From assembly GCA_934635225.1 (NCBI GenBank), contig CAKTYZ010000003.1, positions 99,210 through 163,209 of the forward strand: a stretch of 64,000 nucleotides of DNA. Direction: 5' to 3'. The position numbers and the translations under genes are program-made. Positions 1 through 64,000 of the stretch are shown piece after piece. Origin of the DNA: an uncultured Kiritimatiellota bacterium. Its GTDB lineage: Bacteria; Verrucomicrobiota; Kiritimatiellia; RFP12; UBA1067. The notes under the pieces were generated by a model. The model saw only the letters and a program-made list of their open reading frames with translations. It was not told where the DNA came from and ran no database searches. Numbering within the stretch: the first letter of the stretch is position 1; each line of letters begins with the position of its first letter.

Positions 1-404
1 CGGAACGTCATTTCGCCTTGGGTCAGCGTCACCTCGCCCTCGGCCCAGCCGCTCTTGGTCTGGCGGTCAATGACACAGCTCTCCGCCTCCAGAAGAAAAT
101 CCAACGACTTGTCCGCCTTGAACGCATGCACCGTCACGCCCCCGGCCCAGACAAGACCCGTATTCAGGAAATACTGGACCTTCTTCGCCTGCACGGAGAC
201 TTTCACCGCACCGTCCGGAAACGTCTCGACCGGCAGAACCACGTCTTCGGCCGGCGTCTGAAGGTCTCGCAGACACTGCTGGTAGGCTTTGCGAAGGCGC
301 GTGACTTCCTGGGAGAGGTCTTCGCGCCGTTCAAGCCATGCCGTCGAGTCGAACGCGCATGCGCTCGTCGTCAGGAGAAGCGGAACTATGGCGAGAAACC
401 TCAC
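1..404 (-). CDS. hypothetical lipoprotein, 3' partial; apparent GTG start overlapping the kdsA stop
   Basis: My own minus-strand translation of 404->1 is open with no stops: (V/M)RFLAIVPLLLTTSAC AFDSTAWLERREDLSQEVTRLRKAYQQC...GEVTLTQGEMTF. LLLTTSAC is a lipobox-like signal. GTG at 404-402 overlaps the kdsA TGA (GTGA). It is absent from the ORF track because there is no ATG and it runs off the window edge. Confidence 0.3.
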   Translation of the reverse strand, partial: MRFLAIVPLLLTTSACAFDSTAWLERREDLSQEVTRLRKAYQQCLRDLQTPAEDVVLPVETFPDGAVKVSVQAKKVQYFLNTGLVWAGGVTVHAFKADKSLDFLLEAESCVIDRQTKSGWAEGEVTLTQGEMTF

Positions 405-1219
405 GAATGGACAACCTCATGCAACGCCAAGAGCTTTTTCCAAAGAGCCTCGACCTCAGCGAAGCGAATCGCATTTGCCGCGTCGCTCTTGGCAACCTTC
501 GGATTGACGTGCGTCTCCATGAAAACACCGTCCACGCCCGTCGCAACCGCCGCGCGAGCCAATGCCGGCGCGTACTTGCCGTCACCGCCCGACCCTGTTC
601 CAAGGCCACCCGGACGCTGCACCGCATGCGTCGCGTCCATGACGACCGGATAGCCCAGTTCGCGCATGATCAGCAACGAACGCATATCGGCGACCAGATT
701 GCGATAACCAAAGGAACTGCCGCGTTCACACAAGACGATGCGGCGGTTTCCCGTCGATTCGATCTTGCGAACGACTTGTGCCATATCCTCCGGCGCCATG
801 AACTGGCCTTTCTTCACGTTTACGACAGCCCCCGTCTCGCCCGCCGCGACAACGAGATCCGTCTGGCGCGCCAGAAACGCGGGAATCTGAAGGACGTCGC
901 AGACCTCTGCGGCCCGTGCGCACTGCCAAGGCTCGTGGACATCCGTAAGGACGGGAACGTCAAACTTCTCGCGGATCTCGGCAAGAACCTCAAGCCCCTT
1001 GTCGATCCCCGGGCCTCGAAAGGAGTCCACGCTCGTGCGGTTCGCCTTGTCAAAACTCGCCTTGAAGACATAACCGACCTTCAACTTTGCCGCCAAGGCC
1101 GTCAAACGCTTCGCGAGATCGAGAGCCTGCGCACGCGATTCAATCACGCACGGGCCCGCAATGAACGTGAGCCTCCCGTCACCGAATACGATGCCTTTAT
1201 CGACTTGAACTTTCCTCAT
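401..1219 (-). CDS. kdsA: 3-deoxy-8-phosphooctulonate synthase (KDO8P synthase)
   Basis: 272 aa. Carries the KdsA hallmark LTFIAGPCVIES, then KLKVGYVFKASFDKANRTS and TDVHE. Full-length with a plausible start. Confidence 0.9.
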   Translation of the reverse strand: MRKVQVDKGIVFGDGRLTFIAGPCVIESRAQALDLAKRLTALAAKLKVGYVFKASFDKANRTSVDSFRGPGIDKGLEVLAEIREKFDVPVLTDVHEPWQCARAAEVCDVLQIPAFLARQTDLVVAAGETGAVVNVKKGQFMAPEDMAQVVRKIESTGNRRIVLCERGSSFGYRNLVADMRSLLIMRELGYPVVMDATHAVQRPGGLGTGSGGDGKYAPALARAAVATGVDGVFMETHVNPKVAKSDAANAIRFAEVEALWKKLLALHEVVHS

Positions 1220-1252
1220 GCCGAAGATTATACCAAAACCCCTGAGAAAATA

Positions 1253-2164
1253 CTATGCCGACACCAAATTGCCCGTCAATTCGGAAACCGTCGAAAAACC
1301 ATGGCGCTCGCAATAGGCGACGATGCCGTCATGGACAGCCGCGACAACCCCCGGATCGGTGAAGACGGCCGTTCCAACTGCGACTGCCGTCGCGCCCGCC
1401 AGCAGAAACTCTATCGCGTCCTGAGCCGAATAAACGCCACCCATTGCCAGAATCGGAAGTTTCGAGACCTGATGCGCGTCATAGACAAGTTTCACCGCCG
1501 CCGGATGGACGCCTCGCCCCGAAAGTCCGCCCGTCCGATTCGCCAGGACGGGCACGCGCCGCTCGATGTCAATGACCATCGCTGGAATCGTGTTGATCAT
1601 CGAAAGCGCGTCCGCACCTGCGTCCTCGCACGCCTTCACGTAGGGTACGATGCTCGGCACATTCGGCGCCAACTTCACCAGAAGCGGCAGTTTCGTCGCC
1701 CGCCGGACGGCCGAGACGACCTCGAACAGGACCTTCGGATCCTGTCCGAAGGCATGACCGCCTGCCTTCACGTTCGGACACGAGACATTCATTTCCAACG
1801 CGTCAACCTGATTGCCCAACCGCGCGGCGACAGCCGCATATTCGTCAATCGAGCCGCCCCAGATATTGGCAATCAGCGGCACCTTGGACACTTGGCGATA
1901 CGCCGGCAACGTTTTCGTCAGAAAAAACTCAACGCCCGTTCCCTGCAAGCCGATTGCGTTGACCAGCCCGCCCGGGACTTCCGCGTGGCGCGGCATCGGG
2001 TTGCCCGGCCATGGATCAACGCGAATGCCCTTGGCCGTGACAGCACCCAGCTTCGCATAGTCTACGATGCCAACATACTCCGTCCCGTAGCCGAAGGTTC
2101 CGCTCGCAGTCGCCACGGGCGTCGGCATTTTCAACCCTCCCAAGACAACCTCTGTCTTCACCAT
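1253..2164 (-). CDS. pyrD: dihydroorotate dehydrogenase, class 1B catalytic subunit
   Basis: Internal start MVKTEVVLGG.. gives 304 aa. Motifs LPLLVKLAPN, MINTIP and GLSGRGV are class-1 DHOD FMN-site motifs. It lies directly downstream of pyrK with a 7-nt overlap. Confidence 0.85.
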   Translation of the reverse strand: MVKTEVVLGGLKMPTPVATASGTFGYGTEYVGIVDYAKLGAVTAKGIRVDPWPGNPMPRHAEVPGGLVNAIGLQGTGVEFFLTKTLPAYRQVSKVPLIANIWGGSIDEYAAVAARLGNQVDALEMNVSCPNVKAGGHAFGQDPKVLFEVVSAVRRATKLPLLVKLAPNVPSIVPYVKACEDAGADALSMINTIPAMVIDIERRVPVLANRTGGLSGRGVHPAAVKLVYDAHQVSKLPILAMGGVYSAQDAIEFLLAGATAVAVGTAVFTDPGVVAAVHDGIVAYCERHGFSTVSELTGNLVSA

Positions 2165-2937
2165 ACCAAATCCTCCGCGCGGAACACGGGACCGTCCACA
2201 CAACAGCGCGTATTGCCCTTCACTGTCTTCTGGATGCACGCATAGCACGCGCCAACGCCGCAGATCATGTGGCGGTCTGTCGAAATCCACCCCGGCGCGC
2301 CCAGCGAGACGGCCCGCTCGGACACCGCCTTCAAGAGACCGTCCGGGCCACATGCGAACAGTTCAAACGGCTCGCCCGACGCCCGCAAGCGTTTGAGGTC
2401 TTCGTCCAACGGCACGACGGCAAACCCTTTCGTTCCGTACGACCCGTCGTTCGTCGTGGCAAAGACCTCGACGCCCAGCGCGGCAAACCGATCCAAGGCC
2501 AGCAAATCCTCCCGCGTGCGTCCTCCGACGAAGAGCCTGGGGGGGAGAGATCCTGCCTTGAGGAGTCGTCGCGCAAGGAAATAGAGCGGCGCAACGCCAT
2601 AGCCCCCGCCTACAAGCAGAGCTGCGCCCGAACAAGTCTCCGGGAAGCCCTTTCCGAGAGGCCCCAGAACCTCGACTGTCTCGCCTGGCTTCACGGCGTT
2701 CAACGCAGCCGTGCCGCGGCCAACCGTCTTGTAGAGAAGTTCAAGCCGCCCGTCTTCGGCATTGAAGATCGAAAACGGACGTCGCAAGGCGCTCGTCTCC
2801 AGCGCGGGGACTTTCACGTGCACAAACTGTCCCGGGTGCGCATCAGCCGCAATCTGCGGCGCCGCGAGAACCAACAGCCGATAGCCAGGGCCGCAATCCT
2901 CATGAAGAATGACTTTTGTCGATTCGTTGCCTCTCAT
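2158..2937 (-). CDS. pyrK: dihydroorotate dehydrogenase electron-transfer subunit
   Basis: FAD/NAD-binding ferredoxin-reductase fold (RRPFSI, GPLGKGF, LLVGGGYGVAPL). C-terminal CGVGACYAC...C is the 2Fe-2S ligand motif. Start taken at M9 (MRGNESTK) because an AAGGA SD sits 9 nt upstream; M1 at 2961 is the alternative. Confidence 0.8.
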   Translation of the reverse strand: MRGNESTKVILHEDCGPGYRLLVLAAPQIAADAHPGQFVHVKVPALETSALRRPFSIFNAEDGRLELLYKTVGRGTAALNAVKPGETVEVLGPLGKGFPETCSGAALLVGGGYGVAPLYFLARRLLKAGSLPPRLFVGGRTREDLLALDRFAALGVEVFATTNDGSYGTKGFAVVPLDEDLKRLRASGEPFELFACGPDGLLKAVSERAVSLGAPGWISTDRHMICGVGACYACIQKTVKGNTRCCVDGPVFRAEDLVW

Positions 2938-2941
2938 GTTT

Positions 2942-3547
2942 TCAGTCCTTGATTCGGACACGCTGCATCACAGTCTTCAACGCAAGCCACATATCCTGCT
3001 TGACCTTCTTGAGAGCCGGCGTCACAGTCGAAAAGCGAACAATCTCTTCAGGAGACTTCACGAACAGGACGTCCTTGCCCTTCGGCGACTTCAGCCAATG
3101 GTTTTCCTCTCCACGAAGCCCCGGCATGTACTTCGCGAGCGCAGTCCGCCCGAGGAAGACGAAAAACCGCGCATTCGGAATCGGCGGCGTGACGACAATC
3201 GGCGCCGTCTCAGGCGACTTTCCCATCGCTGGGATGATCTTCGCCATCATTTCGGTGGCTTTTGGCGAAAGGGGCCTGTCCGCGATGAAAACAAAGTCCA
3301 GCAGGGCTTTTGTCCCGACGGGTCCTTGCATTTCTGCAACTCGCGCCTTATCCATCCCGCGCGGCGACGACTTCGGCGGCTTAACCGCCCCCATCGGCGA
3401 AGGATCCTTCCGCTCCGCCGTCTCAAGCCTCGGAGCCGGCTCCAGCAACATGCGGTCGATTTCGACCGTCCGGATGCCAAGTTCGCGCACGAGCCCAAGG
3501 TAATCCTCGAGCCCGTCGAGCACGAACCTCAGCACCTCGTCGTTCAT
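2942..3547 (-). CDS. uracil-DNA glycosylase superfamily (family-4-like) protein, putative
   Basis: About 200 aa. Loose resemblance to UDG family 4 (FVFIADRP.. block, C-terminal TVTPAL..). Weak, and the catalytic motifs are non-canonical. Start at MNDEVL, just after the galE stop. Confidence 0.35.
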   Translation of the reverse strand: MNDEVLRFVLDGLEDYLGLVRELGIRTVEIDRMLLEPAPRLETAERKDPSPMGAVKPPKSSPRGMDKARVAEMQGPVGTKALLDFVFIADRPLSPKATEMMAKIIPAMGKSPETAPIVVTPPIPNARFFVFLGRTALAKYMPGLRGEENHWLKSPKGKDVLFVKSPEEIVRFSTVTPALKKVKQDMWLALKTVMQRVRIKD

Positions 3548-4581
3548 CCTTCTTTCGGTCTGCTGTAGCCGTACGGATTCTTTTCCTGCCAGCGCCAAGC
3601 ATCGGCGCACATCTCGTCAATGCCGCGCTCGGCCTTCCAGCCAAGTTCCTTGAGCGCGAGCGCCGGATCCGCCCAGCACTCCGCAATGTCACCCGGACGA
3701 CGCGGACAGATCTTGTACGGGACGGGACGACCCGAAGCCTTCTCGAAGGCTTTCACGACCTGAAGGACCGAATAGCCGTTCCCCGTGCCGAGGTTGTAGA
3801 CCTTAAGTCCAAGTTTCGGCTCCTTCTCAAGCTTCTCAATCGCCTTCAAGTGGCCAATCGCCAGATCAACGACATGGATGTAGTCGCGCACGCCCGTGCC
3901 GTCCGGCGTCGGGTAGTCATTTCCGAAGACATTGAGTTCGGGACGACGGCCGACAGCAACCTGCGCAACATACGGCAAAAGGTTGTTCGGGATGCCCGTC
4001 GGATCTTCACCGATGAGACCCGAGGCATGTGCGCCAATCGGGTTGAAGTAGCGCAACAGAATCACGTTCCACGCGGAATCGGCCTTCTGAACGTCTTTGA
4101 AGACCTGCTCCATCATGAGCTTCGTCCACCCATAGGGATTCGTGCAACCCGGCGTCGGGAAGTCTTCGCGAATCGGCACAGACTTCGGTTCGCCGTAAAC
4201 AGTCGCTGACGACGAAAAGACGATGTTCTTGCAGTTGTGGTCCGACAGGCACTTCAACAGCGTGAACGTTCCGCCAAGGTTGTTGTTGTAGTACTTGAGA
4301 GGTATCTTCGTCGATTCTCCGACAGCCTTCAGGGCCGCGAAGTGAATCGTCGCCTGAAACGGAGCTTCCTTGTCCAAAATGGCATTGAGCTTCTTCTCGT
4401 CCCGAATGTCAGCCTTGTAGAAGGCCGGGGACTTGCCGGCAATGCGCTTGACGCGTGCCAACGACTTGCGCGAACTGTTGCAGAGATTGTCAACGACGAC
4501 AACCTCATGCCCCGCATTCAAGAGTTCGACAACCGTGTGGCTGCCAATGTATCCGGCGCCGCCTGTAACCAGAATCTTCAT
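3544..4581 (-). CDS. galE: UDP-glucose 4-epimerase
   Basis: MKILVTGGAGYIGSH (Rossmann) and the YxxxK region (PYGWTKLMME), with GalE-like length and motifs. Start preceded by the SD AAGGAAAGGAAGGG. Confidence 0.85.
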   Translation of the reverse strand: MKILVTGGAGYIGSHTVVELLNAGHEVVVVDNLCNSSRKSLARVKRIAGKSPAFYKADIRDEKKLNAILDKEAPFQATIHFAALKAVGESTKIPLKYYNNNLGGTFTLLKCLSDHNCKNIVFSSSATVYGEPKSVPIREDFPTPGCTNPYGWTKLMMEQVFKDVQKADSAWNVILLRYFNPIGAHASGLIGEDPTGIPNNLLPYVAQVAVGRRPELNVFGNDYPTPDGTGVRDYIHVVDLAIGHLKAIEKLEKEPKLGLKVYNLGTGNGYSVLQVVKAFEKASGRPVPYKICPRRPGDIAECWADPALALKELGWKAERGIDEMCADAWRWQEKNPYGYSRPKEG

Positions 4582-4652
4582 GACCAACCCTTCCTTTCCT
4601 TGATAAGGTTCTTGGATTATACCATATTTAGCTGCCGCATAGGCAACCCCGG

Positions 4653-6734
4653 TCAAGACTTCATCTTGCCGAAGATGTTGCCGTAGCGGTTGACGTTCAA
4701 GGCCTCGACGAACGAGGCGATCTTCGTCACCGTCGAACACGGGTCAATCGATACGTCCATGCAATCGCCCTCCAGCGTGAGAAGCGGCACGTTGATCGAA
4801 TCAAGCTCTTCGCGCAGGTGCTTCGAAAGCGCACGGTCTGCGAGCGAGCAACGCCCGAAGCCATGCGTATAGAGAATGACGCCGTTAAACTGTCCAGCCG
4901 GGACGGCGCGCTTGACGTACTCGACACGAAGTTCGGGATCCAGAAAACCAGACTGCAGAAGCTTCTTTGCCAGTGAACGATACGGATCTTTCGGGTTCAA
5001 CGGCTCCCAGCCAACGAAGTTCGTCTCCTCAAAGACAATCGGCGCGTTGCACGTCGTCTCGATGTAGTCAAGATGCCGCGTGTCATAAAACGGCGGCAGG
5101 TGAAGCCAGAGAAGACGATGCGTGTCACCGATCGAATAGCGCTTCTCGGCCCATTCCTTCTTCATCTGCAACTCTTCCAGATACGCCTTCTGGATGTCCA
5201 CGAGCTCCTGCCGTCCCCAAAGCTGAGAAAAGACAATCGCGTTGTAGACCGCCTCGCTGCCTCGCACAAGCGGCGGCGACGTGAAGCGGAGCTCCTGGCA
5301 TTTCTTCGCGAGCGTAGCGGCCTCGTTTGAGAGGACGCACGCCTCTTCGAGCCGTGCCGGATCAAGCTTGCGGCCAAACGCCCTCTCCATTTCGGAGACG
5401 GCTTCAGCCAACCCGTCCGCCATCATCTCGACAGCGTTGCGCGAATGCGCGTTGATCGGCGTCTGAAGCGAATAGAGCCTGTTCGTAATCTTGTGTTCGC
5501 GCGCGAGATCGGCGAAAACGCGCTCTGCCTGCTGGCAGGGCTGGACGGTCGAGACAATGTAATCGGGCTTTTCAAGATCCATGCCCTCCAGCATGCGCAG
5601 GAACGAGCATGTCTGCCCGTCGAACCCCTTCTGCGCGGCACGTCCGAGAGCTTCCTTCACCTTGTCCGCCCGGCGCCCAAAGAGCGCGGCATACGTCTCC
5701 AGCGTGCGGACACGGCAGTCCATTGCGTTCAGGATCTCCGTCGGGAAGAAGAGGTTCCGCCAAACCAGGGGTTTTGTCGTGTCCTTTGAGAAGAAATCAT
5801 GCTTGGTCGATTTGATGCGCAGGAGAACCGACTTGCCGCGCGTCGGCTCATATTCGACCTTTGCGAGGTCGAGATGCCCGGACTTCTTGAGGCTCTCCAG
5901 CTGCTTCGCGATAACCGCCGCGCCGAGGGCTCCCATCACCTCGTGATATTGCGGAATGATGATTTCGCTGCCCGTCAGCTTGCCAAGGAAGTAGGCCACC
6001 GCCTTGTTGAACGCAACACCTCCCTGAAAGAGGATCTTCCGCCCCGGGGCGTTCAGGAGAAGCTGCCCGACCGAATTCAAGATCGTCCTCGCCTGTGCCT
6101 TGCACGCACCCGCAAGGAGGTCCCCGATCGGCACACGATTCTTGAACTTGTTGATTGACGTCGCCGAAAGAACGGCACAGACGGAGCTGAATTCCGTCTT
6201 CGAGTCGTAGTTCACGTGTTCGGCGACCTCTTCAATCTTGACGCCAAGCTTCTGGGCGACGGAATCGAGGAAACTCCCCGTGCCCGCCGCGCAAACGCCG
6301 CTCATCATGCTCGTCCAGAGATTCATCGGCGGATTGTAGACCATGCATTTTGAATCCTGTCCGCCGCAGTCAATGATTGCGTCCACATCCGGGTGCAGGA
6401 ACTTCGCACCCGCGACATGCGCTGTCACTTCACTGACCTGAAAGTCGTAAGGGATGAACTTCTTCGTATCCTCGACGATCTGGCTGCCAGTAACGACGAT
6501 TGCGGCAATCTGGTCGAAACTCGTGCCCGCGACTTTGAGGAACTCAAGCGCAAGGCGCTTGACCGCGCCACCGGAACACCGTCCGCAAGCATTGCATTGT
6601 CCCGTACAAGAGACTTTCCCGGACTCGACAGGTTGCGTGCGCTTGTAAACAGAGCGGAGAACCTTGCCGTCTTCTGCGAGAAGAACGGCCTTGAAGGTCG
6701 TGGAGCCAATGTCGATGCCAAGATAGGTTTTCAT
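4653..6734 (-). CDS. fusion protein: BadF/BadG/BcrA/BcrD-type ATPase (acyl-CoA dehydratase activase) N-domain plus 2-hydroxyglutaryl-CoA dehydratase D-component (HgdB)-like C-domain
   Basis: 693 aa. N-terminal MKTYLGIDIGSTTFKAVL sugar-kinase/HSP70-fold ATPase with Cys-rich cluster ligands. The C-terminal roughly 400 aa resemble the HgdB/YjiM family. SD AAGGA upstream. Confidence 0.6.
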   Translation of the reverse strand: MKTYLGIDIGSTTFKAVLLAEDGKVLRSVYKRTQPVESGKVSCTGQCNACGRCSGGAVKRLALEFLKVAGTSFDQIAAIVVTGSQIVEDTKKFIPYDFQVSEVTAHVAGAKFLHPDVDAIIDCGGQDSKCMVYNPPMNLWTSMMSGVCAAGTGSFLDSVAQKLGVKIEEVAEHVNYDSKTEFSSVCAVLSATSINKFKNRVPIGDLLAGACKAQARTILNSVGQLLLNAPGRKILFQGGVAFNKAVAYFLGKLTGSEIIIPQYHEVMGALGAAVIAKQLESLKKSGHLDLAKVEYEPTRGKSVLLRIKSTKHDFFSKDTTKPLVWRNLFFPTEILNAMDCRVRTLETYAALFGRRADKVKEALGRAAQKGFDGQTCSFLRMLEGMDLEKPDYIVSTVQPCQQAERVFADLAREHKITNRLYSLQTPINAHSRNAVEMMADGLAEAVSEMERAFGRKLDPARLEEACVLSNEAATLAKKCQELRFTSPPLVRGSEAVYNAIVFSQLWGRQELVDIQKAYLEELQMKKEWAEKRYSIGDTHRLLWLHLPPFYDTRHLDYIETTCNAPIVFEETNFVGWEPLNPKDPYRSLAKKLLQSGFLDPELRVEYVKRAVPAGQFNGVILYTHGFGRCSLADRALSKHLREELDSINVPLLTLEGDCMDVSIDPCSTVTKIASFVEALNVNRYGNIFGKMKS

Positions 6735-6888
6735 GAAGCCGATTCCTTAAATGAGCGCGTATTATAACATAATTTAGCGGAAAGCGTCTTCCGTTCGTCC
6801 AAACTCAACATTCGACACGGCATCTCGGCGTCAAGATGTCCGACATTGCGGCGCCCGTCACAAAGGCGCAGGAGACGCGCTTCCCCCG

Positions 6889-8379
6889 TCAGTCCTTCTG
6901 CGGACGGTAGACGGGCGCGAGCGCGTCGTGAATGCGGCGATAGCAAGTAAAGAGATGATCGTATCGCGCCACTGCCTCAGGATCGGGTCGAATCGTGCGA
7001 TCGATATGCAGGCATTTCGCGACGGCATCCTTCACGTCCGCAAAAAGACCGATTCCCGTCCCAGCCAAGAGGCAGGCTCCAAAACTCGCGTCTCCGGGCG
7101 TCGGGACGGCAACTTCACAGTTGAAAACATTCGTGACGATCTCGCTCCAAAGCGTCGAGCGTGCGCCGCCGCCAATCAGGAAGATGCGCTTCACGGCAAG
7201 ACGCATCTCTTCCAGCGTTCGGTAGCAGTCCCTGAGCGAATAGGCGACGCCTTCCATCAACGCGCGCGAAAAGTCACCACGCGTTGAAGAGATCGAGACA
7301 CCCGTAAACGAGGCGCGCAAGTTCGAGTCCCAGTAGGGGCATCGCTCGCCCTGAAGATAGGGGTGAAAGAAGATGCCGTTCGCGCCAATCGGAGAGTTCT
7401 TCGCCTCCGCGCCCATCACTTCCCAGACGTTCCGCCCGTCAAGGGACTCTTTGTAGAAGTTGTCACGAAACCACCGCTGGCAGAGGGCCGCTGAGTTCGT
7501 CGCGCTGACCGAGTACCACATGCCCGGAACGATGTGCGAATAGGTGAGCGTCTTCGGATGCGGATGAGCCTCGGCCGTCATGGCATTGACGTTCCCCGCC
7601 GTCGCGAGCTTGATGATGAGGTCACCCGGCTCGACGGCACCCGCACCATAGTCTTCGACCGCGCTGTCGGACGAGCCACAGACAACTGGCATCCCCTCAG
7701 GAAGCCCCGTCGCGGCAGCCGCCTCAGCCGTCACGCCGCCCACGACATCCGTCGGATTCACTAGAGGCGGCAATGCAGACATCTTCAGCCCAGCAAGCGC
7801 AACCAGCTCAGGGCTCCAACACGCCTTCTTCATATCCCAGAAAAGCGTACCCTGCGCCTCGATGCCATCCGTCGCGACATGTCCTGTCAGCAGATAGCGC
7901 ACATAATCCTTCACAAAAAGGACATGCTCCGTCTTCTTGAGGACATCCGGCTCGTTCGCCTTCAGCCACATCATCTGAGGGAGCGTCCATGTCGGCGCGG
8001 GCATCTGGTAGCACGTTGAGAAGACCTTCTCGCCCCATCCCGCCTTCAACGCCGCGCATTCTGACGTCGCCCGCTGGTCCGTCCACATGATTGTCCGCCG
8101 GACGGGCTTCAATGCCGCGTCGAGCAACACGGCGTTGTGCGTCGAGCCGTCCAGCGCACAAGCCGCGACAGACTTGAGGTCAACGCCCTTCTCCGCAAGC
8201 TTCCCAAGGGATGCGCAAAGCGCCGCCCACCAATCGGACGGCGTCTGCTCGCTCCATCCCGGATGCTCGTGGAAAGTCGCAAATTCCGTTGATGCCTCGC
8301 CGACAAAACGTCCCTTCTCGTCAAGAACCGTCGTCTTACACCCACCGGTGCCGTAGTCAATGCCCAAAAGTAGTTTCAT
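6889..8379 (-). CDS. FGGY-family carbohydrate kinase (xylulokinase/glycerol-kinase-like)
   Basis: 496 aa. MKLLLGIDYGTGGCKT N-terminal FGGY motif. A C-terminal FGGY_C-like region (GGGARS..W) is present. SD AAGGGAG. Confidence 0.75.
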   Translation of the reverse strand: MKLLLGIDYGTGGCKTTVLDEKGRFVGEASTEFATFHEHPGWSEQTPSDWWAALCASLGKLAEKGVDLKSVAACALDGSTHNAVLLDAALKPVRRTIMWTDQRATSECAALKAGWGEKVFSTCYQMPAPTWTLPQMMWLKANEPDVLKKTEHVLFVKDYVRYLLTGHVATDGIEAQGTLFWDMKKACWSPELVALAGLKMSALPPLVNPTDVVGGVTAEAAAATGLPEGMPVVCGSSDSAVEDYGAGAVEPGDLIIKLATAGNVNAMTAEAHPHPKTLTYSHIVPGMWYSVSATNSAALCQRWFRDNFYKESLDGRNVWEVMGAEAKNSPIGANGIFFHPYLQGERCPYWDSNLRASFTGVSISSTRGDFSRALMEGVAYSLRDCYRTLEEMRLAVKRIFLIGGGARSTLWSEIVTNVFNCEVAVPTPGDASFGACLLAGTGIGLFADVKDAVAKCLHIDRTIRPDPEAVARYDHLFTCYRRIHDALAPVYRPQKD

Positions 8380-8391
8380 TCTGCTCCCTTT

Positions 8392-9006
8392 TTAGAACAA
8401 TTTGTCCTCAATGGCCGCACAAAGCGCATGATAAACAGGCAAATGCAGTTCCTGGACTCTGTACGTCTCCCGTTCGGGCACGCCGATCACGGCATCCGCC
8501 AGTGCTCCCAGTTGCCCTCCGCCCGCGCCTGTCAAGGCTATGACCTTCAGTCCCTTCGCATGGGCAACACGCGCGGCATTCACGCAGTTCACGCTGTTGC
8601 CGCTCGTGGAAAGAGCAATCAGCACGTCTCCCGGACAGCCAAGGCCCAAGACCTGCTGGGCAAACGCCGTCTCCCAGGAAACGTCATTGGCAAACGCCGT
8701 CAGGATCCCGCACATCGACACGAGCGAAACCGCCGGCAGAGACCCTTCGAGCCGACCGACGAGATCCGACGGCAGATGCGCCGCAAGGTCCGGCGGAATG
8801 CTGCGGCGCTTGCGGAACTTCTTCAGGAGTTCGCCCACGATGTGGTCGGAATCCGACGCGCTCCCGCCATTTCCACAGGTCAACACCTTGCGCCCTGAGC
8901 GAAAACACGTCAACAAAAGATCAAAGGCTTTGACGATCTCGCCTTGACAAACTGCCAACTGCGGATAGCGTTCAATGAGCTCGGAGAGGGTATCGTCCAT
9001 AAGCAT
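8392..9006 (-). CDS. SIS-domain sugar-phosphate isomerase (GmhA / phosphoheptose isomerase-like)
   Basis: 204 aa. VLTCGNGGSASDSDH and LIALSTSGNS are SIS / GmhA motifs. Confidence 0.7.
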   Translation of the reverse strand: MLMDDTLSELIERYPQLAVCQGEIVKAFDLLLTCFRSGRKVLTCGNGGSASDSDHIVGELLKKFRKRRSIPPDLAAHLPSDLVGRLEGSLPAVSLVSMCGILTAFANDVSWETAFAQQVLGLGCPGDVLIALSTSGNSVNCVNAARVAHAKGLKVIALTGAGGGQLGALADAVIGVPERETYRVQELHLPVYHALCAAIEDKLF

Positions 9007-9008
9007 GC

Positions 9009-9941
9009 TTATTTCTCCAGATTTGCCACGGCAAGCGCCGCATAATCACCGATGTTCTCCGAAAGTCCCGCCGGGACGATCCGACAGACTTGGCGGGCAA
9101 GCGGCAACGCCTCCCGTTCAAGAATCGGCTGCACCTCGCGCAAGAAACGCGCGGACTGACGCATGAAGACACCGCCCAAAACAATCATTTCAGGATTAAG
9201 AACGTCAATCACATACGCGAGAATCATTCCAAGATGCGCAGCCGATTCCCTGAAGACTTCCGTACAGAACGCATCACCTGCATCCATACGAAGAAACAGT
9301 TCCTTTGCGCTGAAGCCCTCCGGCAAGTCAAGCCCCTTCTCTTGCGCCCGAATCCGCGCGAGCTTCGCCATCCCCGCGCCTGAACAGAACCCCTCGGCGC
9401 TGCCGGCCTTGTTGTAGCCAACTGGCCCCGTCGGCGCGAGGCGAATGTGCCCGATTTCGCCGGCATTGTCGTTCGTGCCGGCATAAAGCCGTCCATTCAG
9501 GATGAGACCCGCCCCAAGCCCTGTTCCAAACGTCATGAACACCATGTTTCGCGTGCCTCGTCCCGCACCGAACTTCCATTCCGCGTATGCGCAGGCATTC
9601 GCGTCATTTTGGAGATGGACCGGGACCGTGTAGCGATCCGCAAAGAACTGCACGACAGGCACCTCGTCCCAACCCGGCAGGTTCGGCGGGGAGAGGATGA
9701 CACCGCGCGCCGAGTCCAACGGTCCGCCGCAGGAGACCCCGACGTTCGCAATCCGATGCGCCGCGCCCGCAAAGTAGGCGTCAATCCGCTGACGAAACGA
9801 CTCCAGGACCGTCTGCCACGCAAGTCCTGCCGTCGGGAACTCCTCACGGTGCAGAATCTTCACCGAATCCGTCGTACAGTCGCCGATGGACAACGCGCAC
9901 TTCGTTCCTCCAATGTCTACGCCAACAGATACGTCGCTCAT
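9009..9941 (-). CDS. ROK-family sugar kinase (glucokinase / N-acetylglucosamine kinase-like)
   Basis: 310 aa. VGVDIGGTK, then a GAGLGAGLIL-type Gly-rich loop and the ROK Cys/His cluster region. Confidence 0.8.
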   Translation of the reverse strand: MSDVSVGVDIGGTKCALSIGDCTTDSVKILHREEFPTAGLAWQTVLESFRQRIDAYFAGAAHRIANVGVSCGGPLDSARGVILSPPNLPGWDEVPVVQFFADRYTVPVHLQNDANACAYAEWKFGAGRGTRNMVFMTFGTGLGAGLILNGRLYAGTNDNAGEIGHIRLAPTGPVGYNKAGSAEGFCSGAGMAKLARIRAQEKGLDLPEGFSAKELFLRMDAGDAFCTEVFRESAAHLGMILAYVIDVLNPEMIVLGGVFMRQSARFLREVQPILEREALPLARQVCRIVPAGLSENIGDYAALAVANLEK

Positions 9942-9951
9942 TCGCCTCCTT

Positions 9952-12900
9952 TTAAATGGCCGTCACATCCCATTTCTCGGTCGTGGGCCTCGCCTCAAGC
10001 TTGAAACCCTGCACATCCTTCAGGCGAAGTTCGGGATGAAGTTCCTCCGCCTTCCACAGGCGCAAAACCGGACCGTCCACGCCTTCGGCGCGCACATCAC
10101 GCAAGTCAAGAAGCCGAACATAGGCCCCGCGCATGAATTCCCGCACAGGGTCCCGAAACGCCATTTCGCAAGCATTCAGGCGCAACACCAGCGGCACACG
10201 CGCATCCGCCCAGACGTTGAGCGGCTGACCGATGTTCCGAGCCTTGACTCGACAGAAGGCGATGTCCGCCAACGGTGCGCCCTTCTGCCAGATTTCATTG
10301 CCGGAAAAATTGTAATGGAGAAAACGGTCCGCTCCGTCAATCTCGCAGTCTTCGACGACGATATCACCCGGAGGATTGCGAATCGGCTGAAGGAAATCAG
10401 CGAAATAGGTCCAGAACGAAAGCAAATTGTGACGTCCGATTCCCTGGCAGTCGTTCCCGGCAATCTGATCTGCACGCGGCAGGGTATTGCGAATCGGCCA
10501 CTCACCCGGCCCCCAGACCTTGACCCGCCGCACACGCACATGCGTGCCGCCGAAACGAAAGGCGCTGCATGCCGTGTTGAGACGGCAGTCCTCAACCAGC
10601 ACATCCGTGTTGTCATACCCCGCGATGCAGTCGTCTCCGCACCGGATGTCGCAATTCCGAACCGTCACGCGATCGCACCCGCGCATATGGACACCGTCAT
10701 GTCCGCCACGTATGGTCAAGTTCTCGAAACAGAGGTCCGCGCACGTATTGAAGTGATTCGCCCAGTTCCCCGTGCGCCGAAGCTCGATGCCGCGCACCAA
10801 GACGTTCGTCGATCCAAACGCATTGATGCCATGCGCCCCCCGAAAGCCCTCCTCGCCCTGCGGATCGAAAGAGTTGTTTCCGTCGATCACACTTCCGCGC
10901 TCGCCGAGAATCACCACGTTCGTCGCCGCAACAAGACGGATGACGCCGCGATTCCAACGCGCTGCAGGATTCGTGAGCGGATGCCGATAGTCCTTCGAAC
11001 GCTTGGCGATGGGGAGCCACAACGCCTGCCGCGCCGAAGCGAGGACTCCCGGCGGCAGAGGCTCAACCTCGTCGGCCTCGAGAATGTCATACGCATCCAA
11101 ATCCCGCGAAGCGGAGAGGACGGCATTCTCGAGCAAATGAAGCGTCACGTTCGACCGCACACGCAAAGACGAGATCCTGTGGACTCCCGGCGCAATCTCG
11201 ACTGTTCCGCCTCCCTGCCGCCACACCGCATCAATCTGGCCCTGAATCTCCGCCGTTTCATCGGTCAGCGCGTCCGGAAGCCATTTCTTGACCCGTTTCC
11301 AGTCGAACGGCGGTTCACCATAAAGGAAGTGATTCACATAAGGCTTGCCATCCAGCGTCGCATCGATCTGGATGACGCCCTGACCTGAAAACGCTACAGA
11401 GCCCAATTCGACCTTGCCATTCGCAGGAATCCGGAAGGTCTTCTCCAGCAAGACCGTCTCCGTCTCCAAGTCCGTCAAGCGCGCCGTGCCTTCTATCGGA
11501 CGACGCGCGTCATTCACCGCCCACGCCTTGTGGTCATCGGTCACGCAGACGATTTGGTCGCGCTGGGCGTTCTTGAGCGCGAAGTAGGCGCGCTTCTTGC
11601 CGCCATACCAGTCCACGACCGCGTCCGAGATGACCGGCCAGCCGTCTCGCACGTTCCACCAGATCAGCCCATTTGAGCGCGTGAACTTACGGCTGCGGAA
11701 GAGTTCGCAGAACGTCTTCATCGCCTCGGCTTGAACGAACTGGCTCTGCGCAATGAACGTGTCGAGATCCGTCTCGACACCGCCAAACATCAAACGGACC
11801 TGATTCGTCATGAGCGAATTGCGACGCTGTCCAAACGAGCCGACACGCCAATCAACCGCCTTGAAAACCCACTCGTCGTTCCAGCGAAGTTCCGAAGGAT
11901 TCTTGAGAAACGACGCCGACGCGGTCACCCATGGATAGACATTCGACGCGGTCATCATCCGTTCGAGAGACGCGCGATTCGGGCATCCATGATACCCCAT
12001 CTCGGAGACGAACCACGCGGGGCTATTCGTGTAGTAGTCCGTCTTGTACGCGCCACGTGCCCCCCAAAGATGGTCCTCGGACGGCTGGGCGCGCCTCGCG
12101 AAGACATCCGGCGAGACATACGGCGAACTCGGCAGATAGGGCCGCGTCACGTCGAACTCGTAGATGACATCCGCCAGCGTGCGACGACTGTTGCGGTCAC
12201 CATTCGGGTCGCGTCCCAAAGCCCCGAGCTGCCACGACGCCGCCTGGTCGTTCTCGTTGTTGCCGCTCCACAAGACAAGCGACGCGCGGTTGCGCAAACG
12301 CAATATGACCGACCGCGCCTCGGCCTCCGTCTGCTTCGCGTAGTCGTCCCCCTGCGGGAAGACGCTGCACCCGGTCATGAAGTCCTGCCAGACCATAAGG
12401 CCGTTCGCGTCACACCAATCGAAAAACGCATCCGGCTCATACACGCCACCGCCCCAAACACGGACCATGTTGCAGTTCAGGTCCTTAAAGAGTTCCAGCG
12501 TCTCGACAATCCGGTCTTTCTGCCGCGACGGAATCGCGTCAAGCGGAACCCAGTTCGACCCTCGGACATAGCAGGGCTCGCCGTTGATCTTGAAGAGGAA
12601 CTGTCCGGGACGCTCGGGGCCGTAGACGTCTTCGCGCACAAGCTCAACCGTCCGCACGCCAATCTTCTCCGCATGCGAGGCCAGAACACGCCCGTCATCG
12701 CCCTGCACCTCAAAACGCGCTTCATACAGCGCGGGTTCGCCAGAGCCGCGCGGCCACCAAAGATCAGGGCGGTCCAGACGAAGCCGCAAATTAGGGAAAT
12801 GCCCCGTCAGCGTCTGTTCGGCCTTCGCCGCGAGCCTGCCGTTCCGCGTCAGCGTCGCGACAATCTTCGCATGGTCCAGCGTGGAAAACGGCGACCGCAC

Positions 12901-13605
12901 GCGACAGCGCGCAATCAGATCGGCGAAAGCCCTTTTCGCGTCAAGAGAACGGACGATCCACGCCGTTTGGTCAATCTGCACGGGGCCTTCGACCCTCAGC
13001 GAAACATCGCGCCAAAGGCCGCTGACAAAGGCCCGAGGCAGAATGTCCCAGCCGCCCATGTGCCCCGCCTTCCGGAACGGCTCCCCGTCCGCACCGCCAC
13101 TCATCGAATAGCCGAGTTCGCCCAATGTCGCGTCCTGCGCCTCGCACATCACGCTCCGCAACAGGACCTGTACCGTGTTCATGCCATCACGCAACCGCGA
13201 CGTTATGTCAAAGCGATGTGGGATCAACATATTAGAGGACCCACCGATCTTTTCGCCGTTCAGGAAGTAGTCCGCCAACGTATCAACACCGTCAAAACAC
13301 AACAGAACGCGTCCGCCCGGTGGGATGGACGGCTTCTCGAATGCCCGCGCATAAAGCCACTGGTAACCTTCATACGGACGCAACAGACGGGCGTTAAGGC
13401 CGACCTCTGGCACGGGCAAGTCACCCGCTCGCACAAGATCAAGTTCACAATTTCCGGGAACAGTCGCCGTGACGGTTCTCACCTGAAGTCCCGAGGGCAA
13501 GGGAAGGGACCGAACGGCCCCTGCGTCCGGCTGGGGAAATGCGTCAAGACGCCAGTCGCCGTTCAACGACAGAACAGCGGCAATCACACAAAGGGCATTT
13601 ATCAT
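9952..13605 (-). CDS. secreted bifunctional glycoside hydrolase: GH2 (beta-mannosidase-like) N-terminal module fused to a GH28-like right-handed beta-helix module
   Basis: 1217 aa with a signal peptide. GH2 blocks: LCFDGVDTLADYFLNGEKIG, NCNMVRVWGGGVYEP..NGLMVWQDFM and WSGNNEN (beta-mannosidase-type). C-terminal about 430 aa carry NCDIRCGDDCIAGYDN and repeated NxTI(R/L) beta-helix turns typical of GH28. Confidence 0.7.
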   Translation of the reverse strand: MINALCVIAAVLSLNGDWRLDAFPQPDAGAVRSLPLPSGLQVRTVTATVPGNCELDLVRAGDLPVPEVGLNARLLRPYEGYQWLYARAFEKPSIPPGGRVLLCFDGVDTLADYFLNGEKIGGSSNMLIPHRFDITSRLRDGMNTVQVLLRSVMCEAQDATLGELGYSMSGGADGEPFRKAGHMGGWDILPRAFVSGLWRDVSLRVEGPVQIDQTAWIVRSLDAKRAFADLIARCRVRSPFSTLDHAKIVATLTRNGRLAAKAEQTLTGHFPNLRLRLDRPDLWWPRGSGEPALYEARFEVQGDDGRVLASHAEKIGVRTVELVREDVYGPERPGQFLFKINGEPCYVRGSNWVPLDAIPSRQKDRIVETLELFKDLNCNMVRVWGGGVYEPDAFFDWCDANGLMVWQDFMTGCSVFPQGDDYAKQTEAEARSVILRLRNRASLVLWSGNNENDQAASWQLGALGRDPNGDRNSRRTLADVIYEFDVTRPYLPSSPYVSPDVFARRAQPSEDHLWGARGAYKTDYYTNSPAWFVSEMGYHGCPNRASLERMMTASNVYPWVTASASFLKNPSELRWNDEWVFKAVDWRVGSFGQRRNSLMTNQVRLMFGGVETDLDTFIAQSQFVQAEAMKTFCELFRSRKFTRSNGLIWWNVRDGWPVISDAVVDWYGGKKRAYFALKNAQRDQIVCVTDDHKAWAVNDARRPIEGTARLTDLETETVLLEKTFRIPANGKVELGSVAFSGQGVIQIDATLDGKPYVNHFLYGEPPFDWKRVKKWLPDALTDETAEIQGQIDAVWRQGGGTVEIAPGVHRISSLRVRSNVTLHLLENAVLSASRDLDAYDILEADEVEPLPPGVLASARQALWLPIAKRSKDYRHPLTNPAARWNRGVIRLVAATNVVILGERGSVIDGNNSFDPQGEEGFRGAHGINAFGSTNVLVRGIELRRTGNWANHFNTCADLCFENLTIRGGHDGVHMRGCDRVTVRNCDIRCGDDCIAGYDNTDVLVEDCRLNTACSAFRFGGTHVRVRRVKVWGPGEWPIRNTLPRADQIAGNDCQGIGRHNLLSFWTYFADFLQPIRNPPGDIVVEDCEIDGADRFLHYNFSGNEIWQKGAPLADIAFCRVKARNIGQPLNVWADARVPLVLRLNACEMAFRDPVREFMRGAYVRLLDLRDVRAEGVDGPVLRLWKAEELHPELRLKDVQGFKLEARPTTEKWDVTAI

Positions 13606-13696
13606 GCGAGATCCTTCCTACTTTGTCATTATCCCGATTCAAGGTAATGGGAATTATAGCAAATCTCCCATCCCCTCTGCAAACTGCGGCAGAAGA

Positions 13697-13898
13697 CGAA
13701 AATGGTACCAAAATGGTAATATCTAACGGGTCAGCAAAGAAGAGAGGCAGGCCATGGGGATCGACAAGGAGAGAAAGCGAACAACGCCACCCCATAGATG
13801 CCGGGGACGGCCCGGAACGGATGCTTCAACCGATGCGGATGGAAGGGGCGTCTCCATGCGGATGGATGAGCCGCCTCCATGCGGATGGGCCGTGGGGA
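13697..13898. repeat. copy 1 of a duplicated ~200-bp intergenic element ending in tandem 22-bp CCATGCGGATGG-containing units
   Basis: Direct sequence comparison with 55935-56136. They share an exact 36-mer AAAATGGTAATATCTAACGGGTCAGCAAAGAAGAGA, then about 130 nt at roughly 85-90% identity, then 2 (here) or 3 (copy 2) tandem units CCATGCGGATGG(A/G)TGAGCC.CC.C. Confidence 0.7.
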
Positions 13899-13981
13899 GC
13901 CTGTCCCTGCCGGGACGCGACGCGTTTCAAGAGCGCATCCCCTCGTCAGAAGGCCTGAAGCAAGGCCGAGTCACAAGTCGT

Positions 13982-14343
13982 TCATTCGCCGCGCAGCCGC
14001 CAGCCGAGCGGCGCGACCGCCAAGCCGTCCGGCAGGGCGTAGGGCCTGTCCGCATAGTTGACGACGATCTCCGTTCCGTCCGACCAGCGCGTCGCGTAGA
14101 CGCCCTCGGCTCGCGGTCCTCGTAGGCGCGAAAGATCCGTTGGACGCCCTCCTTCAGCGCTGCGTTCGAGAGGCCCGTCTCAGGATCGCTCACGTCCGTC
14201 CGCCACTTCCATTCGAGGTAGAGCGGCATGTTCGTGAGCGTGGCGGCGGGCGACGCCTTACGCTGGGGCACGACCCACTCCTCGCCGCGTCCGGACGCGC
14301 CAAAAGCCGCAAGCGCGACAAGAATTCCGCAGATGATTCTCAT
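13982..14343 (-). CDS. small secreted hypothetical protein with an apparent -1 frameshift near 14110
   Basis: Signal peptide MRIICGILVALAAFGASG. The frame is sensible to ..QRIFRAYEDREP, then turns Arg-rich. My translation of the -1 frame continues plausibly (EGVYATRWSDGTEIVVNYADRPYALPDGLAVAPLGWRLRGE*) to a stop at 13982-13984. Confidence 0.3.
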
Positions 14344-14359
14344 TTATGCGCCTCCTTCA

Positions 14360-15832
14360 TCACTTCTCATTTGGACCGGACATCGCAGCGTCCGACGCGA
14401 CAGGGACAACAACGAATCCCCACGGGCCGAGGTCGAACGACCGCGCGCCCGTGCGCCGTGCGTCACGCACGAGGAGGGGCGTATCCGCGAGGTGGCCCTT
14501 CACGTCGCGGTCGGTGTCATCCGCCGCAAGATAGCTGGGACGGTCGGCCTTTAAGACGGCAAACGAGACGTCACAGACCACCTTCTCGTCGCTCCAGTTC
14601 TGGACGACCAGAACCGTCTCGCCCTTCCCGCGCCGGACGAACGCCGTCACCTGCTCCGGCGCGGTCGTGTCGAGCCAGACGAGGCCGTCGATCCCGTTCG
14701 CCGCCGTGAAGGCGGGATGCGCGCGGCGCAGGGCCGCCAGCCGCTTCACGAAGGCATGACGAGACTTCCCGACGCCGCGTGCGAGCTGCGACCAGTCCAT
14801 CGGCGTCTTGCCGAACATCGAGTGGCGCGGGTCCGCGTCGGCGATCTCGTTGCCCTGGAACAGCATCGGGACGCCGTCGACCGTGAACATCCAGACGAGC
14901 ACCTGCTCGACCTTCCGCGCGCCCCAGGCGGCCTCGCAACGCGGCCGCGCGTCCGTGGCGATGTCGTGGTTCTCGTAGTGGTTCACGAACCGCGCCCCGC
15001 GCGGACACTCGGCCTCGCGCGACGTCCAGGACGCGCGCACCTTCTGCGCCGAGAAGCCGGGGAATCCGCCGTAGTCCGCGTCAAAGCCCTTGTACTGGTC
15101 GCAGATCGTGAAGCCCTCGCACAGCAGCACCGCCTCGCCAGACGAGACCGCGTCCATCATGTCGTGCGCGTCGCACCAGAAGTCGAGCGGAATGCCGTCG
15201 CCGACGTCGCACCGGAAACCGTCGCAGCCGTACCGGGTCATCAGGTGCCGCATGTTGCCCATCAGGTACTTCCGCAGCGCCGGCTCGGCGAAGTTCAGCT
15301 TCGGAAAGCGCCACGGCCCCTTCTTCACGGTGCCGTCCGCGTTCCACCACGTGAACTCCAGATGCTCCTTCAGGAACGGGGCCGTCGGGCCGCAGTGGAG
15401 GTAGACGAGATCGAAGAGGACCTTCAGGCCCAGCGCGTGCGCCCATGCGCAGAAGTCCGCGAGATCCCGGTCCGTGCCGTACTCCTCGTCCACGTGGAAG
15501 TAGTCGGCGATGCGGTACTGGTTCTTCGGATTCTCGAATCCGCTGCGAATCTGCCGGGGGCTCCAGAACGACTTGTCCATCGACGTGTCCATCTTCATGA
15601 CAGGCACGAGGTAGACGATCGTCACGCCGAGATCCTTCAGGTACGGCAGCTTTTGCGCGATCGTCTTCAGCGTGCCCTCCGGCGTGAACGCGCGCGGCTG
15701 GATCTGGTACATGACGCCCTCCGTAAACCACGCGGGCGTCTTGCGCGCCTCCTGCATCCAGGCATTGGCGCCCAAGCCCACACGGGACAAGACCGCAAGC
15801 GACAGAATCATCAAAAGCTTTTTCATCGGCAT
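14360..15832 (-). CDS. secreted GH13-family alpha-amylase
   Basis: Signal peptide MPMKKLLMILSLAV. GH13 regions: DLVYLHCG, GFRCDVGDGIP (region II with catalytic Asp), FVNHYENHD (region IV). Strong SD GGAGAAAGGA. Confidence 0.8.
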   Translation of the reverse strand: MPMKKLLMILSLAVLSRVGLGANAWMQEARKTPAWFTEGVMYQIQPRAFTPEGTLKTIAQKLPYLKDLGVTIVYLVPVMKMDTSMDKSFWSPRQIRSGFENPKNQYRIADYFHVDEEYGTDRDLADFCAWAHALGLKVLFDLVYLHCGPTAPFLKEHLEFTWWNADGTVKKGPWRFPKLNFAEPALRKYLMGNMRHLMTRYGCDGFRCDVGDGIPLDFWCDAHDMMDAVSSGEAVLLCEGFTICDQYKGFDADYGGFPGFSAQKVRASWTSREAECPRGARFVNHYENHDIATDARPRCEAAWGARKVEQVLVWMFTVDGVPMLFQGNEIADADPRHSMFGKTPMDWSQLARGVGKSRHAFVKRLAALRRAHPAFTAANGIDGLVWLDTTAPEQVTAFVRRGKGETVLVVQNWSDEKVVCDVSFAVLKADRPSYLAADDTDRDVKGHLADTPLLVRDARRTGARSFDLGPWGFVVVPVASDAAMSGPNEK

Positions 15833-15843
15833 TTCCTTTCTCC

Positions 15844-17949
15844 TCACCGCGCCGCCGCCGGTGCTGTGTCTGCCACGGCGTCGCACAGTCCGCGGTAGTA
15901 GCCGAACGACTCGGCAAGCGGCAGTTCGTTGTCCTCGAAGTCCTTCTCGTACTCAATGAGGCAATAGCCGTCAAAGCCGACCTCGGCCAGCGCGGCGAAA
16001 ACGCCTTTCAGGTCGATGACGCCGCGCGGCCCTTCCTTGGCGCCGCCGCTCCGGTCGGCGGCGGAGATGTTCTTGAGATGGACTTCGCAAATGCGCTTGC
16101 CGTGCCGACGGATGAACGCGACAGGATCACGTCCCGCCCGAAGCTCGTGCCCGATGTCAAGGCAGACGCCGATGCGCACGTCCCGTTCGCCAATGCGCGC
16201 CAAAGCGGCCTCGCCCGTCGGATAGCACTGCGGCAGGTCTGGCCCGTGGTTGTGGATGGCCGCCCGGATGTCGTAGCGCTTGACGTATTTCTCGATGATG
16301 TCCAGCGCCTGATCAGACTCGACACGCACAGGCTTTCCGTCGACGACCGCGTCTTCATAGGGGACGCACGAGATGTACTTCATGCCGCAGCGCGCGGCGA
16401 AGGCGAAGAGCCGCGCGATTTCCGCCTCGCCCTTGCAGTAGGTCGGCCCGCACGAGACAAGCGTGACGCCCTGTGCGGCAAGCTTCGCCTTGTACGCGGC
16501 GATCTCGTCCGCCGTCGCGTCAAAATCCAGCGTCCCCTCCTTCAGCCCCATGTAATGGCAGTCGATCCGGTTCATGAACGCCAGCGCCCGGTCGAGATCC
16601 GTCTTCCAGAACGTGAAGCGCGCCATGCCCAGCCTGAACGGCAGGCGCCACGTCCGTGCGGACGGGCTTTCGACCGTGCGGATCGGCGGTTGCGTCACGC
16701 GCGTCAGCGAAAGCCGCCACGCGACGGGGTGCACGGCGGCGATCTGCGCATGCAGCGCGTCCGCCCGCGCCGACAGCTCGCGCCGCGCCGGATAGAGCTT
16801 CTCGAACGTGTCGAACATGCGGTTGCGCCAACCGCCCCACGCGAGAGACTTTGACTTCGGACGTTCGCCCTTGATCCAATTCGCCACGGCCGCCGCGTCC
16901 TCGCTGTCGATCTTGTCTTCGGCCATCCACGAGAGAACCTGCCCGAACACGCGGCGGTCCTGCGCCAGCCGCGCCAGCTGCCGCGTCGTCTCCAGTGTCC
17001 GGCGCGAACGGACCTGGTTCGGCGTCTCGCGTTCGGCGAGATTGACGCCCGCCGCCAAGTCCATCGCCGTGAACGAGCCGAGCGACGCGCCGTCCGCCTT
17101 CAGCTCGTACAGGCCGGACGCGAGGTTCTTCACGACCAGCGTCTCGGTGTTCAGCCGCGAGGCGACGGGATAGACGGCGGCCAACTTGCGGTAGTCGGCA
17201 TCCACCGCGCACGGCAGCCCCTGCGGCGTATAGGACGCCTCAAGCGATGACGCACCCGCCGCGTCAAGTTCGACGCGCGAGAACTCGCCCTTCTCGCCCG
17301 TCGCCGACCAGATGAACGAGGCCATCAGCATATGACCCGCGAAGTCGGGGTGGATGCGGTCGTTGTTGAACCAGCGGTCGGGGTTGTCCTGGTAGATCTT
17401 GCGCATCGGCCCCATCAGGTCGACGAGCGGCAGTGCCTTCTCCTCGGCCAGCTTGCGCACCGCTTCCGCACAGGCGGACAGCTTCTCGTCGCTTCGCTCC
17501 AGCGGCTTGGGCTGATGTCCCCAGACGTCGTAGGGCGAGGGCGTGAGCAGCGTGACCGCCTTCCCGTCCGCCTGAAGCCGCCGGACGATTTCGCGCATCG
17601 CCTGCGGATACCTCTCCGCGCAGGCGTCGCTGCCGATGTCGTTCATGCCGAACATGACGAAGACGCGATCGACGTCCTTCGCGGCGGGCTCTTTCGCCCA
17701 CCGAGCCGCGCCGCCCCAGCTCGTGTCTCCGCTCTTGCCCATGTTCTCGAAGCGCGCGCCCTGTCCCGGATGGCGGATCGCCGTCAGGTACTCGAGATAG
17801 AACGCCTGGTTCCCGGCCTCGGAGATCGAGTCGCCGAAGAGGCCGATCCGCTCGTCCGCGCGAAACGGCGTCGGCGCCGTCGCCGCCATCGCCACTGTAG
17901 AAACGGTCATTGCGACCGCAAACAACAGTTCAGTTAGCTTCATTTTCAT
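15844..17949 (-). CDS. secreted fusion of an SGNH/GDSL hydrolase domain and a xylose-isomerase-like TIM-barrel (sugar-phosphate isomerase/epimerase) domain
   Basis: 701 aa. Signal peptide, GLFGDSISEAG (GDSL block I), MFGMNDIG (block III) and DRIHP (block V). The C-terminal roughly 280 aa match the AP-endonuclease-2 / xylose-isomerase-like TIM fold (..HNHGPD.., CLDIGHE, GYCLIEYE). Confidence 0.65.
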   Translation of the reverse strand: MKMKLTELLFAVAMTVSTVAMAATAPTPFRADERIGLFGDSISEAGNQAFYLEYLTAIRHPGQGARFENMGKSGDTSWGGAARWAKEPAAKDVDRVFVMFGMNDIGSDACAERYPQAMREIVRRLQADGKAVTLLTPSPYDVWGHQPKPLERSDEKLSACAEAVRKLAEEKALPLVDLMGPMRKIYQDNPDRWFNNDRIHPDFAGHMLMASFIWSATGEKGEFSRVELDAAGASSLEASYTPQGLPCAVDADYRKLAAVYPVASRLNTETLVVKNLASGLYELKADGASLGSFTAMDLAAGVNLAERETPNQVRSRRTLETTRQLARLAQDRRVFGQVLSWMAEDKIDSEDAAAVANWIKGERPKSKSLAWGGWRNRMFDTFEKLYPARRELSARADALHAQIAAVHPVAWRLSLTRVTQPPIRTVESPSARTWRLPFRLGMARFTFWKTDLDRALAFMNRIDCHYMGLKEGTLDFDATADEIAAYKAKLAAQGVTLVSCGPTYCKGEAEIARLFAFAARCGMKYISCVPYEDAVVDGKPVRVESDQALDIIEKYVKRYDIRAAIHNHGPDLPQCYPTGEAALARIGERDVRIGVCLDIGHELRAGRDPVAFIRRHGKRICEVHLKNISAADRSGGAKEGPRGVIDLKGVFAALAEVGFDGYCLIEYEKDFEDNELPLAESFGYYRGLCDAVADTAPAAAR

Positions 17950-18260
17950 TTTGCTGTTTTCCTGTTTGGCTTATTTTGGATTTTAGAAGTCTTTGAGGGA
18001 AGGCTCTTGAATCAAGGCGCTTCGCGCAGACACGAAACGCCGCCGCTCGCGCGTCCTCATATCAACAGTCTCACGCAGAGCCGCAGAGAACGCAGAGATT
18101 CGCCGGACGCCCCTACGCGCTCTGCGCGAACCCTTGAAACAACACCGAATCAAGGCGTCGAGAAGAACCGCGAAGCCTTTTCGTGTTTCGACGTAAGGCT
18201 TGTTCGGCTTTCGTGGTCTGCGTCGCAGACGCCACCCTCTGACGCCATTGCGCCATTCCG

Positions 18261-21056
18261 CTATCTTTCCACCACATAATGGAACGTCGCCTGGCCGTCG
18301 CGGCCGGCCGTCGAGGCCGTGAAGCGCAACGCCCCGTCTTCGTGTCGCGCCGGAACCGCATAGCGGACACGCCCCTCTTCCGACAGCGCGGACACCCTCC
18401 ACGCGCCCTCCGGCACGGACAGCGCGACATCCGCCGATGCCTTGCGCACGAGCTGCGGCGCCTTGCCCCAGTCGAAGAGGATCTTCCGCGACGCGTCCGT
18501 GAACGTGATGCCCGTGTTGACCGTATCGACCAGATGCACGAGCAGAAGCCGCCGCGACGCGGCGATCTCCGCGCCGTCCAGTGCGCTGACCCAGAGCGCC
18601 GTCGGCTCGCGGTCGCCGGTCCGCACGCGCAGCGGCCCCGCCGCAAACGCGCCGCCCGGCACGTGGCCGCCGCACGTGCGCGGCGTCTCGACGACGAACG
18701 TCCCCTTCTCCGCGTCGATGCGCACCGCCCCGCCGCACGCGGACGGCAGCGGATCGTCCGCGCCAAGGCCGAGCGCGCGCCGCCGCACGGCGTCCAGGCT
18801 CTTGTGCGCGTAGTCGTCCGGGTAGCGGAAGACTTCGCGCACGCCGTCGGGCAGGGCGTCCGCCGCCGTCGCCGTGCCGACCTTGCCGTGCCACGTGAGC
18901 CAGTTGAGGTGATGCCACGTGTCCTCGGACGGCCCGACGTCCGCCGGACGCGCGAAGACGTCCTTCGGGACGACGTTCGCGAACTTCTTTCGCGCCTCCG
19001 GGAGGTCGCCGCGCAGGTAGAGGCAGACGGCGGCCAGGTCTGCCGCGCGCATCACGGGGTCGCCTGCCATGACGAACGCCCCGAGCGCCGCCGAGGCCGG
19101 GTCGGCATACTGCGTGCGGTCGCCCGCGAAGTCGAAGTGCCACAGCCCGCCCCAGCCCTGGAACGCCGCCGCCGCGCCGACGAACAGGCCCTGCCCCACG
19201 CGATACGGGTTGGGCGCGCAGTAGTTCCACTCCGTGACCGTGAACGGCTTTCCCCACTCCTTGGCGAACGAAGGGAAAACCGCGCCCATCGCGTTCTGCA
19301 CGGGGTTGCCCGTCCCCGCCGTGGACGGCGGCTTCCAGTTCTGCCCGAGGAAGTTCGGATGGTCCTGGTAGAAATGCCCGTCCACGTAGTCGTAGGGCTT
19401 CACGCGCGCCAGCCGCGTGTGCATCGGATGGAACACGCCGTTCATGTCGCAGAGAAGCGCCTTGCACCCCAGCTCCTCGCGCAGGAACTGCCGCGTCCGC
19501 CGGGCGAAGCGCCGTTCGGCGTCCGAGAGGAACAGCTTGAAGGCGACGGCGTGCCGCGTCGGCGCCATGACGTTTTCGGGGAAGTTCTCCGGGATGTCCG
19601 CGTAGTCGGCGGGCGACGTCTCCCGCTTGACGGCCAGCCACCGCTTCCACGCCGTCCGCCAGGCCTCGAAGCCTTCGAGGCGCGCCGTGTCGGCGCCGAG
19701 GCAGCCCTCGTTCACGAGCGAGATCCAGCCGAGCGCCGGCTCCTCCGCGAGCGACCGCCCCGTATAGACGTTCCTGTGCGCGAGGAAGTTCCGCGCGAAC
19801 GCCAGGTAGTTGGAGTAGACGCCTTCATGGACCTGCACGAGGGCCTTGAAGTCCCCCATCCCGATCAGCCCGTTGCGGTCGAAGCCGACGCTCCGCCACG
19901 TGATGTTCCAGCTGCGCGAGCAGAAGAGGTCGGTCGTGAGGTAGAGCCCGTTCGCGACGCACGCGGCGACGAGCGCGTCGAAGCGCGCCATCTTCACGGG
20001 GTCGGGCGTGATGCCGTCCGGCGCGCGCTCCAGCAGCTCCGACTCCTGATGGTGGATGCGCACGGCGTTGTAACCCATCCGCGCGAGGCGCACGGCGAGC
20101 GCATCCGCCTCGGTCTTCGTCTCGGGACAGAGCGCGCGCGTGCAGAGGTTGACGCCGTAGAAGCGCGCCGGCACGCCCGGACGCCCCTCGAACGCGAAGT
20201 CGTCCCCCTTCGCGACGATCCGCCCCCATTTCCCAGCGGGGGCGCCCGTCGGGCGCATCGCCGAGAAGTCGAGCGGCGAACCGGCGAGAACCGTCTTCGC
20301 GGGCTTGAACGGCACCCAGCCCTTCCCGCCGGAGATGACGTAGTTGCCGTCCGGCCCGACCGTGAGGCCGCCCGGCGCGGAAACCGACAGGGCCACCGCC
20401 GCCGTCACGCCCGGCGCGGGACGACCCGCAATCGACACGCACAGGATCAGCTTGCCGCCGATCTTCGGGTCGCCGGACATCTCCACACCGACGGGACGCG
20501 GCGCGCCGAAGTCGACAGTCATCCGCTCCTGTCCGTGCACGTCAACGAGCGTCAGGACACGGACCTTCCTGTCGAAGCAGCGCGACTTCGGGTTCACGAC
20601 GGGAATCTCGATTCGCGCGCCGTCCGCGACGAGCGCGCCGCCCGCGTAGTCTTCAAGCGGAAGCGTGCCGCGCAGCTCCAGCGAGACGCACGCCGCCTTC
20701 TCCTGCGGCGTCAGCGACCACTCGGCCCGTACGGCACCGTCCGCGTCGCGGAACGAGCAGATTCCGTCCACGTCGCCCTGCGCCCCCGCCCACAGCGGAA
20801 TGAAGCACTTTCGGTTGCCGTCCTTATCCGGCTTGAGGCCGTCCGCCGCCTCCCGCACCTCCCATGTGCCGTTCTTCACGACGTAGGCGCGCGGACGGAA
20901 CTCAACCCCTGCGTACGGCACGCGCAGAATCGCCCCGTAGGCGGGGCGCGCCTCATGGACGGCGCGCGGGGACGCGTCCGCAAACGCGCCCCATGCAGCC
21001 AAAGCCAACAGCCCCAACAGGCCGTTCGCCGAGCAGATTCCTTTCTTCAGCAACAT
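18261..21056 (-). CDS. secreted clan GH-A (GH5-like) TIM-barrel glycoside hydrolase, large multidomain
   Basis: 931 aa with a signal peptide. Candidate acid/base SLVNEG and nucleophile FTVTEWN have the spacing typical of clan GH-A. Family assignment is uncertain. Confidence 0.45.
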   Translation of the reverse strand: MLLKKGICSANGLLGLLALAAWGAFADASPRAVHEARPAYGAILRVPYAGVEFRPRAYVVKNGTWEVREAADGLKPDKDGNRKCFIPLWAGAQGDVDGICSFRDADGAVRAEWSLTPQEKAACVSLELRGTLPLEDYAGGALVADGARIEIPVVNPKSRCFDRKVRVLTLVDVHGQERMTVDFGAPRPVGVEMSGDPKIGGKLILCVSIAGRPAPGVTAAVALSVSAPGGLTVGPDGNYVISGGKGWVPFKPAKTVLAGSPLDFSAMRPTGAPAGKWGRIVAKGDDFAFEGRPGVPARFYGVNLCTRALCPETKTEADALAVRLARMGYNAVRIHHQESELLERAPDGITPDPVKMARFDALVAACVANGLYLTTDLFCSRSWNITWRSVGFDRNGLIGMGDFKALVQVHEGVYSNYLAFARNFLAHRNVYTGRSLAEEPALGWISLVNEGCLGADTARLEGFEAWRTAWKRWLAVKRETSPADYADIPENFPENVMAPTRHAVAFKLFLSDAERRFARRTRQFLREELGCKALLCDMNGVFHPMHTRLARVKPYDYVDGHFYQDHPNFLGQNWKPPSTAGTGNPVQNAMGAVFPSFAKEWGKPFTVTEWNYCAPNPYRVGQGLFVGAAAAFQGWGGLWHFDFAGDRTQYADPASAALGAFVMAGDPVMRAADLAAVCLYLRGDLPEARKKFANVVPKDVFARPADVGPSEDTWHHLNWLTWHGKVGTATAADALPDGVREVFRYPDDYAHKSLDAVRRRALGLGADDPLPSACGGAVRIDAEKGTFVVETPRTCGGHVPGGAFAAGPLRVRTGDREPTALWVSALDGAEIAASRRLLLVHLVDTVNTGITFTDASRKILFDWGKAPQLVRKASADVALSVPEGAWRVSALSEEGRVRYAVPARHEDGALRFTASTAGRDGQATFHYVVER

Positions 21057-21065
21057 GTCCTCACC

Positions 21066-23939
21066 TCACTTGATCAGGAGCAGCAAGCCGCGCCGCACCT
21101 TTGCGAGAACGGTGCTGCCCTTGATCTTAAACGTCACCTTGTCCGTCGCGGTTCCGTTCAATTGGCACGTCCACTCCGACAGGTCTGTCGCACCCGTCAA
21201 TGACGTGGCCCGCGCGACGACATAGGAACGCCGCGTGTCCGCAAGCAGTGCCTCCTCCGTCTCGGCGAAGCACACCGTCGCGACCGCCGGCAGGGTCAGC
21301 GTCCCCGTCATGTCAATGGCCGGCGTGTCCTGCGTGCAGTTGAGGACGGCGTTCTCGGCGAGCGCCAACGCGCCCGGCCCGAAGACCGTGCCCGTGAAGC
21401 CCGAAGCCGATGCCGCCCGGATCGCACCGCTGACGGAAGCGAAGACCTCGCCCGCGCCCGCAATCCCCGCCACGGACGTCGGCGACTGAAGACGAAGCGC
21501 GGCCCCGGCCTCGACGACGACGGTCGAGCCGTCCAGCACGCCCGGCACGGCGCCCGTCTCCAGCGACTGCACGAGGCGGCGAACCTGCGCGGCGGCCAAC
21601 GCCTCGGCGAAGACCTGCACATCGTCGAGCTTGCACTCGAAGTGGCTAGGCTTGGCCGGGTTGTAGGCGATGTAGACCGTGCCGTTCGCGTCGATGTCGG
21701 GCGTCACGTTCGATTCGCTGTTGACCCTGTACCCGTCCTGATAGCACGTCAACGTCTTCGCGTCCGCGTCGTAGACAAACGTGCTCGTCACGTAGCTGTT
21801 CGCGAGAATGCCATCCGACGTCTGCTTCTCAGAATCCCCGGACGTGCTGCTCTTCCACGCATAGCCCAGACGGCGCGGGTAGTTCCCGTTGCCGATGCGG
21901 AAGAACTTCCCCGCCGTCGTGACGTCGCCCATCGAGAACAGGTCGAGGCCCTGACCGCCGCCCGTACCGGACAGGCGGACGTTGACCGTGAACGACGCGC
22001 TGCCGGACGGGAAGTTCGCGGGCAGACCCGCGCCGTTCCATTTCAAGTAGGCGCCGTCCTTCGTGAATCGCGCGGCATGGCCGTAGTCGTCCGCGTCCGA
22101 CGTCAGGCTCAGCGTCCCGCCGACGGACTCAAGGTCGTAGCCGTTGCTGCTCGTGTCCTTGCCCGGATTCTCCGCGTCGTTGAACGCCCAGCGCGCAACC
22201 GGCGCGGGAACCGCCGCAGCCTCCGCCGTCGGCGCCGGGAACGGCTCGTCGTGAAGCGCTTTCACTTCCTCCGCCGAAAGGGCCCGGTTGAACACCAACA
22301 GCTCGTCGTAGTCGGCGACAGTTCTCCTGCCAAGGGAGATGGGCGTATTCCCGACATTCCAATCCTTTGTCTTGGTCACGGGATTCTGCCCGTTCGTGTA
22401 AAGCGTCAGCTCGGCACCGTCAAACGTGAGCGCGTACTGACGCCAGTGCCCGTCCTGCCACGGGCTTTGCCAGACATAGTTTCCCTGAAGGGTCATAAGG
22501 GTGCCCGGCGCGTATCCGTCTACGGACGTGGCGCCCAAGATGACGTCGGTTGCATGGCTCTCCGTCGTGTAATTCCCCAGCTCCAGGAACCGTCCGCCAT
22601 TCGTCCAGGTGTCCTTCGAGTCCGTGCGCACCCAGAACGAGATCGTGAACGGCGTCTTTCCCTTGATGAAGGTGCTCGCCGTCGTCTGCATCTGCGCCGC
22701 GCCATCGAAGCGGACGGCGCGCGAGCCGCCCAAGCCGTCCGCGACGGAAGTCGGCGTCCCGGACGCCACCTTCAGGTCGTTCGCGCCCATGTCGTCCGTC
22801 GTGAGGTCGCCGTCGAACGAGTAGCGGCTGACGAGACCCGCCGGATAGCCCGAAAGCGCCGTGCCGGCCGTGTCGGCGGCAACGAGCGTGCCGGACTTGA
22901 CGCGCACCGTCCCCTTTAGCGCGTTCGCGCCCGACAGCGTCAGCGCCTTGCCGGGCGCGTCCAGCACGAGCGTCCCCGCGCCCGACAACCGCGCGCCGTA
23001 CGCACCGCCGTCCGTCACCGTCAGCGTCTTGCCGTCGGCGATCTCGATGCCGCCGACGGCCGCGTTGCCGGACACGTCCGCAACCGTCTGGTCGCGCGCG
23101 ACGACGAGCGTCCCCGTCTCCTCATTGACGATCTTCGCCTGTGGGCCGAGCGACCCCGTCACGTTCACCCGCGTCTCGCGCAGTCGAATCGTCCCGGAGA
23201 AATCGGGCGAATCACCGGACAGCGTCCACGTCTCCCCGCCGCGCAGGGTGAACGACCCCGCACCCGACAGCGCGCCCGCGAACGTCCCCGCCGCACGCTT
23301 GACCGTCGCCGTCACGCCGCTGCCCAACGCGAGGCGGTCCGCCGCGCTTTCGGACGTGAGACGGCACGTCGTGAACGACTTCTCGGCCGTGGCCCGTGCA
23401 CCGTTCTTCAAGGCGAGTTCGCCCGACCCGTTCGCGTTCAGGCCGACTTTCAGGGCGGCGGCCACGCCGTCCAAGGTCAGCTTGCCGCCGCTGTAATCGC
23501 CCCTCCACACGTCATTCAGCCACAGCGTCCCGCGGCCCGTGACAGTGACGCGCCAACCGTCAAATCCCCAATGATCGCCGACCTTGAATCGCGCATCCAC
23601 TGTCGTTCCGGTCGGGATCTCGATCGTCCCGGACGCGGGCTTGACCGTCTTGTCCGCCGTCCAGACGATCGTTCCCTTGTCCGCACCGAATGTGACGGCA
23701 CCGAACGTCGTCGTCGCGTCGTTGTGGATTGTCGCGCCGTCCGCGAGCACCGTGAAGTCGAGGTCGTTTGCCACCGACCAGTCGGGCGTTGCGTTCCAGT
23801 TGGCGTCATCGCTCCATTTGGTGCCGTCACCGCCGCCCGTCCAGACCAATTGCCCGGCTTCAAGGCCGCCCATGGCCAGCCCCGCCACCAGCGCGATCCA
23901 ACACCGACTCATCTGCCGCTTCATTTTCAGTCTTTTCAT
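21066..23939 (-). CDS. giant secreted LamG (concanavalin-A-like) domain protein with autotransporter-associated beta-strand (PATR-like) repeats
   Basis: 957 aa. Signal peptide, Gly/Thr-rich repeated beta-strand units (GxGTLxL.., SGAG) and two LamG-like modules (FTISFWVRTDSKD.. and FTVNVRLSG..). Confidence 0.5.
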   Translation of the reverse strand: MKRLKMKRQMSRCWIALVAGLAMGGLEAGQLVWTGGGDGTKWSDDANWNATPDWSVANDLDFTVLADGATIHNDATTTFGAVTFGADKGTIVWTADKTVKPASGTIEIPTGTTVDARFKVGDHWGFDGWRVTVTGRGTLWLNDVWRGDYSGGKLTLDGVAAALKVGLNANGSGELALKNGARATAEKSFTTCRLTSESAADRLALGSGVTATVKRAAGTFAGALSGAGSFTLRGGETWTLSGDSPDFSGTIRLRETRVNVTGSLGPQAKIVNEETGTLVVARDQTVADVSGNAAVGGIEIADGKTLTVTDGGAYGARLSGAGTLVLDAPGKALTLSGANALKGTVRVKSGTLVAADTAGTALSGYPAGLVSRYSFDGDLTTDDMGANDLKVASGTPTSVADGLGGSRAVRFDGAAQMQTTASTFIKGKTPFTISFWVRTDSKDTWTNGGRFLELGNYTTESHATDVILGATSVDGYAPGTLMTLQGNYVWQSPWQDGHWRQYALTFDGAELTLYTNGQNPVTKTKDWNVGNTPISLGRRTVADYDELLVFNRALSAEEVKALHDEPFPAPTAEAAAVPAPVARWAFNDAENPGKDTSSNGYDLESVGGTLSLTSDADDYGHAARFTKDGAYLKWNGAGLPANFPSGSASFTVNVRLSGTGGGQGLDLFSMGDVTTAGKFFRIGNGNYPRRLGYAWKSSTSGDSEKQTSDGILANSYVTSTFVYDADAKTLTCYQDGYRVNSESNVTPDIDANGTVYIAYNPAKPSHFECKLDDVQVFAEALAAAQVRRLVQSLETGAVPGVLDGSTVVVEAGAALRLQSPTSVAGIAGAGEVFASVSGAIRAASASGFTGTVFGPGALALAENAVLNCTQDTPAIDMTGTLTLPAVATVCFAETEEALLADTRRSYVVARATSLTGATDLSEWTCQLNGTATDKVTFKIKGSTVLAKVRRGLLLLIK

Positions 23940-24000
23940 TTCTTGCTTCCTTGTCGTTATTTCGTCAGTGAACAGAAATCAGATTGCCAAGGACAGTCAA

Positions 24001-24065
24001 TCTCACACGGAGTGACGGAGGCACGGCGACTTGAACGCTCCGTTTCTCCGTGGCTCCGTGTGAGA
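24001..24065 (-). promoter_or_regulatory. long imperfect hairpin (12-bp outer stem TCTCACACGGAG / CTCCGTGTGAGA) in the 5' region of the LamG-protein gene
   Basis: Inverted repeat seen directly at 24001-24012 and 24054-24065, with a nested inner stem (GACGGAG / CTCCGT). Two smaller hairpins follow at 24077-24125. Located 60-170 nt upstream of the 23939 start. Confidence 0.3.
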
Positions 24066-24167
24066 CTAAACCCTGTCTCAGCGAGACAGAATCCTGTCGC
24101 ACAGCAGGCGCACAGCGCAAGCGCACGCAGGGCCATCAGGCGGCCCTCAGCGGCCTCAGCTAAAGGC

Positions 24168-24178
24168 GGGGGGGGGGG
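24168..24178. repeat. G11 homopolymer tract preceded by AGCTAAA
   Basis: 11 consecutive G counted on the plus strand (C11 on the coding minus strand), about 230 nt upstream of the LamG-protein gene. The context AGCTAAAGGC-G11-TA parallels the second tract at 56312-56322. Confidence 0.6.
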
Positions 24179-24337
24179 TATTGGAACCGTGCGCGAACAC
24201 GCCTGCGTGGCCTCTGCCGCGCCTCACGAGGGCTCTCCGCCCCATGTTCTCGAACGCCCTCCTCACCATTACGGCTGGCATGATACCAAATTTCGCTTCT
24301 CCACGCAACTCCCTCATGTGGGCGAAGCAGGACCGCG

Positions 24338-26731
24338 TCACCGTGCGCAGCTGAACTTTGGATCCATCGCCCGCAAGACCGTCCAGGCCGCGAGCGCACG
24401 GACGTAGTGGTGCCCGCACTCGGCCTCGTCGAACGGGTTGCGCTTGCGCCCGTCGTAGCGGTCGCGGACGTCGCGGACAACCCGTTCGGCCTCCGCCCGG
24501 TCGTCGTTCCACGCCAGGAGCGCGGCAACGACATACTCGAACCCCGTCATCGTCTCGCGGTAGTACGGGAACGGCGAACGCGGGAAGCGGGCATCAGGAT
24601 ACCACGCCATCTTCAGCGAAACCTCGTCGCCGAGCGCGTAGGAGCGCATCGGATTGAACGTCGCGTCACTCCGCTGGCGGCAACGCGCCACGACCGTCGC
24701 GAGAGCCTTTCTCGCGTGCGCGCGGTCGGCGACTGGAGCTATCCCGGCGGCCTGTGCGGAGAAGTCGCCCAGCAGCTGGTCAATGAGGCAGCCGGCGCCC
24801 AGCTGGAAGTCCGGTTCGGACAGCTCTTCCGCCGTCCGCGCGTGCACCTGCAGGCCGTCGGCCACCGGGCCCTGAGGCGGCGTCACGCGCTGTTCGTAGT
24901 AGACGCCGTTGAACAGGTTCCTCTCCGTCCACGCCGCCCCGCGTCGCTTCAGTTCGCGGCAGGTCTCCGCAAACGCACGGTCGTCGCACATCTCAGACAT
25001 CTGCACGGAGGCCTCCAGCGCGGCCAAGTAAACGAATTCCATCTGCGGATTCGGTCCGTAGTATTCGACGTCCATCGTGTTGTGCTGGCATCCCTCCATG
25101 ACGCCGTCCCGGTCAGCGTCCCAGCCTCCAGAGATCCACGCGAAGGCGAGCGCACGGCGGATGGCCGGCCACGTCTTCCGCAGCCAATCGCGGTCGCCCG
25201 TCTTCCGCACATATTCGAGCGCCTTGACGACGCACTGCATCTGCCCGTCGGCGCACGCGACGCCGAGATCCTTCGCATTGTCCGCCAGCGGCAGTCGAAC
25301 GCGGAAGCGCATGTGGCCGTTCGCCGCGAGCTGGGCGCCGAAGGCGTTGTCCAGCATTGATCGCGCGAGTTCCGGCCACAAATCGACAAGGGCATGTTCG
25401 TAGCCCCACACGTGCGTGCAGTTGCCGTAGCAACTGCCCTCGCCGTCCAGGCACCCCTCCCAGCCGTAGAAGTTGCCGTCCGCCGTCCGAAAGCACGTCT
25501 CCGTGCGCAGCGTCGAGAGGTTGAAGAGCGCCGCCTCCTTCACGACGGCGGGGGCGTCCGCCGCAAGGACACGCCGGACAAACGCGACGGTTCCCGCCTC
25601 CAGTTCCGGCAAGTCGCGCACAAACGCGGCGGCGGCCTCCGCCGCCGAGGCGAACTTCGTCGCGTACCAGTTGCCCAGCACATGGTCAGCGACGTCCTCC
25701 TCATGATTCCACTCCCAGCCGAAGCGGTTGGGGAACCGCCACGCGAGAATGAACGGCACGGCCTTCGTCTCGCCGGGCGCGAGCTCCACCGCGACGGCGA
25801 GCTGGGCGAGCGGCAACTTCTTCGTCGCCGAGGCGTCCTGCGCGTCCGTGTCCGCCACGTCGCCCCGCGCGACAAAGCGTGACCAGAACCGATCCATGCC
25901 AACGCCCCAGCCGGGCTCGCGGACGTCCGTCGCCGTCGAGACCGCACCGACCCCATCCGGCACGAACAGACCGAACTCGCCATCCGCCGCGTTGGCGATT
26001 TCGCCGCCCAGCAGCCGGAACTTCCGCGTGTCGACCTGCCGCCCCGACAGGCAGACGCCCGTAAGACCGCCCTTCTCGACACGGCGCTCGTCGCGGACGA
26101 CGGGCGTCTTGCGGTCGGCGAAACGCGGCGCGCGCCCGCAGCAATTGACCAGCGTGCCGACGACAGACGCCTTGACACGCGACGGCGAGCGGTTCGTCAG
26201 CCGCCAGCGCAGAAGAATGACGGGAAGGCCGCTCTTGAGCGTGTCGCCGGGCACCAGCGGATTCATCGCCTCCAACGTGACGTCCACGGGCATCCCGCCG
26301 TCCGAGAGCTCGACCTGCGCAAGCGGATAGGCGGCCTTGAAGATGGCCTTGCCGAAGCGCGGATAGCCTTGGTTGACGGCGCGCGACCCGACATCGCCCT
26401 CGTATTCCGAAAGCGGCACGGGGCCTTCCAGCAGCCGCGCGACGCGGCGGCCGTCCGCCGTCTCGCACCGCAGGGCGAACGCCGGCTGATAGATCGGCGG
26501 CCAAAGGTAGCTTGTCGACGGAACGAAGCCTTTCGCTGGCTCGTTGAAAATCTCCCAGTCCACGAGTCCGCCTCGACCGGAGAGTGAGATCGTCCCGGTG
26601 CCGATTCCGCCCAGCGGCATCTTCACCTTTTCGAGATTCGCCCCCTCGTAGGTCTTCAGCACAGGCCAGTCCGCCGCGCACAGATGGGCGGCCACAGTTA
26701 GGCAAACGAAACTCAACGCGACTTTTCTCAT
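24338..26731 (-). CDS. GH116-family beta-glucosidase (GBA2-type, non-lysosomal glucosylceramidase-like)
   Basis: Signal peptide MRKVALSFVCLTVAAHLCA. The N-domain hallmark KMPLGGIGTGTISLSGRGG matches the GBA2 PLGGIGGGTI motif. Long catalytic (alpha/alpha)6-type C-region. Start set at M17 because the upstream codons overlap the conserved promoter motif. Confidence 0.6.
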   Translation of the reverse strand: MRKVALSFVCLTVAAHLCAADWPVLKTYEGANLEKVKMPLGGIGTGTISLSGRGGLVDWEIFNEPAKGFVPSTSYLWPPIYQPAFALRCETADGRRVARLLEGPVPLSEYEGDVGSRAVNQGYPRFGKAIFKAAYPLAQVELSDGGMPVDVTLEAMNPLVPGDTLKSGLPVILLRWRLTNRSPSRVKASVVGTLVNCCGRAPRFADRKTPVVRDERRVEKGGLTGVCLSGRQVDTRKFRLLGGEIANAADGEFGLFVPDGVGAVSTATDVREPGWGVGMDRFWSRFVARGDVADTDAQDASATKKLPLAQLAVAVELAPGETKAVPFILAWRFPNRFGWEWNHEEDVADHVLGNWYATKFASAAEAAAAFVRDLPELEAGTVAFVRRVLAADAPAVVKEAALFNLSTLRTETCFRTADGNFYGWEGCLDGEGSCYGNCTHVWGYEHALVDLWPELARSMLDNAFGAQLAANGHMRFRVRLPLADNAKDLGVACADGQMQCVVKALEYVRKTGDRDWLRKTWPAIRRALAFAWISGGWDADRDGVMEGCQHNTMDVEYYGPNPQMEFVYLAALEASVQMSEMCDDRAFAETCRELKRRGAAWTERNLFNGVYYEQRVTPPQGPVADGLQVHARTAEELSEPDFQLGAGCLIDQLLGDFSAQAAGIAPVADRAHARKALATVVARCRQRSDATFNPMRSYALGDEVSLKMAWYPDARFPRSPFPYYRETMTGFEYVVAALLAWNDDRAEAERVVRDVRDRYDGRKRNPFDEAECGHHYVRALAAWTVLRAMDPKFSCAR

Positions 26732-26739
26732 TTCGCCCC

Positions 26740-26790
26740 GTAGTATAGCATCCTCGCCGCGCCAAGGTCCACTACTCAAATGAGTAGTGC
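26740..26790 (-). promoter_or_regulatory. conserved 30-bp palindrome-containing motif plus TATACTAC -10 box (copy 2 of 3) upstream of the GH116 gene
   Basis: On the minus strand: GCACTACTCATTTGAGTAGTGGACCTTGGC, 13 nt, TATACTAC, 8 nt, ATG(26731). The 30-mer is identical at 35972-36001 and 42472-42501. Confidence 0.55.
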
Positions 26791-28151
26791 GTCGTCTGCG
26801 CGGCAGTTGGTGCTTGGACTACTGACCCGACAGTTCGCGCGTCGGAGACCGTGTCCATCGTCTTTGACAACGAACACAGCAAACTCATCCAATCCGGGAT
26901 GTAGTCACCCGCTCCTTCGATTCTAATCACATTCTCCACCTTGCCAGAAATCTCCGGGAGAGAAGACAGCGTGCCGACGATGATGACCTGCTCGGCGTCC
27001 AGCCTCAGATCCATTCGCTTCGGCGAAAGCCAGATCGTCTTTTGCCGTCCCCTTCGTCCGGCATCGTCCGCCTCTCCACAGACAACAACGACCTCCGCCT
27101 CGTCTAGGATTTGCCGTGCGTCTTGCACAATCACAAATGAAGCCGTCGGGAAACCTGTCAAGAACTCGCGTATTTCTCGCGGATACATTTCACCGCCAAG
27201 AACTTTTGAATCCGGCACAAGCCAGAACAATGGGTTCGTTCGCCCAACTTGGATGCCGTAATTTCGCTTCCTGATCAGCGGCGAACCGTCTTCGCCCTGC
27301 AATACAAGTGCCGCACTCGCCACACATCCAAGAAATCCCGTCAGGCCAATTCCCCAAAACAGTGCAAGTCTCAAAAAACTCCACCGCAGAGAAACAAGCA
27401 CACAAACAAGCGTCATTAAAGGAATTACCCACAAACACCAACTTTCACAGACCGAACTAAACAGAGCCGCCACAAAAAGTGCAACCCATTCCGCCCAGCA
27501 CAGCCAAGCTCCCTGCCGACGTCCGACAATAAAACCAAATGGCAGTACAACACTCCACCCCAACAGCCAGACAACGCCTCCGACAATGCCCGTTTCGACA
27601 ATCCACGTCAAGTGGCTGTTAACCAGAGTCCGATAGCGTTCCTTGCGATCCAAAGGCTGATACCACTGCATATAAGCCTCGCCTGAGTTCCCGATCCCCC
27701 AGCCGAACGGTGCGTCCAACATCATACGAGGTGCTGTCTGCCAAAGTTCAAGACGATTGCCGACAGAGCGATCTTCACGCAAGAACTCAGGTGCCAATCG
27801 TCCGACAACCCCCATCTGAATGGACAGCAGGCAGAACCCCACCACAACCGTCAAGAGGCTCGCCTTGACAAGCGTTCTCATGCTTTTCATGCGACGCAAA
27901 ACCACAAGTGCCAATGGAACAGAGGCAACTGCCAGTGCAACAATTCCACCTCGTGAGAACGTGTGCAGAAGAATGTACAGAGAACCCACAGCAAGCGCAG
28001 CTCCAAGAATACGGGCAAATCGACGAGCGGAACATGCCAAAGCCAATCCGATCAGAACCAGTTCGACAGCCAACACAGCCAGCTTGTTCGGATTGTCGAA
28101 CCCGAACTGCCAACGCACAATGCCATTGTAAAAGAAAGAGGCCAACAGCAT
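26772..28151 (-). CDS. O-antigen ligase / Wzy_C-family polytopic membrane protein
   Basis: 459 aa with multiple TM helices. Periplasmic-loop motif FGWGIGNSGEAYMQWYQ...RTLVNSHLTWIVETGIVGG matches the Wzy_C / WaaL signature (GxGxGN ... HNsyL..ETG). The last 6 codons run into the 30-bp motif. Confidence 0.55.
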   Translation of the reverse strand: MLLASFFYNGIVRWQFGFDNPNKLAVLAVELVLIGLALACSARRFARILGAALAVGSLYILLHTFSRGGIVALAVASVPLALVVLRRMKSMRTLVKASLLTVVVGFCLLSIQMGVVGRLAPEFLREDRSVGNRLELWQTAPRMMLDAPFGWGIGNSGEAYMQWYQPLDRKERYRTLVNSHLTWIVETGIVGGVVWLLGWSVVLPFGFIVGRRQGAWLCWAEWVALFVAALFSSVCESWCLWVIPLMTLVCVLVSLRWSFLRLALFWGIGLTGFLGCVASAALVLQGEDGSPLIRKRNYGIQVGRTNPLFWLVPDSKVLGGEMYPREIREFLTGFPTASFVIVQDARQILDEAEVVVVCGEADDAGRRGRQKTIWLSPKRMDLRLDAEQVIIVGTLSSLPEISGKVENVIRIEGAGDYIPDWMSLLCSLSKTMDTVSDARTVGSVVQAPTAAQTTHYSFE

Positions 28152-28157
28152 ATGCGA

Positions 28158-29861
28158 TTACTCGGCCTTCCACAATTCCGCTATCGGGCGGCTGGGCAGC
28201 ATCACGCGATAGGCATCGGGAATCTCATCGCCTTGCGCACGTGCGACACAGCGCAGATTCACAACATCACCAACCAGCGGAGCCGAATCAAATAACGTGC
28301 GCCAATTGACCGCTGCCGAACGCCGCGTTCTGTCTAGCGCCAACTGAAACACGGCCCGTCCCAACCGTTCTGCCGCGCCACACCCCGAATGGCCAAGCCC
28401 CGGATAGGCTCGATAGAGAATCGGGTATTCCTTATCTTTAGCCGCCTTGAAGAACGCAAGGGAGCGTTCGTAACCACATTCATTCTCACCCGTCGTGAGG
28501 CACCAGAGGATAGATGCGCCTCCGCTCGTCGGCTCATCGAAACTGCTTGGAATGTGAATGTGAACGGCCAAAAACCGCTCAGGCTTGCGCAAGGCCAGAC
28601 GCTGTGCATACTGCGCGGCGCCCGAATACCCCCAAAGCAAAAACCGCACATCAGGAATTCTTTCTTCCCGGACAAGACCATCTACACACTTTGACCACGC
28701 TTCAGAAACCTGATCAAACGCACGATCTGCCGTGCGCGCCTCTTGTCGCGTGAGATCCGTCCAGTTCTTGCGCGGATTCCACAGATGCCGCGCGGAGCCC
28801 CAGGCGACGACTGCAAGCTTGTTGCTCTCGGCAAAGGCGACCATGCGCCCGACCTCAGAGGCAATATTCCCCGTGACAATCTTCGCAGGGATGTCGTCCG
28901 GACTGTTCGCAAGCAGGCTCAGGCAAAGCACGCCTCGCGGGATCTCGTTTCTTCGTGTGCGCAGAAAGACTGTCAGGACAGGCTGAGCCGTCGGCTTTGC
29001 CCTCATAGTCCGACGGAGAATTTCAATCTTGTCGCGCCTCGTCAAGCTTCGCCAACGCAGCAACAACTCTTCCGACGGAAGCCAAAACGAATTGACGTCC
29101 TCCGCTTTTGGTAGACGATTCCCTCGTGTGCCCGTGATGGCATTCGCCCAAACGCCCCCTTCTGCACGGCGACGTCCTTGCAGTTTTAAGATCTCAAGAA
29201 AATAGGCTCGCACAAAATCTTCTAAAACCGCACTACGACTGTGACCAAGCCCCGGAACATCCACCCATGTCCACCGTCGAGCGGCTGCGCGCCCATCATG
29301 AAAGTGCGACAGGCAAGTACCATAACGAAAATCTTCCGTTCCGCAGGCTACAATGCCCGGCGGCCTTTCGCCCCCAATCTGCGACAGACCCTGCCACCAA
29401 CCAGCGGAAGCTGCGCACCACGCCGTGACACGTGAAGGGAACTGTTCAGCGAAACTTGCGGCAAAATGCGCGCCGCCGGAAAACCCGTAAACAAACAGCG
29501 GCAACCGTCCCAATCCGACGGAATCAAGAAACGTCAACAATTTCAGGCCGGATCCTGACCGCGCATCGTAGTAGCCATGTCCCTGTTTCAAATCCGCAAC
29601 AGGGGAACGGAAGGTGACGGCAACCAGTGCTATCGCGTTTGACTGCGCGAACGAAACCCACGCCTTTTCTTTGAGATACACCGAGGCATCGCCATTTGCG
29701 CCCGCAAGCACCACCATGACCGCGCGACAATTCTTCACCTCGCAGACAGGATGGATCAGTGCCTCGAAATGCACTTCTTGCGGCTGATCCTCCGCACGGA
29801 TCGTCACACAGAAGATTGCCGCAAACGCGGACACGAGCAACATGAAAGACGCAGGCTTCAT
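28158..29861 (-). CDS. secreted tandem alpha/beta-hydrolase (two esterase domains)
   Basis: 567 aa with a signal peptide. Two nucleophile elbows, GFSGGA and GYSGAAQ (GxSxG), each followed by a His near the domain end (GLGHS.. twice). Confidence 0.55.
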   Translation of the reverse strand: MKPASFMLLVSAFAAIFCVTIRAEDQPQEVHFEALIHPVCEVKNCRAVMVVLAGANGDASVYLKEKAWVSFAQSNAIALVAVTFRSPVADLKQGHGYYDARSGSGLKLLTFLDSVGLGRLPLFVYGFSGGAHFAASFAEQFPSRVTAWCAASAGWWQGLSQIGGERPPGIVACGTEDFRYGTCLSHFHDGRAAARRWTWVDVPGLGHSRSAVLEDFVRAYFLEILKLQGRRRAEGGVWANAITGTRGNRLPKAEDVNSFWLPSEELLLRWRSLTRRDKIEILRRTMRAKPTAQPVLTVFLRTRRNEIPRGVLCLSLLANSPDDIPAKIVTGNIASEVGRMVAFAESNKLAVVAWGSARHLWNPRKNWTDLTRQEARTADRAFDQVSEAWSKCVDGLVREERIPDVRFLLWGYSGAAQYAQRLALRKPERFLAVHIHIPSSFDEPTSGGASILWCLTTGENECGYERSLAFFKAAKDKEYPILYRAYPGLGHSGCGAAERLGRAVFQLALDRTRRSAAVNWRTLFDSAPLVGDVVNLRCVARAQGDEIPDAYRVMLPSRPIAELWKAE

Positions 29862-32170
29862 TTTCTCAGGACAAGATCCGGTGCATAGATGATGTTATCC
29901 TCGCTTTTCGGAAGTTCAGGCTGAACCTCTCTGGTCACAAGTTCCCGCGTCCGCCTATCCAGCAAGTTCCGCTTGCTTCGCAAAAGCGCAATCACCTCCC
30001 TGACCGGTTTGGCGTTCCGCTCGGAGATCAACTTGACTTCAGTCCGCGTCCCATCCGTTGTCTCAGACGAAAACGTGTCGGCTCCTTCATACAGGCCACC
30101 TGAACGCATCTCGCCGAAATCGCCACGCGAGAAATAGGACATGAGCGAATGAACCCTGACCGGCGGAAGGTGTTCAAACCGATACCGCCCCGCACTGTCG
30201 GTTTTCGTCCACCGTTCAGGATACGTCACAAGTTCAAGTCCTGGCAAGAAAGTCCCCTTGATCCGAACGCCGCCCTGCGGACGTCCACGCTCATCGACAA
30301 CTCGCCCCGAAACAGTGACCATCATGGACGCGGGGAACACCTCAACGGCAAGATGCACGTCATTCGATCCCTTTGTAAAACGTCCGTCAGGCAGAATCCG
30401 AAAACGCAAGCCATCAAGACGCTCCATGAGCAGCACGTTCTGCTGATCGACTCTCCAGTCTCCCGGTTCAAGATCCACTCCACGCTCCTTGATGCAATCG
30501 ATTTCCAGATGATGTGCCTGTCCACCAGATCCAACGACATCAATCCCATACTTCTCTGTTGGCGGAGGACACATTCGTTCGTAAAACCGCGCCAACGCCA
30601 CAGACATCTTTTCGGGCGTATCCGCAACTTTCAATTCCGCCAAATCAAACGCCGTCACGTCGGGATGCACAACGAACCCATAGAAACTCGTATTTCGAGC
30701 CGCCTCCCTGGTCACTTCCTCCTGAGTCTTAATCTGCGGCTCAGGCCGTTTGACTCCTTTCTTCACATCTTCATGCCATTTCACGAACTCTTCCGCGTTT
30801 GGGACAAAGCGATTGACAATCTTGCCATTTCGTACGCTGGCAACCTGTTTTCCTGTTGACGTATACAGGTAGTCGCAATCGCTCTTCTCGTCTCCGCCGC
30901 TCCGAGTCCGCAACAGTCTTCCATTCTTGACGTCAAACCAGAACTCGACAGAAAGACCTGTTTTTGGCATGATTTTGCAATAGGTCAAGCGACCTGTTTC
31001 CATGTATCGGCTCTCGGTTGTCGTGCCGGATTTCCGATCCGTCTCCAGCGTCATGGACAACGCGCCCTTTTCGTCATAGGCGTATTCAGTCCGACTGCCA
31101 TATCCCTGCGAATATGTCGTTTCCAGCCATCGCTTCTTGCCGCGAAGATTCTTGCCCGATGTGAACACGCGCCAGACACGCCGACATTCTTTCCGTTCGC
31201 TGACTCTCATGCCCGTTTCGAGATTCGCGTACTCCTCCTCCGTCTCGCCATCTGGTCGCTTGCGGAGAATGTGCGCATTTCGCCGCTTCGCATCGACTTT
31301 CGTGATGACATAAGTCCAGTCGTTCAGCGAAAGGATCTGCCGCGTCCCTAAGTCATACGCATAGTTCCGCTCTCCATCCGAGAAAGTCGCCCGCCCTTTC
31401 TTTGCCAAGCCATGGACAATCCGATACGTCCGTCCGCCAGACTTCAACTGGACAACGGACATCCGCTCTTTCTGAAGCCCCCACTGTCCATTCGCATTCA
31501 GACCTCCGACACGCACGGGTGCCAAAAGGACTTCAGCCCTTCCGCCATCCGTAAACGCAATCGTCCGCATTTGGCCGCTCTCCCTGCCGCCCGTTTCCAT
31601 CCGGCACAAGACCTTGCCGCCACAGACCATCTGCTCGAAAGTCCCGTCCGCCGAATAGCGGAACTCGACCGACAGCCCTCGCGTGTTCATTCTCACGAGC
31701 CGACCGTTCCTGAAAACGAGGTCGGGGAGCTTCTTCTCCAATCGCCAATAGAAGCGAGTCTCGCCGCCGTTCGTCACGCAACCGGAACCACGGCGTCCGC
31801 GCCACAGGTTCGGGCGTTCCTCCTTCCTGAGCCAGAACTTCCGCACAATTCCGTCCGGGCTGTGCATCACAAGACAGTCCCGACTGACAGGATAGATTCG
31901 CGACTCAAACCAGGGGATGCGCCAACCGTAGCCCAGAGTCGTCTTGCCACTCGGCTCTTCGGACGACCAGTAGGCATAGACCGTGCATTTCTTCGGCCCG
32001 AACGACAACGTACCCAACGGATATTCGGCGATTGCGTGACCAATGGCATCCGTCCCCTCAATTGCACTGTCCGCCAACGCCGCTCCACTGTGGAGCGGCA
32101 TCCTCATCCGCCCACCCTGCGACACACAGCCGACGCAAGCAAAACCAACGGCTAAGACAATGCGTTTCAT
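29858..32170 (-). CDS. lipoprotein with C-terminal CarboxypepD_reg-like (transthyretin-fold) domain and conserved ..NIIYAPDLVLRK tail (paralog 1)
   Basis: 770 aa. Lipobox LAVGFACVGC. Near the C-terminus VTVSGRVVDERGRPQGGVRIKG..YRF is a CarboxypepD_reg-like beta-sandwich. The tail is shared with 32177-33094 and 33559-34482. Confidence 0.4.
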   Translation of the reverse strand: MKRIVLAVGFACVGCVSQGGRMRMPLHSGAALADSAIEGTDAIGHAIAEYPLGTLSFGPKKCTVYAYWSSEEPSGKTTLGYGWRIPWFESRIYPVSRDCLVMHSPDGIVRKFWLRKEERPNLWRGRRGSGCVTNGGETRFYWRLEKKLPDLVFRNGRLVRMNTRGLSVEFRYSADGTFEQMVCGGKVLCRMETGGRESGQMRTIAFTDGGRAEVLLAPVRVGGLNANGQWGLQKERMSVVQLKSGGRTYRIVHGLAKKGRATFSDGERNYAYDLGTRQILSLNDWTYVITKVDAKRRNAHILRKRPDGETEEEYANLETGMRVSERKECRRVWRVFTSGKNLRGKKRWLETTYSQGYGSRTEYAYDEKGALSMTLETDRKSGTTTESRYMETGRLTYCKIMPKTGLSVEFWFDVKNGRLLRTRSGGDEKSDCDYLYTSTGKQVASVRNGKIVNRFVPNAEEFVKWHEDVKKGVKRPEPQIKTQEEVTREAARNTSFYGFVVHPDVTAFDLAELKVADTPEKMSVALARFYERMCPPPTEKYGIDVVGSGGQAHHLEIDCIKERGVDLEPGDWRVDQQNVLLMERLDGLRFRILPDGRFTKGSNDVHLAVEVFPASMMVTVSGRVVDERGRPQGGVRIKGTFLPGLELVTYPERWTKTDSAGRYRFEHLPPVRVHSLMSYFSRGDFGEMRSGGLYEGADTFSSETTDGTRTEVKLISERNAKPVREVIALLRSKRNLLDRRTRELVTREVQPELPKSEDNIIYAPDLVLRK

Positions 32171-32176
32171 CTATAT

Positions 32177-33094
32177 TTACGGCAAGGCGATATCTGGCAC
32201 ATAGATAACGTTGTTCGTGCTCACGGGAAATCCTCTAATTGGCGCTTTCAGAGGATAAGGCTTTCCTTTCTTTCTCTCATAGGCAGACACGATTCTCTCT
32301 GCAGATGTCCTCAGGGACGCTGTAAGTGTCAAGACTTCAACTTCTTTCACCTGTAGGTCTCGCTCAATCCCCTCTCGAATCCCTATACGTACGGAAAGAG
32401 GGGAATCCTCAAAACACGTTCGTCTCAACATATTCGTATTCGCCATAAAGACCGCCGCATCATTCAACGACGGCAATCTTAACCCCTCACAACTCCAATA
32501 GCCATCTTGTCTTGACACTGTGAACATTGCGGAGACTTTTTTCAGATTCTCATTCTCTGAATATGGAAATTGCATAATTTCAATTTGTCTCCCCGCAACG
32601 GGATTCCCATTCTTGTCTACGCAGCGTCCCTGTAGTGTCAGATTTTCTCGGTACAATTCCACGTAACAACTTTTTTCTAAAGGCATCTTTGATGCCATCC
32701 CAAAGTAGCGAATCTCCTTATCTTTTATAATCTCCACAAAGTCTGCAACAACCCAATACATTGAAGAGGATACGTCTGGCATTACGATGGAGAACCATCC
32801 TTTCTGATCGGAACTTCCCCTCGCAACAACTTTGCCATCGGGAAACGACAGAACTTGCACATTGGCGGAAACCACACGACGACGAAAGCCATTTCTCTTT
32901 GAGAATCGTTTTTGAGCCTCATTCTCAATAACAACTCGCAAGGACTCCTCGGCCGATTGGTCGTATGCGGCTGCAATCTCATTTGCCGTCAACTCATCGA
33001 CTCGCCATACTTCACCTTCTATCTTTGTTGCGCGACAGATGTAGACACCACAAAAAAGCAACATCATCGTAACACAAAATTTTTTAAAAAGCAT
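32177..33094 (-). CDS. lipoprotein, CarboxypepD_reg-like domain, conserved ..FPVSTNNVIYVPDIALP tail (paralog 2)
   Basis: 305 aa. Signal/lipobox MLFKKFCVTMMLLFCGVYIC. LQGRCVDKNGNPVAGRQIEI motif. Lower-GC DNA. Confidence 0.4.
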   Translation of the reverse strand: MLFKKFCVTMMLLFCGVYICRATKIEGEVWRVDELTANEIAAAYDQSAEESLRVVIENEAQKRFSKRNGFRRRVVSANVQVLSFPDGKVVARGSSDQKGWFSIVMPDVSSSMYWVVADFVEIIKDKEIRYFGMASKMPLEKSCYVELYRENLTLQGRCVDKNGNPVAGRQIEIMQFPYSENENLKKVSAMFTVSRQDGYWSCEGLRLPSLNDAAVFMANTNMLRRTCFEDSPLSVRIGIREGIERDLQVKEVEVLTLTASLRTSAERIVSAYERKKGKPYPLKAPIRGFPVSTNNVIYVPDIALP

Positions 33095-33111
33095 ATCACA
33101 TACTTCCTAAT

Positions 33112-33543
33112 TTATTCAACAGTATCACCTTGTAAACAAGCATCAGATGCTTCGCAGACATCTTCTGTTCCGCACGAATCATTCTCACGACACAGATCTT
33201 CTTCTTCACATCTATCTTGAAGACAGGGCTCATCACCAGCAGGCATTGACAGAAGGCAAGAATCTGCATTTGCACGACCACCAGGACAATCATCGGAATA
33301 CTTCAGTTCTGGTAAACAAACGTCTTCCGTGTCTCGACCACCTGGGCAGGTGTCGGATTCTTCACTCTCTGAGGTTGCTGGTTGACAGAAGTCCTGGCTG
33401 TGTCCACCTCCAGGACAGAGAGGTGGCAGAAATGGAGAATCTGTCGCCAGCACTGTGTCCGTGAAGGTAAAGTGTGCGAATCCACCAGCCATCAAAATTT
33501 GAAAAAGTCGATGCGCGAACTGACGACAAGAGATATTCTGCAT
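33112..33543 (-). CDS. Cys/Asp-rich repeat peptide (candidate RiPP precursor or secreted metal-binding peptide)
   Basis: 143 aa (start uncertain). Three D-x-C-P-G-G repeats (LCPGGGHSQDFC, DTCPGGRDTEDVC, DDCPGGRANADSC), then five hexads DRCEEE DLCREN DSCGTE DVCEAS DACLQG D, i.e. (DxCxxx)5, which is CxxxD spacing. Fifteen nt downstream of a gene and 17 nt upstream of the next one in the same operon as a radical-SAM/SPASM gene. Confidence 0.45.
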   Translation of the reverse strand: MQNISCRQFAHRLFQILMAGGFAHFTFTDTVLATDSPFLPPLCPGGGHSQDFCQPATSESEESDTCPGGRDTEDVCLPELKYSDDCPGGRANADSCLLSMPAGDEPCLQDRCEEEDLCRENDSCGTEDVCEASDACLQGDTVE

Positions 33544-33558
33544 TGTAAGTATTCCTTT

Positions 33559-34482
33559 TTATTGCAGAACCAGATCCGGCACATAGATGACATTGTTCGT
33601 GCTGACTGGAAAATTCGTCATCGGATTCAAACGTTTCATTTTCTTCCCCGATTTACGTTCCGTGGCGGCAATGGTCTTTTCTACCGCCCTGTGGTTCTCA
33701 TCCGTGACATTGGGGACAACCCGTTCAGCATCATATGAACCAAAAGGTTTGCGCCGCGCATATATCCCCAATTGCAAAGGATAGTGACTGACCTGCCAAT
33801 TGTCCACGATATTCGTATAACAGATGTAGGACATCAAAGGGATGATCGGAGGAGAGGCAAGCCCGTCTACACGCCATCTTCCAAGCGTATCCGTCACCGC
33901 CAGTTGTGTTGGACAAAGACGGCATTCCTCCTCCGTTTCTCCAGACGTAATCGGATGCACATAAACAAAAACGCCCTGTGCCGGAGTACCGTCTTTCTGC
34001 ACACACCTTCCCATTGCTGAAGCATATGAACGCATCATGGTTATGTTCGCTTCATAATATGCCGCATTACGCCTCTTATATGTCCGGGACACCCCAACAT
34101 ACAAGACAGGTCTACCAAACTCCTCACGGACAACCTTACTATAGGCTCGCCATAACGAATCTTTCCCAGGCATTACAACAGAATAATTTCCATCCTGATC
34201 GACCTTTCCGCGACCAACAACCTTGAAGTCGGGAAGCGTCTGTATCTCAACCGTCGCACCAACGGGAATGGTCATATATTTGATGCCTTGAGCATTTTGT
34301 CGCTCCATGATTTGCCGTGCGGCAAGTTCAGGGATACGTGCACCCGTTGTCGCATATTCCTCAGCGACTTCCGCAATGCTCGGCGTCGCCTCAAGTCGCA
34401 CCCAGCCCTTGACAACATCTCCACTTGCATTTACAGCAACTAATAAAGATGCAACCGTTCCCATCAATTTCCGTGCTTTCAT
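33559..34482 (-). CDS. secreted protein, CarboxypepD_reg-like domain, conserved ..FPVSTNNVIYVPDLVLQ tail (paralog 3)
   Basis: 308 aa. The ORF track fuses this with the upstream radical-SAM reading frame. The real start MKARKLMGTVASLLVAVNA (ATG 34482) lies 13 nt after the radical-SAM stop. AMGRCVQKDGTPAQG motif. Confidence 0.45.
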   Translation of the reverse strand: MKARKLMGTVASLLVAVNASGDVVKGWVRLEATPSIAEVAEEYATTGARIPELAARQIMERQNAQGIKYMTIPVGATVEIQTLPDFKVVGRGKVDQDGNYSVVMPGKDSLWRAYSKVVREEFGRPVLYVGVSRTYKRRNAAYYEANITMMRSYASAMGRCVQKDGTPAQGVFVYVHPITSGETEEECRLCPTQLAVTDTLGRWRVDGLASPPIIPLMSYICYTNIVDNWQVSHYPLQLGIYARRKPFGSYDAERVVPNVTDENHRAVEKTIAATERKSGKKMKRLNPMTNFPVSTNNVIYVPDLVLQ

Positions 34483-34495
34483 GATTCTATTCCTT

Positions 34496-35610
34496 TCATT
34501 GTTTTGCGTACAAGGACGCAAACCATGCCTCCTGCATAATCCAACGTTTTGAATCCTCACAATTCCGCTCAGACAGGGCAAATGTTCCGTCCGGACGAGC
34601 GACCTCCCACGGGCATGGGCCTTTGCAAAACGGGTAGGCCCAGCATCCGAAGCAATGTCCTTTGACAAGCTCGCGATACTTACGCCAAAACGTCTGACAC
34701 TTTTCAACGTCAGGGCCATCCAAGACAGATCCAACAACCCAGTTCTCCATGCCGACAAAACGGTGACATGGATAGGGCGTTCCGTTCGCCCCGACCGTCG
34801 TCGTCCCGCGACAGGCGCCGCATCGAAAGGGTGAAATCGGCTCTGCCTCCAGTTTCTTCGCGCCATCAGCCTTTTGATTCCTGCAACGGCCAGATCAAAC
34901 GACCCCGTTCCCGTGCGCGTCGGGCACTGCCCGTCATGGCGTTCCTTCGGCCCGTCCAGACTGACCATCAGACCAAAGTTGTATCTCTTGATGACAGAGA
35001 TCACGTCATCGTCAATGAGCGTTCCATTCGTCGTCATCGAATAGAACACCTTCTTGCCATGAAGCTTCGCCAACCGCTGACTGTATGCCACCGCGAACAG
35101 CAAGACCTTCTTGTTCATCAGCGGCTCACCACCAAAGAACGTGATCCCAACCTCCTTTGAACGTCCGCTGACGGCGAACAGCCAGTTGATGGCCGCACGG
35201 GCAATCGTCTCGCTCATTCGGCCTTGATTTGGCACTTCATCGCGACACGTCCCGCAATAGCAATACCGACACGCGAGATTGCAGACCTCTGATAGGGCAA
35301 GCTCTAATTTTGTCCACGGAGCCTCATAGCGAAGTCGCAACAGTCGATCAAATTCCGCATCCGTCGGAATCGGCTGTTCACACGGCTCAAAAAAGCCCGA
35401 CTCCTCCAAGGCTGATATTTCACGCCTCAACCCTTCGTTCTCAGGCGACGCCTGTTCACCTGCCGCTCGCCGTTCCAAATGGGACTTTGCTTCTTGCGAG
35501 ATTTTCAACGGGCGTTTCAGCCCCCTATGCGCGACGAACGAATCGCCCTGATATGAAAAGACATGATAGGGAACTTCCTCAAGAATCCGTTCCATAAATT
35601 CAACCTCCAT
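34496..35610 (-). pseudogene. radical SAM / SPASM-domain enzyme (peptide-maturase-like) with an apparent frameshift near 34850-34895 and a shortened core; possibly a pseudogene or assembly indel
   Basis: Frame A carries ..LELALSEVCNLACRYCYCG (CX3CX2C), GITFFGGEPLM and SLDGPKERHDGQCPTRTGTGSFDLAVAGIKRLMA (an anSME/SPASM-subfamily block). It then becomes Arg-rich nonsense. Frame +2 opens at 34894 and reads KKLEAEPISPFRCGACRG..(x14)..C ... KGHCFGCWAYPFCKGPC ... C, i.e. SPASM CX2CX5CX3C clusters, ending at 34496. There are about 110 aa ahead of the CX3CX2C, which could be an RRE-type N-domain. The core-to-SPASM spacing looks about 50-90 aa shorter than in anSME/PqqE-type enzymes. Confidence 0.55.
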
Positions 35611-35971
35611 ATGCTCGCGCCAACACTCCAACTGAAGACGAGAACCACACAGATATCGCCACATATGCAATAACATGGAAAAGTATACCTTATTTTCATT
35701 TGGCTTGTCAATCATGCGACCATGACAAATTAGAAACCACGACAGTAGATGCAAGTCTCCGCAGGTGTGGCATCGCGCGGAGGGGCGGGAAGTGGCGCGA
35801 GTGAGGAGCGAGGGTTTGCAGACGTCGAAGGGGTCTCGCCCGCAGCCCGTGGTCTCGCCGAGGCATGGCAGGCTGAAGCCGGACGGTTGTCTTCAGAAAG
35901 AAGCGCAACCCCGAACGATGAGACCGAGCGAACAGCTTCCCGCTCCGACGCGCGCACTGTCAAGCCGACAT

Positions 35972-36038
35972 GCCAAGGTCCACTACTCAAATGAGTAGTG
36001 CCGCGCACGACATCAACAACGCCACAGTTTGGTATACT
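35972..36038 (+). promoter_or_regulatory. conserved 30-bp motif (copy 1 of 3) plus TATACTAC -10 box upstream of the sensor-kinase gene (near-leaderless start)
   Basis: Plus strand: GCCAAGGTCCACTACTCAAATGAGTAGTGC (35972-36001), 31 nt, TATACT (36033-36038), 7 nt, ATG 36046. The motif orientation is inverted relative to the two minus-strand copies. The same motif could also serve the divergent radical-SAM operon. Confidence 0.5.
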
Positions 36039-36045
36039 ACACGCC

Positions 36046-36978
36046 ATGAGACGATGCGTTTACCTTCTGCTGGCCGGCCTCGCGCTGTTGCCGTCCGCCC
36101 TGCTGTCGGCGCCGCCCGAGCTGACAGGCGTCGGCGGCGACGGACGCCTCGACGCCGACAGCGTCTTCGTGCGGTCACCGTGGTGGCTACACACGGAACT
36201 CCTCGTCATCATCGGCGTCCTGCTCGTCGTCCTCGTCGCCGTGAGCGCCTGGAACCGCTCGATCCGCATCGTCGCCCGGCGGCAGGCGCACCGGCTCGCA
36301 GAAGAGGCGCGGCGGCTCGCGCAGGAAGAGACCGCCCATGCGCGCACGCGGCTGAAGGTCGAGGAGCGCACCGAGCTGGCCGTCGAGATCCACGACTCCG
36401 TCTCGCAGGCCCTGACCGGCATCGCCCTCCAGCTCGAAGCCGCCCTCGCCACCAGTCGGCAAGACCCCGCGCGCGCGGAAAAAAGCCTCATGACGGCGAG
36501 TCAGATGCTGGCCTCCTGCCGGCATGAACTGCGCGGCTGCCTCTGGGACCTCCGCACGCGCACCTTCGAGGAGCGCGACCTGACCGAAGCCCTCGTCCAG
36601 ACGCTCGCCCCGCATCTCAAGGACGTCCGCGCGCACGTGCGCTTCAACGTCTCGCGCAACCGCCTGTCCGAAAGCACGACACACGCGATCCTCAAGATCG
36701 TGCGCGAGCTGACGGTCAACGCCATCCGGCACGGACGAGCCACGACCCTCCGCATCGCCGGCGAAATGTCCGACGGTGCCATCCAGTTCTCCGTCACAGA
36801 CAACGGCTGCGGGTTCGATGCGGCGACCGCACCAGGCCCGCGGGACGGGCATTTCGGCCTGCAGGGAATTCGCGAACGTCTCCGCAAATGCAAGGGCACG
36901 CTGACCTTCGATTCCGGCCCGTCCGGGACGCGCGTCGCCGTCACGATGCCGCAGGACCTCGAAGAGGAGGATCCATGA
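36046..36978 (+). CDS. sensor histidine kinase, NarL/LuxR-partner type (HisKA_3 + HATPase_c)
   Basis: Signal/TM segment, second TM, then EIHDSVSQALTGI (HisKA_3 H-box) and the N/G boxes (NAIRHG, DNGCGF, GLQGIRER). Stop overlaps the response-regulator start (ATGA). Confidence 0.8.
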   Translation: MRRCVYLLLAGLALLPSALLSAPPELTGVGGDGRLDADSVFVRSPWWLHTELLVIIGVLLVVLVAVSAWNRSIRIVARRQAHRLAEEARRLAQEETAHARTRLKVEERTELAVEIHDSVSQALTGIALQLEAALATSRQDPARAEKSLMTASQMLASCRHELRGCLWDLRTRTFEERDLTEALVQTLAPHLKDVRAHVRFNVSRNRLSESTTHAILKIVRELTVNAIRHGRATTLRIAGEMSDGAIQFSVTDNGCGFDAATAPGPRDGHFGLQGIRERLRKCKGTLTFDSGPSGTRVAVTMPQDLEEEDP

Positions 36979-37613
36979 GCCCCTCCGCCGCGCCAAAGAA
37001 AATCCGCATCCTGCTGGCGGACGACCACCTGATCGTCCGCATGGGCCTCGCCACCATCATCGCCCTCGAACCAGACCTGGAGATCGTCGGCGAGGCTGAA
37101 GACGGCTCCGAGGCCGTCCGCCTCGCAGACGCACTCGCGCCAGACGTCATCGTGATGGACATCATGATGCCGAACGTGGACGGGGCGGAGGCGACACGGC
37201 AGATCCTGTCTCGGCATCCGACGGCGAAGATCCTGTTGCTGACAACGTTCAGCAAGGCGGCGGAGATTCGCACTGCCCTCGGACACGGCGCACGCGGCGC
37301 CCTGCTGAAAGACGCCTCCCGACGGACGTTCGTCGAAGCCATCCGCCGTACGGTGGACGGACGACAGACGATCAGCCCTGAAATCGAACGCGAGATCGTG
37401 CTGGCCCAAAGCCTTCCGCCGCTCTCCGTTCGGCAGAAGACGATCCTCGGCTATGTCGCCAAGGGCTTCAGCAACCGGGAAATCGCGCGATTCGAGAACA
37501 TTTCCGTTGACGGTGTCCGTGCGCACCTGAAGACCATCTTCGCGCGTCTCGGAGTCGCCTCCAGAACGGAAGCGGCAACGACAGCCCTCGAGCTGAAACT
37601 GATCGACGCTTAA
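36975..37613 (+). CDS. NarL/LuxR-family response regulator
   Basis: KIRILLADDHLIVRMGL receiver domain with the phospho-acceptor Asp context VIVMDIMMP, and a C-terminal LuxR HTH (LSVRQKTILGYVAKGFSNREIA). Confidence 0.85.
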   Translation: MSPSAAPKKIRILLADDHLIVRMGLATIIALEPDLEIVGEAEDGSEAVRLADALAPDVIVMDIMMPNVDGAEATRQILSRHPTAKILLLTTFSKAAEIRTALGHGARGALLKDASRRTFVEAIRRTVDGRQTISPEIEREIVLAQSLPPLSVRQKTILGYVAKGFSNREIARFENISVDGVRAHLKTIFARLGVASRTEAATTALELKLIDA

Positions 37614-37694
37614 ACGACGGAACGCATCAACCGCGAAACCTCGCCTTGCCGCCGGCTATTCACGCAGACGACAGATCGCGCAGGAGCGGGCAAC

Positions 37695-40600
37695 TCACCG
37701 ACCGTCCGAGGCGTTGCGCGACCAGCCGGCTTTCAGGACGTCTAGCAGCGTCTCATTGATCGGGAAATCCGTTCCGTCCCTGCGCATGGCGTGAAGCGCC
37801 ATGGTATTCGGCGCAGTCGTCTCTCGGAAATTCCAGTAGGTCCAACTGAACCCGTATTCCTCAAACAGGCCGATGCGCCAACCCGTGTCCTTCGCCTGCT
37901 GCCGTCCGTCCCCGACCTTCTCGACGGCGAACTCGCCGACTAACAGCGGCACCTTGTGCTTCCGTTGAAAGGCCACCACCGGCTGAAGGGCTTCGCGCAA
38001 GCTTTCCGGCGTGCTGACCGGCGTGCCGAAGACAGCGGCGGCAGCATAAGAGTCGCCCGTCGCGTTTTCCAGTCGCATCCAGCCGCGCAGACGCCAAGAC
38101 ACGGCACGACCCGGCAATTTGATCCGCGGTCCAACCCAACCGTTAAAGGAGCCTGTCCCCGTGACGCGCAACGCACCCGGACGCGCGTGCCCGACCGTCT
38201 GGTCGTAAGCGACGACCGAGACGGGTTCGCGCTCCGCCACGAAGCCTTCGGCATCGGCGTCAAACCCATACTGCGCAACGACTCGCCCACGCTCGTCAAC
38301 CAACTCAATGTCATCGAACCACGCCGTGCCCGCGTTGGCGGACGACCGCAGCAACACGGCAAGTTCAGAATCCAACTCGCCGAACGTCAGGACCCGCTCA
38401 ACCGGCATCCAGCCGCACGTGCCGCGCGCACCCGCGCCTTCTCCCTCGTTGCGCAACCAACCGCCGTTCACCCCGCCACCCTCGTAGAAGTGAAAGGTGT
38501 AAATGAGGTTGCGTTCCGCCAGGACGTTTCCATCCCCCAGGCTCGTGGCGTTGGAGAAACTGTCGCCCGACACGACGATCACCTTGTCCGGATCGACCTC
38601 GCGAATCTCGGCAAGAGCCTTGCGCTGAAGTGTGACAAGCACATCAGGGCTTCCCTGCTGCGTGTCGGGCTCATTCAGCAATTCGTACGCGGCCAACACG
38701 TTCCGCCCCCGATAGCGTGTCGCCAACGCGCGCCAAAGAGACAAGAAACGGGCTTGGCACGCCCGACTGTGCCAAAGCTCGTTCTTGCCGCCGCGCGTGT
38801 GGGCAAAGAGATTCTGCCCGCCCGGCGCAACGTGCAAGTCCAAAATGACGTATTGCCCATATCTCTCAGCCCACGACAAGACCTCGTCGATGTCCCGAAC
38901 CCCTTGCTCCCTTAAGGCTCCCAGCCGATTTGGATCTTCAATTTGCTCGCAGGAAACGGCCAAACGCAAGACATTGGCACCCCACTCCGCCTGTCGTCGC
39001 ATATCGCTCTCCGTGTAGACCGTGCCGTCCGCCTGCCACCAGCCCCAGTTGATTCCCCGCAACACAATCGGACGATTGCCCGCCCAAAGGCGTTCGCCCT
39101 CGACGCGAACCGGCGGCAGGGCCACGACATCCGGTCCCAGATACTGCGTGTGCACGTTGTAGACCTTGACGCGTCCGCAGTTCCGGATCGTGTACAGCGG
39201 CGGCGGATCGGCTGGCGCGTCCGCGTGGAAAAAGACAAACGCCTCACGCAGGATCACGTTGTCGCAGTCCTCAAAGACGAAGAGCGTCTGCGGCTTCGCG
39301 ACATGGCACTTCCCCCAACCGAGATGGACAACGGTGTTCGTCAGGCCTCGGATACGAATGGGCAGCTCCTCGTTCTCCAGACTGTAGGGCGCAAACGTGA
39401 ATGGCACAAGCGCCAGGTCATATTCCTCCGGGTGGTCGCCCAGCATCCACCGATCGCCTTCGCCGATCGGTGGCAACGGCAATCTTTCGCGACTCTTGAT
39501 CGTCGGGCCAATGCCAGGGAACGGCTTCTCAGAGATTTGCGTCTGCTCCGCCGCCGAATAACGTGTCCCCGCCAGCGGCGGCGGATTCCAGTTCGGACGA
39601 AAGGCGTCCGGCACAGGTTTCCTTCGTCGGACGACAATCCATTCCTTTCCGGCGGCGTCCCGTTCAAAGTGCCCGCCGCCCCGCACCACGTTCTCTCGCA
39701 TCAGCTTCTCGCACACACGAAAAAGGTCGTCCAGCCGGTAGTCGCTGTATGAGAACGTGCGGCTGTCGTCAAGAACCGAGACATAGTCGGGCGCAATCGC
39801 CCGTGTGCCGCGCGACGTCAGAAGGACGCCCGCCGCACTGGACGGATTGCAGTCCGAGTCCCAGCCGCACTGCATGGCGACCTTGATTGTCCGCGCGAGG
39901 TCGCCCCCGCCATAGAGGAGACCCATCAGCAGAAAGGCGCCGTTCGGCTTGACGTCAGAGCCCTTCTGGTCGATCCGCCCGCGATGATAGGCGGGATCGT
40001 CGACGTATTTCGCCTCGACCTTCCGCCAGCACGCCCGCCAGTCATCCGGGAGCGCGCGATGCCACGCACGGACATCACGCACCATCTCCGCGTACTGCGA
40101 TTCCGGCGGCACGCACGCGAGTCCGGCATCAATAATCGCGTCAATGTCGCGGGTGAAGAACGCCTCGGCGTACATGCCGCCCATGAACGCCCCGGCCCAA
40201 ACGCCGTCGCCGCTGTTCACAAGCGTGCCGAAGAGCCGCGAGAGCTCGATCGCGCGCTGCGGCAGCCCTGGCGAGATGAGCCCCGCGTAGTCACTCTCGA
40301 TCTGGTAGTCGATGTTGTCCGCGCAGGCGTTGTAGCGCGGATGCCCGCAGTCGGGCGGCGCGATGCCGCGCCGCAGGTTGTCGCGCCCGGCCCAGTTAGC
40401 CGCGCACAGGCCGAACTTCGTGTTGGCGAAGTCCAGCCCGGCCTGACGCGGCGAGACGTCGAAGCCATGCTGTTCCAAGGTCCGAAGGAAGGTCATCTCC
40501 ACGAACAGGTCGTCGTTGTCAAAGCCGCCGTTGATCATCTCAGGCTCCCAGACTGGAACCTTCTCGTCGGGAATCGGCTCGCCCTGGTACCTGAATTCCG

Positions 40601-40760
40601 TTGGCAGCCCCCACTGGACGCCGATCATCTGCCCCAGCCATCCGGCCTTCATCCTGTCGCGCCAGTCTTTCACGGACAGCCGACGCACGTCTGCATCGTC
40701 CGCGCCCGCACAGCAAGCCGAGCCCGCGAGCAGTCCCGCCGCGAGAAACGCGTTCATCAT
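37695..40760 (-). CDS. secreted multidomain protein: ADP-ribosylglycohydrolase (ARH)-like N-domain fused to a GH5 cellulase-family domain and a C-terminal beta-sandwich (CBM-like) region
   Basis: Signal peptide MMNAFLAAGLLAGSAC. The ARH-like blocks GWLGQMIGVQWGLPTEF and C-terminal GGGDLARTIKVAMQCGWDSDCNPSSAAG are degenerate versions of GxAxGDALG and GGDTDT. GH5 carries the acid/base LLNEP and nucleophile region LLVGEFAV. SD AAAGGA before MMNAF (40760). Confidence 0.6.
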   Translation of the reverse strand: MMNAFLAAGLLAGSACCAGADDADVRRLSVKDWRDRMKAGWLGQMIGVQWGLPTEFRYQGEPIPDEKVPVWEPEMINGGFDNDDLFVEMTFLRTLEQHGFDVSPRQAGLDFANTKFGLCAANWAGRDNLRRGIAPPDCGHPRYNACADNIDYQIESDYAGLISPGLPQRAIELSRLFGTLVNSGDGVWAGAFMGGMYAEAFFTRDIDAIIDAGLACVPPESQYAEMVRDVRAWHRALPDDWRACWRKVEAKYVDDPAYHRGRIDQKGSDVKPNGAFLLMGLLYGGGDLARTIKVAMQCGWDSDCNPSSAAGVLLTSRGTRAIAPDYVSVLDDSRTFSYSDYRLDDLFRVCEKLMRENVVRGGGHFERDAAGKEWIVVRRRKPVPDAFRPNWNPPPLAGTRYSAAEQTQISEKPFPGIGPTIKSRERLPLPPIGEGDRWMLGDHPEEYDLALVPFTFAPYSLENEELPIRIRGLTNTVVHLGWGKCHVAKPQTLFVFEDCDNVILREAFVFFHADAPADPPPLYTIRNCGRVKVYNVHTQYLGPDVVALPPVRVEGERLWAGNRPIVLRGINWGWWQADGTVYTESDMRRQAEWGANVLRLAVSCEQIEDPNRLGALREQGVRDIDEVLSWAERYGQYVILDLHVAPGGQNLFAHTRGGKNELWHSRACQARFLSLWRALATRYRGRNVLAAYELLNEPDTQQGSPDVLVTLQRKALAEIREVDPDKVIVVSGDSFSNATSLGDGNVLAERNLIYTFHFYEGGGVNGGWLRNEGEGAGARGTCGWMPVERVLTFGELDSELAVLLRSSANAGTAWFDDIELVDERGRVVAQYGFDADAEGFVAEREPVSVVAYDQTVGHARPGALRVTGTGSFNGWVGPRIKLPGRAVSWRLRGWMRLENATGDSYAAAAVFGTPVSTPESLREALQPVVAFQRKHKVPLLVGEFAVEKVGDGRQQAKDTGWRIGLFEEYGFSWTYWNFRETTAPNTMALHAMRRDGTDFPINETLLDVLKAGWSRNASDGR

Positions 40761-40791
40761 CGTCCTGTGTCCTTTCACTCGCACGCACCCG

Positions 40792-42123
40792 TCACTCGGC
40801 CGCCACGGGACAGACTACGCGAAGCCCGAAGAAGTTCTTCTGCAGTTCGTCCGGCAGCGTCAGGTTGATGCCCCACCGCACGCTCAGGCGGCAGAAGAAC
40901 GCCTTGTTGCACCAGCTACCGCCGCGCACAGCGGCAAATCCGTTGTCCGCAATCGCCGCACCATCCGCATGGGCGAGGTTGTCGTCTACATATCCGCCGA
41001 GGCACCATTCCCAGACGTTGCCGGCCATGTCGTAAAGCCCCCAGTGGTTCGGCGCGTAAGACCCGACGACGGCCGTTCCGTTCTCCGCCGAGCAGTCCTG
41101 TGCCGGCTCCGCACCGTCGATGAAGCCGCCGTTCGCGAGGTAGCGCCCCGGCAAGTTCGCGTCCGGCGCATCGTCCTGACCGGCGACGACGAGAACCGCC
41201 GCGCCGTTCCCCCAGCGCCCGTCGATGTCGCCCGCACGGGCCGCGTATTCCCACTGCGCCTCCGTCGGCAGGTCAAACGCCAGACCCGTGCGCGTCCGCA
41301 GCATGCCGAGATAGGAAGTCCCTGCAGGATCGGCAGGATAGTCGGCGGTCGCATCGTTCCAGTTCCCGGCCGCCTTGCGGATCATGTAGTAACTCACGCG
41401 CTCGACTGGCCGCATCGCGTAGTCCTGCACGTTGTTGAAATACGCACACCTGAAATTGCCGTTGTCGTTGTCCTTTTCTGGGATCTCCCATTGGCGCTGC
41501 GTGATGGGGAAGACGCCGATGTAGTAGCTGTCGGACATCGTCACCTTGTGCGTCTTTTCCGTGTTGCCCCAGTTGGCGCTTCCCATCGTCCACGTGACGT
41601 CCTTGGCCATGATCTTGCGCAGCACGAGGGATGTCGTGCGGTAGTCGGCGTTCGCGAGCAGACCTCCCGGCAGGAAGTCTTCGGACGGATAGTAGCGCTG
41701 CGTCTTCGGCTGCGCACCGCTCGAGATATCGACAACCATGTAATCGGGCGGATTGTCCAGTGCCCACGCCTTGACGACGGCCCGCGCACCGCCGTTCGCT
41801 ACCTTGTGCCCAGGCCAGTCCGCGCTCGGATCCCAACGGATCGTGTGTGCACCGACATCGGACTTCTTCCAGCAGTCGCCCGTGACGCGCTGAATGTGCG
41901 TACCTCCGATGGACGACCAGACGCCGTTCGCGTCGTTCGTCTGGATGTCCAGCGTGATGATGGCTGGCGCGACGGCAAGCTCGTAGTCAACCGTGACCCT
42001 GCGATGGCTATCCTGCCGCATCGCCACGGACACAATTTCAGGGGGTGGCTCAGCCATCGCGCAAGATGTGCCAACCACGCCGACGATGACGCCACACAGG
42101 CAAGCGAACTGACTTCTGTTCAT
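40792..42123 (-). CDS. secreted formylglycine-generating-enzyme (FGE)-sulfatase domain protein (SUMF1/EgtB/PvdO superfamily)
   Basis: Signal peptide. C-terminal hallmark NHWGLYDMAGNVWEW...RGGSW of the FGE-sulfatase fold, and an earlier YRLPTEAEWEYAARAG-like block (LPTEAQWEYAARAG). Confidence 0.75.
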   Translation of the reverse strand: MNRSQFACLCGVIVGVVGTSCAMAEPPPEIVSVAMRQDSHRRVTVDYELAVAPAIITLDIQTNDANGVWSSIGGTHIQRVTGDCWKKSDVGAHTIRWDPSADWPGHKVANGGARAVVKAWALDNPPDYMVVDISSGAQPKTQRYYPSEDFLPGGLLANADYRTTSLVLRKIMAKDVTWTMGSANWGNTEKTHKVTMSDSYYIGVFPITQRQWEIPEKDNDNGNFRCAYFNNVQDYAMRPVERVSYYMIRKAAGNWNDATADYPADPAGTSYLGMLRTRTGLAFDLPTEAQWEYAARAGDIDGRWGNGAAVLVVAGQDDAPDANLPGRYLANGGFIDGAEPAQDCSAENGTAVVGSYAPNHWGLYDMAGNVWEWCLGGYVDDNLAHADGAAIADNGFAAVRGGSWCNKAFFCRLSVRWGINLTLPDELQKNFFGLRVVCPVAAE

Positions 42124-42163
42124 GGGACGGTTCCTTTCGTCTTGTGTTTTTCGTTTGTGCTTG

Positions 42164-42421
42164 TTAGCGAATGATGTAGAAGAAGCCTGGCATCAGCGTC
42201 GGATCGATGCCGATGCCCTCCGACCACAGCCATGTGCAGAACCTGGCTTCCAAGGCCCCCGCCGTCGTGCAGACGGACACGCCGCCAGAGTCGAGTCCAC
42301 CCACGGCGCATCTCTCCGCGATGGGAACCGACACGGTGTTTCCGCTGACAATGCAACTGTCAGCTTCGCCAAACGACGCGCACGCGACGGCGCATGCCAG
42401 ACAAGCCAGTAGTCTCTTCAT
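42164..42421 (-). CDS. small secreted Cys-rich hypothetical protein (85 aa)
   Basis: MKRLLACLACAVACASFG signal peptide. The mature part has 5 Cys. RBS AGAGGA. Directly downstream of motif/promoter copy 3. Confidence 0.35.
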   Translation of the reverse strand: MKRLLACLACAVACASFGEADSCIVSGNTVSVPIAERCAVGGLDSGGVSVCTTAGALEARFCTWLWSEGIGIDPTLMPGFFYIIR

Positions 42422-42450
42422 GGCAGATGGTTTCCTCTTTCATTCCGCCA

Positions 42451-42501
42451 ATAGTATAACACGCACGTCGCGCCAAGGTCCACTACTCAAATGAGTAGTG
42501 C
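42451..42501 (-). promoter_or_regulatory. conserved 30-bp motif plus TATACTAT -10 box (copy 3 of 3)
   Basis: Minus strand: GCACTACTCATTTGAGTAGTGGACCTTGGC, 13 nt, TATACTAT, 29-nt leader with AGAGGA SD, ATG(42421). Sits between the clpB 3' end and the small Cys-protein gene. Confidence 0.55.
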
Positions 42502-42528
42502 CCTCCACGGTGATCAATCCTGTCGTCG

Positions 42529-44619
42529 TCAGAGGACGATCCGCCCGTCTTTGCCGGTGACCTTTATGTGCGTGCCCGGCAAGTACTTGCCGGCGACGAT
42601 GAGCTTTGCGATCGGATTCTCCAGATCTCGCTGAATCGCCCGCTTGACGGGACGTGCGCCATACGCCGGATCGTAGCCGTCCGCAACCAACACATCCATC
42701 GCCTTGTCATCGACTTCAAGCGTGAACTCTTGGTCAGCAAGCCGTCTGGTGAGATCCTTCAGCTGAAGTTTCACGATTTCGCGGATTTGGTCTTTCGTCA
42801 GCGAATCGAACTCCAAAACCTCATCCAGTCGGTTCAGGAACTCGGGACGGAAGATGTCCTTCAACGCCTCCTTCGACGCGTTCGAGGTCATGATGACGAC
42901 CGTGTTCTTGAACGAAACCGTCCGCCCGTGGCTGTCCGTGAGACGACCGTCGTCCAGCACCTGCAAAAGCAAGTTGAAGACATCCGGATGTGCCTTCTCG
43001 ATCTCGTCCAACAGGACGACCGAGAACTGTTTGCGGCGCACGGCTTCCGTGAGTTGGCCGCCATCCTCGAAGCCCACATAGCCCGGAGGTGCGCCGACGA
43101 GACGCGAGACGGCAAACTTCTCCATGTATTCGGACATGTCGAGGCGTACCATCGCGTTTTCATCGTCGAAGAGCTCCTGCGCGAGGGCCTTGGCGAGTTC
43201 CGTCTTGCCGACACCCGTCGGGCCGAGGAACAGGAACGCGCCAATCGGGCGATTCCGGTTCTTGATGCCTGCGCGCGAACGAATGACCGCGTCTGCAACG
43301 GCATCCACGGCCTTGTCCTGACCGATGACGCGCTGGTGCAGCGTATCCGCAAGACGCACGAGCTTCTCACGTTCGCCCTCGACGAGCTTCGTCACGGGGA
43401 TGCCGCTCCAGCGCGAGACGACCTCTGCGATTTCGTCCGCCGTCACCTCTTCGCGCAGGAGAGCCGAGCCGGCATTCTTGCGCAGATCCTCCTCATGGAC
43501 CTTGAGCTTCTTCTCCAGTTCGGGAATAAGACCGTATTTCAAGCGCGAGGCCTCGTTGAAGTCGCCTTCGCTCTCAGCGCGCTCGTAACGGTGCTTCTCC
43601 TCTTCGAGACGCGTACGGACGCGGCGCACGTCTTCAAGAGCGCGCTTCTCCTCCTTCCATTGTGCCGTCATCGCGTCAGACTTCACCTTCAGGGCCTTGA
43701 GTTCGTCCTGAAGTTCTACAAGCCGTTTTTTCGAATTCTCGTCCTTCTCCTTCTTCAGGGCGATCTCCTCGATTTCCAGACGGCGCACGTGACGCGAGAT
43801 CTCATCCAGTTCCTGCGGGCAGGAGTCCATCTCCGTACGAATGCGGGCACACGCCTCGTCAAGGAGGTCGATCGCCTTGTCCGGCAGGAAACGATCCTGA
43901 ATGTAGCGCGAACTGAGCGTGACAGCCGAGACAAGCGCCTCATCGCGGATGTGCACATTATGGTACTTCTCAAAGCGCTCCTTAATGCCGCGAAGGATTG
44001 AGATTGCGTCCTCTTCGCTCGGCGGATCGACCTGTACGGGCTGGAACCGACGCTCCAGCGCGGCATCCTTTTCCATGTACTTGCGGTACTCGTCCAAGGT
44101 CGTCGCGCCAACGCAATGCAGTTCGCCGCGCGCAAGCATCGGCTTGAGCATATTGCCCGCATCGGAAGAGCCCTCGGTCTTGCCTGCTCCGACAATGGTG
44201 TGAATCTCGTCGATGAAGAGAATGATCTTCCCTTCTGACTCCTTGATCTTCTTCAGGACCGCTTTCAAGCGTTCCTCGAACTGGCCTCGATACGACGCGC
44301 CCGCCATGAGAGCAGTCATGTCGAGGGAGAAGACCATGCGGTCACGCAAACCTTCGGGGACATCGCCGCGAACGATTCGCTGGGCAAGGCCCTCGACAAT
44401 CGCCGTCTTGCCGACACCCGGCTCACCAATCAAGACAGGATTGTTCTTCGTCTTTCGGGACAAGATGCGCACGACGTCACGAATCTCGGTATCACGCCCG
44501 ATTACGGGGTCGAGCTTGCCGGCTTTCGCAAGAGCGGTCAAGTCCGTGCCATATTTTTCAAGACAGTTCTGCGTGTCTCCTGCTGGATCAAAACTTGCGT
44601 TCATATTCAAAACCTCCAA
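42529..44619 (-). CDS. clpB: ClpB-type AAA+ disaggregase lacking the N-terminal domain
   Basis: 696 aa. Starts about 10 aa before LEKYGTDLT (the NBD1 linker). Walker A GEPGVGKT twice, middle coiled-coil domain, and NBD2 with [15 protein letters not shown] and the sensor-2 GARP motif. Only 257 nt of upstream intergenic DNA, so the N-domain (about 145 aa) is not encoded here. Confidence 0.8.
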
Positions 44620-44876
44620 TCACGCCAATGGTCTTGCAAAGCCCGTGCCAAGCCCGTGCGAGACCGATTGCAGCCCGTCTCCGCGCCATTTTGTCCCAGC
44701 GCATCTGTTCACGGCACAGTCTCGCCCGCTTGAAATCGGACGGTAAGAGTCTCCTCCGTGTCAGCGTGCGCATCTTCCAGCGCGAACCATCAGAACAGAA
44801 CCGCGCGACGGAAGATTCCCTCCCGCCGCGCAGCAACCAAACGTCAGACTTTCGTCTGACCGCTCACTCTGACAAC

Positions 44877-46877
44877 TTATTTCGTGAACTTCATGATGAA
44901 GCCACCGCCCTTCGCCATGTGGAAATCCAGCTTCTCGCCGGCCTTGACGGACTTCGTCTCGCGAACATACCGTTCCGGCTTCACATCGGCATCTGCCGCG
45001 TCACGGAAGATCTCCACCTTCCATTCGCCGTCGCCAAGAAAGCCCGTCTCGACCGTGAAGTCACGCGCCTCGGCGTTCGTCATGCCCGCAGCATACCAGC
45101 TGCCGTCCCTTGTCTGACGCGCACAGGCGACCAGCGTTTCGGGATCGCCCCCAAGGCCAATCGTCTTCGCCCACACGACCGGAACTTTCGCCATGAACGC
45201 AAACGACTCACTATTCTTCTCGTAGTTCGTCGGCGAATCGCTCAACATCTGGAGCGGAGCCTCGTAGAGAGCCATCATCGCCATCTGACGGCAACGCGTG
45301 CCTTCCGAACCTGGGAAGACATACATGTTCGGAGCCCCCGGATCACCCTTCTTCGGATAGCCGCCGACAGGATAATTGATCATCGCGCCCGGCGTATAGT
45401 CCATCGGACCCGCTGTCTGGCGCAAGAAGAACGCCATAACGTCGTTCGACATCATGTCCTCACGATGAAAGAACTTCATTTGCTCCAGCCCGTGTACGCC
45501 TTCATAGTTGAGGACGTTCGGGTATGCGCGGCTCATGCCCGTCGGACGATGCGCACCATGGTAGTCCACCAGCATCTTGTGCTTCGCGCACGCATCCGCG
45601 AACTTCCAGAGAAAGCGTTCGACGTCCGCGTCACCACGGTCCATGAAATCGACCTTGAAGCCCTTAGCACCAAGCTTCGCGAAATGCGCAGCGACCTTCT
45701 CCTCCTCACCGACAATCTGCGCCCAAGCCATCCAGAGGATGATCCCAACGCCCTTTTCGTTGCCGTAGCGAATGATTTCGGGCACATCCACATCCGGATG
45801 GAACTTCCAGATGTTCAGCGTCTCGCTCCAACCCTCGTCAAGGATAACATACTCGACGCCCGTCTTCGCGGCAAAGTCGATGAACCGCCTGTAAGTCTTC
45901 GTGTTGCAACCCTCATTGCCCTGATTGTCGAAACAACTCCACCAATCCCAAGCGACCTTGCCCGGCTTTACCCACGAGAAGTCCACACCCTTCGCGGCCG
46001 GACGCGCCAACGCATTGACGATGTCGGCCTCGCAGAATTTCACAGGCGTGTCAGCCAGTACGAACACGCGCCAAGGGAACGTACGCGTACCAGACGTTTT
46101 CACGAGGAAATCATCATGTTCGGCAACGGCAACCCAACGCCCGCCTTTCTCGACCGACTTAGAGTGATTCCACCCGCCCGCGCGATAAGTGCGCTTCGGA
46201 AAGCCCGCGAACGTCGACGAAAGCGCGCCGTCTTTCTTCTCGAAGTTGAGAATCGGGTAGTCATAGACGTCCGACTCTGTGATTGCGACAGCCTTGCCGC
46301 CAACGCGCGCGGCGAACGGCAGATAGGCAAACCTCTTGCCGAAGTCAAGCGTCGCGAAGTCGCCGGCCTGCGGCAGCGTCTCCTCGCACCCGAAACGGTC
46401 GGTCGTGTTGTACCAGCAACGCGCATCGCCCGCCAACGCGACCGTCGCCTTCTCGCAGTTCACGACAGTCGAACCGTCCTTCGCCGAGTAAAAGCGATAG
46501 GCCACGCCGTCGTTGCGCGCGGCAAGCTCAACGCCCCATGAACCAAAGTCGGCCTTCGCGAACGCGCCCGAAAGATCCAGCGCAGACTTCTTGTAGACTG
46601 GCGACGGCTCAACGCCTTTCGCAATCCAGTTTGAGACTTTCGGAGACTTGCCCTTCGAGGCCTCCGTCACGCACCGGCCGTCCAGCTTCAGGCCGATTTC
46701 GCTCTTCGCGACGATCTCGACGCCATCACGCGAGACAGCATACGCGAGCGGACTTGTCCACAAGCGGATTTCGTTGCGCCCATCTGGCGAAAGAACCGTC
46801 ACGTTGGGCTTGTTGGTGTCAAAAAGGCAGCAACAACCAGCTGCTGCAGCACACAGGACCAATGTTATCTTTTTCAT
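44877..46877 (-). CDS. secreted GH97-family glycoside hydrolase (SusB-like alpha-glucosidase)
   Basis: 666 aa with a lipoprotein-like signal. GH97 N-domain (LSPDGRNEIRLW), catalytic TIM-barrel blocks (YVILDEGW, KGFKVDFMDR) and a C-terminal beta-sandwich. Confidence 0.6.
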   Translation of the reverse strand: MKKITLVLCAAAAGCCCLFDTNKPNVTVLSPDGRNEIRLWTSPLAYAVSRDGVEIVAKSEIGLKLDGRCVTEASKGKSPKVSNWIAKGVEPSPVYKKSALDLSGAFAKADFGSWGVELAARNDGVAYRFYSAKDGSTVVNCEKATVALAGDARCWYNTTDRFGCEETLPQAGDFATLDFGKRFAYLPFAARVGGKAVAITESDVYDYPILNFEKKDGALSSTFAGFPKRTYRAGGWNHSKSVEKGGRWVAVAEHDDFLVKTSGTRTFPWRVFVLADTPVKFCEADIVNALARPAAKGVDFSWVKPGKVAWDWWSCFDNQGNEGCNTKTYRRFIDFAAKTGVEYVILDEGWSETLNIWKFHPDVDVPEIIRYGNEKGVGIILWMAWAQIVGEEEKVAAHFAKLGAKGFKVDFMDRGDADVERFLWKFADACAKHKMLVDYHGAHRPTGMSRAYPNVLNYEGVHGLEQMKFFHREDMMSNDVMAFFLRQTAGPMDYTPGAMINYPVGGYPKKGDPGAPNMYVFPGSEGTRCRQMAMMALYEAPLQMLSDSPTNYEKNSESFAFMAKVPVVWAKTIGLGGDPETLVACARQTRDGSWYAAGMTNAEARDFTVETGFLGDGEWKVEIFRDAADADVKPERYVRETKSVKAGEKLDFHMAKGGGFIMKFTK

Positions 46878-46899
46878 AGTTTGAACATTATACCAAAAA

Positions 46900-48123
46900 T
46901 CAGATCGCCTGAGCGAGAAGTCTGCCGAATTCCGAGCATTTCACCTCCGTCGCGCCTTCCATCTGGCGGGCGAAGTCATAGGTGACGGTCTTCGCGGCAA
47001 TCACCTTGTCCATCGCGGCGATGATCTTGTCGGCGGCTTCGGTCCAGCCCATGTAGCGCAGCATCATCTCACCCGAGAGAATGAGAGAGCCAGGATTCAC
47101 CTTGTCGAGGTTCGCGTACTTCGGCGCCGTGCCGTGAGTCGCCTCGAAGACTGCGACACCCGTCTGGTAGTTGATGTTCGCACCGGGCGCGATGCCGATG
47201 CCGCCCACGGTTGCAGCCAGCGCGTCGGACACGTAATCGCCGTTCAGGTTCAGCGTCGCGATGACATCATATTCCGCCGGGCGCGTCAGGATCTGCTGGA
47301 GGAACGCGTCGCAGATGCAGTCCTTCACCACGATGTCACGGCCCGTTTTCGGATTTCTGAAGGTACACCAAGGCCCCTTGTCAATCAGGACCGCGCCATA
47401 TTCGCGTCGGGCGAGCGCATAGCCCCAGTCACGGAACGCGCCCTCGGTGAACTTCTGGATATTGCCCTTGTGGACGAGCGTGACGGACTTGCGGTCGTTC
47501 GCAATCGCATAGTCCAGCGCGGCGCGGACGAGCCGCTCCGTCCCTTCAAGCGAAACCGGCTTGATGCCAATCGAGGCCGTCTTCGGGAAACGAATCTTCT
47601 TCACGCCCATCTCGCCGAGGAGAAACGCCTTCACCTTCTCGACCTCGGGCGTCCCGTTCATCCACTCGATGCCCGCGTAGATGTCCTCCGTATTCTCGCG
47701 AAAGATGACCATGTCCGTCAAGTCGGGCCGTTTCACTGGAGACGGCACGCCCTTGAAGTAGCGCACGGGACGAAGGCAGACGTAAAGGTCCAGCTCCTGG
47801 CGCATCGCGACATTGATGGAGCGGATGCCGCCACCGACTGGGGTCGTGAGCGGTCCCTTGATCGAGACGAGACAGTCGCGGCAGACGTCCAAGGTCTCCT
47901 GCGGCAGCCATTCGCCCGTCTGGTTAAAGGCCTTCTCGCCCGCAAGAACTTCGCGCCAGTCAATCCTGCGCTGTCCGCCGTAGGTCTTTTCGACCGCCGC
48001 GTTCCAGACGGTCATTGCCGCCTTCGTGATGTCGGGGCCTGTGCCGTCACCCTCAATGAAGGGAATGATTGGGTTCTCGGGAACGTTCAGTTTCCCGTCC
48101 TGCAAAGTGATTTTCTCGCTCAT
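46900..48123 (-). CDS. icd: NADP-dependent isocitrate dehydrogenase
   Basis: Start [15 protein letters not shown] (the track ORF has a spurious upstream extension). Carries Icd hallmarks [23 protein letters not shown] and [21 protein letters not shown]. Confidence 0.9.
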
Positions 48124-48199
48124 GCCGAGTATTATACCATACTCCGACGGCTCTGAGTTCCTCTCGGTCGAGACTTCCGAGCCTCCTGCAAGACTCCGG

Positions 48200-49192
48200 T
48201 CAATCCGAGGAAGCTCCCAAGGCCGCATCGGCAAAGTCAACGGCGTACGCAAAGGCGGACGGCTGTCCTTTGACGGTAACGAAAAGATGCGTGCTGCCGG
48301 GCAACACCTCTGCGCGCACGGAATGCCCGAGCGACTCAAGCCGTCGCGCAAAACGCCGTCCCTGATCGCGCAAGACATCGCGATCCGCACCCAAGATGTG
48401 GACGGGCGGGAGGCCGCGCAACTGATCATCCGTCGCAAAGGCCGGTGAGACGAGCGGATCTGCCGCATCATGTCCATTCAGGTAAGCGACGAGGCAAACG
48501 TCCATGAACGCCGCGTCCATGCCGTAACCCGTCGCAAACGTGTGCCACGACTTCGAACCGTCCGCTCTCGCCTCCGTGACAGGGTAGTAAAGGACAAGCG
48601 CATGCGGCACAAGCCTTTCTTTCTGCAAGACAAGCGCCGCCGCGAGCGCCAGGTTTCCTCCAGACGAATCGCCGCCTATCGACAATCGCGTCGGATCTGC
48701 ACAATAACGAGTCGGATCAGACGCAACCGCGCGAAAGGTCGCACAGACATCGTTGAGCGCGAACGGGAACGGATGCTCGGGCGCGAGCGAATAGTCAAGA
48801 GCAAGAACGGCATGACCTTTCGCTGCGACCGCGCCGCAGAATGCCGAACAGCTCGCGAGGCTGCCGATAACCCAACCGCCACCGTGCAGATAGACAAGAA
48901 GCGGCAGGTTCCGCCCGCCTTTGGGGCGATAGAGGCGCAAGGTCGGCGACACCGCCTCGGCCTCAACGCCCGCCGGAAGGGATGCCCATGTGTTTCGTGC
49001 CGTCCGAACGGCCTTGAGATCGTTCGTCTCGCCCGCCGTCGCGCGACGAATGGCCGCAATCTGCGTGGCCTGCACACGGCTGTCGCGCACCGCAAGGAAG
49101 GCCGCCGCCTCTTGGGCATAGATGTCAACCTGCGGCATCGTCGCGCCAGCCATCCATGGGACCAATCCCACAATCAGCATCAGTTTCTTCAT
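48200..49192 (-). CDS. secreted alpha/beta-hydrolase esterase/lipase (Abhydrolase_3 / HSL-like)
   Basis: Signal peptide. Oxyanion HGGGW, nucleophile GDSSGGNLA, and a C-terminal Asp/His region (DVLRD, GSTHLF). Confidence 0.65.
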
Positions 49193-49304
49193 AAGGGAGC
49201 GGATTATACCATTTTCTTCGCAAATCCCGCTTGCATCCCCGCCGACTCAGACGGCCACTGAATCGACGGCTTCGTCCGGCCACAACTTTTCCCCAAACAC
49301 CCCC

Positions 49305-49334
49305 TTGCGCGGCATTCTTACATTATGATATAAT
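49305..49334 (+). promoter_or_regulatory. sigma70-like promoter of the tRNA-Cys gene (-35 TTGCGC, 18-nt spacer, -10 TATAAT)
   Basis: TTGCGC at 49305-49310 and TATAAT at 49329-49334. The tRNA 5' end is at 49354. Confidence 0.5.
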
Positions 49335-49353
49335 ATGCGCCGTTTCCACGAAT

Positions 49354-49429
49354 GGGGAAGTAGCTCAGTTGGTAGAGCATCACGTTCGCAACGTGGGGGT
49401 CGAGAGTTCGAATCTCTTCTTCTCCACCA
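49354..49429 (+). tRNA. tRNA-Cys (anticodon GCA), CCA-encoded
   Basis: Manual fold: acceptor GGGGAAG/CTTCTCC; D-arm GCTC-AGTTGGTA-GAGC; anticodon stem TCACG/CGTGG with loop TTGCAAA read as TT-GCA-AA; T-arm GAGAG-TTCGAAT-CTCTT; then ACCA. Confidence 0.9.
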
Positions 49430-49446
49430 TTTCGCAAGAAACGACG

Positions 49447-49490
49447 AAACCCGCTTTCGGCTGATGATTTAGGCCGCGCGGGGTTTTTTG
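49447..49490 (+). terminator. putative intrinsic terminator after tRNA-Cys (imperfect hairpin AAACCCGC...GCGGGG followed by TTTTTTG)
   Basis: GC-rich inverted repeat ending in GCGGGGTTTTTTG at 49478-49490. The loop is long (about 23 nt), so strength is uncertain. It could also act on the convergent trmB. Confidence 0.35.
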
Positions 49491-49537
49491 TTGCCTTCGT
49501 TTTAGGGGACGATGCGCAACGGGTCATCCGTCACGCA

Positions 49538-50194
49538 TCAACGCTTCACTTGCAGACGGCGCTCGATACCCTCACGCGGCTCCTGCTCGGGCGGAATCGT
49601 CAGCGGCGCAAGAGGCGAATCATCCGCAGGGAGTGCCTCCCATGCGGCCGAATAGATGGGCAACCCCTGCTCACGAAACATCGTCTCGAACTCCGTCCAG
49701 ACTTCTTGAGGACGCGGCATTGGCTCGACACGGCGGAAACGAGCGTCCTCGGCGAAGCCCGCACAGACTTCGCCATAGTATTCCGCATGATCGGTCGCGA
49801 ATTCGATCTTTCCGCCGATTTCCAGACGTTTCCACAGTGCCGCACGAAAGAGAGGCCCAAACAAACGGTGCGAATGATGTTTCTTCTTCGGCCAAGGGTC
49901 GGGGAAAAAGACATAGACACGCCGTGCGTGGTGCGCAGGCAACAAGTAATGGAAGGTGTAGAGAGCTTCCAGTCGAAGCACGCTCGCGTTGGCAATCCCT
50001 CCGCGTCGGCACTTGCCGTCAAAGAGACGGACGCGCTCCAGCATGCGCTCAATCCCAAGGAAGTCGCAGCCCGGAATCTCCTTCGCGCGACGCGTGAGAA
50101 ACTGGCCTTTCCCGCAACCGACCTCAACCTCAAGCGGACGCGAGAGATCGAAATCCAGCGGACGACACGGATCGGAGACGCGGATTACGCCCAA
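49538..50194 (-). CDS. trmB: tRNA (guanine46-N7)-methyltransferase
   Basis: EVGCGKGQFL SAM-binding motif and the TrmB hallmark VFFPDPWPKKKHH.RL. Confidence 0.85.
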   Translation of the reverse strand: MGVIRVSDPCRPLDFDLSRPLEVEVGCGKGQFLTRRAKEIPGCDFLGIERMLERVRLFDGKCRRGGIANASVLRLEALYTFHYLLPAHHARRVYVFFPDPWPKKKHHSHRLFGPLFRAALWKRLEIGGKIEFATDHAEYYGEVCAGFAEDARFRRVEPMPRPQEVWTEFETMFREQGLPIYSAAWEALPADDSPLAPLTIPPEQEPREGIERRLQVKR

Positions 50195-50487
50195 AGCTTC
50201 TCCAGCGCGTAGTAGGCGCGGGCCTCAGGTGAAAAGACATGGACGACGACGTCGATATAGTCTGCGACAATCCAACCGGAGTCGGGATCTCCCGAAACCC
50301 GGTATGCCTTCGGAAGGGCCTTCACAAGCGCCTTCAAGTGCGGCGCAGCCGCACCCGTCGCCACAACGAAGAAATCGGTCAAGCCCGATTTGCCGCGAAC
50401 GTCATAGGTTTTGATGTCCTGCGCTTTCGTATCGACAAGCGCCTGCGTAATGGTTGCTGTAAGTTCTTCTTCTGTCATAGTCTTCAA
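50185..50487 (-). CDS. rsfS: ribosomal silencing factor RsfS (Iojap family)
   Basis: 100 aa. TDFFVVATGAAAPHLKAL and DYIDVVVHVF are RsfS/Iojap conserved blocks. Confidence 0.8.
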   Translation of the reverse strand: MKTMTEEELTATITQALVDTKAQDIKTYDVRGKSGLTDFFVVATGAAAPHLKALVKALPKAYRVSGDPDSGWIVADYIDVVVHVFSPEARAYYALEKLWA

Positions 50488-51998
50488 TCAGGCATGCGCT
50501 TGACAAGAGGACGGTCAAGCATGCGTTCGTAGAGTTTGATGTATTCCTTCGCACACGTCTCGTGATTGAAGCGCGCCAGCGATTCCGTCATGATACGCGC
50601 GATTTCGCGTTCGCGGACCTCCTGCGGGCGGTGGAAGAAGTCCATCGCCTGATCCATCGCCCAGAAAAGCCCGTTCGAGTCGTAGGTGTCAAAGAGAAAG
50701 CCGTTACCGCGCGCATTCTCAACATCCAGCGCCTCAACGGTATCGTGCAACCCACCCGTGTTGTGCGCCACGGCGAGAGACCCGTAAATCGGCGCTTGCA
50801 TCTGAGGCAGGCCGCACGGCTCGAACAGAGACGGCATGAGCGTAAAGTCACTCGCCGCAAAACCAAGTTGAGAAAGACGCCCGTCGAAGTTGCTGACCGC
50901 CAAGCGCGACTGAATCTGATGGAAAGCACGAATGTCCCAGAACGGCTGCTGATACGGACCATTGGCGATGACCGCGATCTGCGCGTCCGGATGCTTGTCC
51001 AGGAAGCGGAAGGTAATGTCCGTCAAGAGCTGAGGCCCCTTTTGAATGGGATCCAGACGGCTCGGCCAGAAGAAGAGAGCCCGGTCGGCGTTCTCTTCCA
51101 GTCCCAGCGCGTGCTGAAGAGCAAGCTTGTTCTGTCGCTTCGCCTCGCGATGGTCTGACGGCCCGTATTTGAACGGTATCTTGTCGTCAATCGCGGGATT
51201 GTCCGCCGCATCCGGCGCGTTCAGGATGCCTTCCGCACAACCCGCATAGTACTTGCTGCGAATCTCATTGCGAATCGAATCCGGAATGAACGAATGCCAG
51301 CCGTTGACAATCTCCGTAAGAAAAGTCGGCGAGACCGTGTTGATGAAGTGCGCGGCAAAGCACCCAGACGCCTGAAGGTCAATCGGGTTGTTGTTGCGCG
51401 ACTCCTCGTAGTTGTATGGCGGATAGGCGTAATAGAGGTTTGTCCAGAACTCAGCCGCGTCAATGCCCGCGTCCTCGACGCGCGCAAGGCTCAGTTTCTG
51501 CGTGTGGATGTTGTGGACGGTGAAAAGGCAGGGGATGCCCATCCGGCGCGCAGCGGCTGGGACGAGCCCTGTCATCCAGTCATTGCAGTGGATGAGGTCA
51601 GGCTGGACATGAGGGATGATGTTGTTGATCACCTCGCGCTGAAAGGCAAGGGCCAGCTTCACGTTCCCGTCGCCTCGGTCATAGACCGTGTCGCGGTAGT
51701 AGAAGCAGCGATCCTCGGCAAGGTGTATGCGCTCGTCGGACAGGTGGCTCTTGTACTTGCGAAGTTCATCCGCAACGAGCTGGGCCGTCTCGACATGGAA
51801 CATCCGCCGATAGTGCGGCAAGGCGACATGGACATCCGCACCAAGTCCGTAGAGAGCCTGGACGAGCGAAGCGGAAACGTCCGCCATGCCGCCGGCTTTC
51901 GCCGACATCTTTCCCGCGAGGTTGCCCATGCCCTCCGGAAGATAGGTAATCTCCGGCGTGACAATCAGGATTCGCGGGTTCTTCTTCGCTCGTGCCAT
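50484..51998 (-). CDS. glgA: glycogen (starch) synthase, GT5
   Basis: Start MARAKKNPRILIVTPEI. KAGGMADVSASL is the GlgA KxGGL-like motif, with a C-terminal GT-B domain. The track ORF carries a spurious 48-aa upstream extension. Confidence 0.85.
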   Translation of the reverse strand: MARAKKNPRILIVTPEITYLPEGMGNLAGKMSAKAGGMADVSASLVQALYGLGADVHVALPHYRRMFHVETAQLVADELRKYKSHLSDERIHLAEDRCFYYRDTVYDRGDGNVKLALAFQREVINNIIPHVQPDLIHCNDWMTGLVPAAARRMGIPCLFTVHNIHTQKLSLARVEDAGIDAAEFWTNLYYAYPPYNYEESRNNNPIDLQASGCFAAHFINTVSPTFLTEIVNGWHSFIPDSIRNEIRSKYYAGCAEGILNAPDAADNPAIDDKIPFKYGPSDHREAKRQNKLALQHALGLEENADRALFFWPSRLDPIQKGPQLLTDITFRFLDKHPDAQIAVIANGPYQQPFWDIRAFHQIQSRLAVSNFDGRLSQLGFAASDFTLMPSLFEPCGLPQMQAPIYGSLAVAHNTGGLHDTVEALDVENARGNGFLFDTYDSNGLFWAMDQAMDFFHRPQEVREREIARIMTESLARFNHETCAKEYIKLYERMLDRPLVKRMPD

Positions 51999-52018
51999 GT
52001 CTGCCCTTTCTTTGTTCG

Positions 52019-53722
52019 TCAGCCGATCGTCGCGAGGACCTGCCCTTTCTGGACGGGCTTGCCGTGTTCGACAAGGAAGGTGATCTTGCCGGCTGCCGAG
52101 GCCTTGATCGGATTGAAGAGCTTCATCGCCTCGACGACGCAAACCGCATCCCCCGCCTTCACGGACGCGCCATCCGTCGCCATCTGCGGCTTGCCCGGCG
52201 CATCGCTACGGTAAAAAGTGCCGTTCAGCGGCGCGAGAAGCGGCGTGCCCGAGACGGACTCGCGAGCCGCTCCCGAAACCGCATGCGACCGTTGGGGCGT
52301 CTTCTCATCGACTCCACCTGAATCTGTCGCCTTTTTCTCCTCTTCATCCGCCGGAATCGGTCCGCCCTCCTTGCGCCACTTGAAATAGCCGAGGGCGACT
52401 TCCGGAAAGAGCGCGTAAGAGAGGATGTCCTCTTCAGCTTGAATCGTATTCGGAGGCAGTTCGTTCGCCGCCGAGACAAGACCCGGCTTCAGCAGGTCTG
52501 CCGGGCGGCAGTCAATGGGCTTCAGCTTGCCGATCAGCTTCTTCCGGAGCTTCGGATCAATCGGCGCCGGCGTCTCGCCATAGTAGCCCGCCGCATAGCG
52601 CTTCGTCTCGTCCGTGACCATCGAATAGCGCTTGCCGGAGAGGACATTCAAGACCGACTGCACGCCGACGATCTGCGAAGTCGGCGTGACGAGCGGCGGA
52701 TAACCGAGATCGGCACGCGTTTTCGGCAACTCCTCCAGCACTTCGTCGAGGCGGTCGAGAGCGTCCTGCTGGGCGAGCTGCGAACGGAGGTTCGAGATCA
52801 TGCCGCCCGGTATCGCGTGGACCAGCACGCCCGCATCAACTGGCTCGACCTTCGACGAACTCATTGGCTGGCGCCTCTTCTTCAGCTCCTTGAAGTAGGC
52901 GTTGATCTTCGTCAGCGCCGCACGGTCAAGGCCGCAGTCAAAGCCTTCCGACTCGAGAATCGAGACGACGGACTCCGTCGGCGGCTGGGACGAGAACGAC
53001 GAAAGCGTCGATATCGCGCAGTCGAAACAGCCCGCACCCGCCTCGGCGGCCGCCATGTACATAGCGGCCGCCATGCCGCTCGTCATGTGCGAATGGACCT
53101 GAATCGGCATCTTGGGCATCGCCTTCTTCAGCGCGGCAACGAGTTCACGTGCGGCACCCGGCGTGAGGATGCCCGCCATGTCCTTGATCGCGAGCGAGTC
53201 TATGCCCATCGCCTCTTGGCGCTTGGCGAGCTTCACGTAGTTCGCGACCGTGTGGACAGGCGACGTCGTGTAGCAAATCGTACCCTGCGCGTGACCGCCG
53301 TACTTCTTGACGCAACGGATAGCCGTCTCAAGGTTGCGCGGATCGTTGAGCGCGTCAAAGACACGGAAAATGTCCATCCCGTTCTCACAGGCCAGCGCCG
53401 TGAAACGCTCGACGATGTCATCGGGATAGTGCTTGTAGCCGAGGATGTTCTGCCCGCGGAAAAGCATCTGAAGAGGCGTCTTCTTGCAGACCTTCTTGAT
53501 TTCGCGCAAACGCTGCCACGGATTCTCGCGCAAGAAGCGCATGCACACGTCGAACGTCGCGCCGCCCCAACACTCAAGCGAGTAGAAGCCGGCATTGTCC
53601 ATCGTTTCGGCGATCTTCAGAATGTCGTCCGTCCGCATCCGCGTCGCCCAAAGGGACTGGTGCGCGTCACGAAGCGTTGTATCTGTGATGCGAATGTGAT
53701 TCTTCGTCTTCATATTCATCAT
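52019..53722 (-). CDS. biotin-dependent carboxyltransferase 5S subunit with C-terminal biotinyl domain (oxaloacetate decarboxylase alpha / pyruvate carboxylase subunit B-like)
   Basis: HIRITDTTLRDAHQS (HMGL-like TIM barrel), HxH metal site (QVHSHMTSGMA) and a C-terminal biotin-attachment motif (VVEAMKLFNPI). Confidence 0.8.
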   Translation of the reverse strand: MMNMKTKNHIRITDTTLRDAHQSLWATRMRTDDILKIAETMDNAGFYSLECWGGATFDVCMRFLRENPWQRLREIKKVCKKTPLQMLFRGQNILGYKHYPDDIVERFTALACENGMDIFRVFDALNDPRNLETAIRCVKKYGGHAQGTICYTTSPVHTVANYVKLAKRQEAMGIDSLAIKDMAGILTPGAARELVAALKKAMPKMPIQVHSHMTSGMAAAMYMAAAEAGAGCFDCAISTLSSFSSQPPTESVVSILESEGFDCGLDRAALTKINAYFKELKKRRQPMSSSKVEPVDAGVLVHAIPGGMISNLRSQLAQQDALDRLDEVLEELPKTRADLGYPPLVTPTSQIVGVQSVLNVLSGKRYSMVTDETKRYAAGYYGETPAPIDPKLRKKLIGKLKPIDCRPADLLKPGLVSAANELPPNTIQAEEDILSYALFPEVALGYFKWRKEGGPIPADEEEKKATDSGGVDEKTPQRSHAVSGAARESVSGTPLLAPLNGTFYRSDAPGKPQMATDGASVKAGDAVCVVEAMKLFNPIKASAAGKITFLVEHGKPVQKGQVLATIG

Positions 53723-53755
53723 GTCGCTTATTATATCACATTTTGGGACCGACTG

Positions 53756-55039
53756 TCAGTCCTCACGCCACTTAAGGTAGCGGACCGTCTTGTCCTTCAC
53801 ATAGCATTCGCAGTTGACCTCATGCTTCATGCCCATTGACTCGGAGATGATCTTCATCTTGAAGACGGTATTCTCGTCCGCCGTGTAGCAAAGATACTGG
53901 TTGGCGTCCGAACCGATTTCGACGTTCGCGTTGTCTGAAACGCGCTTGCAGAGGTCTTGCCAGTCTTTATAAGGCCACCAGTCTCGCGTCTCGTCCACAT
54001 TGCCGTCATCCGGCATGACCGTGCGCGTCTCAACGATGGCCCGCGCGATCTCTTCTGACTCCCCCGTGTCGCCGTCGTTCGTCGCGTCCTCGTTAAAGAC
54101 GCCTGGAACGGTCAGAAGCTGTTCGACCGTGCAATCGTTCACGTTGACCTTCGCGCTGCCGGACGTGCCGAAGACATTGACGATGCCTTTGAGGCGCGGA
54201 TTCTCCTCCGACTCGTCCTCGTCCGGATACAGCAACCCGCCCGTCAGGACCGCAGGGAAGTCGCGGAACCCTCTCACTGAGGCAAGTTCCTTGATGTCCG
54301 GAATGGACCCATTGCGCGGACGACGACGCTCCTCCTTTGCGGCGTTTCGTGCCGCTTTTCCGTGCGCCGCATCCTCTGTCCGCTCGTCCGCCTCCGCATA
54401 CCATGCTGACTCGGCGCCATCATCTTCCTCCGGGCGACAGTCTGACAAAGGTCCTTTCGATACCGTGTCATCCTCGTCGCGCCAGTCATTCCAACTGGCG
54501 ATCAGGAGGTTCATAAGGTTGTGCCGCTTCATGCCGCGTCCGTCAGCCTCCTTGACGTCAACCTCCAGATCCTCGTCAATTCCGGCGGACTTCAGGATCA
54601 TCTGCCAACGCAACGCGTAGTTCTTGTCGCCTCCCGAATAAAGTTCATTGATGTTGATGCCATTCTCGCTGCCTGAGTTCGCGAGCTGGATTTCGACCGT
54701 GACCGTGCCCGACGATTCGTCTTCCTCGTCCAGCAGGATCGGCCCGATCGTGCACTTTGACTCGAATTTGAGGGACCGCTTTTCCAAGTAAAACCGATCC
54801 TCCTCGTCCAGTTCCTTCGCGTTTTCGTTCTCACTCCATTCCTTCGCCTCCGAAAAGCCCAGCAAGACAACCTCGCCCAGAATGCGTCCGGGTTCCACCA
54901 GCCGCGTCACGCGATTGCGCTCGCGGACATAGACGTTAATGCCCGCCTGCTGATGCGCTTCAAAGGCGAACGAGAACACCATGACCGACAGTACGGCGAT
55001 GATCCAAAGCGCAACGATCAATGCGCTGCCGCGTCTCAT
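53756..55039 (-). CDS. type II secretion system minor pseudopilin GspK-like
   Basis: N-terminus MRRGSALIVALWIIAVLSVMVFSFAFE is typical of GspK (no prepilin-peptidase site). Large periplasmic domain with an HhH-like CTVEQLLTVPGV. Confidence 0.55.
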   Translation of the reverse strand: MRRGSALIVALWIIAVLSVMVFSFAFEAHQQAGINVYVRERNRVTRLVEPGRILGEVVLLGFSEAKEWSENENAKELDEEDRFYLEKRSLKFESKCTIGPILLDEEDESSGTVTVEIQLANSGSENGININELYSGGDKNYALRWQMILKSAGIDEDLEVDVKEADGRGMKRHNLMNLLIASWNDWRDEDDTVSKGPLSDCRPEEDDGAESAWYAEADERTEDAAHGKAARNAAKEERRRPRNGSIPDIKELASVRGFRDFPAVLTGGLLYPDEDESEENPRLKGIVNVFGTSGSAKVNVNDCTVEQLLTVPGVFNEDATNDGDTGESEEIARAIVETRTVMPDDGNVDETRDWWPYKDWQDLCKRVSDNANVEIGSDANQYLCYTADENTVFKMKIISESMGMKHEVNCECYVKDKTVRYLKWRED

Positions 55040-55869
55040 TTCTTCTTCTCTCCCTTCTTGTCATCGCCGCCCGGCGGCGTCGCGCCATCCAGCGACTGCT
55101 CGTGAATCGGGATGCGAACAATGCGGACCATCGGCGCACGGTCCGTTCGTGAACGGAAGTTCTCGTCCGGCTTCTCGATATGGAACGTCAACTCGACCTT
55201 GTAGGGGACGGCATTCGATTCGGAGAACTCGTCCTTGAAGTTGCGCTTGTCGTTCTCGCCTTCGTTCTTCGCCGAACCACTCGCCTCCTCCGCCTTCGCC
55301 AAAACGCGGCAGTTGAAGCCCGAGACGCCGTCCGCGATGAGAATCGGCTGATAAAGTTCGACATTGCCGAAGGTATAGTCCGTGTCATCGGCATCGTCCT
55401 TCGGGATGAGCGCGGCATCTCCGCAGAGACGTGCGTAGAGTCCCGTCCTCTGAATCGGCTCGGCGTAGTCGTTGTTTCCCTCTTCGAGAACCATCACCTG
55501 CACGCGATGCACCGTGTCGGCAAGCGCGTTCTTCGTGCCGACAATCGCCGGCCCCGTCTTTGACCACGTGATCACGTCCGAGCGGTCCGGGCTCTCGCCC
55601 TTGCCGCGATCCTCCAGCACGAAGCCATAGTCGGCGTTCTGCTTGCCGTCGTGCGGATAATGCATCGAGCGCAGCCCCGCGATGACTTGGTTCAACGCAT
55701 AGTCCGTGCGCTGCATCTTGTCCAGATAGTCCGCCGAGACCTGCCAGCCGCGCGAGACGGATTGGAATGTCATGACGCTCAATGCCGTAAGAACGCCCAC
55801 CAAGAGCGTCGCCAGCAGCATCTCGATGAGCGTAAAGCCCCAACGGCTCGACTTGATCGACTTATTCCC
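55036..55869 (-). CDS. prepilin-type N-terminal cleavage/methylation-domain pseudopilin (GspJ-like)
   Basis: Real start MGNKSIKSSRWGFTLIEMLLATLLVGVL (G-F-T-L-I-E class-III signal). The track ORF extends upstream through the repeat element. 4-nt overlap with the gspK-like gene. Confidence 0.55.
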   Translation of the reverse strand, partial: GNKSIKSSRWGFTLIEMLLATLLVGVLTALSVMTFQSVSRGWQVSADYLDKMQRTDYALNQVIAGLRSMHYPHDGKQNADYGFVLEDRGKGESPDRSDVITWSKTGPAIVGTKNALADTVHRVQVMVLEEGNNDYAEPIQRTGLYARLCGDAALIPKDDADDTDYTFGNVELYQPILIADGVSGFNCRVLAKAEEASGSAKNEGENDKRNFKDEFSESNAVPYKVELTFHIEKPDENFRSRTDRAPMVRIVRIPIHEQSLDGATPPGGDDKKGEKKK

Positions 55870-55934
55870 CATGAGGGATAGTATAGCAAAAAGGCCATTA
55901 CCCCATCCAGTCGGCGGAGATGGCCGCTCCGGAC

Positions 55935-56136
55935 CGAAAATGGTAATATCTAACGGGTCAGCAAAGAAGAGAGACCGGCCAGGGGGCTCAACCAAAGAAG
56001 AAAAGCGAACAACGCCACCCCATAGATGCCGGGGACGCCCTTGAACGGATGCGTCAACCGATGCGGATGGATGAGCCACCCCCATGCGGATGGGTGAGGT
56101 ACCCCCATGCGGATGGGTGAGCCACCCCCATGGGGG
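55935..56136. repeat. copy 2 of the duplicated ~200-bp intergenic element with three tandem 22-bp CCATGCGGATGG units
   Basis: See the copy-1 entry. Here it is inserted between the gspI-like and gspJ-like genes of the pseudopilin operon. Confidence 0.7.
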
Positions 56137-56311
56137 CATGGCAGAGGAAGCATGCCATAGACAAGGCACCCGACGATCCGAGCTCGGCCATCTCGAGATG
56201 GACACCGTCGTCGGTTCAGGCGGGCTGCTGGCCCTTCTCGACCGCCGCGAGGCGGCCTCGCATCGCGCAGACGGCCTCAGGAAGGCCCTTTGAGACGTTA
56301 GCTAAAAAGCA

Positions 56312-56322
56312 GGGGGGGGGGG
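56312..56322. repeat. G11 homopolymer tract preceded by AGCTAAAAAGCA
   Basis: 11 consecutive G counted. Located between the gspI-like stop (56354) and the ~200-bp repeat. The context parallels the tract at 24168-24178. Confidence 0.6.
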
Positions 56323-56353
56323 TAAGAATCTTGAGTGCGCGTGCGCAGACAAT

Positions 56354-56809
56354 TCAACGCACCGGCTTGCGCCAGAGCGTGACATAGCTCTCCTGCTCCT
56401 TCTTGCCGCGTCCCTGCCCGCGCATGCCCCACGTGACCGTGATTCGCACGCGATGGAGGTTGTTCATGCGCTTGACGTCGTCATCTGACGGGTTCCTGTC
56501 GAGGTTCTCCCGCTCCCACGTGAACCCATGGAATTTCTCCTGCTGTTCGCGCGTCAATCGTTCGTCGGAGACGAGACCCCATAATTCCGTGGCGCGCGTC
56601 TCGCGAACATCGAGATCGCCCTCCTCCTTGACATCTTCAAGAGGATACGCCATCTCGCCAAGGTCCATCACCTCCTGTGCCGTCTCCAATTCAGTCTGCG
56701 AAAGCATCATCTTCTGAGACTGCGACATCGACATGAGAATGCCCGTCAGGCCAAATCCGAGAAGAATCGCCGCCAACAGGACTTCCAACAGCGTAAAGCC
56801 CGGCTTCAT
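56354..56809 (-). CDS. pseudopilin GspI-like
   Basis: 151 aa. MKPGFTLLEVLLAAILLGFGL prepilin-type N-terminus. Confidence 0.55.
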   Translation of the reverse strand: MKPGFTLLEVLLAAILLGFGLTGILMSMSQSQKMMLSQTELETAQEVMDLGEMAYPLEDVKEEGDLDVRETRATELWGLVSDERLTREQQEKFHGFTWERENLDRNPSDDDVKRMNNLHRVRITVTWGMRGQGRGKKEQESYVTLWRKPVR

Positions 56810-57597
56810 TCGTCATCCTCCCGTCCATCGCCCGAAAGGACCTTCGCCGCGCCGAACCGGTCAATGCGAATGGAAAGTCCGCTCTCCGGCGTCTGGCCAT
56901 CTGCATAAACCCAGACCTGATGTGGATCGACGCGCCCGTTCGTCTCCCAGACGACGGACACCGGTTCCTGCCGTTCCTCGGTCTTCGCATCCTTCGGGTC
57001 CACAGACTCTTTTGCGTCGGATGTTCCGGACTTGTCCGACGAGGCCTTCGCCTCTTTGTATTTTCCCAGCAGATAATCTACGTTTGAGAAAACCGAGAGA
57101 CGAGGCTTTCGCGTCTCGCCCGACCACGTCGATTCATCATCATTCAGCACGACCTTCAGACGCATGCCTTTGACGACATCTTCCTTGATGGGCGCAAACA
57201 GGACGTCTTGGACAAGGGAGCCTCCATCATCCGCTTTCTCGGCAGGATCGGTCTCGGCCGACTTGGGCATCGGCAACGAATCACCAGCCAATGTCCGGAT
57301 TTTGCTGCGCTCAACCTCGTCCGCAAAAAGCTTGGCGGACGTCATCTCTATCTTCGCCAACGACTCGCCATCGACCTCTTCGGTCGAATAGGTGATGATG
57401 ACAGGCTTCTGCGAGACGAGCGCCTGCGAACGCGCATGGCGAATCGCGGCAAAGATGTCGCGCGTCGCCCCTTTGACGCGCGCGGCACCCTGTCCCGCGC
57501 GGACGCTGACGACGCCAACACCGGCCATCGCGCAGATGATCGCGACAATCACCAGCAGTTCAATGAGCGTAAAGCCATGTCCTGCCCGCCGGGTCAC
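56806..57597 (-). CDS. pseudopilin GspH-like (probable GTG start)
   Basis: Prepilin motif GHGFTLIELLVIVAIICAMAG. The first ATG (57687) would give a 36-aa leader. GTG at 57597 gives a typical 8-aa leader (VTRRAGHG|FTLIE). Confidence 0.5.
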   Translation of the reverse strand: MTRRAGHGFTLIELLVIVAIICAMAGVGVVSVRAGQGAARVKGATRDIFAAIRHARSQALVSQKPVIITYSTEEVDGESLAKIEMTSAKLFADEVERSKIRTLAGDSLPMPKSAETDPAEKADDGGSLVQDVLFAPIKEDVVKGMRLKVVLNDDESTWSGETRKPRLSVFSNVDYLLGKYKEAKASSDKSGTSDAKESVDPKDAKTEERQEPVSVVWETNGRVDPHQVWVYADGQTPESGLSIRIDRFGAAKVLSGDGREDDE

Positions 57598-57610
57598 AAG
57601 TTCGCCGCCT

Positions 57611-59326
57611 TTAGTCGAGCGCAGCGAGGATTGCCGCGACGGCCTCACCCGCCGGAACAACCTTCGTCTGTGACTTGTCCTGATCACGGCGCTTCACTTC
57701 GACGCCACCGTTCGCGAGACCCTTCGCGCCCACGACAACGCGCACGGGGAAGCCTATAAGATCCGCGTCCTTGAACTTGACGCCCGGACGTTCGGCGCGG
57801 TCATCGACAATCACGTCAACGCCCTTCGCCTCCAACGCGGCCTCCAGCTCGTCCGCAACCTGCGTGACCTCGGGCTTGTCCGGGTCAAGGTTCTCGACGA
57901 CGACCCGATACGGCGCGACGGACGCCGGCCAGACGATGCCGTCGGCATCGTGGCACTGCTCAATGACGGCTTGCACGGTGCGGCTCACGCCAATGCCATA
58001 GCACCCCATCACCATGACCTTCTCCTGAAGTTCCGCGTTCTTGAACGTCGCCTTGAACGCATCCGTATATTTCGTGCCGAGCTTGAAGACGTGACCGACT
58101 TCAATGCCGCGTCTGATGACCATCGGCTTGCCGCAGGTTGCGCAGATGTCACCGTCGCGGACGATGACGAGATCGGCATAGTCTTCTGCTGCAATCGCGC
58201 AGTCACGGTCCAGATCGACATTCTTGATGTGGTGATCGTCTTTGTTCGCGCCGACAATGACGCCCTTCGCGCCCTTCAGCTCCTGATCGCAGACAATGCG
58301 GAGGGACGCGTCTGCCGGCTTTACCGGACCGACCGAACCCGCGTTCGCGCCCGATGCCTTGAGAACCGTCTCATAGTCCGCCAACTCGACCTTTTTCGCG
58401 TTGAGGAAATGACGAAGCTTGACCTCGTTCACATCACGATCGCCGGGAACGCAGACCATGACGGGCTTTCCGTCCGCCGAATAGACGAGAGACTTCACGA
58501 ACGCCGAGCCGGGAACGCCCATGAACGCCGAGACCTCGTCGATCGTCTTCGCGCCTGGAGTCGGAAGGACTTCCAACGGTCCGCACGCCGCGTCCGTGCG
58601 CGACAAGACCTTGCGCCCCGCTTTCTCAAGATTCGCCGCATAGCCGCAGGCTTCGCAAAACGCAATGCCGTCTTCGCCCGCATCGGCGAGAACATGGAAC
58701 TCATGCGAGAACTTGCCGCCGATGTCGCCCGTATCGGCCTCGACCGGATGCGCCTTCAGCCCGCAACGCGCAAAGACGCGCTTGTAGGCCTCGAACATCG
58801 CCATGTAACTCGCGTCCGCAGCCTCCAGCGAGGTGTCGAACGAATAGGCGTCCTTCATCAGGAACTCCTTCGATCGCATAAGCCCGAAGCGCGGACGGAT
58901 CTCGTCGCGGAACTTCCACTGGATCTGGTACACCGTGACGGGAAGCTGGCGGTAGGACGAGACGATGCCGTTGACGACATCCGTCACCACCTCCTCCGCC
59001 GTCGGCGAAAGGGCGTAGTCATGAGCCGCGCGGTCTTTGAGCCGGAACATGCCCGGGCCCATTGAGACCCAACGTCCGGACGTCTGCCAAAGTTCAGCGG
59101 GCTGAAGGATCGGCATCACGATTTCCTGCGCACCTGCGCGGTCCATCTCCTCGCGGACGATGTTCGCGACCTTGTTGAGAACGCGCATGCCAAGCGGCAG
59201 ATAGGTGTAGAGACCGCCGGCGACCTTCTTCATGAGGCCCGCACGAATCATCAGCTTGTGAGAGTCAATTTCGGCGTCACCGGGGTTCTCCCGGAGCGTC
59301 TGGATGAGTGATTTAGTCCATTTCAT
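57611..59326 (-). CDS. proS: proline--tRNA ligase (bacterial type with INS editing domain)
   Basis: 571 aa. Class-II aaRS motifs (FRDEIRPRFGLMRSKEF, GCYGIGVSR), an inserted editing domain and a C-terminal anticodon-binding domain. Confidence 0.9.
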   Translation of the reverse strand: MKWTKSLIQTLRENPGDAEIDSHKLMIRAGLMKKVAGGLYTYLPLGMRVLNKVANIVREEMDRAGAQEIVMPILQPAELWQTSGRWVSMGPGMFRLKDRAAHDYALSPTAEEVVTDVVNGIVSSYRQLPVTVYQIQWKFRDEIRPRFGLMRSKEFLMKDAYSFDTSLEAADASYMAMFEAYKRVFARCGLKAHPVEADTGDIGGKFSHEFHVLADAGEDGIAFCEACGYAANLEKAGRKVLSRTDAACGPLEVLPTPGAKTIDEVSAFMGVPGSAFVKSLVYSADGKPVMVCVPGDRDVNEVKLRHFLNAKKVELADYETVLKASGANAGSVGPVKPADASLRIVCDQELKGAKGVIVGANKDDHHIKNVDLDRDCAIAAEDYADLVIVRDGDICATCGKPMVIRRGIEVGHVFKLGTKYTDAFKATFKNAELQEKVMVMGCYGIGVSRTVQAVIEQCHDADGIVWPASVAPYRVVVENLDPDKPEVTQVADELEAALEAKGVDVIVDDRAERPGVKFKDADLIGFPVRVVVGAKGLANGGVEVKRRDQDKSQTKVVPAGEAVAAILAALD

Positions 59327-59370
59327 GGGAAAATAATCGGATAAGTCGAATGCTTTGATTGATAGCCGAA

Positions 59371-61827
59371 TTAGGCGAACTTGATTGGCTCAACGTGCCA
59401 GATGTTCTTCGCATACTCCATCACCGCACGATCAGACGAAAACCGTCCCGAGCGTGCGATGTTGACGAGAGACATCTTGTTCCACTTCTTTGCGTCACGA
59501 TACGTCTTGTCAACAAGATCCTGTGCGCGGCAGTAGTCCTTGAGGTCCGCCAAGAGCATGTAGTAGTCATTATAATCCAGCAGACTCCGCAGAATCGGCT
59601 CAAACAGGCCCGGATCCAAAAGCGAGAAGACATTTTCCTTGATCATGTCCAGCGCAAGCTTGATTTCGGGATCCTTCTTGTAGTAGTCGCGCGAGACATA
59701 GGTCGGACGCAATTTCGCGACGTCTTCGGTCCGAAGGCCGAAGAGGAACATGTTCGCATCGCCAACCTCCTGGTTGATCTCGACATTCGCGCCATCGTAA
59801 GTGCCGAGAGTCAACGCGCCGTTCATCATGAACTTCATGTTGCCCGTGCCCGACGCCTCCATGCCCGCAAGCGAGATCTGCTCGGAGACCTCCGACGCCG
59901 GCATGATCTTCTCCGCCAGCGAGACACGGTAGTCAGGAAGAAACGCGACCTGCAGACGGTCGCGCGTCCGCGGATTCGCGTTGACGACCCCCGCAATGCC
60001 ATGGATGAGGCGGATGATGAGCTTCGCCATGAAGTAGCCTGGCGCAGCCTTGGCCGCGAAGATGAACTGGCGCGGCATCGGATCATAGGTCGGGTCGCCG
60101 AGAAGGCGGTTGTAGAAGACGATGATGTAAAGCGCCAGCAGAAGCTGCCGCTTGTACTCGTGCAGACGCTTGACCTGAACGTCAAAGATCGCATCGGGAT
60201 TCAGCGGAATGTCGAGGTTCTTCTTCGTCCACGCGGCCAGCTGTCCCTTGTTGGACTTCTTGATCTTCGCAAGCGCGTCAAGGAAGTTCGCGTCATTCGC
60301 AAACTTCTCGATTTCCCTGAGTTCGTCAAGGTGCGTGATCCAGCGGTCGCCAATTGTCTCGGAGATGAGCTGCGAGAGCATCGGATTCGCCTTGAGAAGC
60401 CAACGGCGCGGCGTGATGCCGTTCGTCACGTTGTGGAACTTCTCGGGCCAGATCTCGTAGAAATCCTTGAACAGGCTCTCCTTCAGAATCTTCGAGTGCA
60501 ACTCGGCAACGCCATTGACGGACGAAGTGCCGACAAGGCAGAGGTTCGCCATGCGGACGTAGCGCGAGCCGCTTTCGTCGATGAGGGACATGCGCTGGAG
60601 CTTCGGGATGTCGCCCGGATAAAGCGCACTCACCTGCTGGAGAAAGCGGCCGTTGATTTCGTAGATGATCTGCAGGTGCCGCGGCAAGAGGCGTTCCATC
60701 ATCGGCACGGCCCACTTCTCCAGAGCTTCCTGAAGAATCGTGTGATTCGTGTAGCCCGTCGAACGGCGCGTCAGATCCCATGCCTTGTCCCAGTCAAGCC
60801 CCTCAAGGTCAATGAGAATGCGCATCAACTCGGGAATGACGAGCGTCGGATGCGTGTCGTTGAGGTGGATGAACACCTTGTCGGGAAGCGCATCCCACGT
60901 CTCGTTGTGACGGCGGTAGCGGCGCAGGATGTCCTGCAGCGAGCAACAGACGAAGAAATACTCCTGACGAAGGCGAAGCTCCTTTCCGGCAAGCGTGTTG
61001 TCGTTCGGATAAAGGACCTTCGTCAAGTTCTCGGCCAGCACCTTCGTCTCGACGGCCTTGACGTAATCGCCCTTGTTGAAGTTCTCAAGCGCGAAATCGT
61101 CCACAGCCCTTGCGGACCAAAGCCGGAGGGAGTTCACCGCATTGCAGTAGCCGACGACAGGCAGGTCATACGGAACGCCTTGCACCGTCTCGCTCGGCAC
61201 CCAATGCCAAGTCTGGCGGCCCTCGTCATTGCGACATTCGACATGCCCGCCGAAATGGACATGTTGCGAATACTCGGGACGCGCCATTTCCCACGGATAG
61301 CCGTCCTTCAACCAGTGGTCCGGCTCCTCGACCTGACAGCCGTTGACGATGCGCTGACGGAAGATGCCATAGTCGTAACGAAGTCCGTAGCCCATGCCCG
61401 CAAGGTCCAGCGTCGACATCGAATCGAGGTAACACGCCGCAAGACGCCCGAGGCCGCCATTGCCAAGGCCCGCATCCGTTTCATAGTCACGCAAGTCGTT
61501 CCAGTTGATGCCAAAGTCCTTCAGCGCGTCGCGGCACAGCTGGTCGGCCTTGAGGTTGATGACATTATTGCCCAGAAGTCGCCCAATCAGGAACTCCAGC
61601 GACATGTAGTAGACGCGCTTCGTGTTCTGACGACCGTATTCCTCCTGCGTCGAGATCCAACGCTCCACGATACGGTCGCGGACGGCCGTCGCAAACGCGG
61701 TATAGCGGTCATGCGGCGTGGTGCGCGTATCGCCCTTCGCCAAGGTATAGCGCAAATGCCAGCAATAGTCTTCCTTCAGTCCTTCGACTGACATCTCGAC
61801 CCGACGGTCTTTCTTCTTCGTTGCCAT
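59371..61827 (-). CDS. glgP: glycogen/maltodextrin phosphorylase, GT35
   Basis: 818 aa. GNGGLGRLAACYLDSMSTL and the PLP-site EASGTGNMKFMMNGALTLGTYDGANVEI. Confidence 0.9.
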   Translation of the reverse strand: MATKKKDRRVEMSVEGLKEDYCWHLRYTLAKGDTRTTPHDRYTAFATAVRDRIVERWISTQEEYGRQNTKRVYYMSLEFLIGRLLGNNVINLKADQLCRDALKDFGINWNDLRDYETDAGLGNGGLGRLAACYLDSMSTLDLAGMGYGLRYDYGIFRQRIVNGCQVEEPDHWLKDGYPWEMARPEYSQHVHFGGHVECRNDEGRQTWHWVPSETVQGVPYDLPVVGYCNAVNSLRLWSARAVDDFALENFNKGDYVKAVETKVLAENLTKVLYPNDNTLAGKELRLRQEYFFVCCSLQDILRRYRRHNETWDALPDKVFIHLNDTHPTLVIPELMRILIDLEGLDWDKAWDLTRRSTGYTNHTILQEALEKWAVPMMERLLPRHLQIIYEINGRFLQQVSALYPGDIPKLQRMSLIDESGSRYVRMANLCLVGTSSVNGVAELHSKILKESLFKDFYEIWPEKFHNVTNGITPRRWLLKANPMLSQLISETIGDRWITHLDELREIEKFANDANFLDALAKIKKSNKGQLAAWTKKNLDIPLNPDAIFDVQVKRLHEYKRQLLLALYIIVFYNRLLGDPTYDPMPRQFIFAAKAAPGYFMAKLIIRLIHGIAGVVNANPRTRDRLQVAFLPDYRVSLAEKIMPASEVSEQISLAGMEASGTGNMKFMMNGALTLGTYDGANVEINQEVGDANMFLFGLRTEDVAKLRPTYVSRDYYKKDPEIKLALDMIKENVFSLLDPGLFEPILRSLLDYNDYYMLLADLKDYCRAQDLVDKTYRDAKKWNKMSLVNIARSGRFSSDRAVMEYAKNIWHVEPIKFA

Positions 61828-62018
61828 GTTCTCTTTCTTTCAGCAAAAAGTGCTTATCTTCTCCAATGGGCTTATATTATACCATATTTGCGGGCGCACC
61901 CACATCGTTGTCCGCACAAGAGGACCCGCCGTCAGCTCGACGCGATTGACTCCGTGAGTCCATGGGACGGACGGACAAAACACGCCGCAGGCCTCCGATG
62001 TCTCTCGAATCCCGGAGA

Positions 62019-62921
62019 TTAGAACTTGAACATCTTCTTGAGGGCGTCGGCCGTCTTCTTCACGTCATCGCCGACCTTCTTCATCCCTTCGTTCATCTTC
62101 TTCACGCCCTCATTCAGATTCTGTGCGCCCTGATTCACCGAATCGGCGGCGGACTGAAGGGTCTCTGAGGTCGCCTTGCCCGCGTTTTGAAGCGAAGACC
62201 CGATTTGCCCGGCCGCCGTGTTGACAAGCCCGCCAAGCGCAGCCGCACCATCCCCGACGGCCGTCGCGCTCTTGAGAATCGCGTCCCAGACCTGAAGGAG
62301 AACCTCCGCCAGCGTCGCGCCTCCGGAGTTCTTGCCGATATCGGTCAACGTCAACGTGACCGGAATGGGGATTGTCAGCATCTGCAGTTTGACGCGGACG
62401 CCCGAAACGGAGAGTCTGTCAATGACGACCTTCAGCTCTTCCGTCTCCGGCTCGGGCGTCACGTCCTTCTCCGACATCTTGCGCTGCTGTGCGGCATCAT
62501 ACTTCTCCTTGCCGCCCGCAACATTCATCTGAATCTGCGTCAGGTTGTCAACGTTGTTCTCGCCACCGTAGAGATAAGAGACAAAACAGTCCTTCAGCGT
62601 GACTTCATGGACATGGATGCAATCCGACAACACGCTCATTCCGTCCAGAACGACGACCAGACTTCCGAGACTCAGGGCGATCGGTTCGGAATAGCCCGTC
62701 GGATTGCCGACTTTCAGGTTCCCCAGCTCCAGACGTCCCGAATACGGATTGAGCGCAAGGTGTCCAAGGTTGAACTCGGTTTGCGTAATCCGAGAAGCCG
62801 CCGCGTTCGCAATCGGACGGACGACAGGCCCGACCCAAAGCGGAATCGTCGCGACAAGAAGAACAGCCAAGACCACAAGTCCCAGCAACGACCAGAGAAT
62901 GACTTTGAATGCCTTTTTCAT
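62019..62921 (-). CDS. hypothetical membrane-anchored protein (N-terminal TM helix, Gly/Ala/Gln-rich coiled C-region)
   Basis: Start MKKAFKVILWSLLGLVVLAVLLVA (the track ORF has a 60-aa spurious extension). No confident family call. Confidence 0.35.
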   Translation of the reverse strand: MKKAFKVILWSLLGLVVLAVLLVATIPLWVGPVVRPIANAAASRITQTEFNLGHLALNPYSGRLELGNLKVGNPTGYSEPIALSLGSLVVVLDGMSVLSDCIHVHEVTLKDCFVSYLYGGENNVDNLTQIQMNVAGGKEKYDAAQQRKMSEKDVTPEPETEELKVVIDRLSVSGVRVKLQMLTIPIPVTLTLTDIGKNSGGATLAEVLLQVWDAILKSATAVGDGAAALGGLVNTAAGQIGSSLQNAGKATSETLQSAADSVNQGAQNLNEGVKKMNEGMKKVGDDVKKTADALKKMFKF

Positions 62922-63499
62922 TTGAGTGTCTCCACTGTGATTTTCGTACGATGGCCGGACCCTTCGGTCTCGACCTCCAAAACGTTGGCCATCCAGCGAT
63001 CGCCGAACTTCTTCAGGCGGGCCCCCCAAAGACGACGCACGCGGCGTTCGCCCTCGAACTCTTCCGCCTGCATCAACGCACCGGTTTTGCGGTCGATCCA
63101 CACGCGAACGGTCCGCGCCCCCTTGCGCAAGACGACGACCGCGCAGACCTGCCCGTGGACCGTCTCCCCTTCGCGTTCCGCATCGTAGGAGACGTCATCC
63201 CACCAAAGGTAGTCCAGCGACAGGTCGCTCCATGTGACGTCCGTCCCGCAAATGCCGTCCTTTGCGCGCACGGCATCCACCGGCTGCGCAAAGGGCTGAC
63301 CGTCGACGGTCAGCGCGGTTTTCCCCGACGCGCGCGTGAGAACATAGTCATGTTCGGCCTTGACGATGCCTCGTCGGTTGCGGAGGACAATCCGCCCCGT
63401 GAGCTCGACATTCGCCGGAATCATCGCCCGGCAGGTCGCCACGAGCTCATGCGGCGTCGCATTGGTTGCAATCAAGGCACTGGCGAGAAGCGCGAACAT
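62918..63499 (-). CDS. hypothetical secreted protein (possibly LolA-like fold)
   Basis: Start MFALLASALIATNA (signal). About 190 aa beta-rich. Assignment is speculative. ATGA overlap with the downstream gene. Confidence 0.3.
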   Translation of the reverse strand: MFALLASALIATNATPHELVATCRAMIPANVELTGRIVLRNRRGIVKAEHDYVLTRASGKTALTVDGQPFAQPVDAVRAKDGICGTDVTWSDLSLDYLWWDDVSYDAEREGETVHGQVCAVVVLRKGARTVRVWIDRKTGALMQAEEFEGERRVRRLWGARLKKFGDRWMANVLEVETEGSGHRTKITVETLK

Positions 63500-63515
63500 T
63501 TCGTCTCCCCTTGTC

Positions 63516-64000
63516 TCACAGGCTCGCAAGAAGTCCGCCGCACAGGACAAGATGCCTTTCACGGTCGGAAAGCGCCGTCTTCACCTGGAAGGCCCCTTTC
63601 GGGCTCTTCACCTTCAGGACGCCGTCCCCTTCAATTGCCGCGCGGATACCTCTCAGTTCCAGCCTGTCGCCCGCCGCAAGCTTGCCGTAATCCGCCGGAT
63701 TGACGAACGTGAACGGCACGATGCCGAAATTGATGAGGTTCGCGCGGTGAATGCGCTCAATGGACTTCGCGATCACCGCTTTCACCCCGAGATACATCGG
63801 GCAGAGCGCCGCGTGTTCGCGCGAGGACCCCTGGCCGTAGCTCTCGCCCGCAACAATGACATTGGCGAGCCCCGCCGCCTTGTTCGCAAGGCAATTGTCA
63901 TGGAACTTCGGATCGCACGGCTCGAAGACGAACTTCGCATACTGCGGGATGTTCGAGCGATACTTCAGGCGCGCGCCCGCCGGCATGATGTGGTCTGTGG
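63516..64000 (-). CDS. acnA: aconitate hydratase, C-terminal (swivel) domain; 5' part lies outside the window
   Basis: [52 protein letters not shown] matches the aconitase/IRP C-terminal domain (GSGSSRD..A, SFERIHRSNL). The gene continues beyond 64000. Confidence 0.7.

Follow-up and report, generated by a model that had tools for sequence, protein, structure and literature searches.

The output domains of NarL bind 7-2-7 sites as dimers. NarL activates napF and yeaR from sites located at −40..−49 and −38..−47, respectively, and the heptamer of an engineered high-affinity NarL site is TACCCCT (PMC4549865). In the polysaccharide utilization loci (PULs) of Bacteroides, hybrid two-component systems act as local sensor/regulators (PMC3404733). 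The locus analyzed here shares features with both. Like the NarL/NarP sites of E. coli (napF, yeaR), it contains inverted half-sites separated by a 2-bp gap, predicted to be bound by a GerE-type dimer, together with genes for a cognate HisKA_3 kinase and a NarL-family regulator. Like the Bacteroides PULs, it belongs to a gut bacterium and encodes a sensor/regulator beside glycoside hydrolase genes, which are its putative targets. Unlike the one-protein Bacteroides hybrids with their AraC-type output, kinase and regulator are two separate proteins here, the latter with a GerE output domain, and the locus is devoid of SusC/D genes. The lux box and the DosR box (LuxR/FixJ family) are dyads of approximately 18–20 bp that overlap the −35 region or lie just ahead of it and are bound by helix-turn-helix dimers; LuxR-type proteins are activated by ligand, not by phosphorylation. 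The palindrome described below is similar to these boxes in size, dyad symmetry and position, but the sequences are unrelated. To our knowledge, no regulation has so far been characterized in this uncultured human-gut lineage of Kiritimatiellota.

The window (the whole 64-kb stretch of DNA that was analyzed) contains three exact matches to the 30-mer GCCAAGGTCCACTACTCAAATGAGTAGTGC, compared with 0 expected in 100 shuffles. As claimed in the preliminary description, the copies are identical at 30/30 positions, and their 20-nt core, CACTACTCA-AA-TGAGTAGTG, is a perfect 9-2-9 inverted repeat. A search of the window that tolerated as many as 3 mismatches found no fourth copy of the 30-mer and only these three sites for the core; degenerate copies of the motif were likewise missing from the 64 kb at 3–4 mismatches. 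The copy next to the kinase gene had been described as inverted. This is correct relative to the gene served but not on the DNA, where all three 30-mers lie on the + strand and are direct repeats. The features of the locus are listed in Table 1, in which the gene assignments derive from Pfam and NCBIfam; these databases confirmed the earlier calls of the GH116, kinase, NarL-type regulator, small-protein and FGE genes. The order is: GH116, copy 1, a six-gene minus-strand block, copy 2, kinase/regulator, GH5–FGE–small protein, copy 3 and a ClpB-like gene. The kinase gene is indeed divergent from the radical-SAM gene.

Table 1. Features of the GH116–kinase locus (positions in the window).
Feature	Position	Strand	Remarks
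GH116 glycoside hydrolase	24338–26731	−	Pfam/NCBIfam; predicted regulon member
Extended −10, TGCTATACT	26742–26750	−	GH116 promoter; ATG 10 nt downstream; −35-like TGGACC at 26766–26771
Copy 1 of the 30-mer	26761–26790	+	Palindrome 26770–26789; putative operator left with GH116; left direct repeat of the insertion
Wzy_C gene	26772–28151	−	Pfam/NCBIfam
Inserted 9.2-kb segment	26791–35971	−	Six-gene operon, from the radical-SAM/SPASM maturase-like gene to Wzy_C
19-nt inverted repeat, GACAGTKCGCGCGTCGGAG	26829–26847	+ (left arm)	Right arm 35943–35961; just inside both insertion ends
Radical-SAM/SPASM maturase-like gene	33559–35676	−	Pfam/NCBIfam
Copy 2 of the 30-mer	35972–36001	+	Palindrome 35981–36000; putative operator left with the kinase gene; right direct repeat of the insertion
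Extended −10, TGGTATACT	36030–36038	+	Kinase/regulator promoter; ATG 7 nt downstream
HisKA_3 sensor histidine kinase, 310 aa	36046–36978	+	Pfam/NCBIfam
NarL-family response regulator, 212 aa	36975–37613	+	Receiver (conserved Asp in a VIVMD motif) and GerE helix-turn-helix; Pfam/NCBIfam; candidate palindrome binder
Operon served by copy 3	37695–42421	−	Small protein, FGE, GH5/ADP-ribosylglycohydrolase
GH5/ADP-ribosylglycohydrolase protein	37695–40757	−	Copy-3 operon
FGE-domain protein	40792–42123	−	Copy-3 operon
Small Cys-rich protein, 85 aa	42164–42421	−	First gene of the copy-3 operon
Extended −10, TGTTATACT	42453–42461	−	Small-protein/FGE/GH5 promoter; −35-like TGGACC at 42477–42482
Copy 3 of the 30-mer	42472–42501	+	Palindrome 42481–42500; putative operator, paralogous promoter module of the small-protein/FGE/GH5 operon

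Judging from sequence comparisons, the palindrome is likely to be the operator of the adjacent HisKA_3/NarL-family pair. A single ancestral site was shared by GH116 and the kinase gene, copy 3 belongs to a paralogous promoter module, and an inserted island duplicated the 30-mer to give copies 1 and 2.

The locus was compared in seven lineages, namely an uncultured Kiritimatiellota metagenome-assembled genome (MAG; kinase 98% identical) and lineages with kinase orthologues at 91, 81, 71, 68, 66 and 61% identity. In 7/7 of them, GH116 lies next to the kinase/regulator pair in divergent orientation, at a distance of approximately 100 nt. The MAG is 98% identical to the window over the common block; GH116 and the kinase gene share a single motif copy there, and the region corresponding to window positions 26791–35971 is absent. 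Since the MAG contig has “MERGED” in its name and three breakpoints relative to the window (two of them besides that of the island), it was not relied on alone. Chimerism of the MAG was considered as the cause of the single-site layout and dismissed, because the six further lineages have the same arrangement. The layout with one site is found in all relatives and is therefore ancestral, and it is the window that bears an insertion. Copies 1 and 2 are thus one ancestral site duplicated by the 9.2-kb insertion, so that the three copies do not represent three independent sites.

Alignment of the seven spacers (A1) revealed 40 invariant columns among 119. Fifteen of these make up ACTACTCA and TGAGTAG, between which the central two bases vary (AA, CA, AT). 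The start codons and a flanking TGnTATA-T box at either end account for most of the other invariant columns; five are isolated elsewhere in the spacer. In the three most distant lineages the rest of the spacer is unalignable. The conserved form of the core is (C/T)ACTACTCA-NN-TGAGTAG(T/C). In all lineages the 20-mer is separated from the −10 hexamer by 21–22 nt on the GH116 side and by 31–32 nt on the kinase side; relative to the dyad, the two promoters therefore differ in position by one helical turn. The suggestion of a conserved cis-regulatory site linked to the neighboring NarL-type system is borne out: apart from the palindrome and the two −10 boxes, the spacer has no conserved block in the seven lineages.

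Such a footprint, with its fixed spacing, marks a site of protein binding and is not what a recently spread element would show. It is very improbable that the 30-mer is a small dispersed promoter-bearing repeat (REP/MITE-like) of recent spread, as which the identity of all three copies, including their non-palindromic flank, and the 85% identity of copies 1 and 3 over 59 nt might be read. The 64 kb contain no more copies even at 3–4 mismatches, the MAG has only two copies, both at the locus, the matches found in metagenomes are unrelated, and one copy has kept a fixed orthologous position since the split of the lineages with 61% kinase identity. The preliminary description had proposed, as one possibility, recent spread of a small element; this is unsupported, since no copies were seen away from the locus; the motif was found in promoter regions of this locus only (window, MAG and relatives) and is not scattered.

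The exact core was also sought in a genome collection holding one genome per species, where it occurs at the orthologous locus in one genome only, the incomplete Kiritimatiellota MAG, which carries two exact copies, both at the locus. The other exact matches in the collection, in Ekhidna and in a Pseudomonadota MAG, were set aside as unrelated. A metagenome scan for the core gave 17 loci, none of them related to the GH116/kinase locus; these palindromes are chance or unrelated occurrences and add no further contexts. An Rfam scan of the window detected tRNA only, with no match at the motif. By exact-protein look-ups, more than 20 contigs 99.6–100% identical to the window were found, all with the same arrangement; the record names of several suggest Hadza and Nepal gut metagenomes. 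The ends of Logan contigs fall precisely at the 30-mer; this results from assembly at k = 31 in the presence of an exact repeat of 30 bp.

The sequence TATACTA occurs four times in 64 kb, compared with 0.12 expected. Three of the boxes, at 26741–26747(−), 36033–36039(+) and 42452–42458(−), lie 13, 31 and 13 nt from a 30-mer, exactly as the preliminary description had it; the fourth, at 55879(−), is without the motif. At copies 1 and 3, a consensus scan called TGGACC-18-TATACT, the −10 hexamer being preceded by TG, in agreement with the proposal of TGGACC as a candidate −35 sequence. TGGACC is conserved in part (G and C invariant in A1), and the flank CCAAGGTC, conserved in the close clade, may be a −35-like element; the dimer model alone leaves the conservation of this flank unexplained.

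The pattern TGNTATAMT was found 14 times in the window (e.g. at 1227, 4616, 46887, 48131, 53730 and 55880), against 0.21 expected, with an ATG 7–10 nt downstream in nine of the 14 cases. The extended −10 is therefore the standard promoter here, and often a leaderless one. As in sigma-70 extended −10 promoters, TGn and a TATAAT-like hexamer precede the gene starts, and they are invariant at both promoters of A1. TATACTAY had been regarded as a regulon-specific partner of the palindrome. It is instead a variant of the general TGnTATAMT of the host, and distant orthologues carry TATAAT at both promoter positions (A1). Leaderless mRNAs appear to be common in this Kiritimatiellota lineage, to judge from the spacing of promoters and start codons. 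The kinase/regulator mRNA is predicted to be leaderless, since its ATG follows the −10 box by 7 nt. Transcription starts were predicted approximately 7 nt past the −10 box, at 26735, 36045 and 42446 (each ±2); on these predicted starts, which underlie all leader lengths and dyad positions given here, the dyad is centered at approximately −44.5 for GH116 and copy 3 and at approximately −54.5 for the kinase gene.

The predicted center at approximately −44.5 may be compared with the position of the NarL sites at napF and yeaR. Features of 7-2-7-type sites found here are half-sites of at least 7 nt with a 2-bp gap, a regulator and a kinase encoded at the locus, and a site that outlasts the divergence of the spacer. 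The half-site itself is different. It is CTACTCA, conserved as 8 nt (ACTACTCA), and not a TACCCCT-type heptamer as in NarL sites; because of this mismatch the specificity of NarL is not transferable, and the motif is an analogue of a NarL site rather than a NarL site. Other differences from NarL concern the targets, which are here glycoside hydrolase genes rather than respiratory ones, the host, which is an uncultured gut member of the Kiritimatiellota, and the use of one site in common by two divergent, leaderless promoters of the extended −10 type.

We infer the following course of regulation. The phosphorylated form of the NarL-family regulator would bind the dyad as a dimer, placing one GerE helix-turn-helix on each of the inverted half-sites, 2 bp apart. 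In the ancestral state a single site stood between back-to-back extended −10 promoters, with the predicted dyad position at approximately −44.5 for GH116 and −54.5 for kinase/regulator; since these centers differ by one helical turn, both promoters could be controlled by a single bound dimer. The effect would most likely be activation upon phosphorylation, accompanied by positive autoregulation. By analogy with NarL at napF and yeaR, activation is more likely than repression, although the latter may also occur, given the strong extended −10 boxes. From copy 3, the small-protein/FGE/GH5 operon would be placed under the same control. An insertion exactly at the putative operator duplicated the 30-mer, with GH116 and the kinase operon each keeping a complete site, hence the three identical copies.

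Conservation of a site does not name its binder, and the operator could be real but serve another regulator, encoded elsewhere, of which the adjacent two-component system would be merely a target. We hold this to be unlikely. The site co-occurs with the kinase/regulator pair in seven lineages while the other neighbors change, the motif is confined to this locus, and an inverted x-2-x geometry suits GerE-type dimers. Moreover, the recognition helix of the regulator, DGVRAHLK, is invariant in the seven orthologues, and a diverged paralogous system has both a palindrome and a recognition helix diverged to match. In this distant system (kinase 55%, regulator 49%), a perfect 7-2-7 palindrome, CTACAAG-AA-CTTGTAG, is located in the divergent spacer 22 nt upstream of TGGTATAAT, and the helix is altered to DGVNFHFR. 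This is a single case of site and protein altering together, and as such suggestive. A further relative, L051, had no usable intergenic region for comparison.

The adjacent regulator is the candidate binder of a DNA site. A function of the palindrome as an RNA hairpin, either a terminator or a 3′-end stabilizer for the Wzy_C and ClpB-like genes, is highly improbable. The copy 1 palindrome does contain the Wzy_C stop codon, and a distance of 27 nt separates copy 3 from that of the ClpB-like gene; the RNA forms an 8-bp stem with a 4-nt loop, and 46-nt segments fold at −15 to −22 kcal/mol. However, the stem is followed by GGACC/CCGCG and not by a U tract, the z-scores are weak in two of the three contexts, and the ancestral site and those of six other lineages stand between divergent promoters, downstream of no gene. 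The consensus scan called no terminator-like site at any copy of the 30-mer, which, with the lack of a U tract, upholds the earlier remark that the motif is not a terminator. One terminator-like call near copy 2 (35926–35906, minus strand) is located outside the 30-mer.

The junctions of the insertion could be defined to the base. Exactly the 30-mer is duplicated: the left side is ancestral through the last base of the 30-mer, and the right side is ancestral from its first. The G+C content of the insertion is 0.47–0.59, compared with 0.65–0.69 in the surroundings. It has a promoter of its own, TTGACA-18-TATACT, at 35711–35682, 5 nt ahead of the ATG at 35676. Neither Pfam (at E≤1) nor NCBIfam detected a recombinase (integrase or transposase) within it. 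A homologous six-gene operon, 70–78% identical over window positions 27009–35571, was identified between SIMPL and EF-G genes in another contig (L046), and a radical-SAM homologue with a different upstream context in L049; this search for a donor site by way of radical-SAM homologues found both contigs to be without the motif and without the terminal inverted repeat. Wzy_C is 29 codons longer than its L046 counterpart, its stop codon falling within the palindrome, and the extra tail is probably a junction artefact. The arms of GACAGTKCGCGCGTCGGAG were considered as possible transposon ends; no target duplication flanks them, and the search found the repeat nowhere else.

Two minor observations concern this segment. 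Compared with the L046 and L049 homologues, the radical-SAM gene of the window is missing approximately 267 nt and continues in frame into the next ORF as a fusion (705 vs. approximately 470 aa); by this loss and fusion, the gene may be inactive or remodeled. The region 26800–26825 is weakly similar to the ancestral flank of the kinase promoter, possibly by chance.

IMEX at dif, pdif modules and CIME remnants are recombinase-less islands bounded by short palindromic repeats. The inserted block is similar to these in that it has no recombinase of its own and lies between direct repeats of approximately 30 bp containing a palindrome. The repeat differs from those of IMEX and pdif in being a conserved promoter site with a 2-bp center, not a 6-bp Xer-type spacer or an 11-6-11 layout. 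In contrast to dif islands, no skew switch coincides with the site, and the evidence of mobility is limited to one insertion event.

This likeness raises the question of whether recombination is the primary role of the 30-mer, be it as an att-like core on which a recombinase acts in trans or as a dif/pdif-like site. The segments between copies would in that case be cassettes, and the link with promoters would be secondary. As expected of att-type sites, direct repeats (copies 1 and 2) bound a segment absent from relatives: they are exact repeats around 9.2 kb that all relatives lack. All three copies have the same orientation, a 19-nt inverted repeat is present inside both insertion ends, and in the L035 relative an element with terminal inverted repeats is located 8 nt from a motif copy. 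Still, we regard such a primary role as improbable. No integrase or transposase is encoded in the insertion, lineages free of the insertion also conserve one copy in the promoter spacer, and the half-sites surround a variable 2-bp center, as opposed to arms around a 6–8-bp crossover region. In addition, GC skew is monotonic across the window, with no switch as expected at dif, and in L046 the homologous operon is an ordinary chromosomal one that lacks the motif.

With the palindrome taken as an operator in the first place, the 30-bp duplication is possibly the product of exchange between identical operator modules or of a recombinase acting in trans. More speculatively, the operator module may double as a crossover substrate that captured the recombinase-less 9.2-kb operon by homologous exchange or with a trans-acting recombinase, an idea to which we assign only a small chance. 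If it is true, relocating operons would plug into a regulon hot spot, the operator being duplicated and both flanking promoters staying regulated, and transcription-factor operators would be portable integration sites in these glycan-degradation loci.

Copy 3 differs from copies 1 and 2 in its origin. Copies 1 and 3 are 85% identical over 59 nt, the −10 box included, and a module of the copy-3 type (“B-type”, ATAGTATAACACGC...) is also present in the MAG. Another operon, encoding a 1338-aa protein and GH28, is preceded in L035 by a second motif copy with a copy-3-type promoter. In L045, one operon comprises GH116 and, directly after it, the small-protein and FGE genes, and in L041 and L043 the gene directly downstream of GH116 is GH28. 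These contexts indicate that, in the different lineages, the copies serve members of a single glycan-degradation gene set. The outermost base of the palindrome is uniform within each genome, being C in the window (3 copies) and in the MAG (2) and T in both L035 copies; this agreement points to homogenization or recent duplication of the module, which would account for the identity of the non-palindromic flank as well. The asymmetric flank of the 30-mer has diverged in distant lineages. Strong selection, one of the two causes suggested earlier for the 30/30 identity, does not suffice alone: with the flank included, this identity reflects recent duplication or homogenization as well.

The L035 contig has two further features in this region. 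Approximately six tandem units of the 13-nt sequence CAGACATTCTGCC are present at 6095–6165, past the copy-3-type promoter and ahead of the 1338-aa gene. At 6229–7417 there is a 356-aa gene (Fic-like_C, with a faint match to Y1 transposase) with 37-bp terminal inverted repeats, CAGGGTCAGACATGATTGCCACAGTA.ATTGCCACAG; this is the element situated 8 nt from the second motif copy.

The analysis provides a candidate operator, promoter pair and regulator for a glycan-degradation locus (GH116, GH5 and FGE; GH28 in relatives) and documents the promoter grammar of the host, in which extended −10 boxes are standard and leaderless starts frequent. The proposed switch would be ordinary in kind; what is unusual is an insertion that duplicates exactly the operator. 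It would constitute a natural example of a divergent promoter split with control of both genes kept, and so exact a duplication raises the question of whether operator modules act as recombination sites.

Several observations were made in the vicinity of the locus and elsewhere in the window. The MAG contig (L003 3717–8000, L004 1–2400) shares only the block from GH116 to copy 3 with the window; its flanks are unrelated, and its ClpB-like gene is cut after approximately 38 codons. These differences mean either that a variable glycan locus has truly been rearranged or that the merged contig is chimeric. Downstream of GH116, at 24001–24065, an inverted repeat with 26-nt arms (85% complementary) and a 13-nt loop is located near the end of similarity to the MAG contig, at 24118. 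Finally, two copies of an approximately 180-nt sequence, 85% identical, are present at 13710–13889 and 55937–56135. They start with AAAATGGTAATATCTAACGGGTCAGCAAAGAAGAGAG, which contains the promoter-like TGGTAATAT, and end in 23-nt tandem units, CCATGCGGATGG(A/G)TGAGCCACCC. They have no Rfam match and may represent a small RNA or a leader element.

Follow-up and report, generated by a model that had tools for sequence, protein, structure and literature searches.

Gene content and composition of the locus

The window (the whole 64-kb stretch of DNA that was analysed) contains a run of seven minus-strand ORFs flanked by a GH116 glycosidase gene on one side and, on the other, by a NarL/LuxR-type two-component system transcribed away from them (Table 1). 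They correspond to the parts of a module comprising a radical-SAM/SPASM thioether-type maturase, a [D/E]-x-C repeat protein, beta-sandwich proteins that share a conserved tail at the C-terminus, and YD-like, hydrolase-like and Wzy_C proteins. A sequence-only reading had singled out 32,177-35,750 as a lower-GC island, consistent with horizontal acquisition. Sliding-window analysis bears out the dip: GC over this stretch is 0.489 (48.9%), against 0.613 ± 0.034 (minimum 0.569) in windows of the same size taken elsewhere, outside 26,772-35,754. Indeed, the GC minimum of the entire window starts at 32,151 with windows of 1, 2.4 and 3.6 kb (z = -4.5 to -3.7). The gene content described for the dip was also correct, namely the radical-SAM gene, a Cys-rich ORF and two tail-motif paralogs. 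The proposed 42-50% GC holds for 32,150-34,700, where 300-bp windows give 0.42-0.51, but the upper third is milder (0.46-0.58 over 34,550-35,750). Flanks of 60-65% GC, in turn, are found only on the right (60-70%). On the left, 26.8-32.2 kb has a GC of 0.51-0.61, and its genes a GC3 of 0.56-0.63, whereas host genes average 0.77 and do not fall under 0.65; this flank therefore belongs to the same deviant block.

Other measures of composition agree. GC-normalised tetranucleotide usage correlates with the remainder of the window at 0.67-0.80 within the deviant stretch and at 0.83-0.94 outside it, and all seven island ORFs have a GC3 (0.33-0.63) under that of each of the 26 host genes (0.65-0.89; U = 0, p = 3e-5). 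Together with the absence of these genes from a relative and the repeats described below, these measures delimit an island with a GC of 0.532, compared with 0.664 and 0.643 in its 5-kb flanks. The 3.6 kb initially proposed as the acquired module is therefore too small: the 9.2-kb unit also takes in the third tail-motif gene, the hydrolase-like gene and the Wzy_C gene, and the low-GC stretch is probably the AT-richest third of this discrete genomic island.

Table 1. Coordinates of the features at the island locus (positions in the window)
Feature	Position	Strand	Description
GH116 glycosidase gene	24,338-26,731	-	Host flank; in L064 direct divergent neighbour of the kinase gene
30-bp direct repeat, copy A	26,761-26,790		100% identical to copy B, 9,211 bp apart
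Wzy_C gene	26,772-28,151	-	459 aa; O-antigen-ligase-like polytopic membrane protein; PF04932, 63.8 bits (cut-off 31.7)
Genomic island	26,791-35,971	-	9,181 bp; GC/GC3/tetranucleotides, absence from relative L064, bracketing repeats
Right inner inverted repeat	26,828-26,847		CGACAGTTCGCGCGTCGGAG; 37 bp inside copy A
Internal block	27,042-33,321	-	6,280 bp; absent from L065, L066 and L067 (flanks 97-99% identical)
567-aa protein gene	28,158-29,861	-	Secreted; two homologous halves with GFSGG and GYSGA motifs
770-aa protein gene	29,858-32,170	-	YD/RHS-like N-terminal part and CarboxypepD_reg beta-sandwich; tail NIIYAPDLVLRK
305-aa tail-motif protein gene	32,177-33,094	-	GC 0.448, GC3 0.454; lowest GC among long genes
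Truncated Cys-rich [D/E]-x-C repeat ORF	33,112-33,543	-	143 aa, 12 Cys
307-aa tail-motif paralog gene	33,559-34,482	-	Signal peptide, beta-sandwich domains; end FPVSTNNVIYVPDLVLQ
Maturase pseudogene, 3' part	34,496-34,859	-	SPASM cysteine motifs, different frame; SPASM fragment matches
Maturase pseudogene, 5' part	34,860-35,610	-	Radical-SAM/SPASM; about 250 codons; CNLACRYC cluster motif
Sigma-70-like promoter match	35,682-35,711	-	TTGACA-18-TATACT; 11/12, best in region; 72 bp upstream of maturase start
Left inner inverted repeat	35,943-35,962		CTCCGACGCGCGCACTGTCA; 9 bp inside copy B
30-bp direct repeat, copy B	35,972-36,001		GCCAAGGTCCACTACTCAAATGAGTAGTGC; kinase side of island, 45 bp upstream of kinase start
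Two-component system	36,046-37,613	+	Host flank, NarL/LuxR-type
Histidine kinase gene	36,046-36,978	+	Part of two-component system
Response regulator gene	36,975-37,613	+	Part of two-component system
30-bp motif, third copy	42,472-42,501		Same orientation as the others

A duplicated host motif at the island ends

The 30-bp motif reported as the right bound of the dip is present there, but it bounds both sides, as a second perfect copy lies at the GH116 end; no such pair is expected by chance (0 expected). Its core is the palindrome CACTACTC-AAAT-GAGTAGTG (8+4+8). GH116 has a TG-extended promoter-like site (26,771-26,742, minus strand) whose -35 overlaps copy A. The Wzy_C ORF has its stop codon within the same copy, and its last ~26 codons run through the inner inverted repeat. 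A third identical copy, 6.5 kb away, lies upstream of an operon encoding an 85-aa protein, an FGE-sulfatase and an ADP-ribosylglycohydrolase-GH5, and has 63 bp (86%) in common with copy A, the TGCTATACT box included. The inner inverted repeats pair at 18 of 20 positions, which none of 300 shuffles reached (maximum 15). Neither the island nor the 64-kb window contains an integrase, transposase, relaxase or tRNA.

In a relative of about 89% identity (L064), the kinase and GH116 genes are adjacent, with a single repeat copy at their junction. Positions 19-1675 of this contig align to 37,629-35,973 of the window and positions 1647-1974 to 26,790-26,463, the overlap being the motif. L064 is the sole empty-site contig (1,974 bp, 1.75x coverage), and it may be a chimera joined at the 30-bp repeat; partial support comes from a ~80% relative (L035) that has the motif and GH116 with no island genes upstream. 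Our results show that the island meets the host DNA precisely at this palindromic, promoter-proximal motif of the host, which is single without the island and duplicated with it. Because a third copy lies nearby and the ~80% relative also retains the motif upstream of GH116, we regard the repeat as a host regulatory-type element and not as an element-borne att site.

It is possible, if unlikely, that the island is instead an integrative element and the palindrome the true attachment site of a dedicated site-specific recombinase encoded elsewhere, in which case the inner inverted repeats would serve as arm sites and the three motif copies as recombination sites, not operators. This would account for the perfect core, for the significant inverted repeats close to it, and for the GC-rich 'adapter' ends of the island, which are unique to the lineage of the window; the motif copies would mark an older rearrangement (the 63-bp duplication between copy A and the third copy, and the other gene order in L035). 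As in XerCD-dependent dif/pdif modules, a short palindromic site lies at both ends and there is no recombinase inside, while deviant composition, flanking direct repeats, presence or absence among relatives and accessory surface cargo are shared with classical genomic islands. The island differs from these in that it has no tRNA target or integrase, its repeat is a pre-existing, promoter-proximal host motif with a third copy nearby, and no sign of its excision was obtained. A recombinase candidate was not found, the motif is confined to the neighbourhood of the window lineage and is missing from every other island copy, and no flanking repeats above chance bracket those copies. Furthermore, the overlap of copy A with a promoter -35 and its retention upstream of GH116 in island-free relatives fit an operator. 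The central spacer of dif is 6 nt, versus 4 nt in the 30-bp motif, a difference that also counts against an attachment site.

The island in related strains and at other sites

The conspecific strains that we found all carry the island at the same site, with the same genes and composition, which weighs against an insertion; it is the more distant relative that lacks it. The refuting condition named in the sequence-only reading, relatives with these genes at this locus in equal composition, thus has a mixed outcome. More than 20 independent assemblies, with contigs of up to 259 kb, are identical across both junctions. In three samples, including a 143-kb contig, an internal block is missing that matches, within about 27 bp, a segment (33,294-27,016) 95% identical to the island of another gut contig, L003.

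The module is found at five other unrelated chromosomal sites: in three high-GC gut contigs (acyl-CoA ligase / folE in L003, SIMPL / EF-G in L017 and ABC-F / OadA-like in L028), in Akkermansia muciniphila (RF1 / Na/Ala symporter) and, in yet another context, in a Verrucomicrobia MAG (L031). For L003, L017 and L028, synteny loss between vertically related genomes may be an alternative to transfer. Part of the module is also present on a mobilizable Opitutaceae plasmid. GC drops 10-24 points under the flanks at four of the five sites, with no step in L031, and six of the seven island copies are markedly richer in AT than their hosts. In Akkermansia the GC3 of the module is 0.21-0.28 versus 0.66-0.74, despite protein divergence to ~50% identity. 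Nucleotide identity with modules at unrelated sites reaches 95-100%: the window and L003 islands show this similarity across 6.3 kb, with nothing in common between their flanks.

The window island is pieced together, as a mosaic, from DNA of the L017/L028 and L003 types. The 305-aa gene is ~100% identical to L003 (87-98% in the surrounding DNA), the 307-aa paralog, absent from L003, has kin only of the L017 (65% aa) and L028 (79% nt) types, and the Cys-rich ORF is a hybrid with an L017-type N-terminus and an L003-type C-terminus. This mosaicism, the gene ~100% identical to L003 and the 6.3-kb block that is present or absent demonstrate that the island kept swapping segments with sister islands after entry.

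Horizontal acquisition is hence supported by five independent lines: the deviant composition, the single repeat copy exactly at the junction of the empty-site relative, the 6.28-kb internal presence/absence among near-identical strains, the same module at unrelated chromosomal sites in other genomes, and module genes on a mobilizable plasmid. What does not stand of the sequence-only reading is the extent and the one-sided bound. Nor does low GC simply denote a recent arrival from a low-GC donor, since it characterises the module in nearly every host examined.

A vertically inherited, ancestral locus appears improbable by comparison. Selection or a bias specific to the locus would then maintain its low GC, an idea put forward for wzx/wzy and other genes of surface structures, and the empty site of L064 and the short form of L065 would be deletions, the former by recombination between the 30-bp repeats. 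L065 is clearly a deletion derivative, the shared site in all conspecifics and the absence of mobility genes agree with inheritance, and the low GC of the diverged Akkermansia module is hard to square with one recent transfer. On the other hand, the module occupies six unrelated chromosomal positions, is plasmid-borne in Opitutaceae, and is nearly identical in the window and L003 despite unrelated flanks. Moreover, the bracketing repeats are identical at 30 of 30 positions, whereas the surrounding homologous DNA has diverged by 11-20% in relatives, and a host operator duplicated on both sides is expected of an insertion but unneeded for an ancestral locus.

That the dip reflects only coding constraint, with no foreign origin, is very improbable: the Cys/Asp-rich ORF and the membrane protein Wzy_C are unusual in composition, but the contrast is greatest at synonymous third positions, affects all seven ORFs, ordinary globular ones included, and extends to GC-normalised tetranucleotides. 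We give practically no weight to a chimeric assembly or contaminating lower-GC DNA joined into a high-GC contig. Many short-read assemblies do end at or near the island ends, one contig begins exactly at the repeat, and the one reference-genome match, a contig of 10 kb, belongs to an implausibly named MAG. Both junctions, however, recur with 99.6-100% identity across independent samples and different assemblers, with spanning contigs of 67-259 kb (SPAdes, MEGAHIT and Logan contigs; Hadza and other cohorts).

A decayed putative cross-linking core with intact accessory genes

The 5' part of the maturase gene matches only positions 3-226 of 459 in maturase models. Alignment and three-frame translation show that the frameshift results from a single 268-bp deletion relative to L003 (2,719-2,986), with loss of residues ~253-342, and the same break is found in more than 20 independent contigs. 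Intact relatives of the Cys-rich ORF have 388-394 aa and 33-34 Cys, and the twin-arginine motif of the truncated ORF is mutated to SCRQF. The predicted cross-linking core is therefore dead in the window, with the maturase frameshifted, its presumed substrate cut and the twin-arginine motif broken, while the accessory genes are intact. Among these, the 567-aa protein is the most conserved of the module (74-94% identity); it shows faint alpha/beta-hydrolase hints and is encoded by a fusion of two genes, which Akkermansia and the TAV5 plasmid carry separately. The YD/RHS-like part of the 770-aa protein is likewise homologous to a separate 421-aa Akkermansia protein.

The intact maturase of L003 matches best the PapB, nif11-type, QhpD and SCIFF models (189-241 bits), under every curated family cut-off, and its nearest solved structure is CteB (E = 7e-39). 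The intact presumed substrate, of ~390 aa, has a twin-arginine-type signal and ~34 [D/E]-x-C repeats at ~10-residue spacing. In PapB and QhpD cross-links, Cys and Asp/Glu are the donor and acceptor residues (PMC8172795). As in the PapB/freyrasin (ranthipeptide), SCIFF/CteB and QhpD/QhpC systems, the substrate gene is adjacent and rich in both, and as with QhpC the substrate is a protein, not a short peptide. In contrast with these systems, the substrate is a long repeat protein, the module includes linked Wzy_C, YD-like and beta-sandwich genes, and the window enzyme is a pseudogene. The acidic residue is at -2 of each Cys, out of the Cys-X3-Asp register of PapB, and the +4 acidic position is not enriched in the L003 repeat protein (5 observed, 8.5 expected). 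A radical-SAM/SPASM enzyme beside a highly periodic Cys-repeat substrate is also found in the Cys-every-fifth CefA/CefB, CXXX-repeat and CcpM families (NCBIfam). However, scores for CefB, CXXX-repeat and CcpM are far under cut-offs (92/600, 74/350 and 155/500, respectively), and the module differs in its period, its obligatory acidic residue and its far larger substrate.

Proposed history and function

We consider it likely that the island was inserted at the host motif and is a mosaic, part-decayed envelope cassette. Insertion would have taken place in the ~100-bp divergent promoter region between the GH116 gene and the two-component system of a human-gut Kiritimatiellae bacterium, probably by recombination at the motif that either relied on a recombinase supplied in trans or was homology-facilitated or illegitimate. 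Judged from its predicted proteins, the cargo may be an undescribed cell-envelope module, conserved in the PVC superphylum and partly decayed in the window. In its intact form, the thioether-group enzyme, a relative of PapB, QhpD and SCIFF/CteB, would cross-link the acidic repeat protein in the cytoplasm. The product would then be exported via the Tat pathway and would function at the envelope with the tail-motif, YD-like, hydrolase-like and Wzy_C-type proteins; the thioether chemistry, the export route and the location are all predictions from sequence.

The O-antigen and surface-polysaccharide clusters of Enterobacteria (rfb/wzx/wzy) offer a parallel for its composition, with a GC of 28-45% in the 51-52% genome of Salmonella (PMC3715488). 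Like the module, they form a discrete locus between conserved housekeeping genes, have a GC well under that of the genome with sub-blocks of differing GC, encode a Wzy-family membrane protein, are recombinational mosaics, and move laterally without mobility genes of their own, with block replacement between strains. By analogy, low GC may be a lasting feature of a surface-structure cassette that circulates laterally, and would then signal more than a recent arrival. The module differs from these clusters in that it has no sugar-nucleotide synthesis genes, glycosyltransferases or flippase; its core combines a radical-SAM enzyme with a ribosomal Cys-repeat protein and beta-sandwich proteins, and Wzy_C is its only polysaccharide-type component.

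Base composition delimits a block of about 9 kb

The sequence-only reading had placed a low-GC island at 32,177-35,750 and took it as consistent with horizontal acquisition. Computation bears out the dip: GC is 0.489 in this interval, and equal-sized windows outside 26,772-35,754 have a mean of 0.613 (sd 0.034) with a lowest value of 0.569. The lowest GC of the whole window starts at 32,151 at all scales tried (z = -3.7 to -4.5), and 300-bp windows give 0.42-0.51 at 32,150-34,700 and 0.46-0.58 from 34,700 to 35,750. Flanks of about 60-65% GC, also claimed, hold on the right, where GC jumps to 0.62-0.72, but not on the left, where 26.8-32.2 kb stands at 0.51-0.61. The GC3 of 26 verified host genes is 0.768 +/- 0.070 (minimum 0.649), while the seven ORFs in 26,772-35,610 range from 0.33 to 0.63, every one of them under all 26 host genes (no overlap, Mann-Whitney U = 0, p = 3e-5). 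Base-composition-normalised tetranucleotides correlate with the rest of the window at 0.67-0.80 across 25.5-36 kb and at 0.83-0.94 elsewhere. The deviations in GC3 and tetranucleotides thus define a compositional unit of about 9 kb, of which the 3.6 kb first noted is the most extreme part. Over the whole island GC is 0.532, versus 0.664 and 0.643 in its flanks. Acquisition from outside is upheld in essence; its extent was underestimated, and the meaning given to low GC was too simple.

Deviant base composition and codon usage, a hallmark of genomic islands, are accompanied by a second one, flanking direct repeats. The low-GC3 block is enclosed exactly by a perfect 30-bp direct repeat, GCCAAGGTCCACTACTCAAATGAGTAGTGC, with the palindromic core CACTACTC-AAAT-GAGTAGTG, whose two copies lie 9,211 bp apart (0 expected by chance). 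The inner inverted repeats match at 18 of 20 positions, a value that none of 300 shuffles reached (maximum 15). The ends of the insert (terminal 217 bp and ~80 bp) are GC-rich and have no match in any other island variant. Mobility genes or an adjacent tRNA, a further hallmark, are missing: the Pfam domains of the island and its neighbours include no integrase or transposase, no tRNA or structured RNA lies in or near it, and the sole tRNA of the window is distant (see table below). A prophage, an ICE or a defence island can be dismissed, with no phage match, no PADLOC system and no mobility domains; PADLOC returned only weak pVip matches confined to the generic radical-SAM core, and no defence-system protein model was matched beyond that domain.

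Features of the island and its surroundings (window positions)
Feature	Position	Strand	Remarks
Low-GC island	26,791-35,971		
30-bp repeat, copy A	26,761-26,790		
30-bp repeat, copy B	35,972-36,001		
30-bp motif, copy C	42,472-42,501		
Inner inverted repeats	26,828-26,847 and 35,943-35,962		
Radical-SAM/SPASM maturase gene	start 35,610	minus	
307-aa signal-peptide protein	34,482-33,559	minus	C-terminal end FPVSTNNVIYVPDLVLQ
143-aa Cys-rich ORF	33,543-33,112	minus	
305-aa paralog	33,094-32,177	minus	C-terminal end FPVSTNNVIYVPDIALP
770-aa protein	32,170-29,858	minus	CarboxypepD_reg domain; tail NIIYAPDLVLRK
567-aa secreted protein	29,861-28,158	minus	
459-aa Wzy_C (O-antigen-ligase-like) membrane protein	28,151-26,772	minus	PF04932
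tRNA (Ala)	49,354		

The island carries a broken maturase gene

Every island gene is on the minus strand. The 459-aa protein passes the PF04932 gathering score (63.8 bits, cut-off 31.7). In the 770-aa protein a YD/RHS-like part is joined to a beta-sandwich and the tail; Akkermansia encodes the YD/RHS-like part in a 421-aa gene of its own. The 567-aa protein is made of two fused homologous halves with GxSxG-like motifs and faint alpha/beta-hydrolase signals; a PDB profile search gave no significant match to it, and single-sequence AlphaFold yielded a pLDDT of 37. For five of the six module proteins no NCBIfam model scored above its cut-off. More distantly related 301-aa tail-motif proteins occur at other loci (L021-L024, relatives of P0010) beside tsaD and a gene for a metallo-beta-lactamase fold, where neither a maturase nor Wzy_C is close by; membership in the module is thus not a strict rule for this family.

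The window maturase retains CNLACRYC and a radical-SAM domain (PF04055, 58.6 bits) and covers the first half of maturase models only (positions 3-226 of 459), the SPASM end lying in a separate frame as a fragment of 25.2 bits (cut-off 27). Alignment to an intact homolog reveals a single 268-bp deletion (89 codons plus 1 nt), which takes out residues ~253-342 and throws the SPASM cysteine motifs out of frame. CxxxCxxC, the domain and the SPASM cysteines are found in one frame in L003, L017 and L025 and in Akkermansia, and not in the window. Since the identical break is present in more than 20 independently assembled contigs, this is a real pseudogene. The shifted frame stays open by chance into the 307-aa gene, and the 731-aa ORF at 33,559-35,754 was rejected as one protein, being the frameshifted maturase running out of frame into that separate gene. 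The practical consequence is visible in public catalogues, where the broken maturase is mis-called as 678-752-aa 'radical SAM' proteins (for example P0120), artefactual fusions of the maturase, the out-of-frame SPASM end and the 307-aa gene.

Three states of the locus among relatives

A sequence identical to the window occurs on human-gut metagenome contigs (Hadza and other cohorts) of up to 259 kb. The host was placed through ProS, which shares 84% identity with a protein assigned by name to a Kiritimatiellae MAG, and the neighbouring genes encode glycan-degrading enzymes. The full island (state 2) stands here in all contigs with the exact kinase or GH116 protein, or with a 99% identical 305-aa protein. 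ORF-length differences on metagenome contigs were rejected as structural variants: L001-L002 and L004-L016 match the window at 99.6-100% identity, and the lengths differ through gene calling.

Presence and absence at a conserved site, also typical of genomic islands, was observed in two forms. In state 1, found in three samples (L065, 143 kb; L066; L067), the flanks are 97-99% identical and both repeats are kept, while window 33,321-27,042 (6,280 bp) is missing. As the 5' end of the Cys-rich gene is fused to a 3' remnant of the Wzy_C gene, state 1 is a deletion derivative. In state 0, seen in a ~89% identical relative (L064), the response regulator and kinase (37,629-35,973) run straight into GH116 (26,790-26,463), and the two alignments overlap on one motif copy. 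This candidate empty site has the expected form: about 100 bp of divergent promoter DNA containing a single palindrome. Its contig measures 1,974 bp at 1.75x coverage, so that the two sides may have been joined chimerically at the repeat. A more distant relative (L035, ~80%) gives partial support for state 0: it has the motif and GH116, with unrelated upstream DNA and a different downstream gene order. Our search for a second empty-site contig via GH116 cluster members returned the state 1 form only.

Probable insertion at a 30-bp palindrome

The junction is the 30-bp motif itself, duplicated perfectly around the insert and already next to the GH116 promoter in island-free relatives. From this we infer that the island was inserted by recombination at the palindrome, and several routes can be envisaged. 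The motif may be a host operator that was simply the insertion target. This is favoured by the existence of a third identical copy, by its promoter position (a promoter scan gives GH116 a TG-extended promoter-like site whose -35 lies under copy A) and by its lack in all other islands. Indeed, the repeat is absent from L003, L017, L025, L028, Akkermansia and a Verrucomicrobia MAG (L031), and was rejected as a feature of the island family; other island copies have no flanking repeats above chance, and a motif scan of JGI metagenomes gave no match. Alternatively, a recombinase acting in trans may have used the palindrome as an att-like site, to which the inner inverted repeats and the lineage-specific 'adapter' ends would point. 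Incoming DNA carrying a copy of the motif may also have recombined with the resident copy. The island is unusually well resolved: its junctions are exact, there is a candidate empty site, and the polymorphisms among strains are nested. It also illustrates how a cassette that lacks an integrase can come to lie in a putative host operator.

Copies A and C have 63 bp in common (86%; 26,728-26,790 vs 42,440-42,501), the TGCTATACT box included. In L035, the genes found downstream of the window's copy C (85 aa, FGE-sulfatase, ADP-ribosylglycohydrolase-GH5) come immediately after GH116. The shared 63 bp and this gene order suggest an older rearrangement that duplicated the motif together with the promoter. 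TGnTATACT boxes were seen at 26,742-26,750, ~36,030-36,038 and ~42,450, and at ~10,880 in L003, upstream of GH116, the histidine kinase, the copy-C operon and, in L003, folE; they may be the usual extended -10 element in these bacteria.

The same module at other sites

The six-gene module was found again at unrelated chromosomal positions, and in four of the five other contexts it lies 10-24 GC points under its host.

Location and GC content of the module in other genomes
Genome or contig	Location of the module	GC, island	GC, flanks
L003 (high-GC gut contig)	between acyl-CoA-ligase-like gene and folE	0.526	0.704 / 0.628
L017 (high-GC gut contig; same site in L018 and L019)	between SIMPL and EF-G	0.479	0.606 / 0.615
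L028 (high-GC gut contig)	between ABC-F ATPase and OadA-like gene	0.577	0.683 / 0.671
Akkermansia muciniphila	between RF1 and Na/Ala symporter	0.346	0.587 / 0.564
Verrucomicrobia MAG (L031)	yet another context	0.518	0.53

For Akkermansia, the module and its flanks have GC3 values of 0.21-0.28 and 0.66-0.74, respectively. Part of the gene set also occurs on a MOBF mobilizable plasmid of Opitutaceae bacterium TAV5 (CP007054.1, 6,660-28,464). It has homologs of Wzy_C, the YD-like gene and both hydrolase-like genes, most of which the gene table leaves unannotated, and it has neither a maturase nor a repeat protein. No phage carrying the module was found. A scan of 185,579 species genomes with the alignment of the 567-aa protein recovered one locus, L028 (CAVEVC010000091.1), a case that shows how such islands escape MAG binning. 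This 10-kb contig, with flanks of ~70% GC and a decayed PVC-type copy of the island, belongs to a MAG named 'Clostridiales bacterium CCNA10', a label that is probably a binning or naming problem.

A maturase and its putative repeat-protein substrate

The intact maturase of L003 scores best with PapB (240.9 bits), nif11-type (207), QhpD (190.6) and SCIFF (188.9) models, and stays under every curated family cut-off: 340 bits for PapB (NF047865, to which the window fragment reaches 142 bits), 425 for SCIFF (TIGR03974) and 453 for QhpD (TIGR03906). Its closest solved structure is CteB (E = 7e-39). Maturases of this group form Cys thioether links; PapB and QhpD join Cys to Asp or Glu carbons, the substrate of QhpD is protein-sized and the substrate motif of PapB is Cys-X3-Asp (PMC8172795).

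In the repeat protein cysteines are spaced ~10 residues apart, and an acidic residue stands at -2 of Cys in 33/34, 33/33, 33/34, 29/31, 32/34 and 11/11 cases in six proteins, where ~8 are expected. This is the sole offset enriched for acidic residues around Cys. The same statistics reject a PapB-like Cys-X3-Asp arrangement (at +4 in L003, 5 observed vs 8.5 expected). Looking by eye for an N-terminal motif of the S/T-R-R-x-F-L-K type followed by a hydrophobic stretch, we found twin-arginine-like motifs in L003 (SRRVFAQRL), L025, L017 (SRRQFSQRL), L031 (SRRAFARSV) and L065 (SRRQFAHRL), and a degenerate one in Akkermansia. The window has SCRQF at codons 5-6 of the Cys-rich ORF (33,525-33,530) where L065 and L017 have SRRQF, a recent Arg-to-Cys change added to the truncation.

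The module is likely to work as follows. The maturase would act in the cytoplasm, cross-linking the acidic repeat protein; its product would leave through Tat in folded form and serve at the envelope, together with the Wzy_C membrane protein and the secreted proteins of beta-sandwich type. In the window the putative cross-linking step cannot operate.

Mosaicism and decay

Over window 33,294-27,016, identity to L003 is 95%; it reaches ~100% in the 305-aa gene (1 mismatch in 800 bp) and is 87-98% in the rest of the block. L003 has no counterpart of 34,508-33,295, which holds the 307-aa gene together with the 5' end of the Cys-rich gene; this stretch matches only L017 (71%) and L028 (79%). Out-of-register joining has thus made the Cys-rich ORF a hybrid of 143 aa and 12 Cys, where intact relatives have 388-394 aa and 33-34 Cys. 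In L028 the maturase (301 aa) has suffered an independent deletion that keeps the frame, the Wzy_C gene is split, and the Cys-rich and 770-aa genes are missing. Comparison of two Akkermansia muciniphila contigs (L029 vs L030, GCA_039066425.1; ~10.5-11.5 kb) showed an intact Cys-rich gene (348 aa) on one and, in the other strain, a gene split into 89 + 213 aa, so that the putative substrate gene decays within Akkermansia too. The damage in the window, L028 and Akkermansia indicates that the putative cross-linking core has been lost repeatedly while accessory genes persist.

Relation to known systems

O-antigen loci have low GC, lowest in wzx/wzy, are mosaic and are laterally exchanged without mobility genes (PMC3715488). 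This type of locus is the closest analogue of the island in composition and evolution; unlike O-antigen clusters, however, the island has no match to sugar-nucleotide synthesis, glycosyltransferase, flippase (Wzx) or ABC exporter models in Pfam and NCBIfam. Enzymatically, ranthipeptide, SCIFF and QhpD systems are closest, but the module has neither scores above their family cut-offs nor the Cys-X3-Asp substrate motif. Our literature searches found no description of the module in Akkermansia or Verrucomicrobia.

As a compositional object, the island is of an ordinary kind. Its cargo is a new variant among radical-SAM protein-modification systems, inside a surface-structure cassette whose GC is in most cases below that of its host. 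We tentatively propose, as a reading we hold to be possible though less likely than not, that the island is one copy of an undescribed, PVC-wide, laterally circulating envelope cassette whose maturase staples a Tat-exported repeat protein, and that it is AT-rich through a shared mobile pool or selection. A protein of ~350-390 aa would be stapled at ~30-34 regularly spaced [D/E]-x-C sites, giving a protein-scale, multiply thioether-cross-linked product that would act with Wzy_C and the beta-sandwich surface proteins; as with O-antigen loci, AT-richness in most hosts would come either from evolution within a common pool of mobile genes or from selection, with silencing and regulation as examples of what it might serve.

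More noteworthy than the island is its cargo, a six-gene module kept from gut Kiritimatiellae to Akkermansia muciniphila, with five of its six proteins lacking family names, that pairs a thioether-type radical-SAM enzyme with a repeat protein of very large size and strict [D/E]-x-C periodicity. Akkermansia can be cultivated and genetically manipulated, which opens the proposed chemistry and envelope role to direct tests.

Other variable and repeated regions

An intergenic repeat of ~190 bp at 13,710-13,889 and 55,937-56,117 (85% identical) contains 23-bp tandem units (CCATGCGGATGGnTGAGCCnCC...) and has no Rfam match. The highest-GC part of the window (13,907-24,141, 0.64-0.71) encodes an alpha-amylase-like protein, a GDSL+AP_endonuc_2 protein, a 931-aa protein and a 957-aa Laminin_G_3 protein. 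L065 instead has GH16, fucosidase, beta-helix and a 1,147-aa Laminin_G_3 protein there, with both sides 97-99% identical; this interval is a second flexible region beside the island.

Follow-up and report, generated by a model that had tools for sequence, protein, structure and literature searches.

A probable decaying copy of a conserved radical-SAM maturase and Cys/Asp-repeat protein module in an uncultured Kiritimatiellota bacterium

Introduction

PapB, QhpD and CteB belong to a clade of radical-SAM/SPASM enzymes that form non-alpha Cys thioethers. PapB, the maturase of the short Firmicutes peptide PapA (freyrasin), links Cys to Asp in C-Xn-D motifs with n from 0 to 6 and leaves the transposed D..C order unprocessed (PMC9413430). 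QhpD introduces several Cys-to-Asp/Glu thioethers, including Cys41-Asp49 (a C-x7-D span), into a leader-bearing protein subunit, QhpC, a reaction that takes place in the cytoplasm and precedes the export of the subunit to the periplasm (PMC7876137). CteB (5WGG) is also thioether-forming; SCIFF substrates are peptides of ~45 aa with six Cys that cross-link to Thr. The anaerobic sulfatase maturase anSME has a SPASM fold as well, and its target is a Cys in an export-bound protein.

Here we analyze a locus from an uncultured Kiritimatiellota bacterium, located within a window of 64,000 nucleotides (GCA_934635225.1, CAKTYZ010000003.1:99210-163209). As in PapB/PapA, the enzyme is of the SPASM type, has an RRE-type N-domain and accompanies a substrate that carries tandem C-x3-D-x hexads; among curated models, the PapB model NF047865 gives the enzyme family its highest score. 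Unlike PapB/PapA, the enzyme family falls under the equivalog cut-off of that model, the substrates measure 90 to 450 aa, the conserved unit is D-x-C at a spacing of 10 with hexads at the C-terminus only, the leader is twin-arginine-like, the hosts are PVC bacteria and Chloroflexota, the PVC gene neighborhood (Wzy_C, hydrolase-like, YD-like) is unrelated, and the enzyme gene of the window is a pseudogene. The resemblance to QhpD/QhpC lies in a radical-SAM/SPASM enzyme that would likewise form several thioethers on a leader-bearing protein in the cytoplasm, in the Cys41-Asp49 ring, whose span equals the C-x7-D of the decads found here, and in the rank of the QhpD model, second or third best. 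It ends at the cut-off of that model, at the missing Trp/CTQ context, at the number of rings (three in QhpC, up to ~30 potential ones here) and at the route of export, QhpC leaving by an ABC transporter after leader cleavage whereas the leader here is Tat-like. No qhpA/B/E/F/G gene lies nearby, and Pfam and NCBIfam searches of the operon revealed no dehydrogenase, subtilisin-like or ABC-exporter genes.

Locus organization

The features of the locus are listed below by their coordinates in the window.

35682..35711, minus strand: sigma-70-like promoter match (TTGACA-18-TATACT, 11/12; consensus match only)
34859..35610, minus strand: N-terminal part of the radical-SAM maturase remnant, with RRE-like N-domain and CX3CX2C barrel half (= P0004 aa 17-258)
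34852..34862, minus strand: deletion junction, where 268 nt (86 codons and a frameshift) are absent relative to intact alleles L109 and L022
34496..34858, minus strand: SPASM-domain remnant, out of frame with the N-terminal part (= P0004 aa 345-463; stop 34498..34496)
33559..34482, minus strand: 307-aa secreted-looking protein between enzyme and substrate, paralogue of the 305-aa gene; C-terminus ...FPVSTNNVIYVPDLVLQ
33112..33543, minus strand: 143-aa Cys/Asp-repeat substrate protein, ORF in the sequence
32177..33094, minus strand: 305-aa paralogue, ~30% identity to the 307/309-aa protein, weak CarboxypepD_reg-like stretch
29858..32170, minus strand: 770-aa protein with a C-terminal CarboxypepD_reg-like domain; N-terminal part homologous to the gene located upstream of the maturase in other PVC loci
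28158..29861, minus strand: 567-aa alpha/beta-hydrolase-like protein with two G-x-S-x-G elbows (GFSGGAHF, GYSGAAQY)
26772..28151, minus strand: 459-aa membrane protein of the Wzy_C (O-antigen-ligase-like) type, with which the cassette ends (Pfam Wzy_C, 63.8 bits)

The original prediction, made from the sequence alone, described a tightly packed minus-strand operon in which a radical-SAM/SPASM enzyme is paired with a 143-aa product ending in five perfect hexads. The coordinates bear out the packing, with intergenic gaps of 13, 15 and 17 nt, as well as the hexad-bearing product (ORF 33543..33112, hexads at aa 110-140). The direct pairing does not hold, as the 307-aa gene (34482..33559) intervenes. 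As for the enzyme, the CX3CX2C motif (CNLACRYC) is indeed found ~110 aa from the start and the SPASM cysteines are encoded downstream, but not in a single intact gene: the two parts occupy two frames and 86 residues are gone. The promoter match lies ~70 nt 5' of the radical-SAM start, at the head of the operon and beside divergent two-component genes.

The 307-aa protein shares 65% identity with a 309-aa gene product at the equivalent position in the intact locus L022 and found no match in Pfam, NCBIfam or PDB sequence searches; the gene for its 305-aa paralogue is missing from L022. A PDB sequence search returned nothing for the 770-aa protein, and the Akkermansia homologue of its N-terminal part gave a faint YD-shell match. 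Matches of the 567-aa protein are weak only (PHA-depolymerase model, E=8e-4; PDB alpha/beta-hydrolases, E~0.1); it is kept in PVC loci, its counterpart in Akkermansia being two genes. Its single-sequence AF2 model was set aside, a pLDDT of 36.6 making it unusable for fold comparison. The position of the Wzy_C gene is conserved across PVC loci. The operon context, initially not recognized as described, is not idiosyncratic but conserved in PVC bacteria, Akkermansia among them. PADLOC lent no support to a known defence system, returning a generic viperin-type radical-SAM match for the enzyme and nothing for six other proteins.

Disruption of the maturase gene

The maturase is encoded in two different frames, with the radical-SAM portion at 35610..~34859 and the SPASM portion at ~34858..34496. 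In tblastn comparison with the intact homologue P0004, the window aligns with residues 17-258 at 83% and with residues 345-463 at 71% identity, in two frames, and residues 259-344 have no counterpart in the window. In the DNA, 268 nt have been deleted at ~34859/34858, and ATGGCGCG is joined to AAGAAACTGGAG at the junction. Similar 6-mers, GCGAAA and AAGAAA, flank the deletion site in intact alleles. Family-invariant residues lost with the deletion include T261, R263, T265, H268, P269, G284, R287, G291 and D303. The N-terminal remnant still matches Pfam Radical_SAM (57 bits) and the NCBIfam models for PapB (positions 4-148, 139.7 bits) and nif11 maturases (positions 3-224, 146 bits), the latter covering the retained N-domain, and the SPASM remnant matches PapB positions 234-319 (68.2 bits) and SPASM TIGR04085 (46.7 bits). 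The maturase gene of the window is a pseudogene destroyed by this deletion, and the locus by itself therefore cannot mature the 143-aa protein. On these contigs, the annotated "Radical_SAM" proteins of 552-752 aa arise by read-through of the frameshift and are artefacts; a 731-aa ORF (35754..33559) was rejected as a single protein on the same grounds.

An error of sequencing or assembly as the source of the frameshift is barely conceivable, and so is a bypass by programmed frameshifting or a two-piece enzyme. Ten loci from independent metagenomes (L001-L010) are 99.9-100% identical and gap-free across the junction, so the lesion is not an assembly error, and the same lesion occurs in at least ten independent gut metagenome assemblies produced in different studies and with different assemblers. 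A loss of 268 nt is no homopolymer slip, and the lost segment holds barrel strands and invariant residues, which puts it beyond rescue by frameshifting. The one observation in favor of a working enzyme is the good conservation of both halves, whose dN/dS of 0.07-0.08 between strains is low and hence gives no signal of relaxed selection, although a recombination mosaic, with different histories for neighboring segments, makes this comparison uninformative (between the window and strain L013, dS is 0.15-0.25 in the radical-SAM segment and 0.009 in the adjacent 307-aa gene). We interpret the low dN/dS as reflecting either a recent inactivation or a pattern obscured by recombination.

Inactivation takes four forms in human-gut lineages: two different maturase deletions, a transposon-like insertion and the loss of ~6 kb of the cassette. 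Besides the 268-nt deletion, L051 carries a different, in-frame maturase deletion (TNGTL/YPCHRF) and is also without the peptide gene, L106-L108 have a ~470-nt inverted-repeat insertion inside the maturase gene, and in L012 and L013 ~6.3 kb are gone, from mid-peptide to the end of Wzy_C.

The 143-aa protein begins with a leader (aa 1-34, 33543..33442) that reads SCRQF where relatives have SRRQF, the codon of Cys6 being TGT at 33528..33526. Three CPGG units at 10-residue spacing follow (aa 42-96, 33420..33256), then the five hexads DRCEEE DLCREN DSCGTE DVCEAS DACLQG D (aa 110-140, 33216..33124), which form five Cx3D pairs, and a C-terminal DTVE tail; five C-x3-D and four C-x7-D units are present in all. 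Asp occupies position −2 of 10 of the 12 Cys in the 108-aa core, a number reached in none of 100,000 composition-preserving shuffles, and five Cys at period 6 arose in 53 of 100,000. Homologues include P0003 and the 394-aa protein of L022, with 56% identity over the N-terminus and a C-terminus that is homologous too. The length of 143 aa might suggest that a 394-aa gene recently lost an internal segment, but a distant 143-aa homologue (P0311 in L110, same gene order) and rumen forms of ~90 aa show short substrates to be established variants, and this reading was rejected.

We give little credence to an intact, functional freyrasin-like locus that encodes a small 143-aa precursor together with a SPASM enzyme to cross-link its five Cx3D pairs. 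Its attraction is plain, given that the five units are exact, that PapB is the top match of the enzyme remnants among full-length-type models and that PapB forms exactly such links (PMC9413430). Against it, 86 conserved residues are gone, with a frameshift, in every assembly of the lineage, the usual substrate of the family is a protein of 350-450 aa with D-x-C decads, and neither a protease nor an exporter typical of RiPP clusters was found in the operon with Pfam and NCBIfam. The region more likely represents a conserved two-component module, accompanied by PVC-specific accessory genes, in a copy that is decaying. The 143-aa protein is either made unmodified or heading for loss, unless a maturase acts in trans; our search for a second maturase covered this window only.

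Conservation of the enzyme and its putative substrate

Intact relatives of the maturase are 470-480 aa long. On two of them, P0004 and P0086, the PapB model scores 253.3 and 258.4 bits (cut-off 340), the QhpD model TIGR03906 198.7 and 238.2 bits (cut-off 453), the SCIFF model TIGR03974 204.8 and 216.1 bits (cut-off 425) and the anSME model TIGR03942 111.2 and 116.5 bits (cut-off 349). PapB ranks first among NCBIfam models, followed by nif11, QhpD and SCIFF, with anSME far behind. All scores are under the curated equivalog cut-offs, and the reaction could therefore differ in its acceptor carbon, in the residue targeted or in forming a ring within the D-x-C motif. Among solved structures, CteB comes closest both in sequence (E=3e-43, 25% identity) and in fold: the AF2 model of an intact homologue (pLDDT 91), whose N-domain is beta3-alpha3, aligns with it over 468 columns, N-domain included (TM 0.75-0.80), compared with 385 columns for anSME, which has no RRE domain and leaves the N-domain unaligned. 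On profile scores, the enzyme family groups with thioether-forming, ranthipeptide-type SPASM maturases and not with anSME. The N-domain is RRE-like in the model and a candidate for leader binding.

A leader-bearing Cys-rich ORF lies directly 3' of the enzyme gene in 35 of 36 informative loci, defined as those with an intact enzyme and enough downstream DNA. This pairing spans Verrucomicrobiota (including Akkermansia), Kiritimatiellia, Planctomycetota, Lentisphaerota, Hydrogenedentota, Chloroflexota, Myxococcota and cable bacteria, and in Chloroflexota the two genes are the sole common part of the neighborhood. The suspected affiliation with thioether-type maturases, the possible RRE-like N-domain and the co-conservation of enzyme and peptide are all corroborated. 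The opposite outcome named at the outset, an enzyme of anSME type and a peptide never co-conserved with it, was not observed.

The substrates range from 90 to 450 aa, most having 350-450 aa. Asp is found at −2 of 94% of 197 Cys in PVC members and 91% of 190 Cys in Chloroflexota, with a modal Cys spacing of 10, and among ~390 Cys contexts the first Asp downstream of a Cys lies anywhere from 1 to 15 residues away. Rumen-clade substrates have one D-x-C among four Cys, so that Asp may not be the universal acceptor. The initial view of a small ranthipeptide-like RiPP with Cx3D as its motif needs amendment on both counts: the thioether-type family stands and the classical small RiPP does not, the proteins being mostly 350-450 aa long with a twin-arginine-like leader; and the five hexads are real, but family-wide the motif is D-x-C at modal spacing 10, Cx3D being a C-terminal speciality of some PVC members. 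The substrates matched no NCBIfam precursor model and no Pfam or NCBIfam family even at E<=5, save for sub-threshold Tat-signal matches.

Alignment across clades reveals a conserved leader of ~35 aa, [ST]-R-R-x-F ... G-x2-[HN]-F-x-[LF]-[LV], and most homologues have [ST]RRxF. The Tat signature is S/T-R-R-x-F-L-K with a hydrophobic stretch after it. The Tat models PF10518 and TIGR01409 score 17-18 bits (cut-off 22.7) and up to 15 bits (cut-off 16.7), respectively, on homologues, and no TAT_signal model matched the 143-aa protein of the window (S-C-R-Q-F). Twin arginine is replaced by C-R in the window, Q-R in P0311, R-G in Akkermansia and R-K in L032 and L044. These sub-threshold scores and exceptions imply that the leader may be mainly an enzyme-recognition element; from its sequence we nonetheless infer that it may serve as a Tat export signal.

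One explanation dispenses with cross-linking. The Cys/Asp-rich proteins would be secreted envelope proteins that bind metal or are rich in disulfides, and the enzyme would serve another target, for example in an anSME-like maturation of the numerous sulfatases of gut bacteria of this kind, or have a role in cofactor insertion or repair. Exported proteins loaded with cofactors or metals typically combine acidic Cys-rich repeats with a Tat-type leader, the peptide of the window persists despite its dead enzyme, and the enzyme scores under all curated cut-offs. We nevertheless judge this explanation improbable, given that the enzyme adjoins a leader-bearing protein in nearly all informative loci of at least six phyla while the rest of the neighborhood varies, that the modeled enzyme bears a putative leader-binding domain, and that anSME scores are less than half of PapB or QhpD scores. 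In addition, the sulfatase motif C/S-x-P/A-x-R (including C-x-P-x-R) is found in none of the substrates, and a position table around their Cys has no Arg at +4.

Discussion

A literature search on ranthipeptide, SPASM, Tat and Akkermansia themes, in which subscription journals were thinly covered, found no description of this system. The Cys/Asp-repeat proteins and the adjoining enzyme probably represent an undescribed ranthipeptide-like system whose substrates are protein-sized and exported. We consider it likely that the window contains a decaying copy of this conserved maturase/substrate module, with a dead maturase, and that intact copies follow a scheme of thioether formation and Tat export. 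One component of the module would be a radical-SAM/SPASM enzyme that belongs to the clade of PapB, QhpD and CteB and has an RRE-like N-domain; the other would be a Cys-rich substrate encoded just 3', with a twin-arginine-like leader and a core of D-x-C units. In intact copies, the RRE domain would bind the leader, and the enzyme would join Cys sulfurs to Asp beta-carbons in the cytoplasm. We infer that the partner of each Cys is most likely the next downstream Asp, in which case decads would yield C-x7-D rings and C-terminal hexads C-x3-D rings, with one residue between rings. The pre-cross-linked acidic product would then be guided by the same leader through Tat to the envelope, where the co-conserved YD-like, beta-sandwich, alpha/beta-hydrolase-like and Wzy_C proteins may act on or with it.

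The near-invariant Asp that precedes Cys by two residues speaks against a link from Cys to a downstream Asp. The cross-link may instead form inside the D-x-C unit, between Asp i and Cys i+2, or reach a non-Asp acceptor, through a chemistry unlike that of PapB and QhpD, an alternative to which we assign a minor but real chance. NxxC beta-thioether enzymes follow an analogous logic. Asp at −2 is the only near-invariant spacing among the Cys contexts surveyed, the downstream distance being variable, and rumen-clade cores have few Asp. On the other hand, the transposed D-x3-C order failed with PapB (PMC9413430), and the modal decad places an Asp at +8 from the preceding Cys, which is the C-x7-D span of Cys41-Asp49 in QhpC.

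Intact relatives are found in some Akkermansia strains, in gut and rumen Kiritimatiellia/Verrucomicrobiota, in Chloroflexota and in others. It is quite possible, though short of probable, that they constitute a novel class of proteins modified by radical-SAM enzymes, up to ~450 aa long and with up to ~30 consecutive Cys-Asp thioether rings, in which one leader would act as both enzyme-recognition element and Tat signal and the product would be a rigid, acidic "chain-mail" in the envelope, processed or anchored by the Wzy_C and hydrolase-like partners.

The recurrent inactivation in human-gut lineages suggests that bacteria of this niche can do without the system or pay a price for it. The family provides a small enzyme-substrate pair that lends itself to testing, with a leader that joins RiPP recognition to a Tat-like signal. 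If our interpretation holds, thioether (ranthionine-type) cross-linking would extend beyond small peptides and one dehydrogenase subunit, to protein-sized, exported, poly-cyclic acidic polymers in gut-relevant PVC bacteria, such as Akkermansia strains, and in Chloroflexota.

Organization of the cassette

A compact operon extends on the minus strand of the window from ~35610 to 26772, with a strong sigma-70-like match ~70 nt 5′ of its first gene.

Genes of the window operon, from first to seventh in operon order
35610..34496, minus strand, radical-SAM/SPASM remnant
34482..33559, minus strand, 307-aa protein
33543..33112, minus strand, 143-aa Cys/Asp-rich protein
33094..32177, minus strand, 305-aa paralogue
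32170..29858, minus strand, 770-aa protein
29861..28158, minus strand, 567-aa protein
28151..26772, minus strand, Wzy_C protein

These coordinates agree with the gaps of 13, 15 and 17 nt between genes reported in the original prediction, which had proposed a ranthipeptide-like locus pairing a SPASM enzyme with a Cys/Asp-repeat peptide. Its label of three lipoproteins is not true of all three, as the signal region of the 307-aa protein is without Cys. The 307-, 305- and 770-aa proteins have a common C-terminal motif, N-[NI]-[VI]-I-[YF]-[VA]-P-D-[LI] (33559..33620, 32177..32240 and 29858..29920), present too in homologues from the related loci L022 and L110.

The repeat peptide is real. Past the leader, the 108-aa core of the 143-aa protein holds 12 Cys, of which 10 have Asp at −2, an arrangement found in 0 of 100,000 same-residue shuffles; five Cys at period 6 occurred in 53 of 100,000 shuffles. 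Three CPGG units, 10 apart, lie at 33420..33256 and five hexads (DRCEEE DLCREN DSCGTE DVCEAS DACLQG D) at 33216..33124, both on the minus strand.

Inactivation of the enzyme gene

Translation places the part of the enzyme that carries CX3CX2C and the SPASM part in separate reading frames, the first piece matching positions 4-148 of the NCBIfam PapB model and the second positions 234-319. Compared with the intact 470-aa enzyme P0004 of L022, residues 17-258 (83% identity) and 345-463 (71%) are matched and residues 259-344 are missing. Nucleotide alignment with the intact alleles of L109 (encoding P0005) and L022 revealed a 268-nt deletion with the junction ATGGCGCG|AAGAAACTGGAG, flanked by two similar 6-mers; the deleted segment holds many residues that are invariant among the 62 family members compared. 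Across the lesion region, ten loci from independent studies align gaplessly at 99.9-100% identity, and the lesion is therefore biological. The window copy is a recently inactivated remnant: the peptide exists as originally observed, but the intact enzyme said to adjoin it does not, its gene being split between two frames and separated from the peptide by the 307-aa gene.

Past the frameshift, the radical-SAM frame meets no stop codon in the SPASM DNA and continues directly into the 307-aa gene, with which it is in frame. For these contigs, public gene calls give 552-752-aa ‘Radical_SAM’ proteins at this site; a 731-aa ORF (33559..35754, minus strand) was rejected as a real gene, being a read-through artefact of the frameshift.

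Repeated decay of the cassette is observed among relatives. L051 (2326-4140) carries a different, in-frame maturase deletion (TNGTL|YPCHRF) and is without the peptide, 305-aa and 770-aa genes. L012 and L013 (96% DNA identity) have a maturase deletion as long as the window's, with a slightly different junction, and, as a further independent lesion, lack ~6.3 kb that begins midway through the peptide gene and reaches the 3′ end of Wzy_C (compared with window 33322..~27000). In the close relatives L106-L108, a ~470-nt insertion lies inside the maturase gene after ...PKYF (L106: ~1200-1680); it ends in inverted repeats, GGCTCTTCGGGCATAAGT ... ACTTATGCCCGAAGCC, and looks like a MITE-type element. 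The truncated protein encoded by the interrupted gene, P0047, represents 40 member sequences. Between strains, dN/dS of the enzyme remnants is low (0.07-0.08). In the same comparison, dS is very unlike among neighbouring segments, which points to recombination, so that the dN/dS test shows no more than a recent inactivation.

Placement of the enzyme family

NCBIfam scores of the intact enzymes P0004 and P0086 (from Akkermansia), in that order, with model cut-offs
PapB, 253 / 258 bits, cut-off 340
nif11-peptide maturase, 214 / 223 bits, cut-off 518.7
QhpD, 199 / 238 bits, cut-off 453
SCIFF maturase, 205 / 216 bits, cut-off 425
anSME, 111 / 116 bits, cut-off 349

The closest relative with a solved structure is the thioether-forming CteB (E=3e-43). 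An AF2 model of an intact family member (62 homologues in the alignment, pLDDT 91) begins with a β3-α3 domain and aligns with CteB over 468 columns (TM 0.75-0.80), versus ~385 columns with anSME, the N-domain left out. Together, the NCBIfam scores, the CteB match and the modelled fold place the enzyme family within the thioether/ranthipeptide clade, with a predicted RRE-like domain; judged by these sequence scores, it is a member of no curated equivalog. A one-genome-per-species scan found the family in Kiritimatiellia, Verrucomicrobiota, Planctomycetota, Lentisphaerota, Hydrogenedentota, Nitrospirota, Chloroflexota, Myxococcota and a cable bacterium.

Substrate family

A Cys-rich protein is the next ORF after the enzyme in 35 of the 36 loci where the enzyme is intact and sufficient downstream sequence is available. 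In L022, the nearest intact locus, a 394-aa protein takes the place of the window's 143 aa, with a leader as in the window, ~32 D-x-C units and, at the C-terminus, hexads homologous to the window's; a like design is found in Akkermansia muciniphila contigs (348 aa) and as an uncalled ORF in a groundwater Verrucomicrobia MAG (~390 aa). The shortest substrates, those of the rumen clade, have ~90 aa and four Cys, and the longest ~450 aa; when 1.84 billion cluster representatives were searched with a profile, only 45 members emerged, mostly 350-450 aa. Asp stands at −2 of 94% of 197 Cys in PVC forms and 91% of 190 Cys in Chloroflexota forms, and successive Cys are most often 10 apart, a spacing of 6 occurring only at the C-termini of PVC forms. 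Of the original interpretation, the enzyme clade (PapB outscoring anSME) and the co-conservation hold; the emphasis on CxxxD was wrong, and this copy, where the enzyme gene is broken, is not a functional locus.

The leader consensus is [ST]-R-R-x-F, 8-13 residues, then G-x2-3-[HN]-F-x-[LF]-[LV]. The twin arginine is missing in the window (S-C-R-Q-F, codon TGT; S-R-R-Q-F in a sister strain) and in several other substrates. No Pfam or NCBIfam model covers the substrate proteins; some score just under threshold with TAT_signal models, which do not match the window peptide. Low-complexity spacers separate leader and core in some short rumen-type substrates, (KD)n in L034 (8149-8490) and (PEH)n in L044 (~10400-10740). 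Many substrates of very different lengths end in D-x-[VPA]-E-COOH (DTVE, DYVE, DHVE, DLVE, DIAE, DQPE), as seen in the window (33124..33115), L027, rumen loci L035-L043 and the proteins P0279, P0287 and P0311. At the C-terminus, Chloroflexota substrates (L048-L063) have a hydrophobic stretch and then a basic tail, e.g. GAVAALGAAALLRPRKEDKPSA, an arrangement which is absent from PVC forms and resembles a membrane anchor or sorting signal.

Genomic setting

The enzyme-substrate pair is the sole part common to Chloroflexota loci; in PVC it is accompanied by four more gene types, encoding a YD-like protein, a CarboxypepD_reg-like β-sandwich, one or two α/β-hydrolase-like proteins and a Wzy_C membrane protein. 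The cassette has a G+C content of 53% (45-57% per gene; window 26772..35610) and its flanking genes 64-68%; in Akkermansia L025 (6714-14990), accessory genes are at 0.32-0.36 and the locus at 0.46. Because its chromosomal site differs from genome to genome and its G+C is below that of its surroundings, we suggest that the cassette is a horizontally transferred, moving island. Other genes of the window encode ClpB, isocitrate dehydrogenase, glycogen phosphorylase and a ProS with 84% identity to a protein from a Kiritimatiellae MAG. All exact matches come from human-gut metagenomes. On this evidence, the host is a PVC bacterium of the gut and probably belongs to Kiritimatiellia. Putative histidine-kinase-like and LuxR-type response-regulator-like ORFs (35998..37613, plus strand) adjoin the cassette divergently; their G+C is high, as in the host genome, and in other genomes they do not accompany the cassette.

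Proposed mechanism

By homology with PapB, QhpD and CteB, the RRE-like domain would bind the substrate leader and the enzyme would join the sulfur of Cys to a carbon in a side chain. QhpD forms Cys41-Asp49 (C-x7-D) in QhpC in the cytoplasm, ahead of export (PMC7876137), and the Tat-like leader would be compatible with such cross-linking before export. A link within the D-x-C motif itself is possible, Asp at −2 being the only invariant spacing; PapB accepts C-Xn-D (n=0-6) and refuses Asp upstream of Cys (PMC9413430). Since the decads read C-x7-D-x-C and the hexads C-x3-D-x-C, the simplest model would be a string of rings with one residue between them. PapB can reportedly also join Cys to a residue at the C-terminus (PMC12373016).

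The family revealed by the window appears to be undescribed in the databases and literature searched. Its loci would work much as PapB, QhpD and SCIFF do, yet they lie outside all three families, because every cut-off was missed, and differ from them in substrate size, repeat unit, leader type, taxonomy and neighbourhood.
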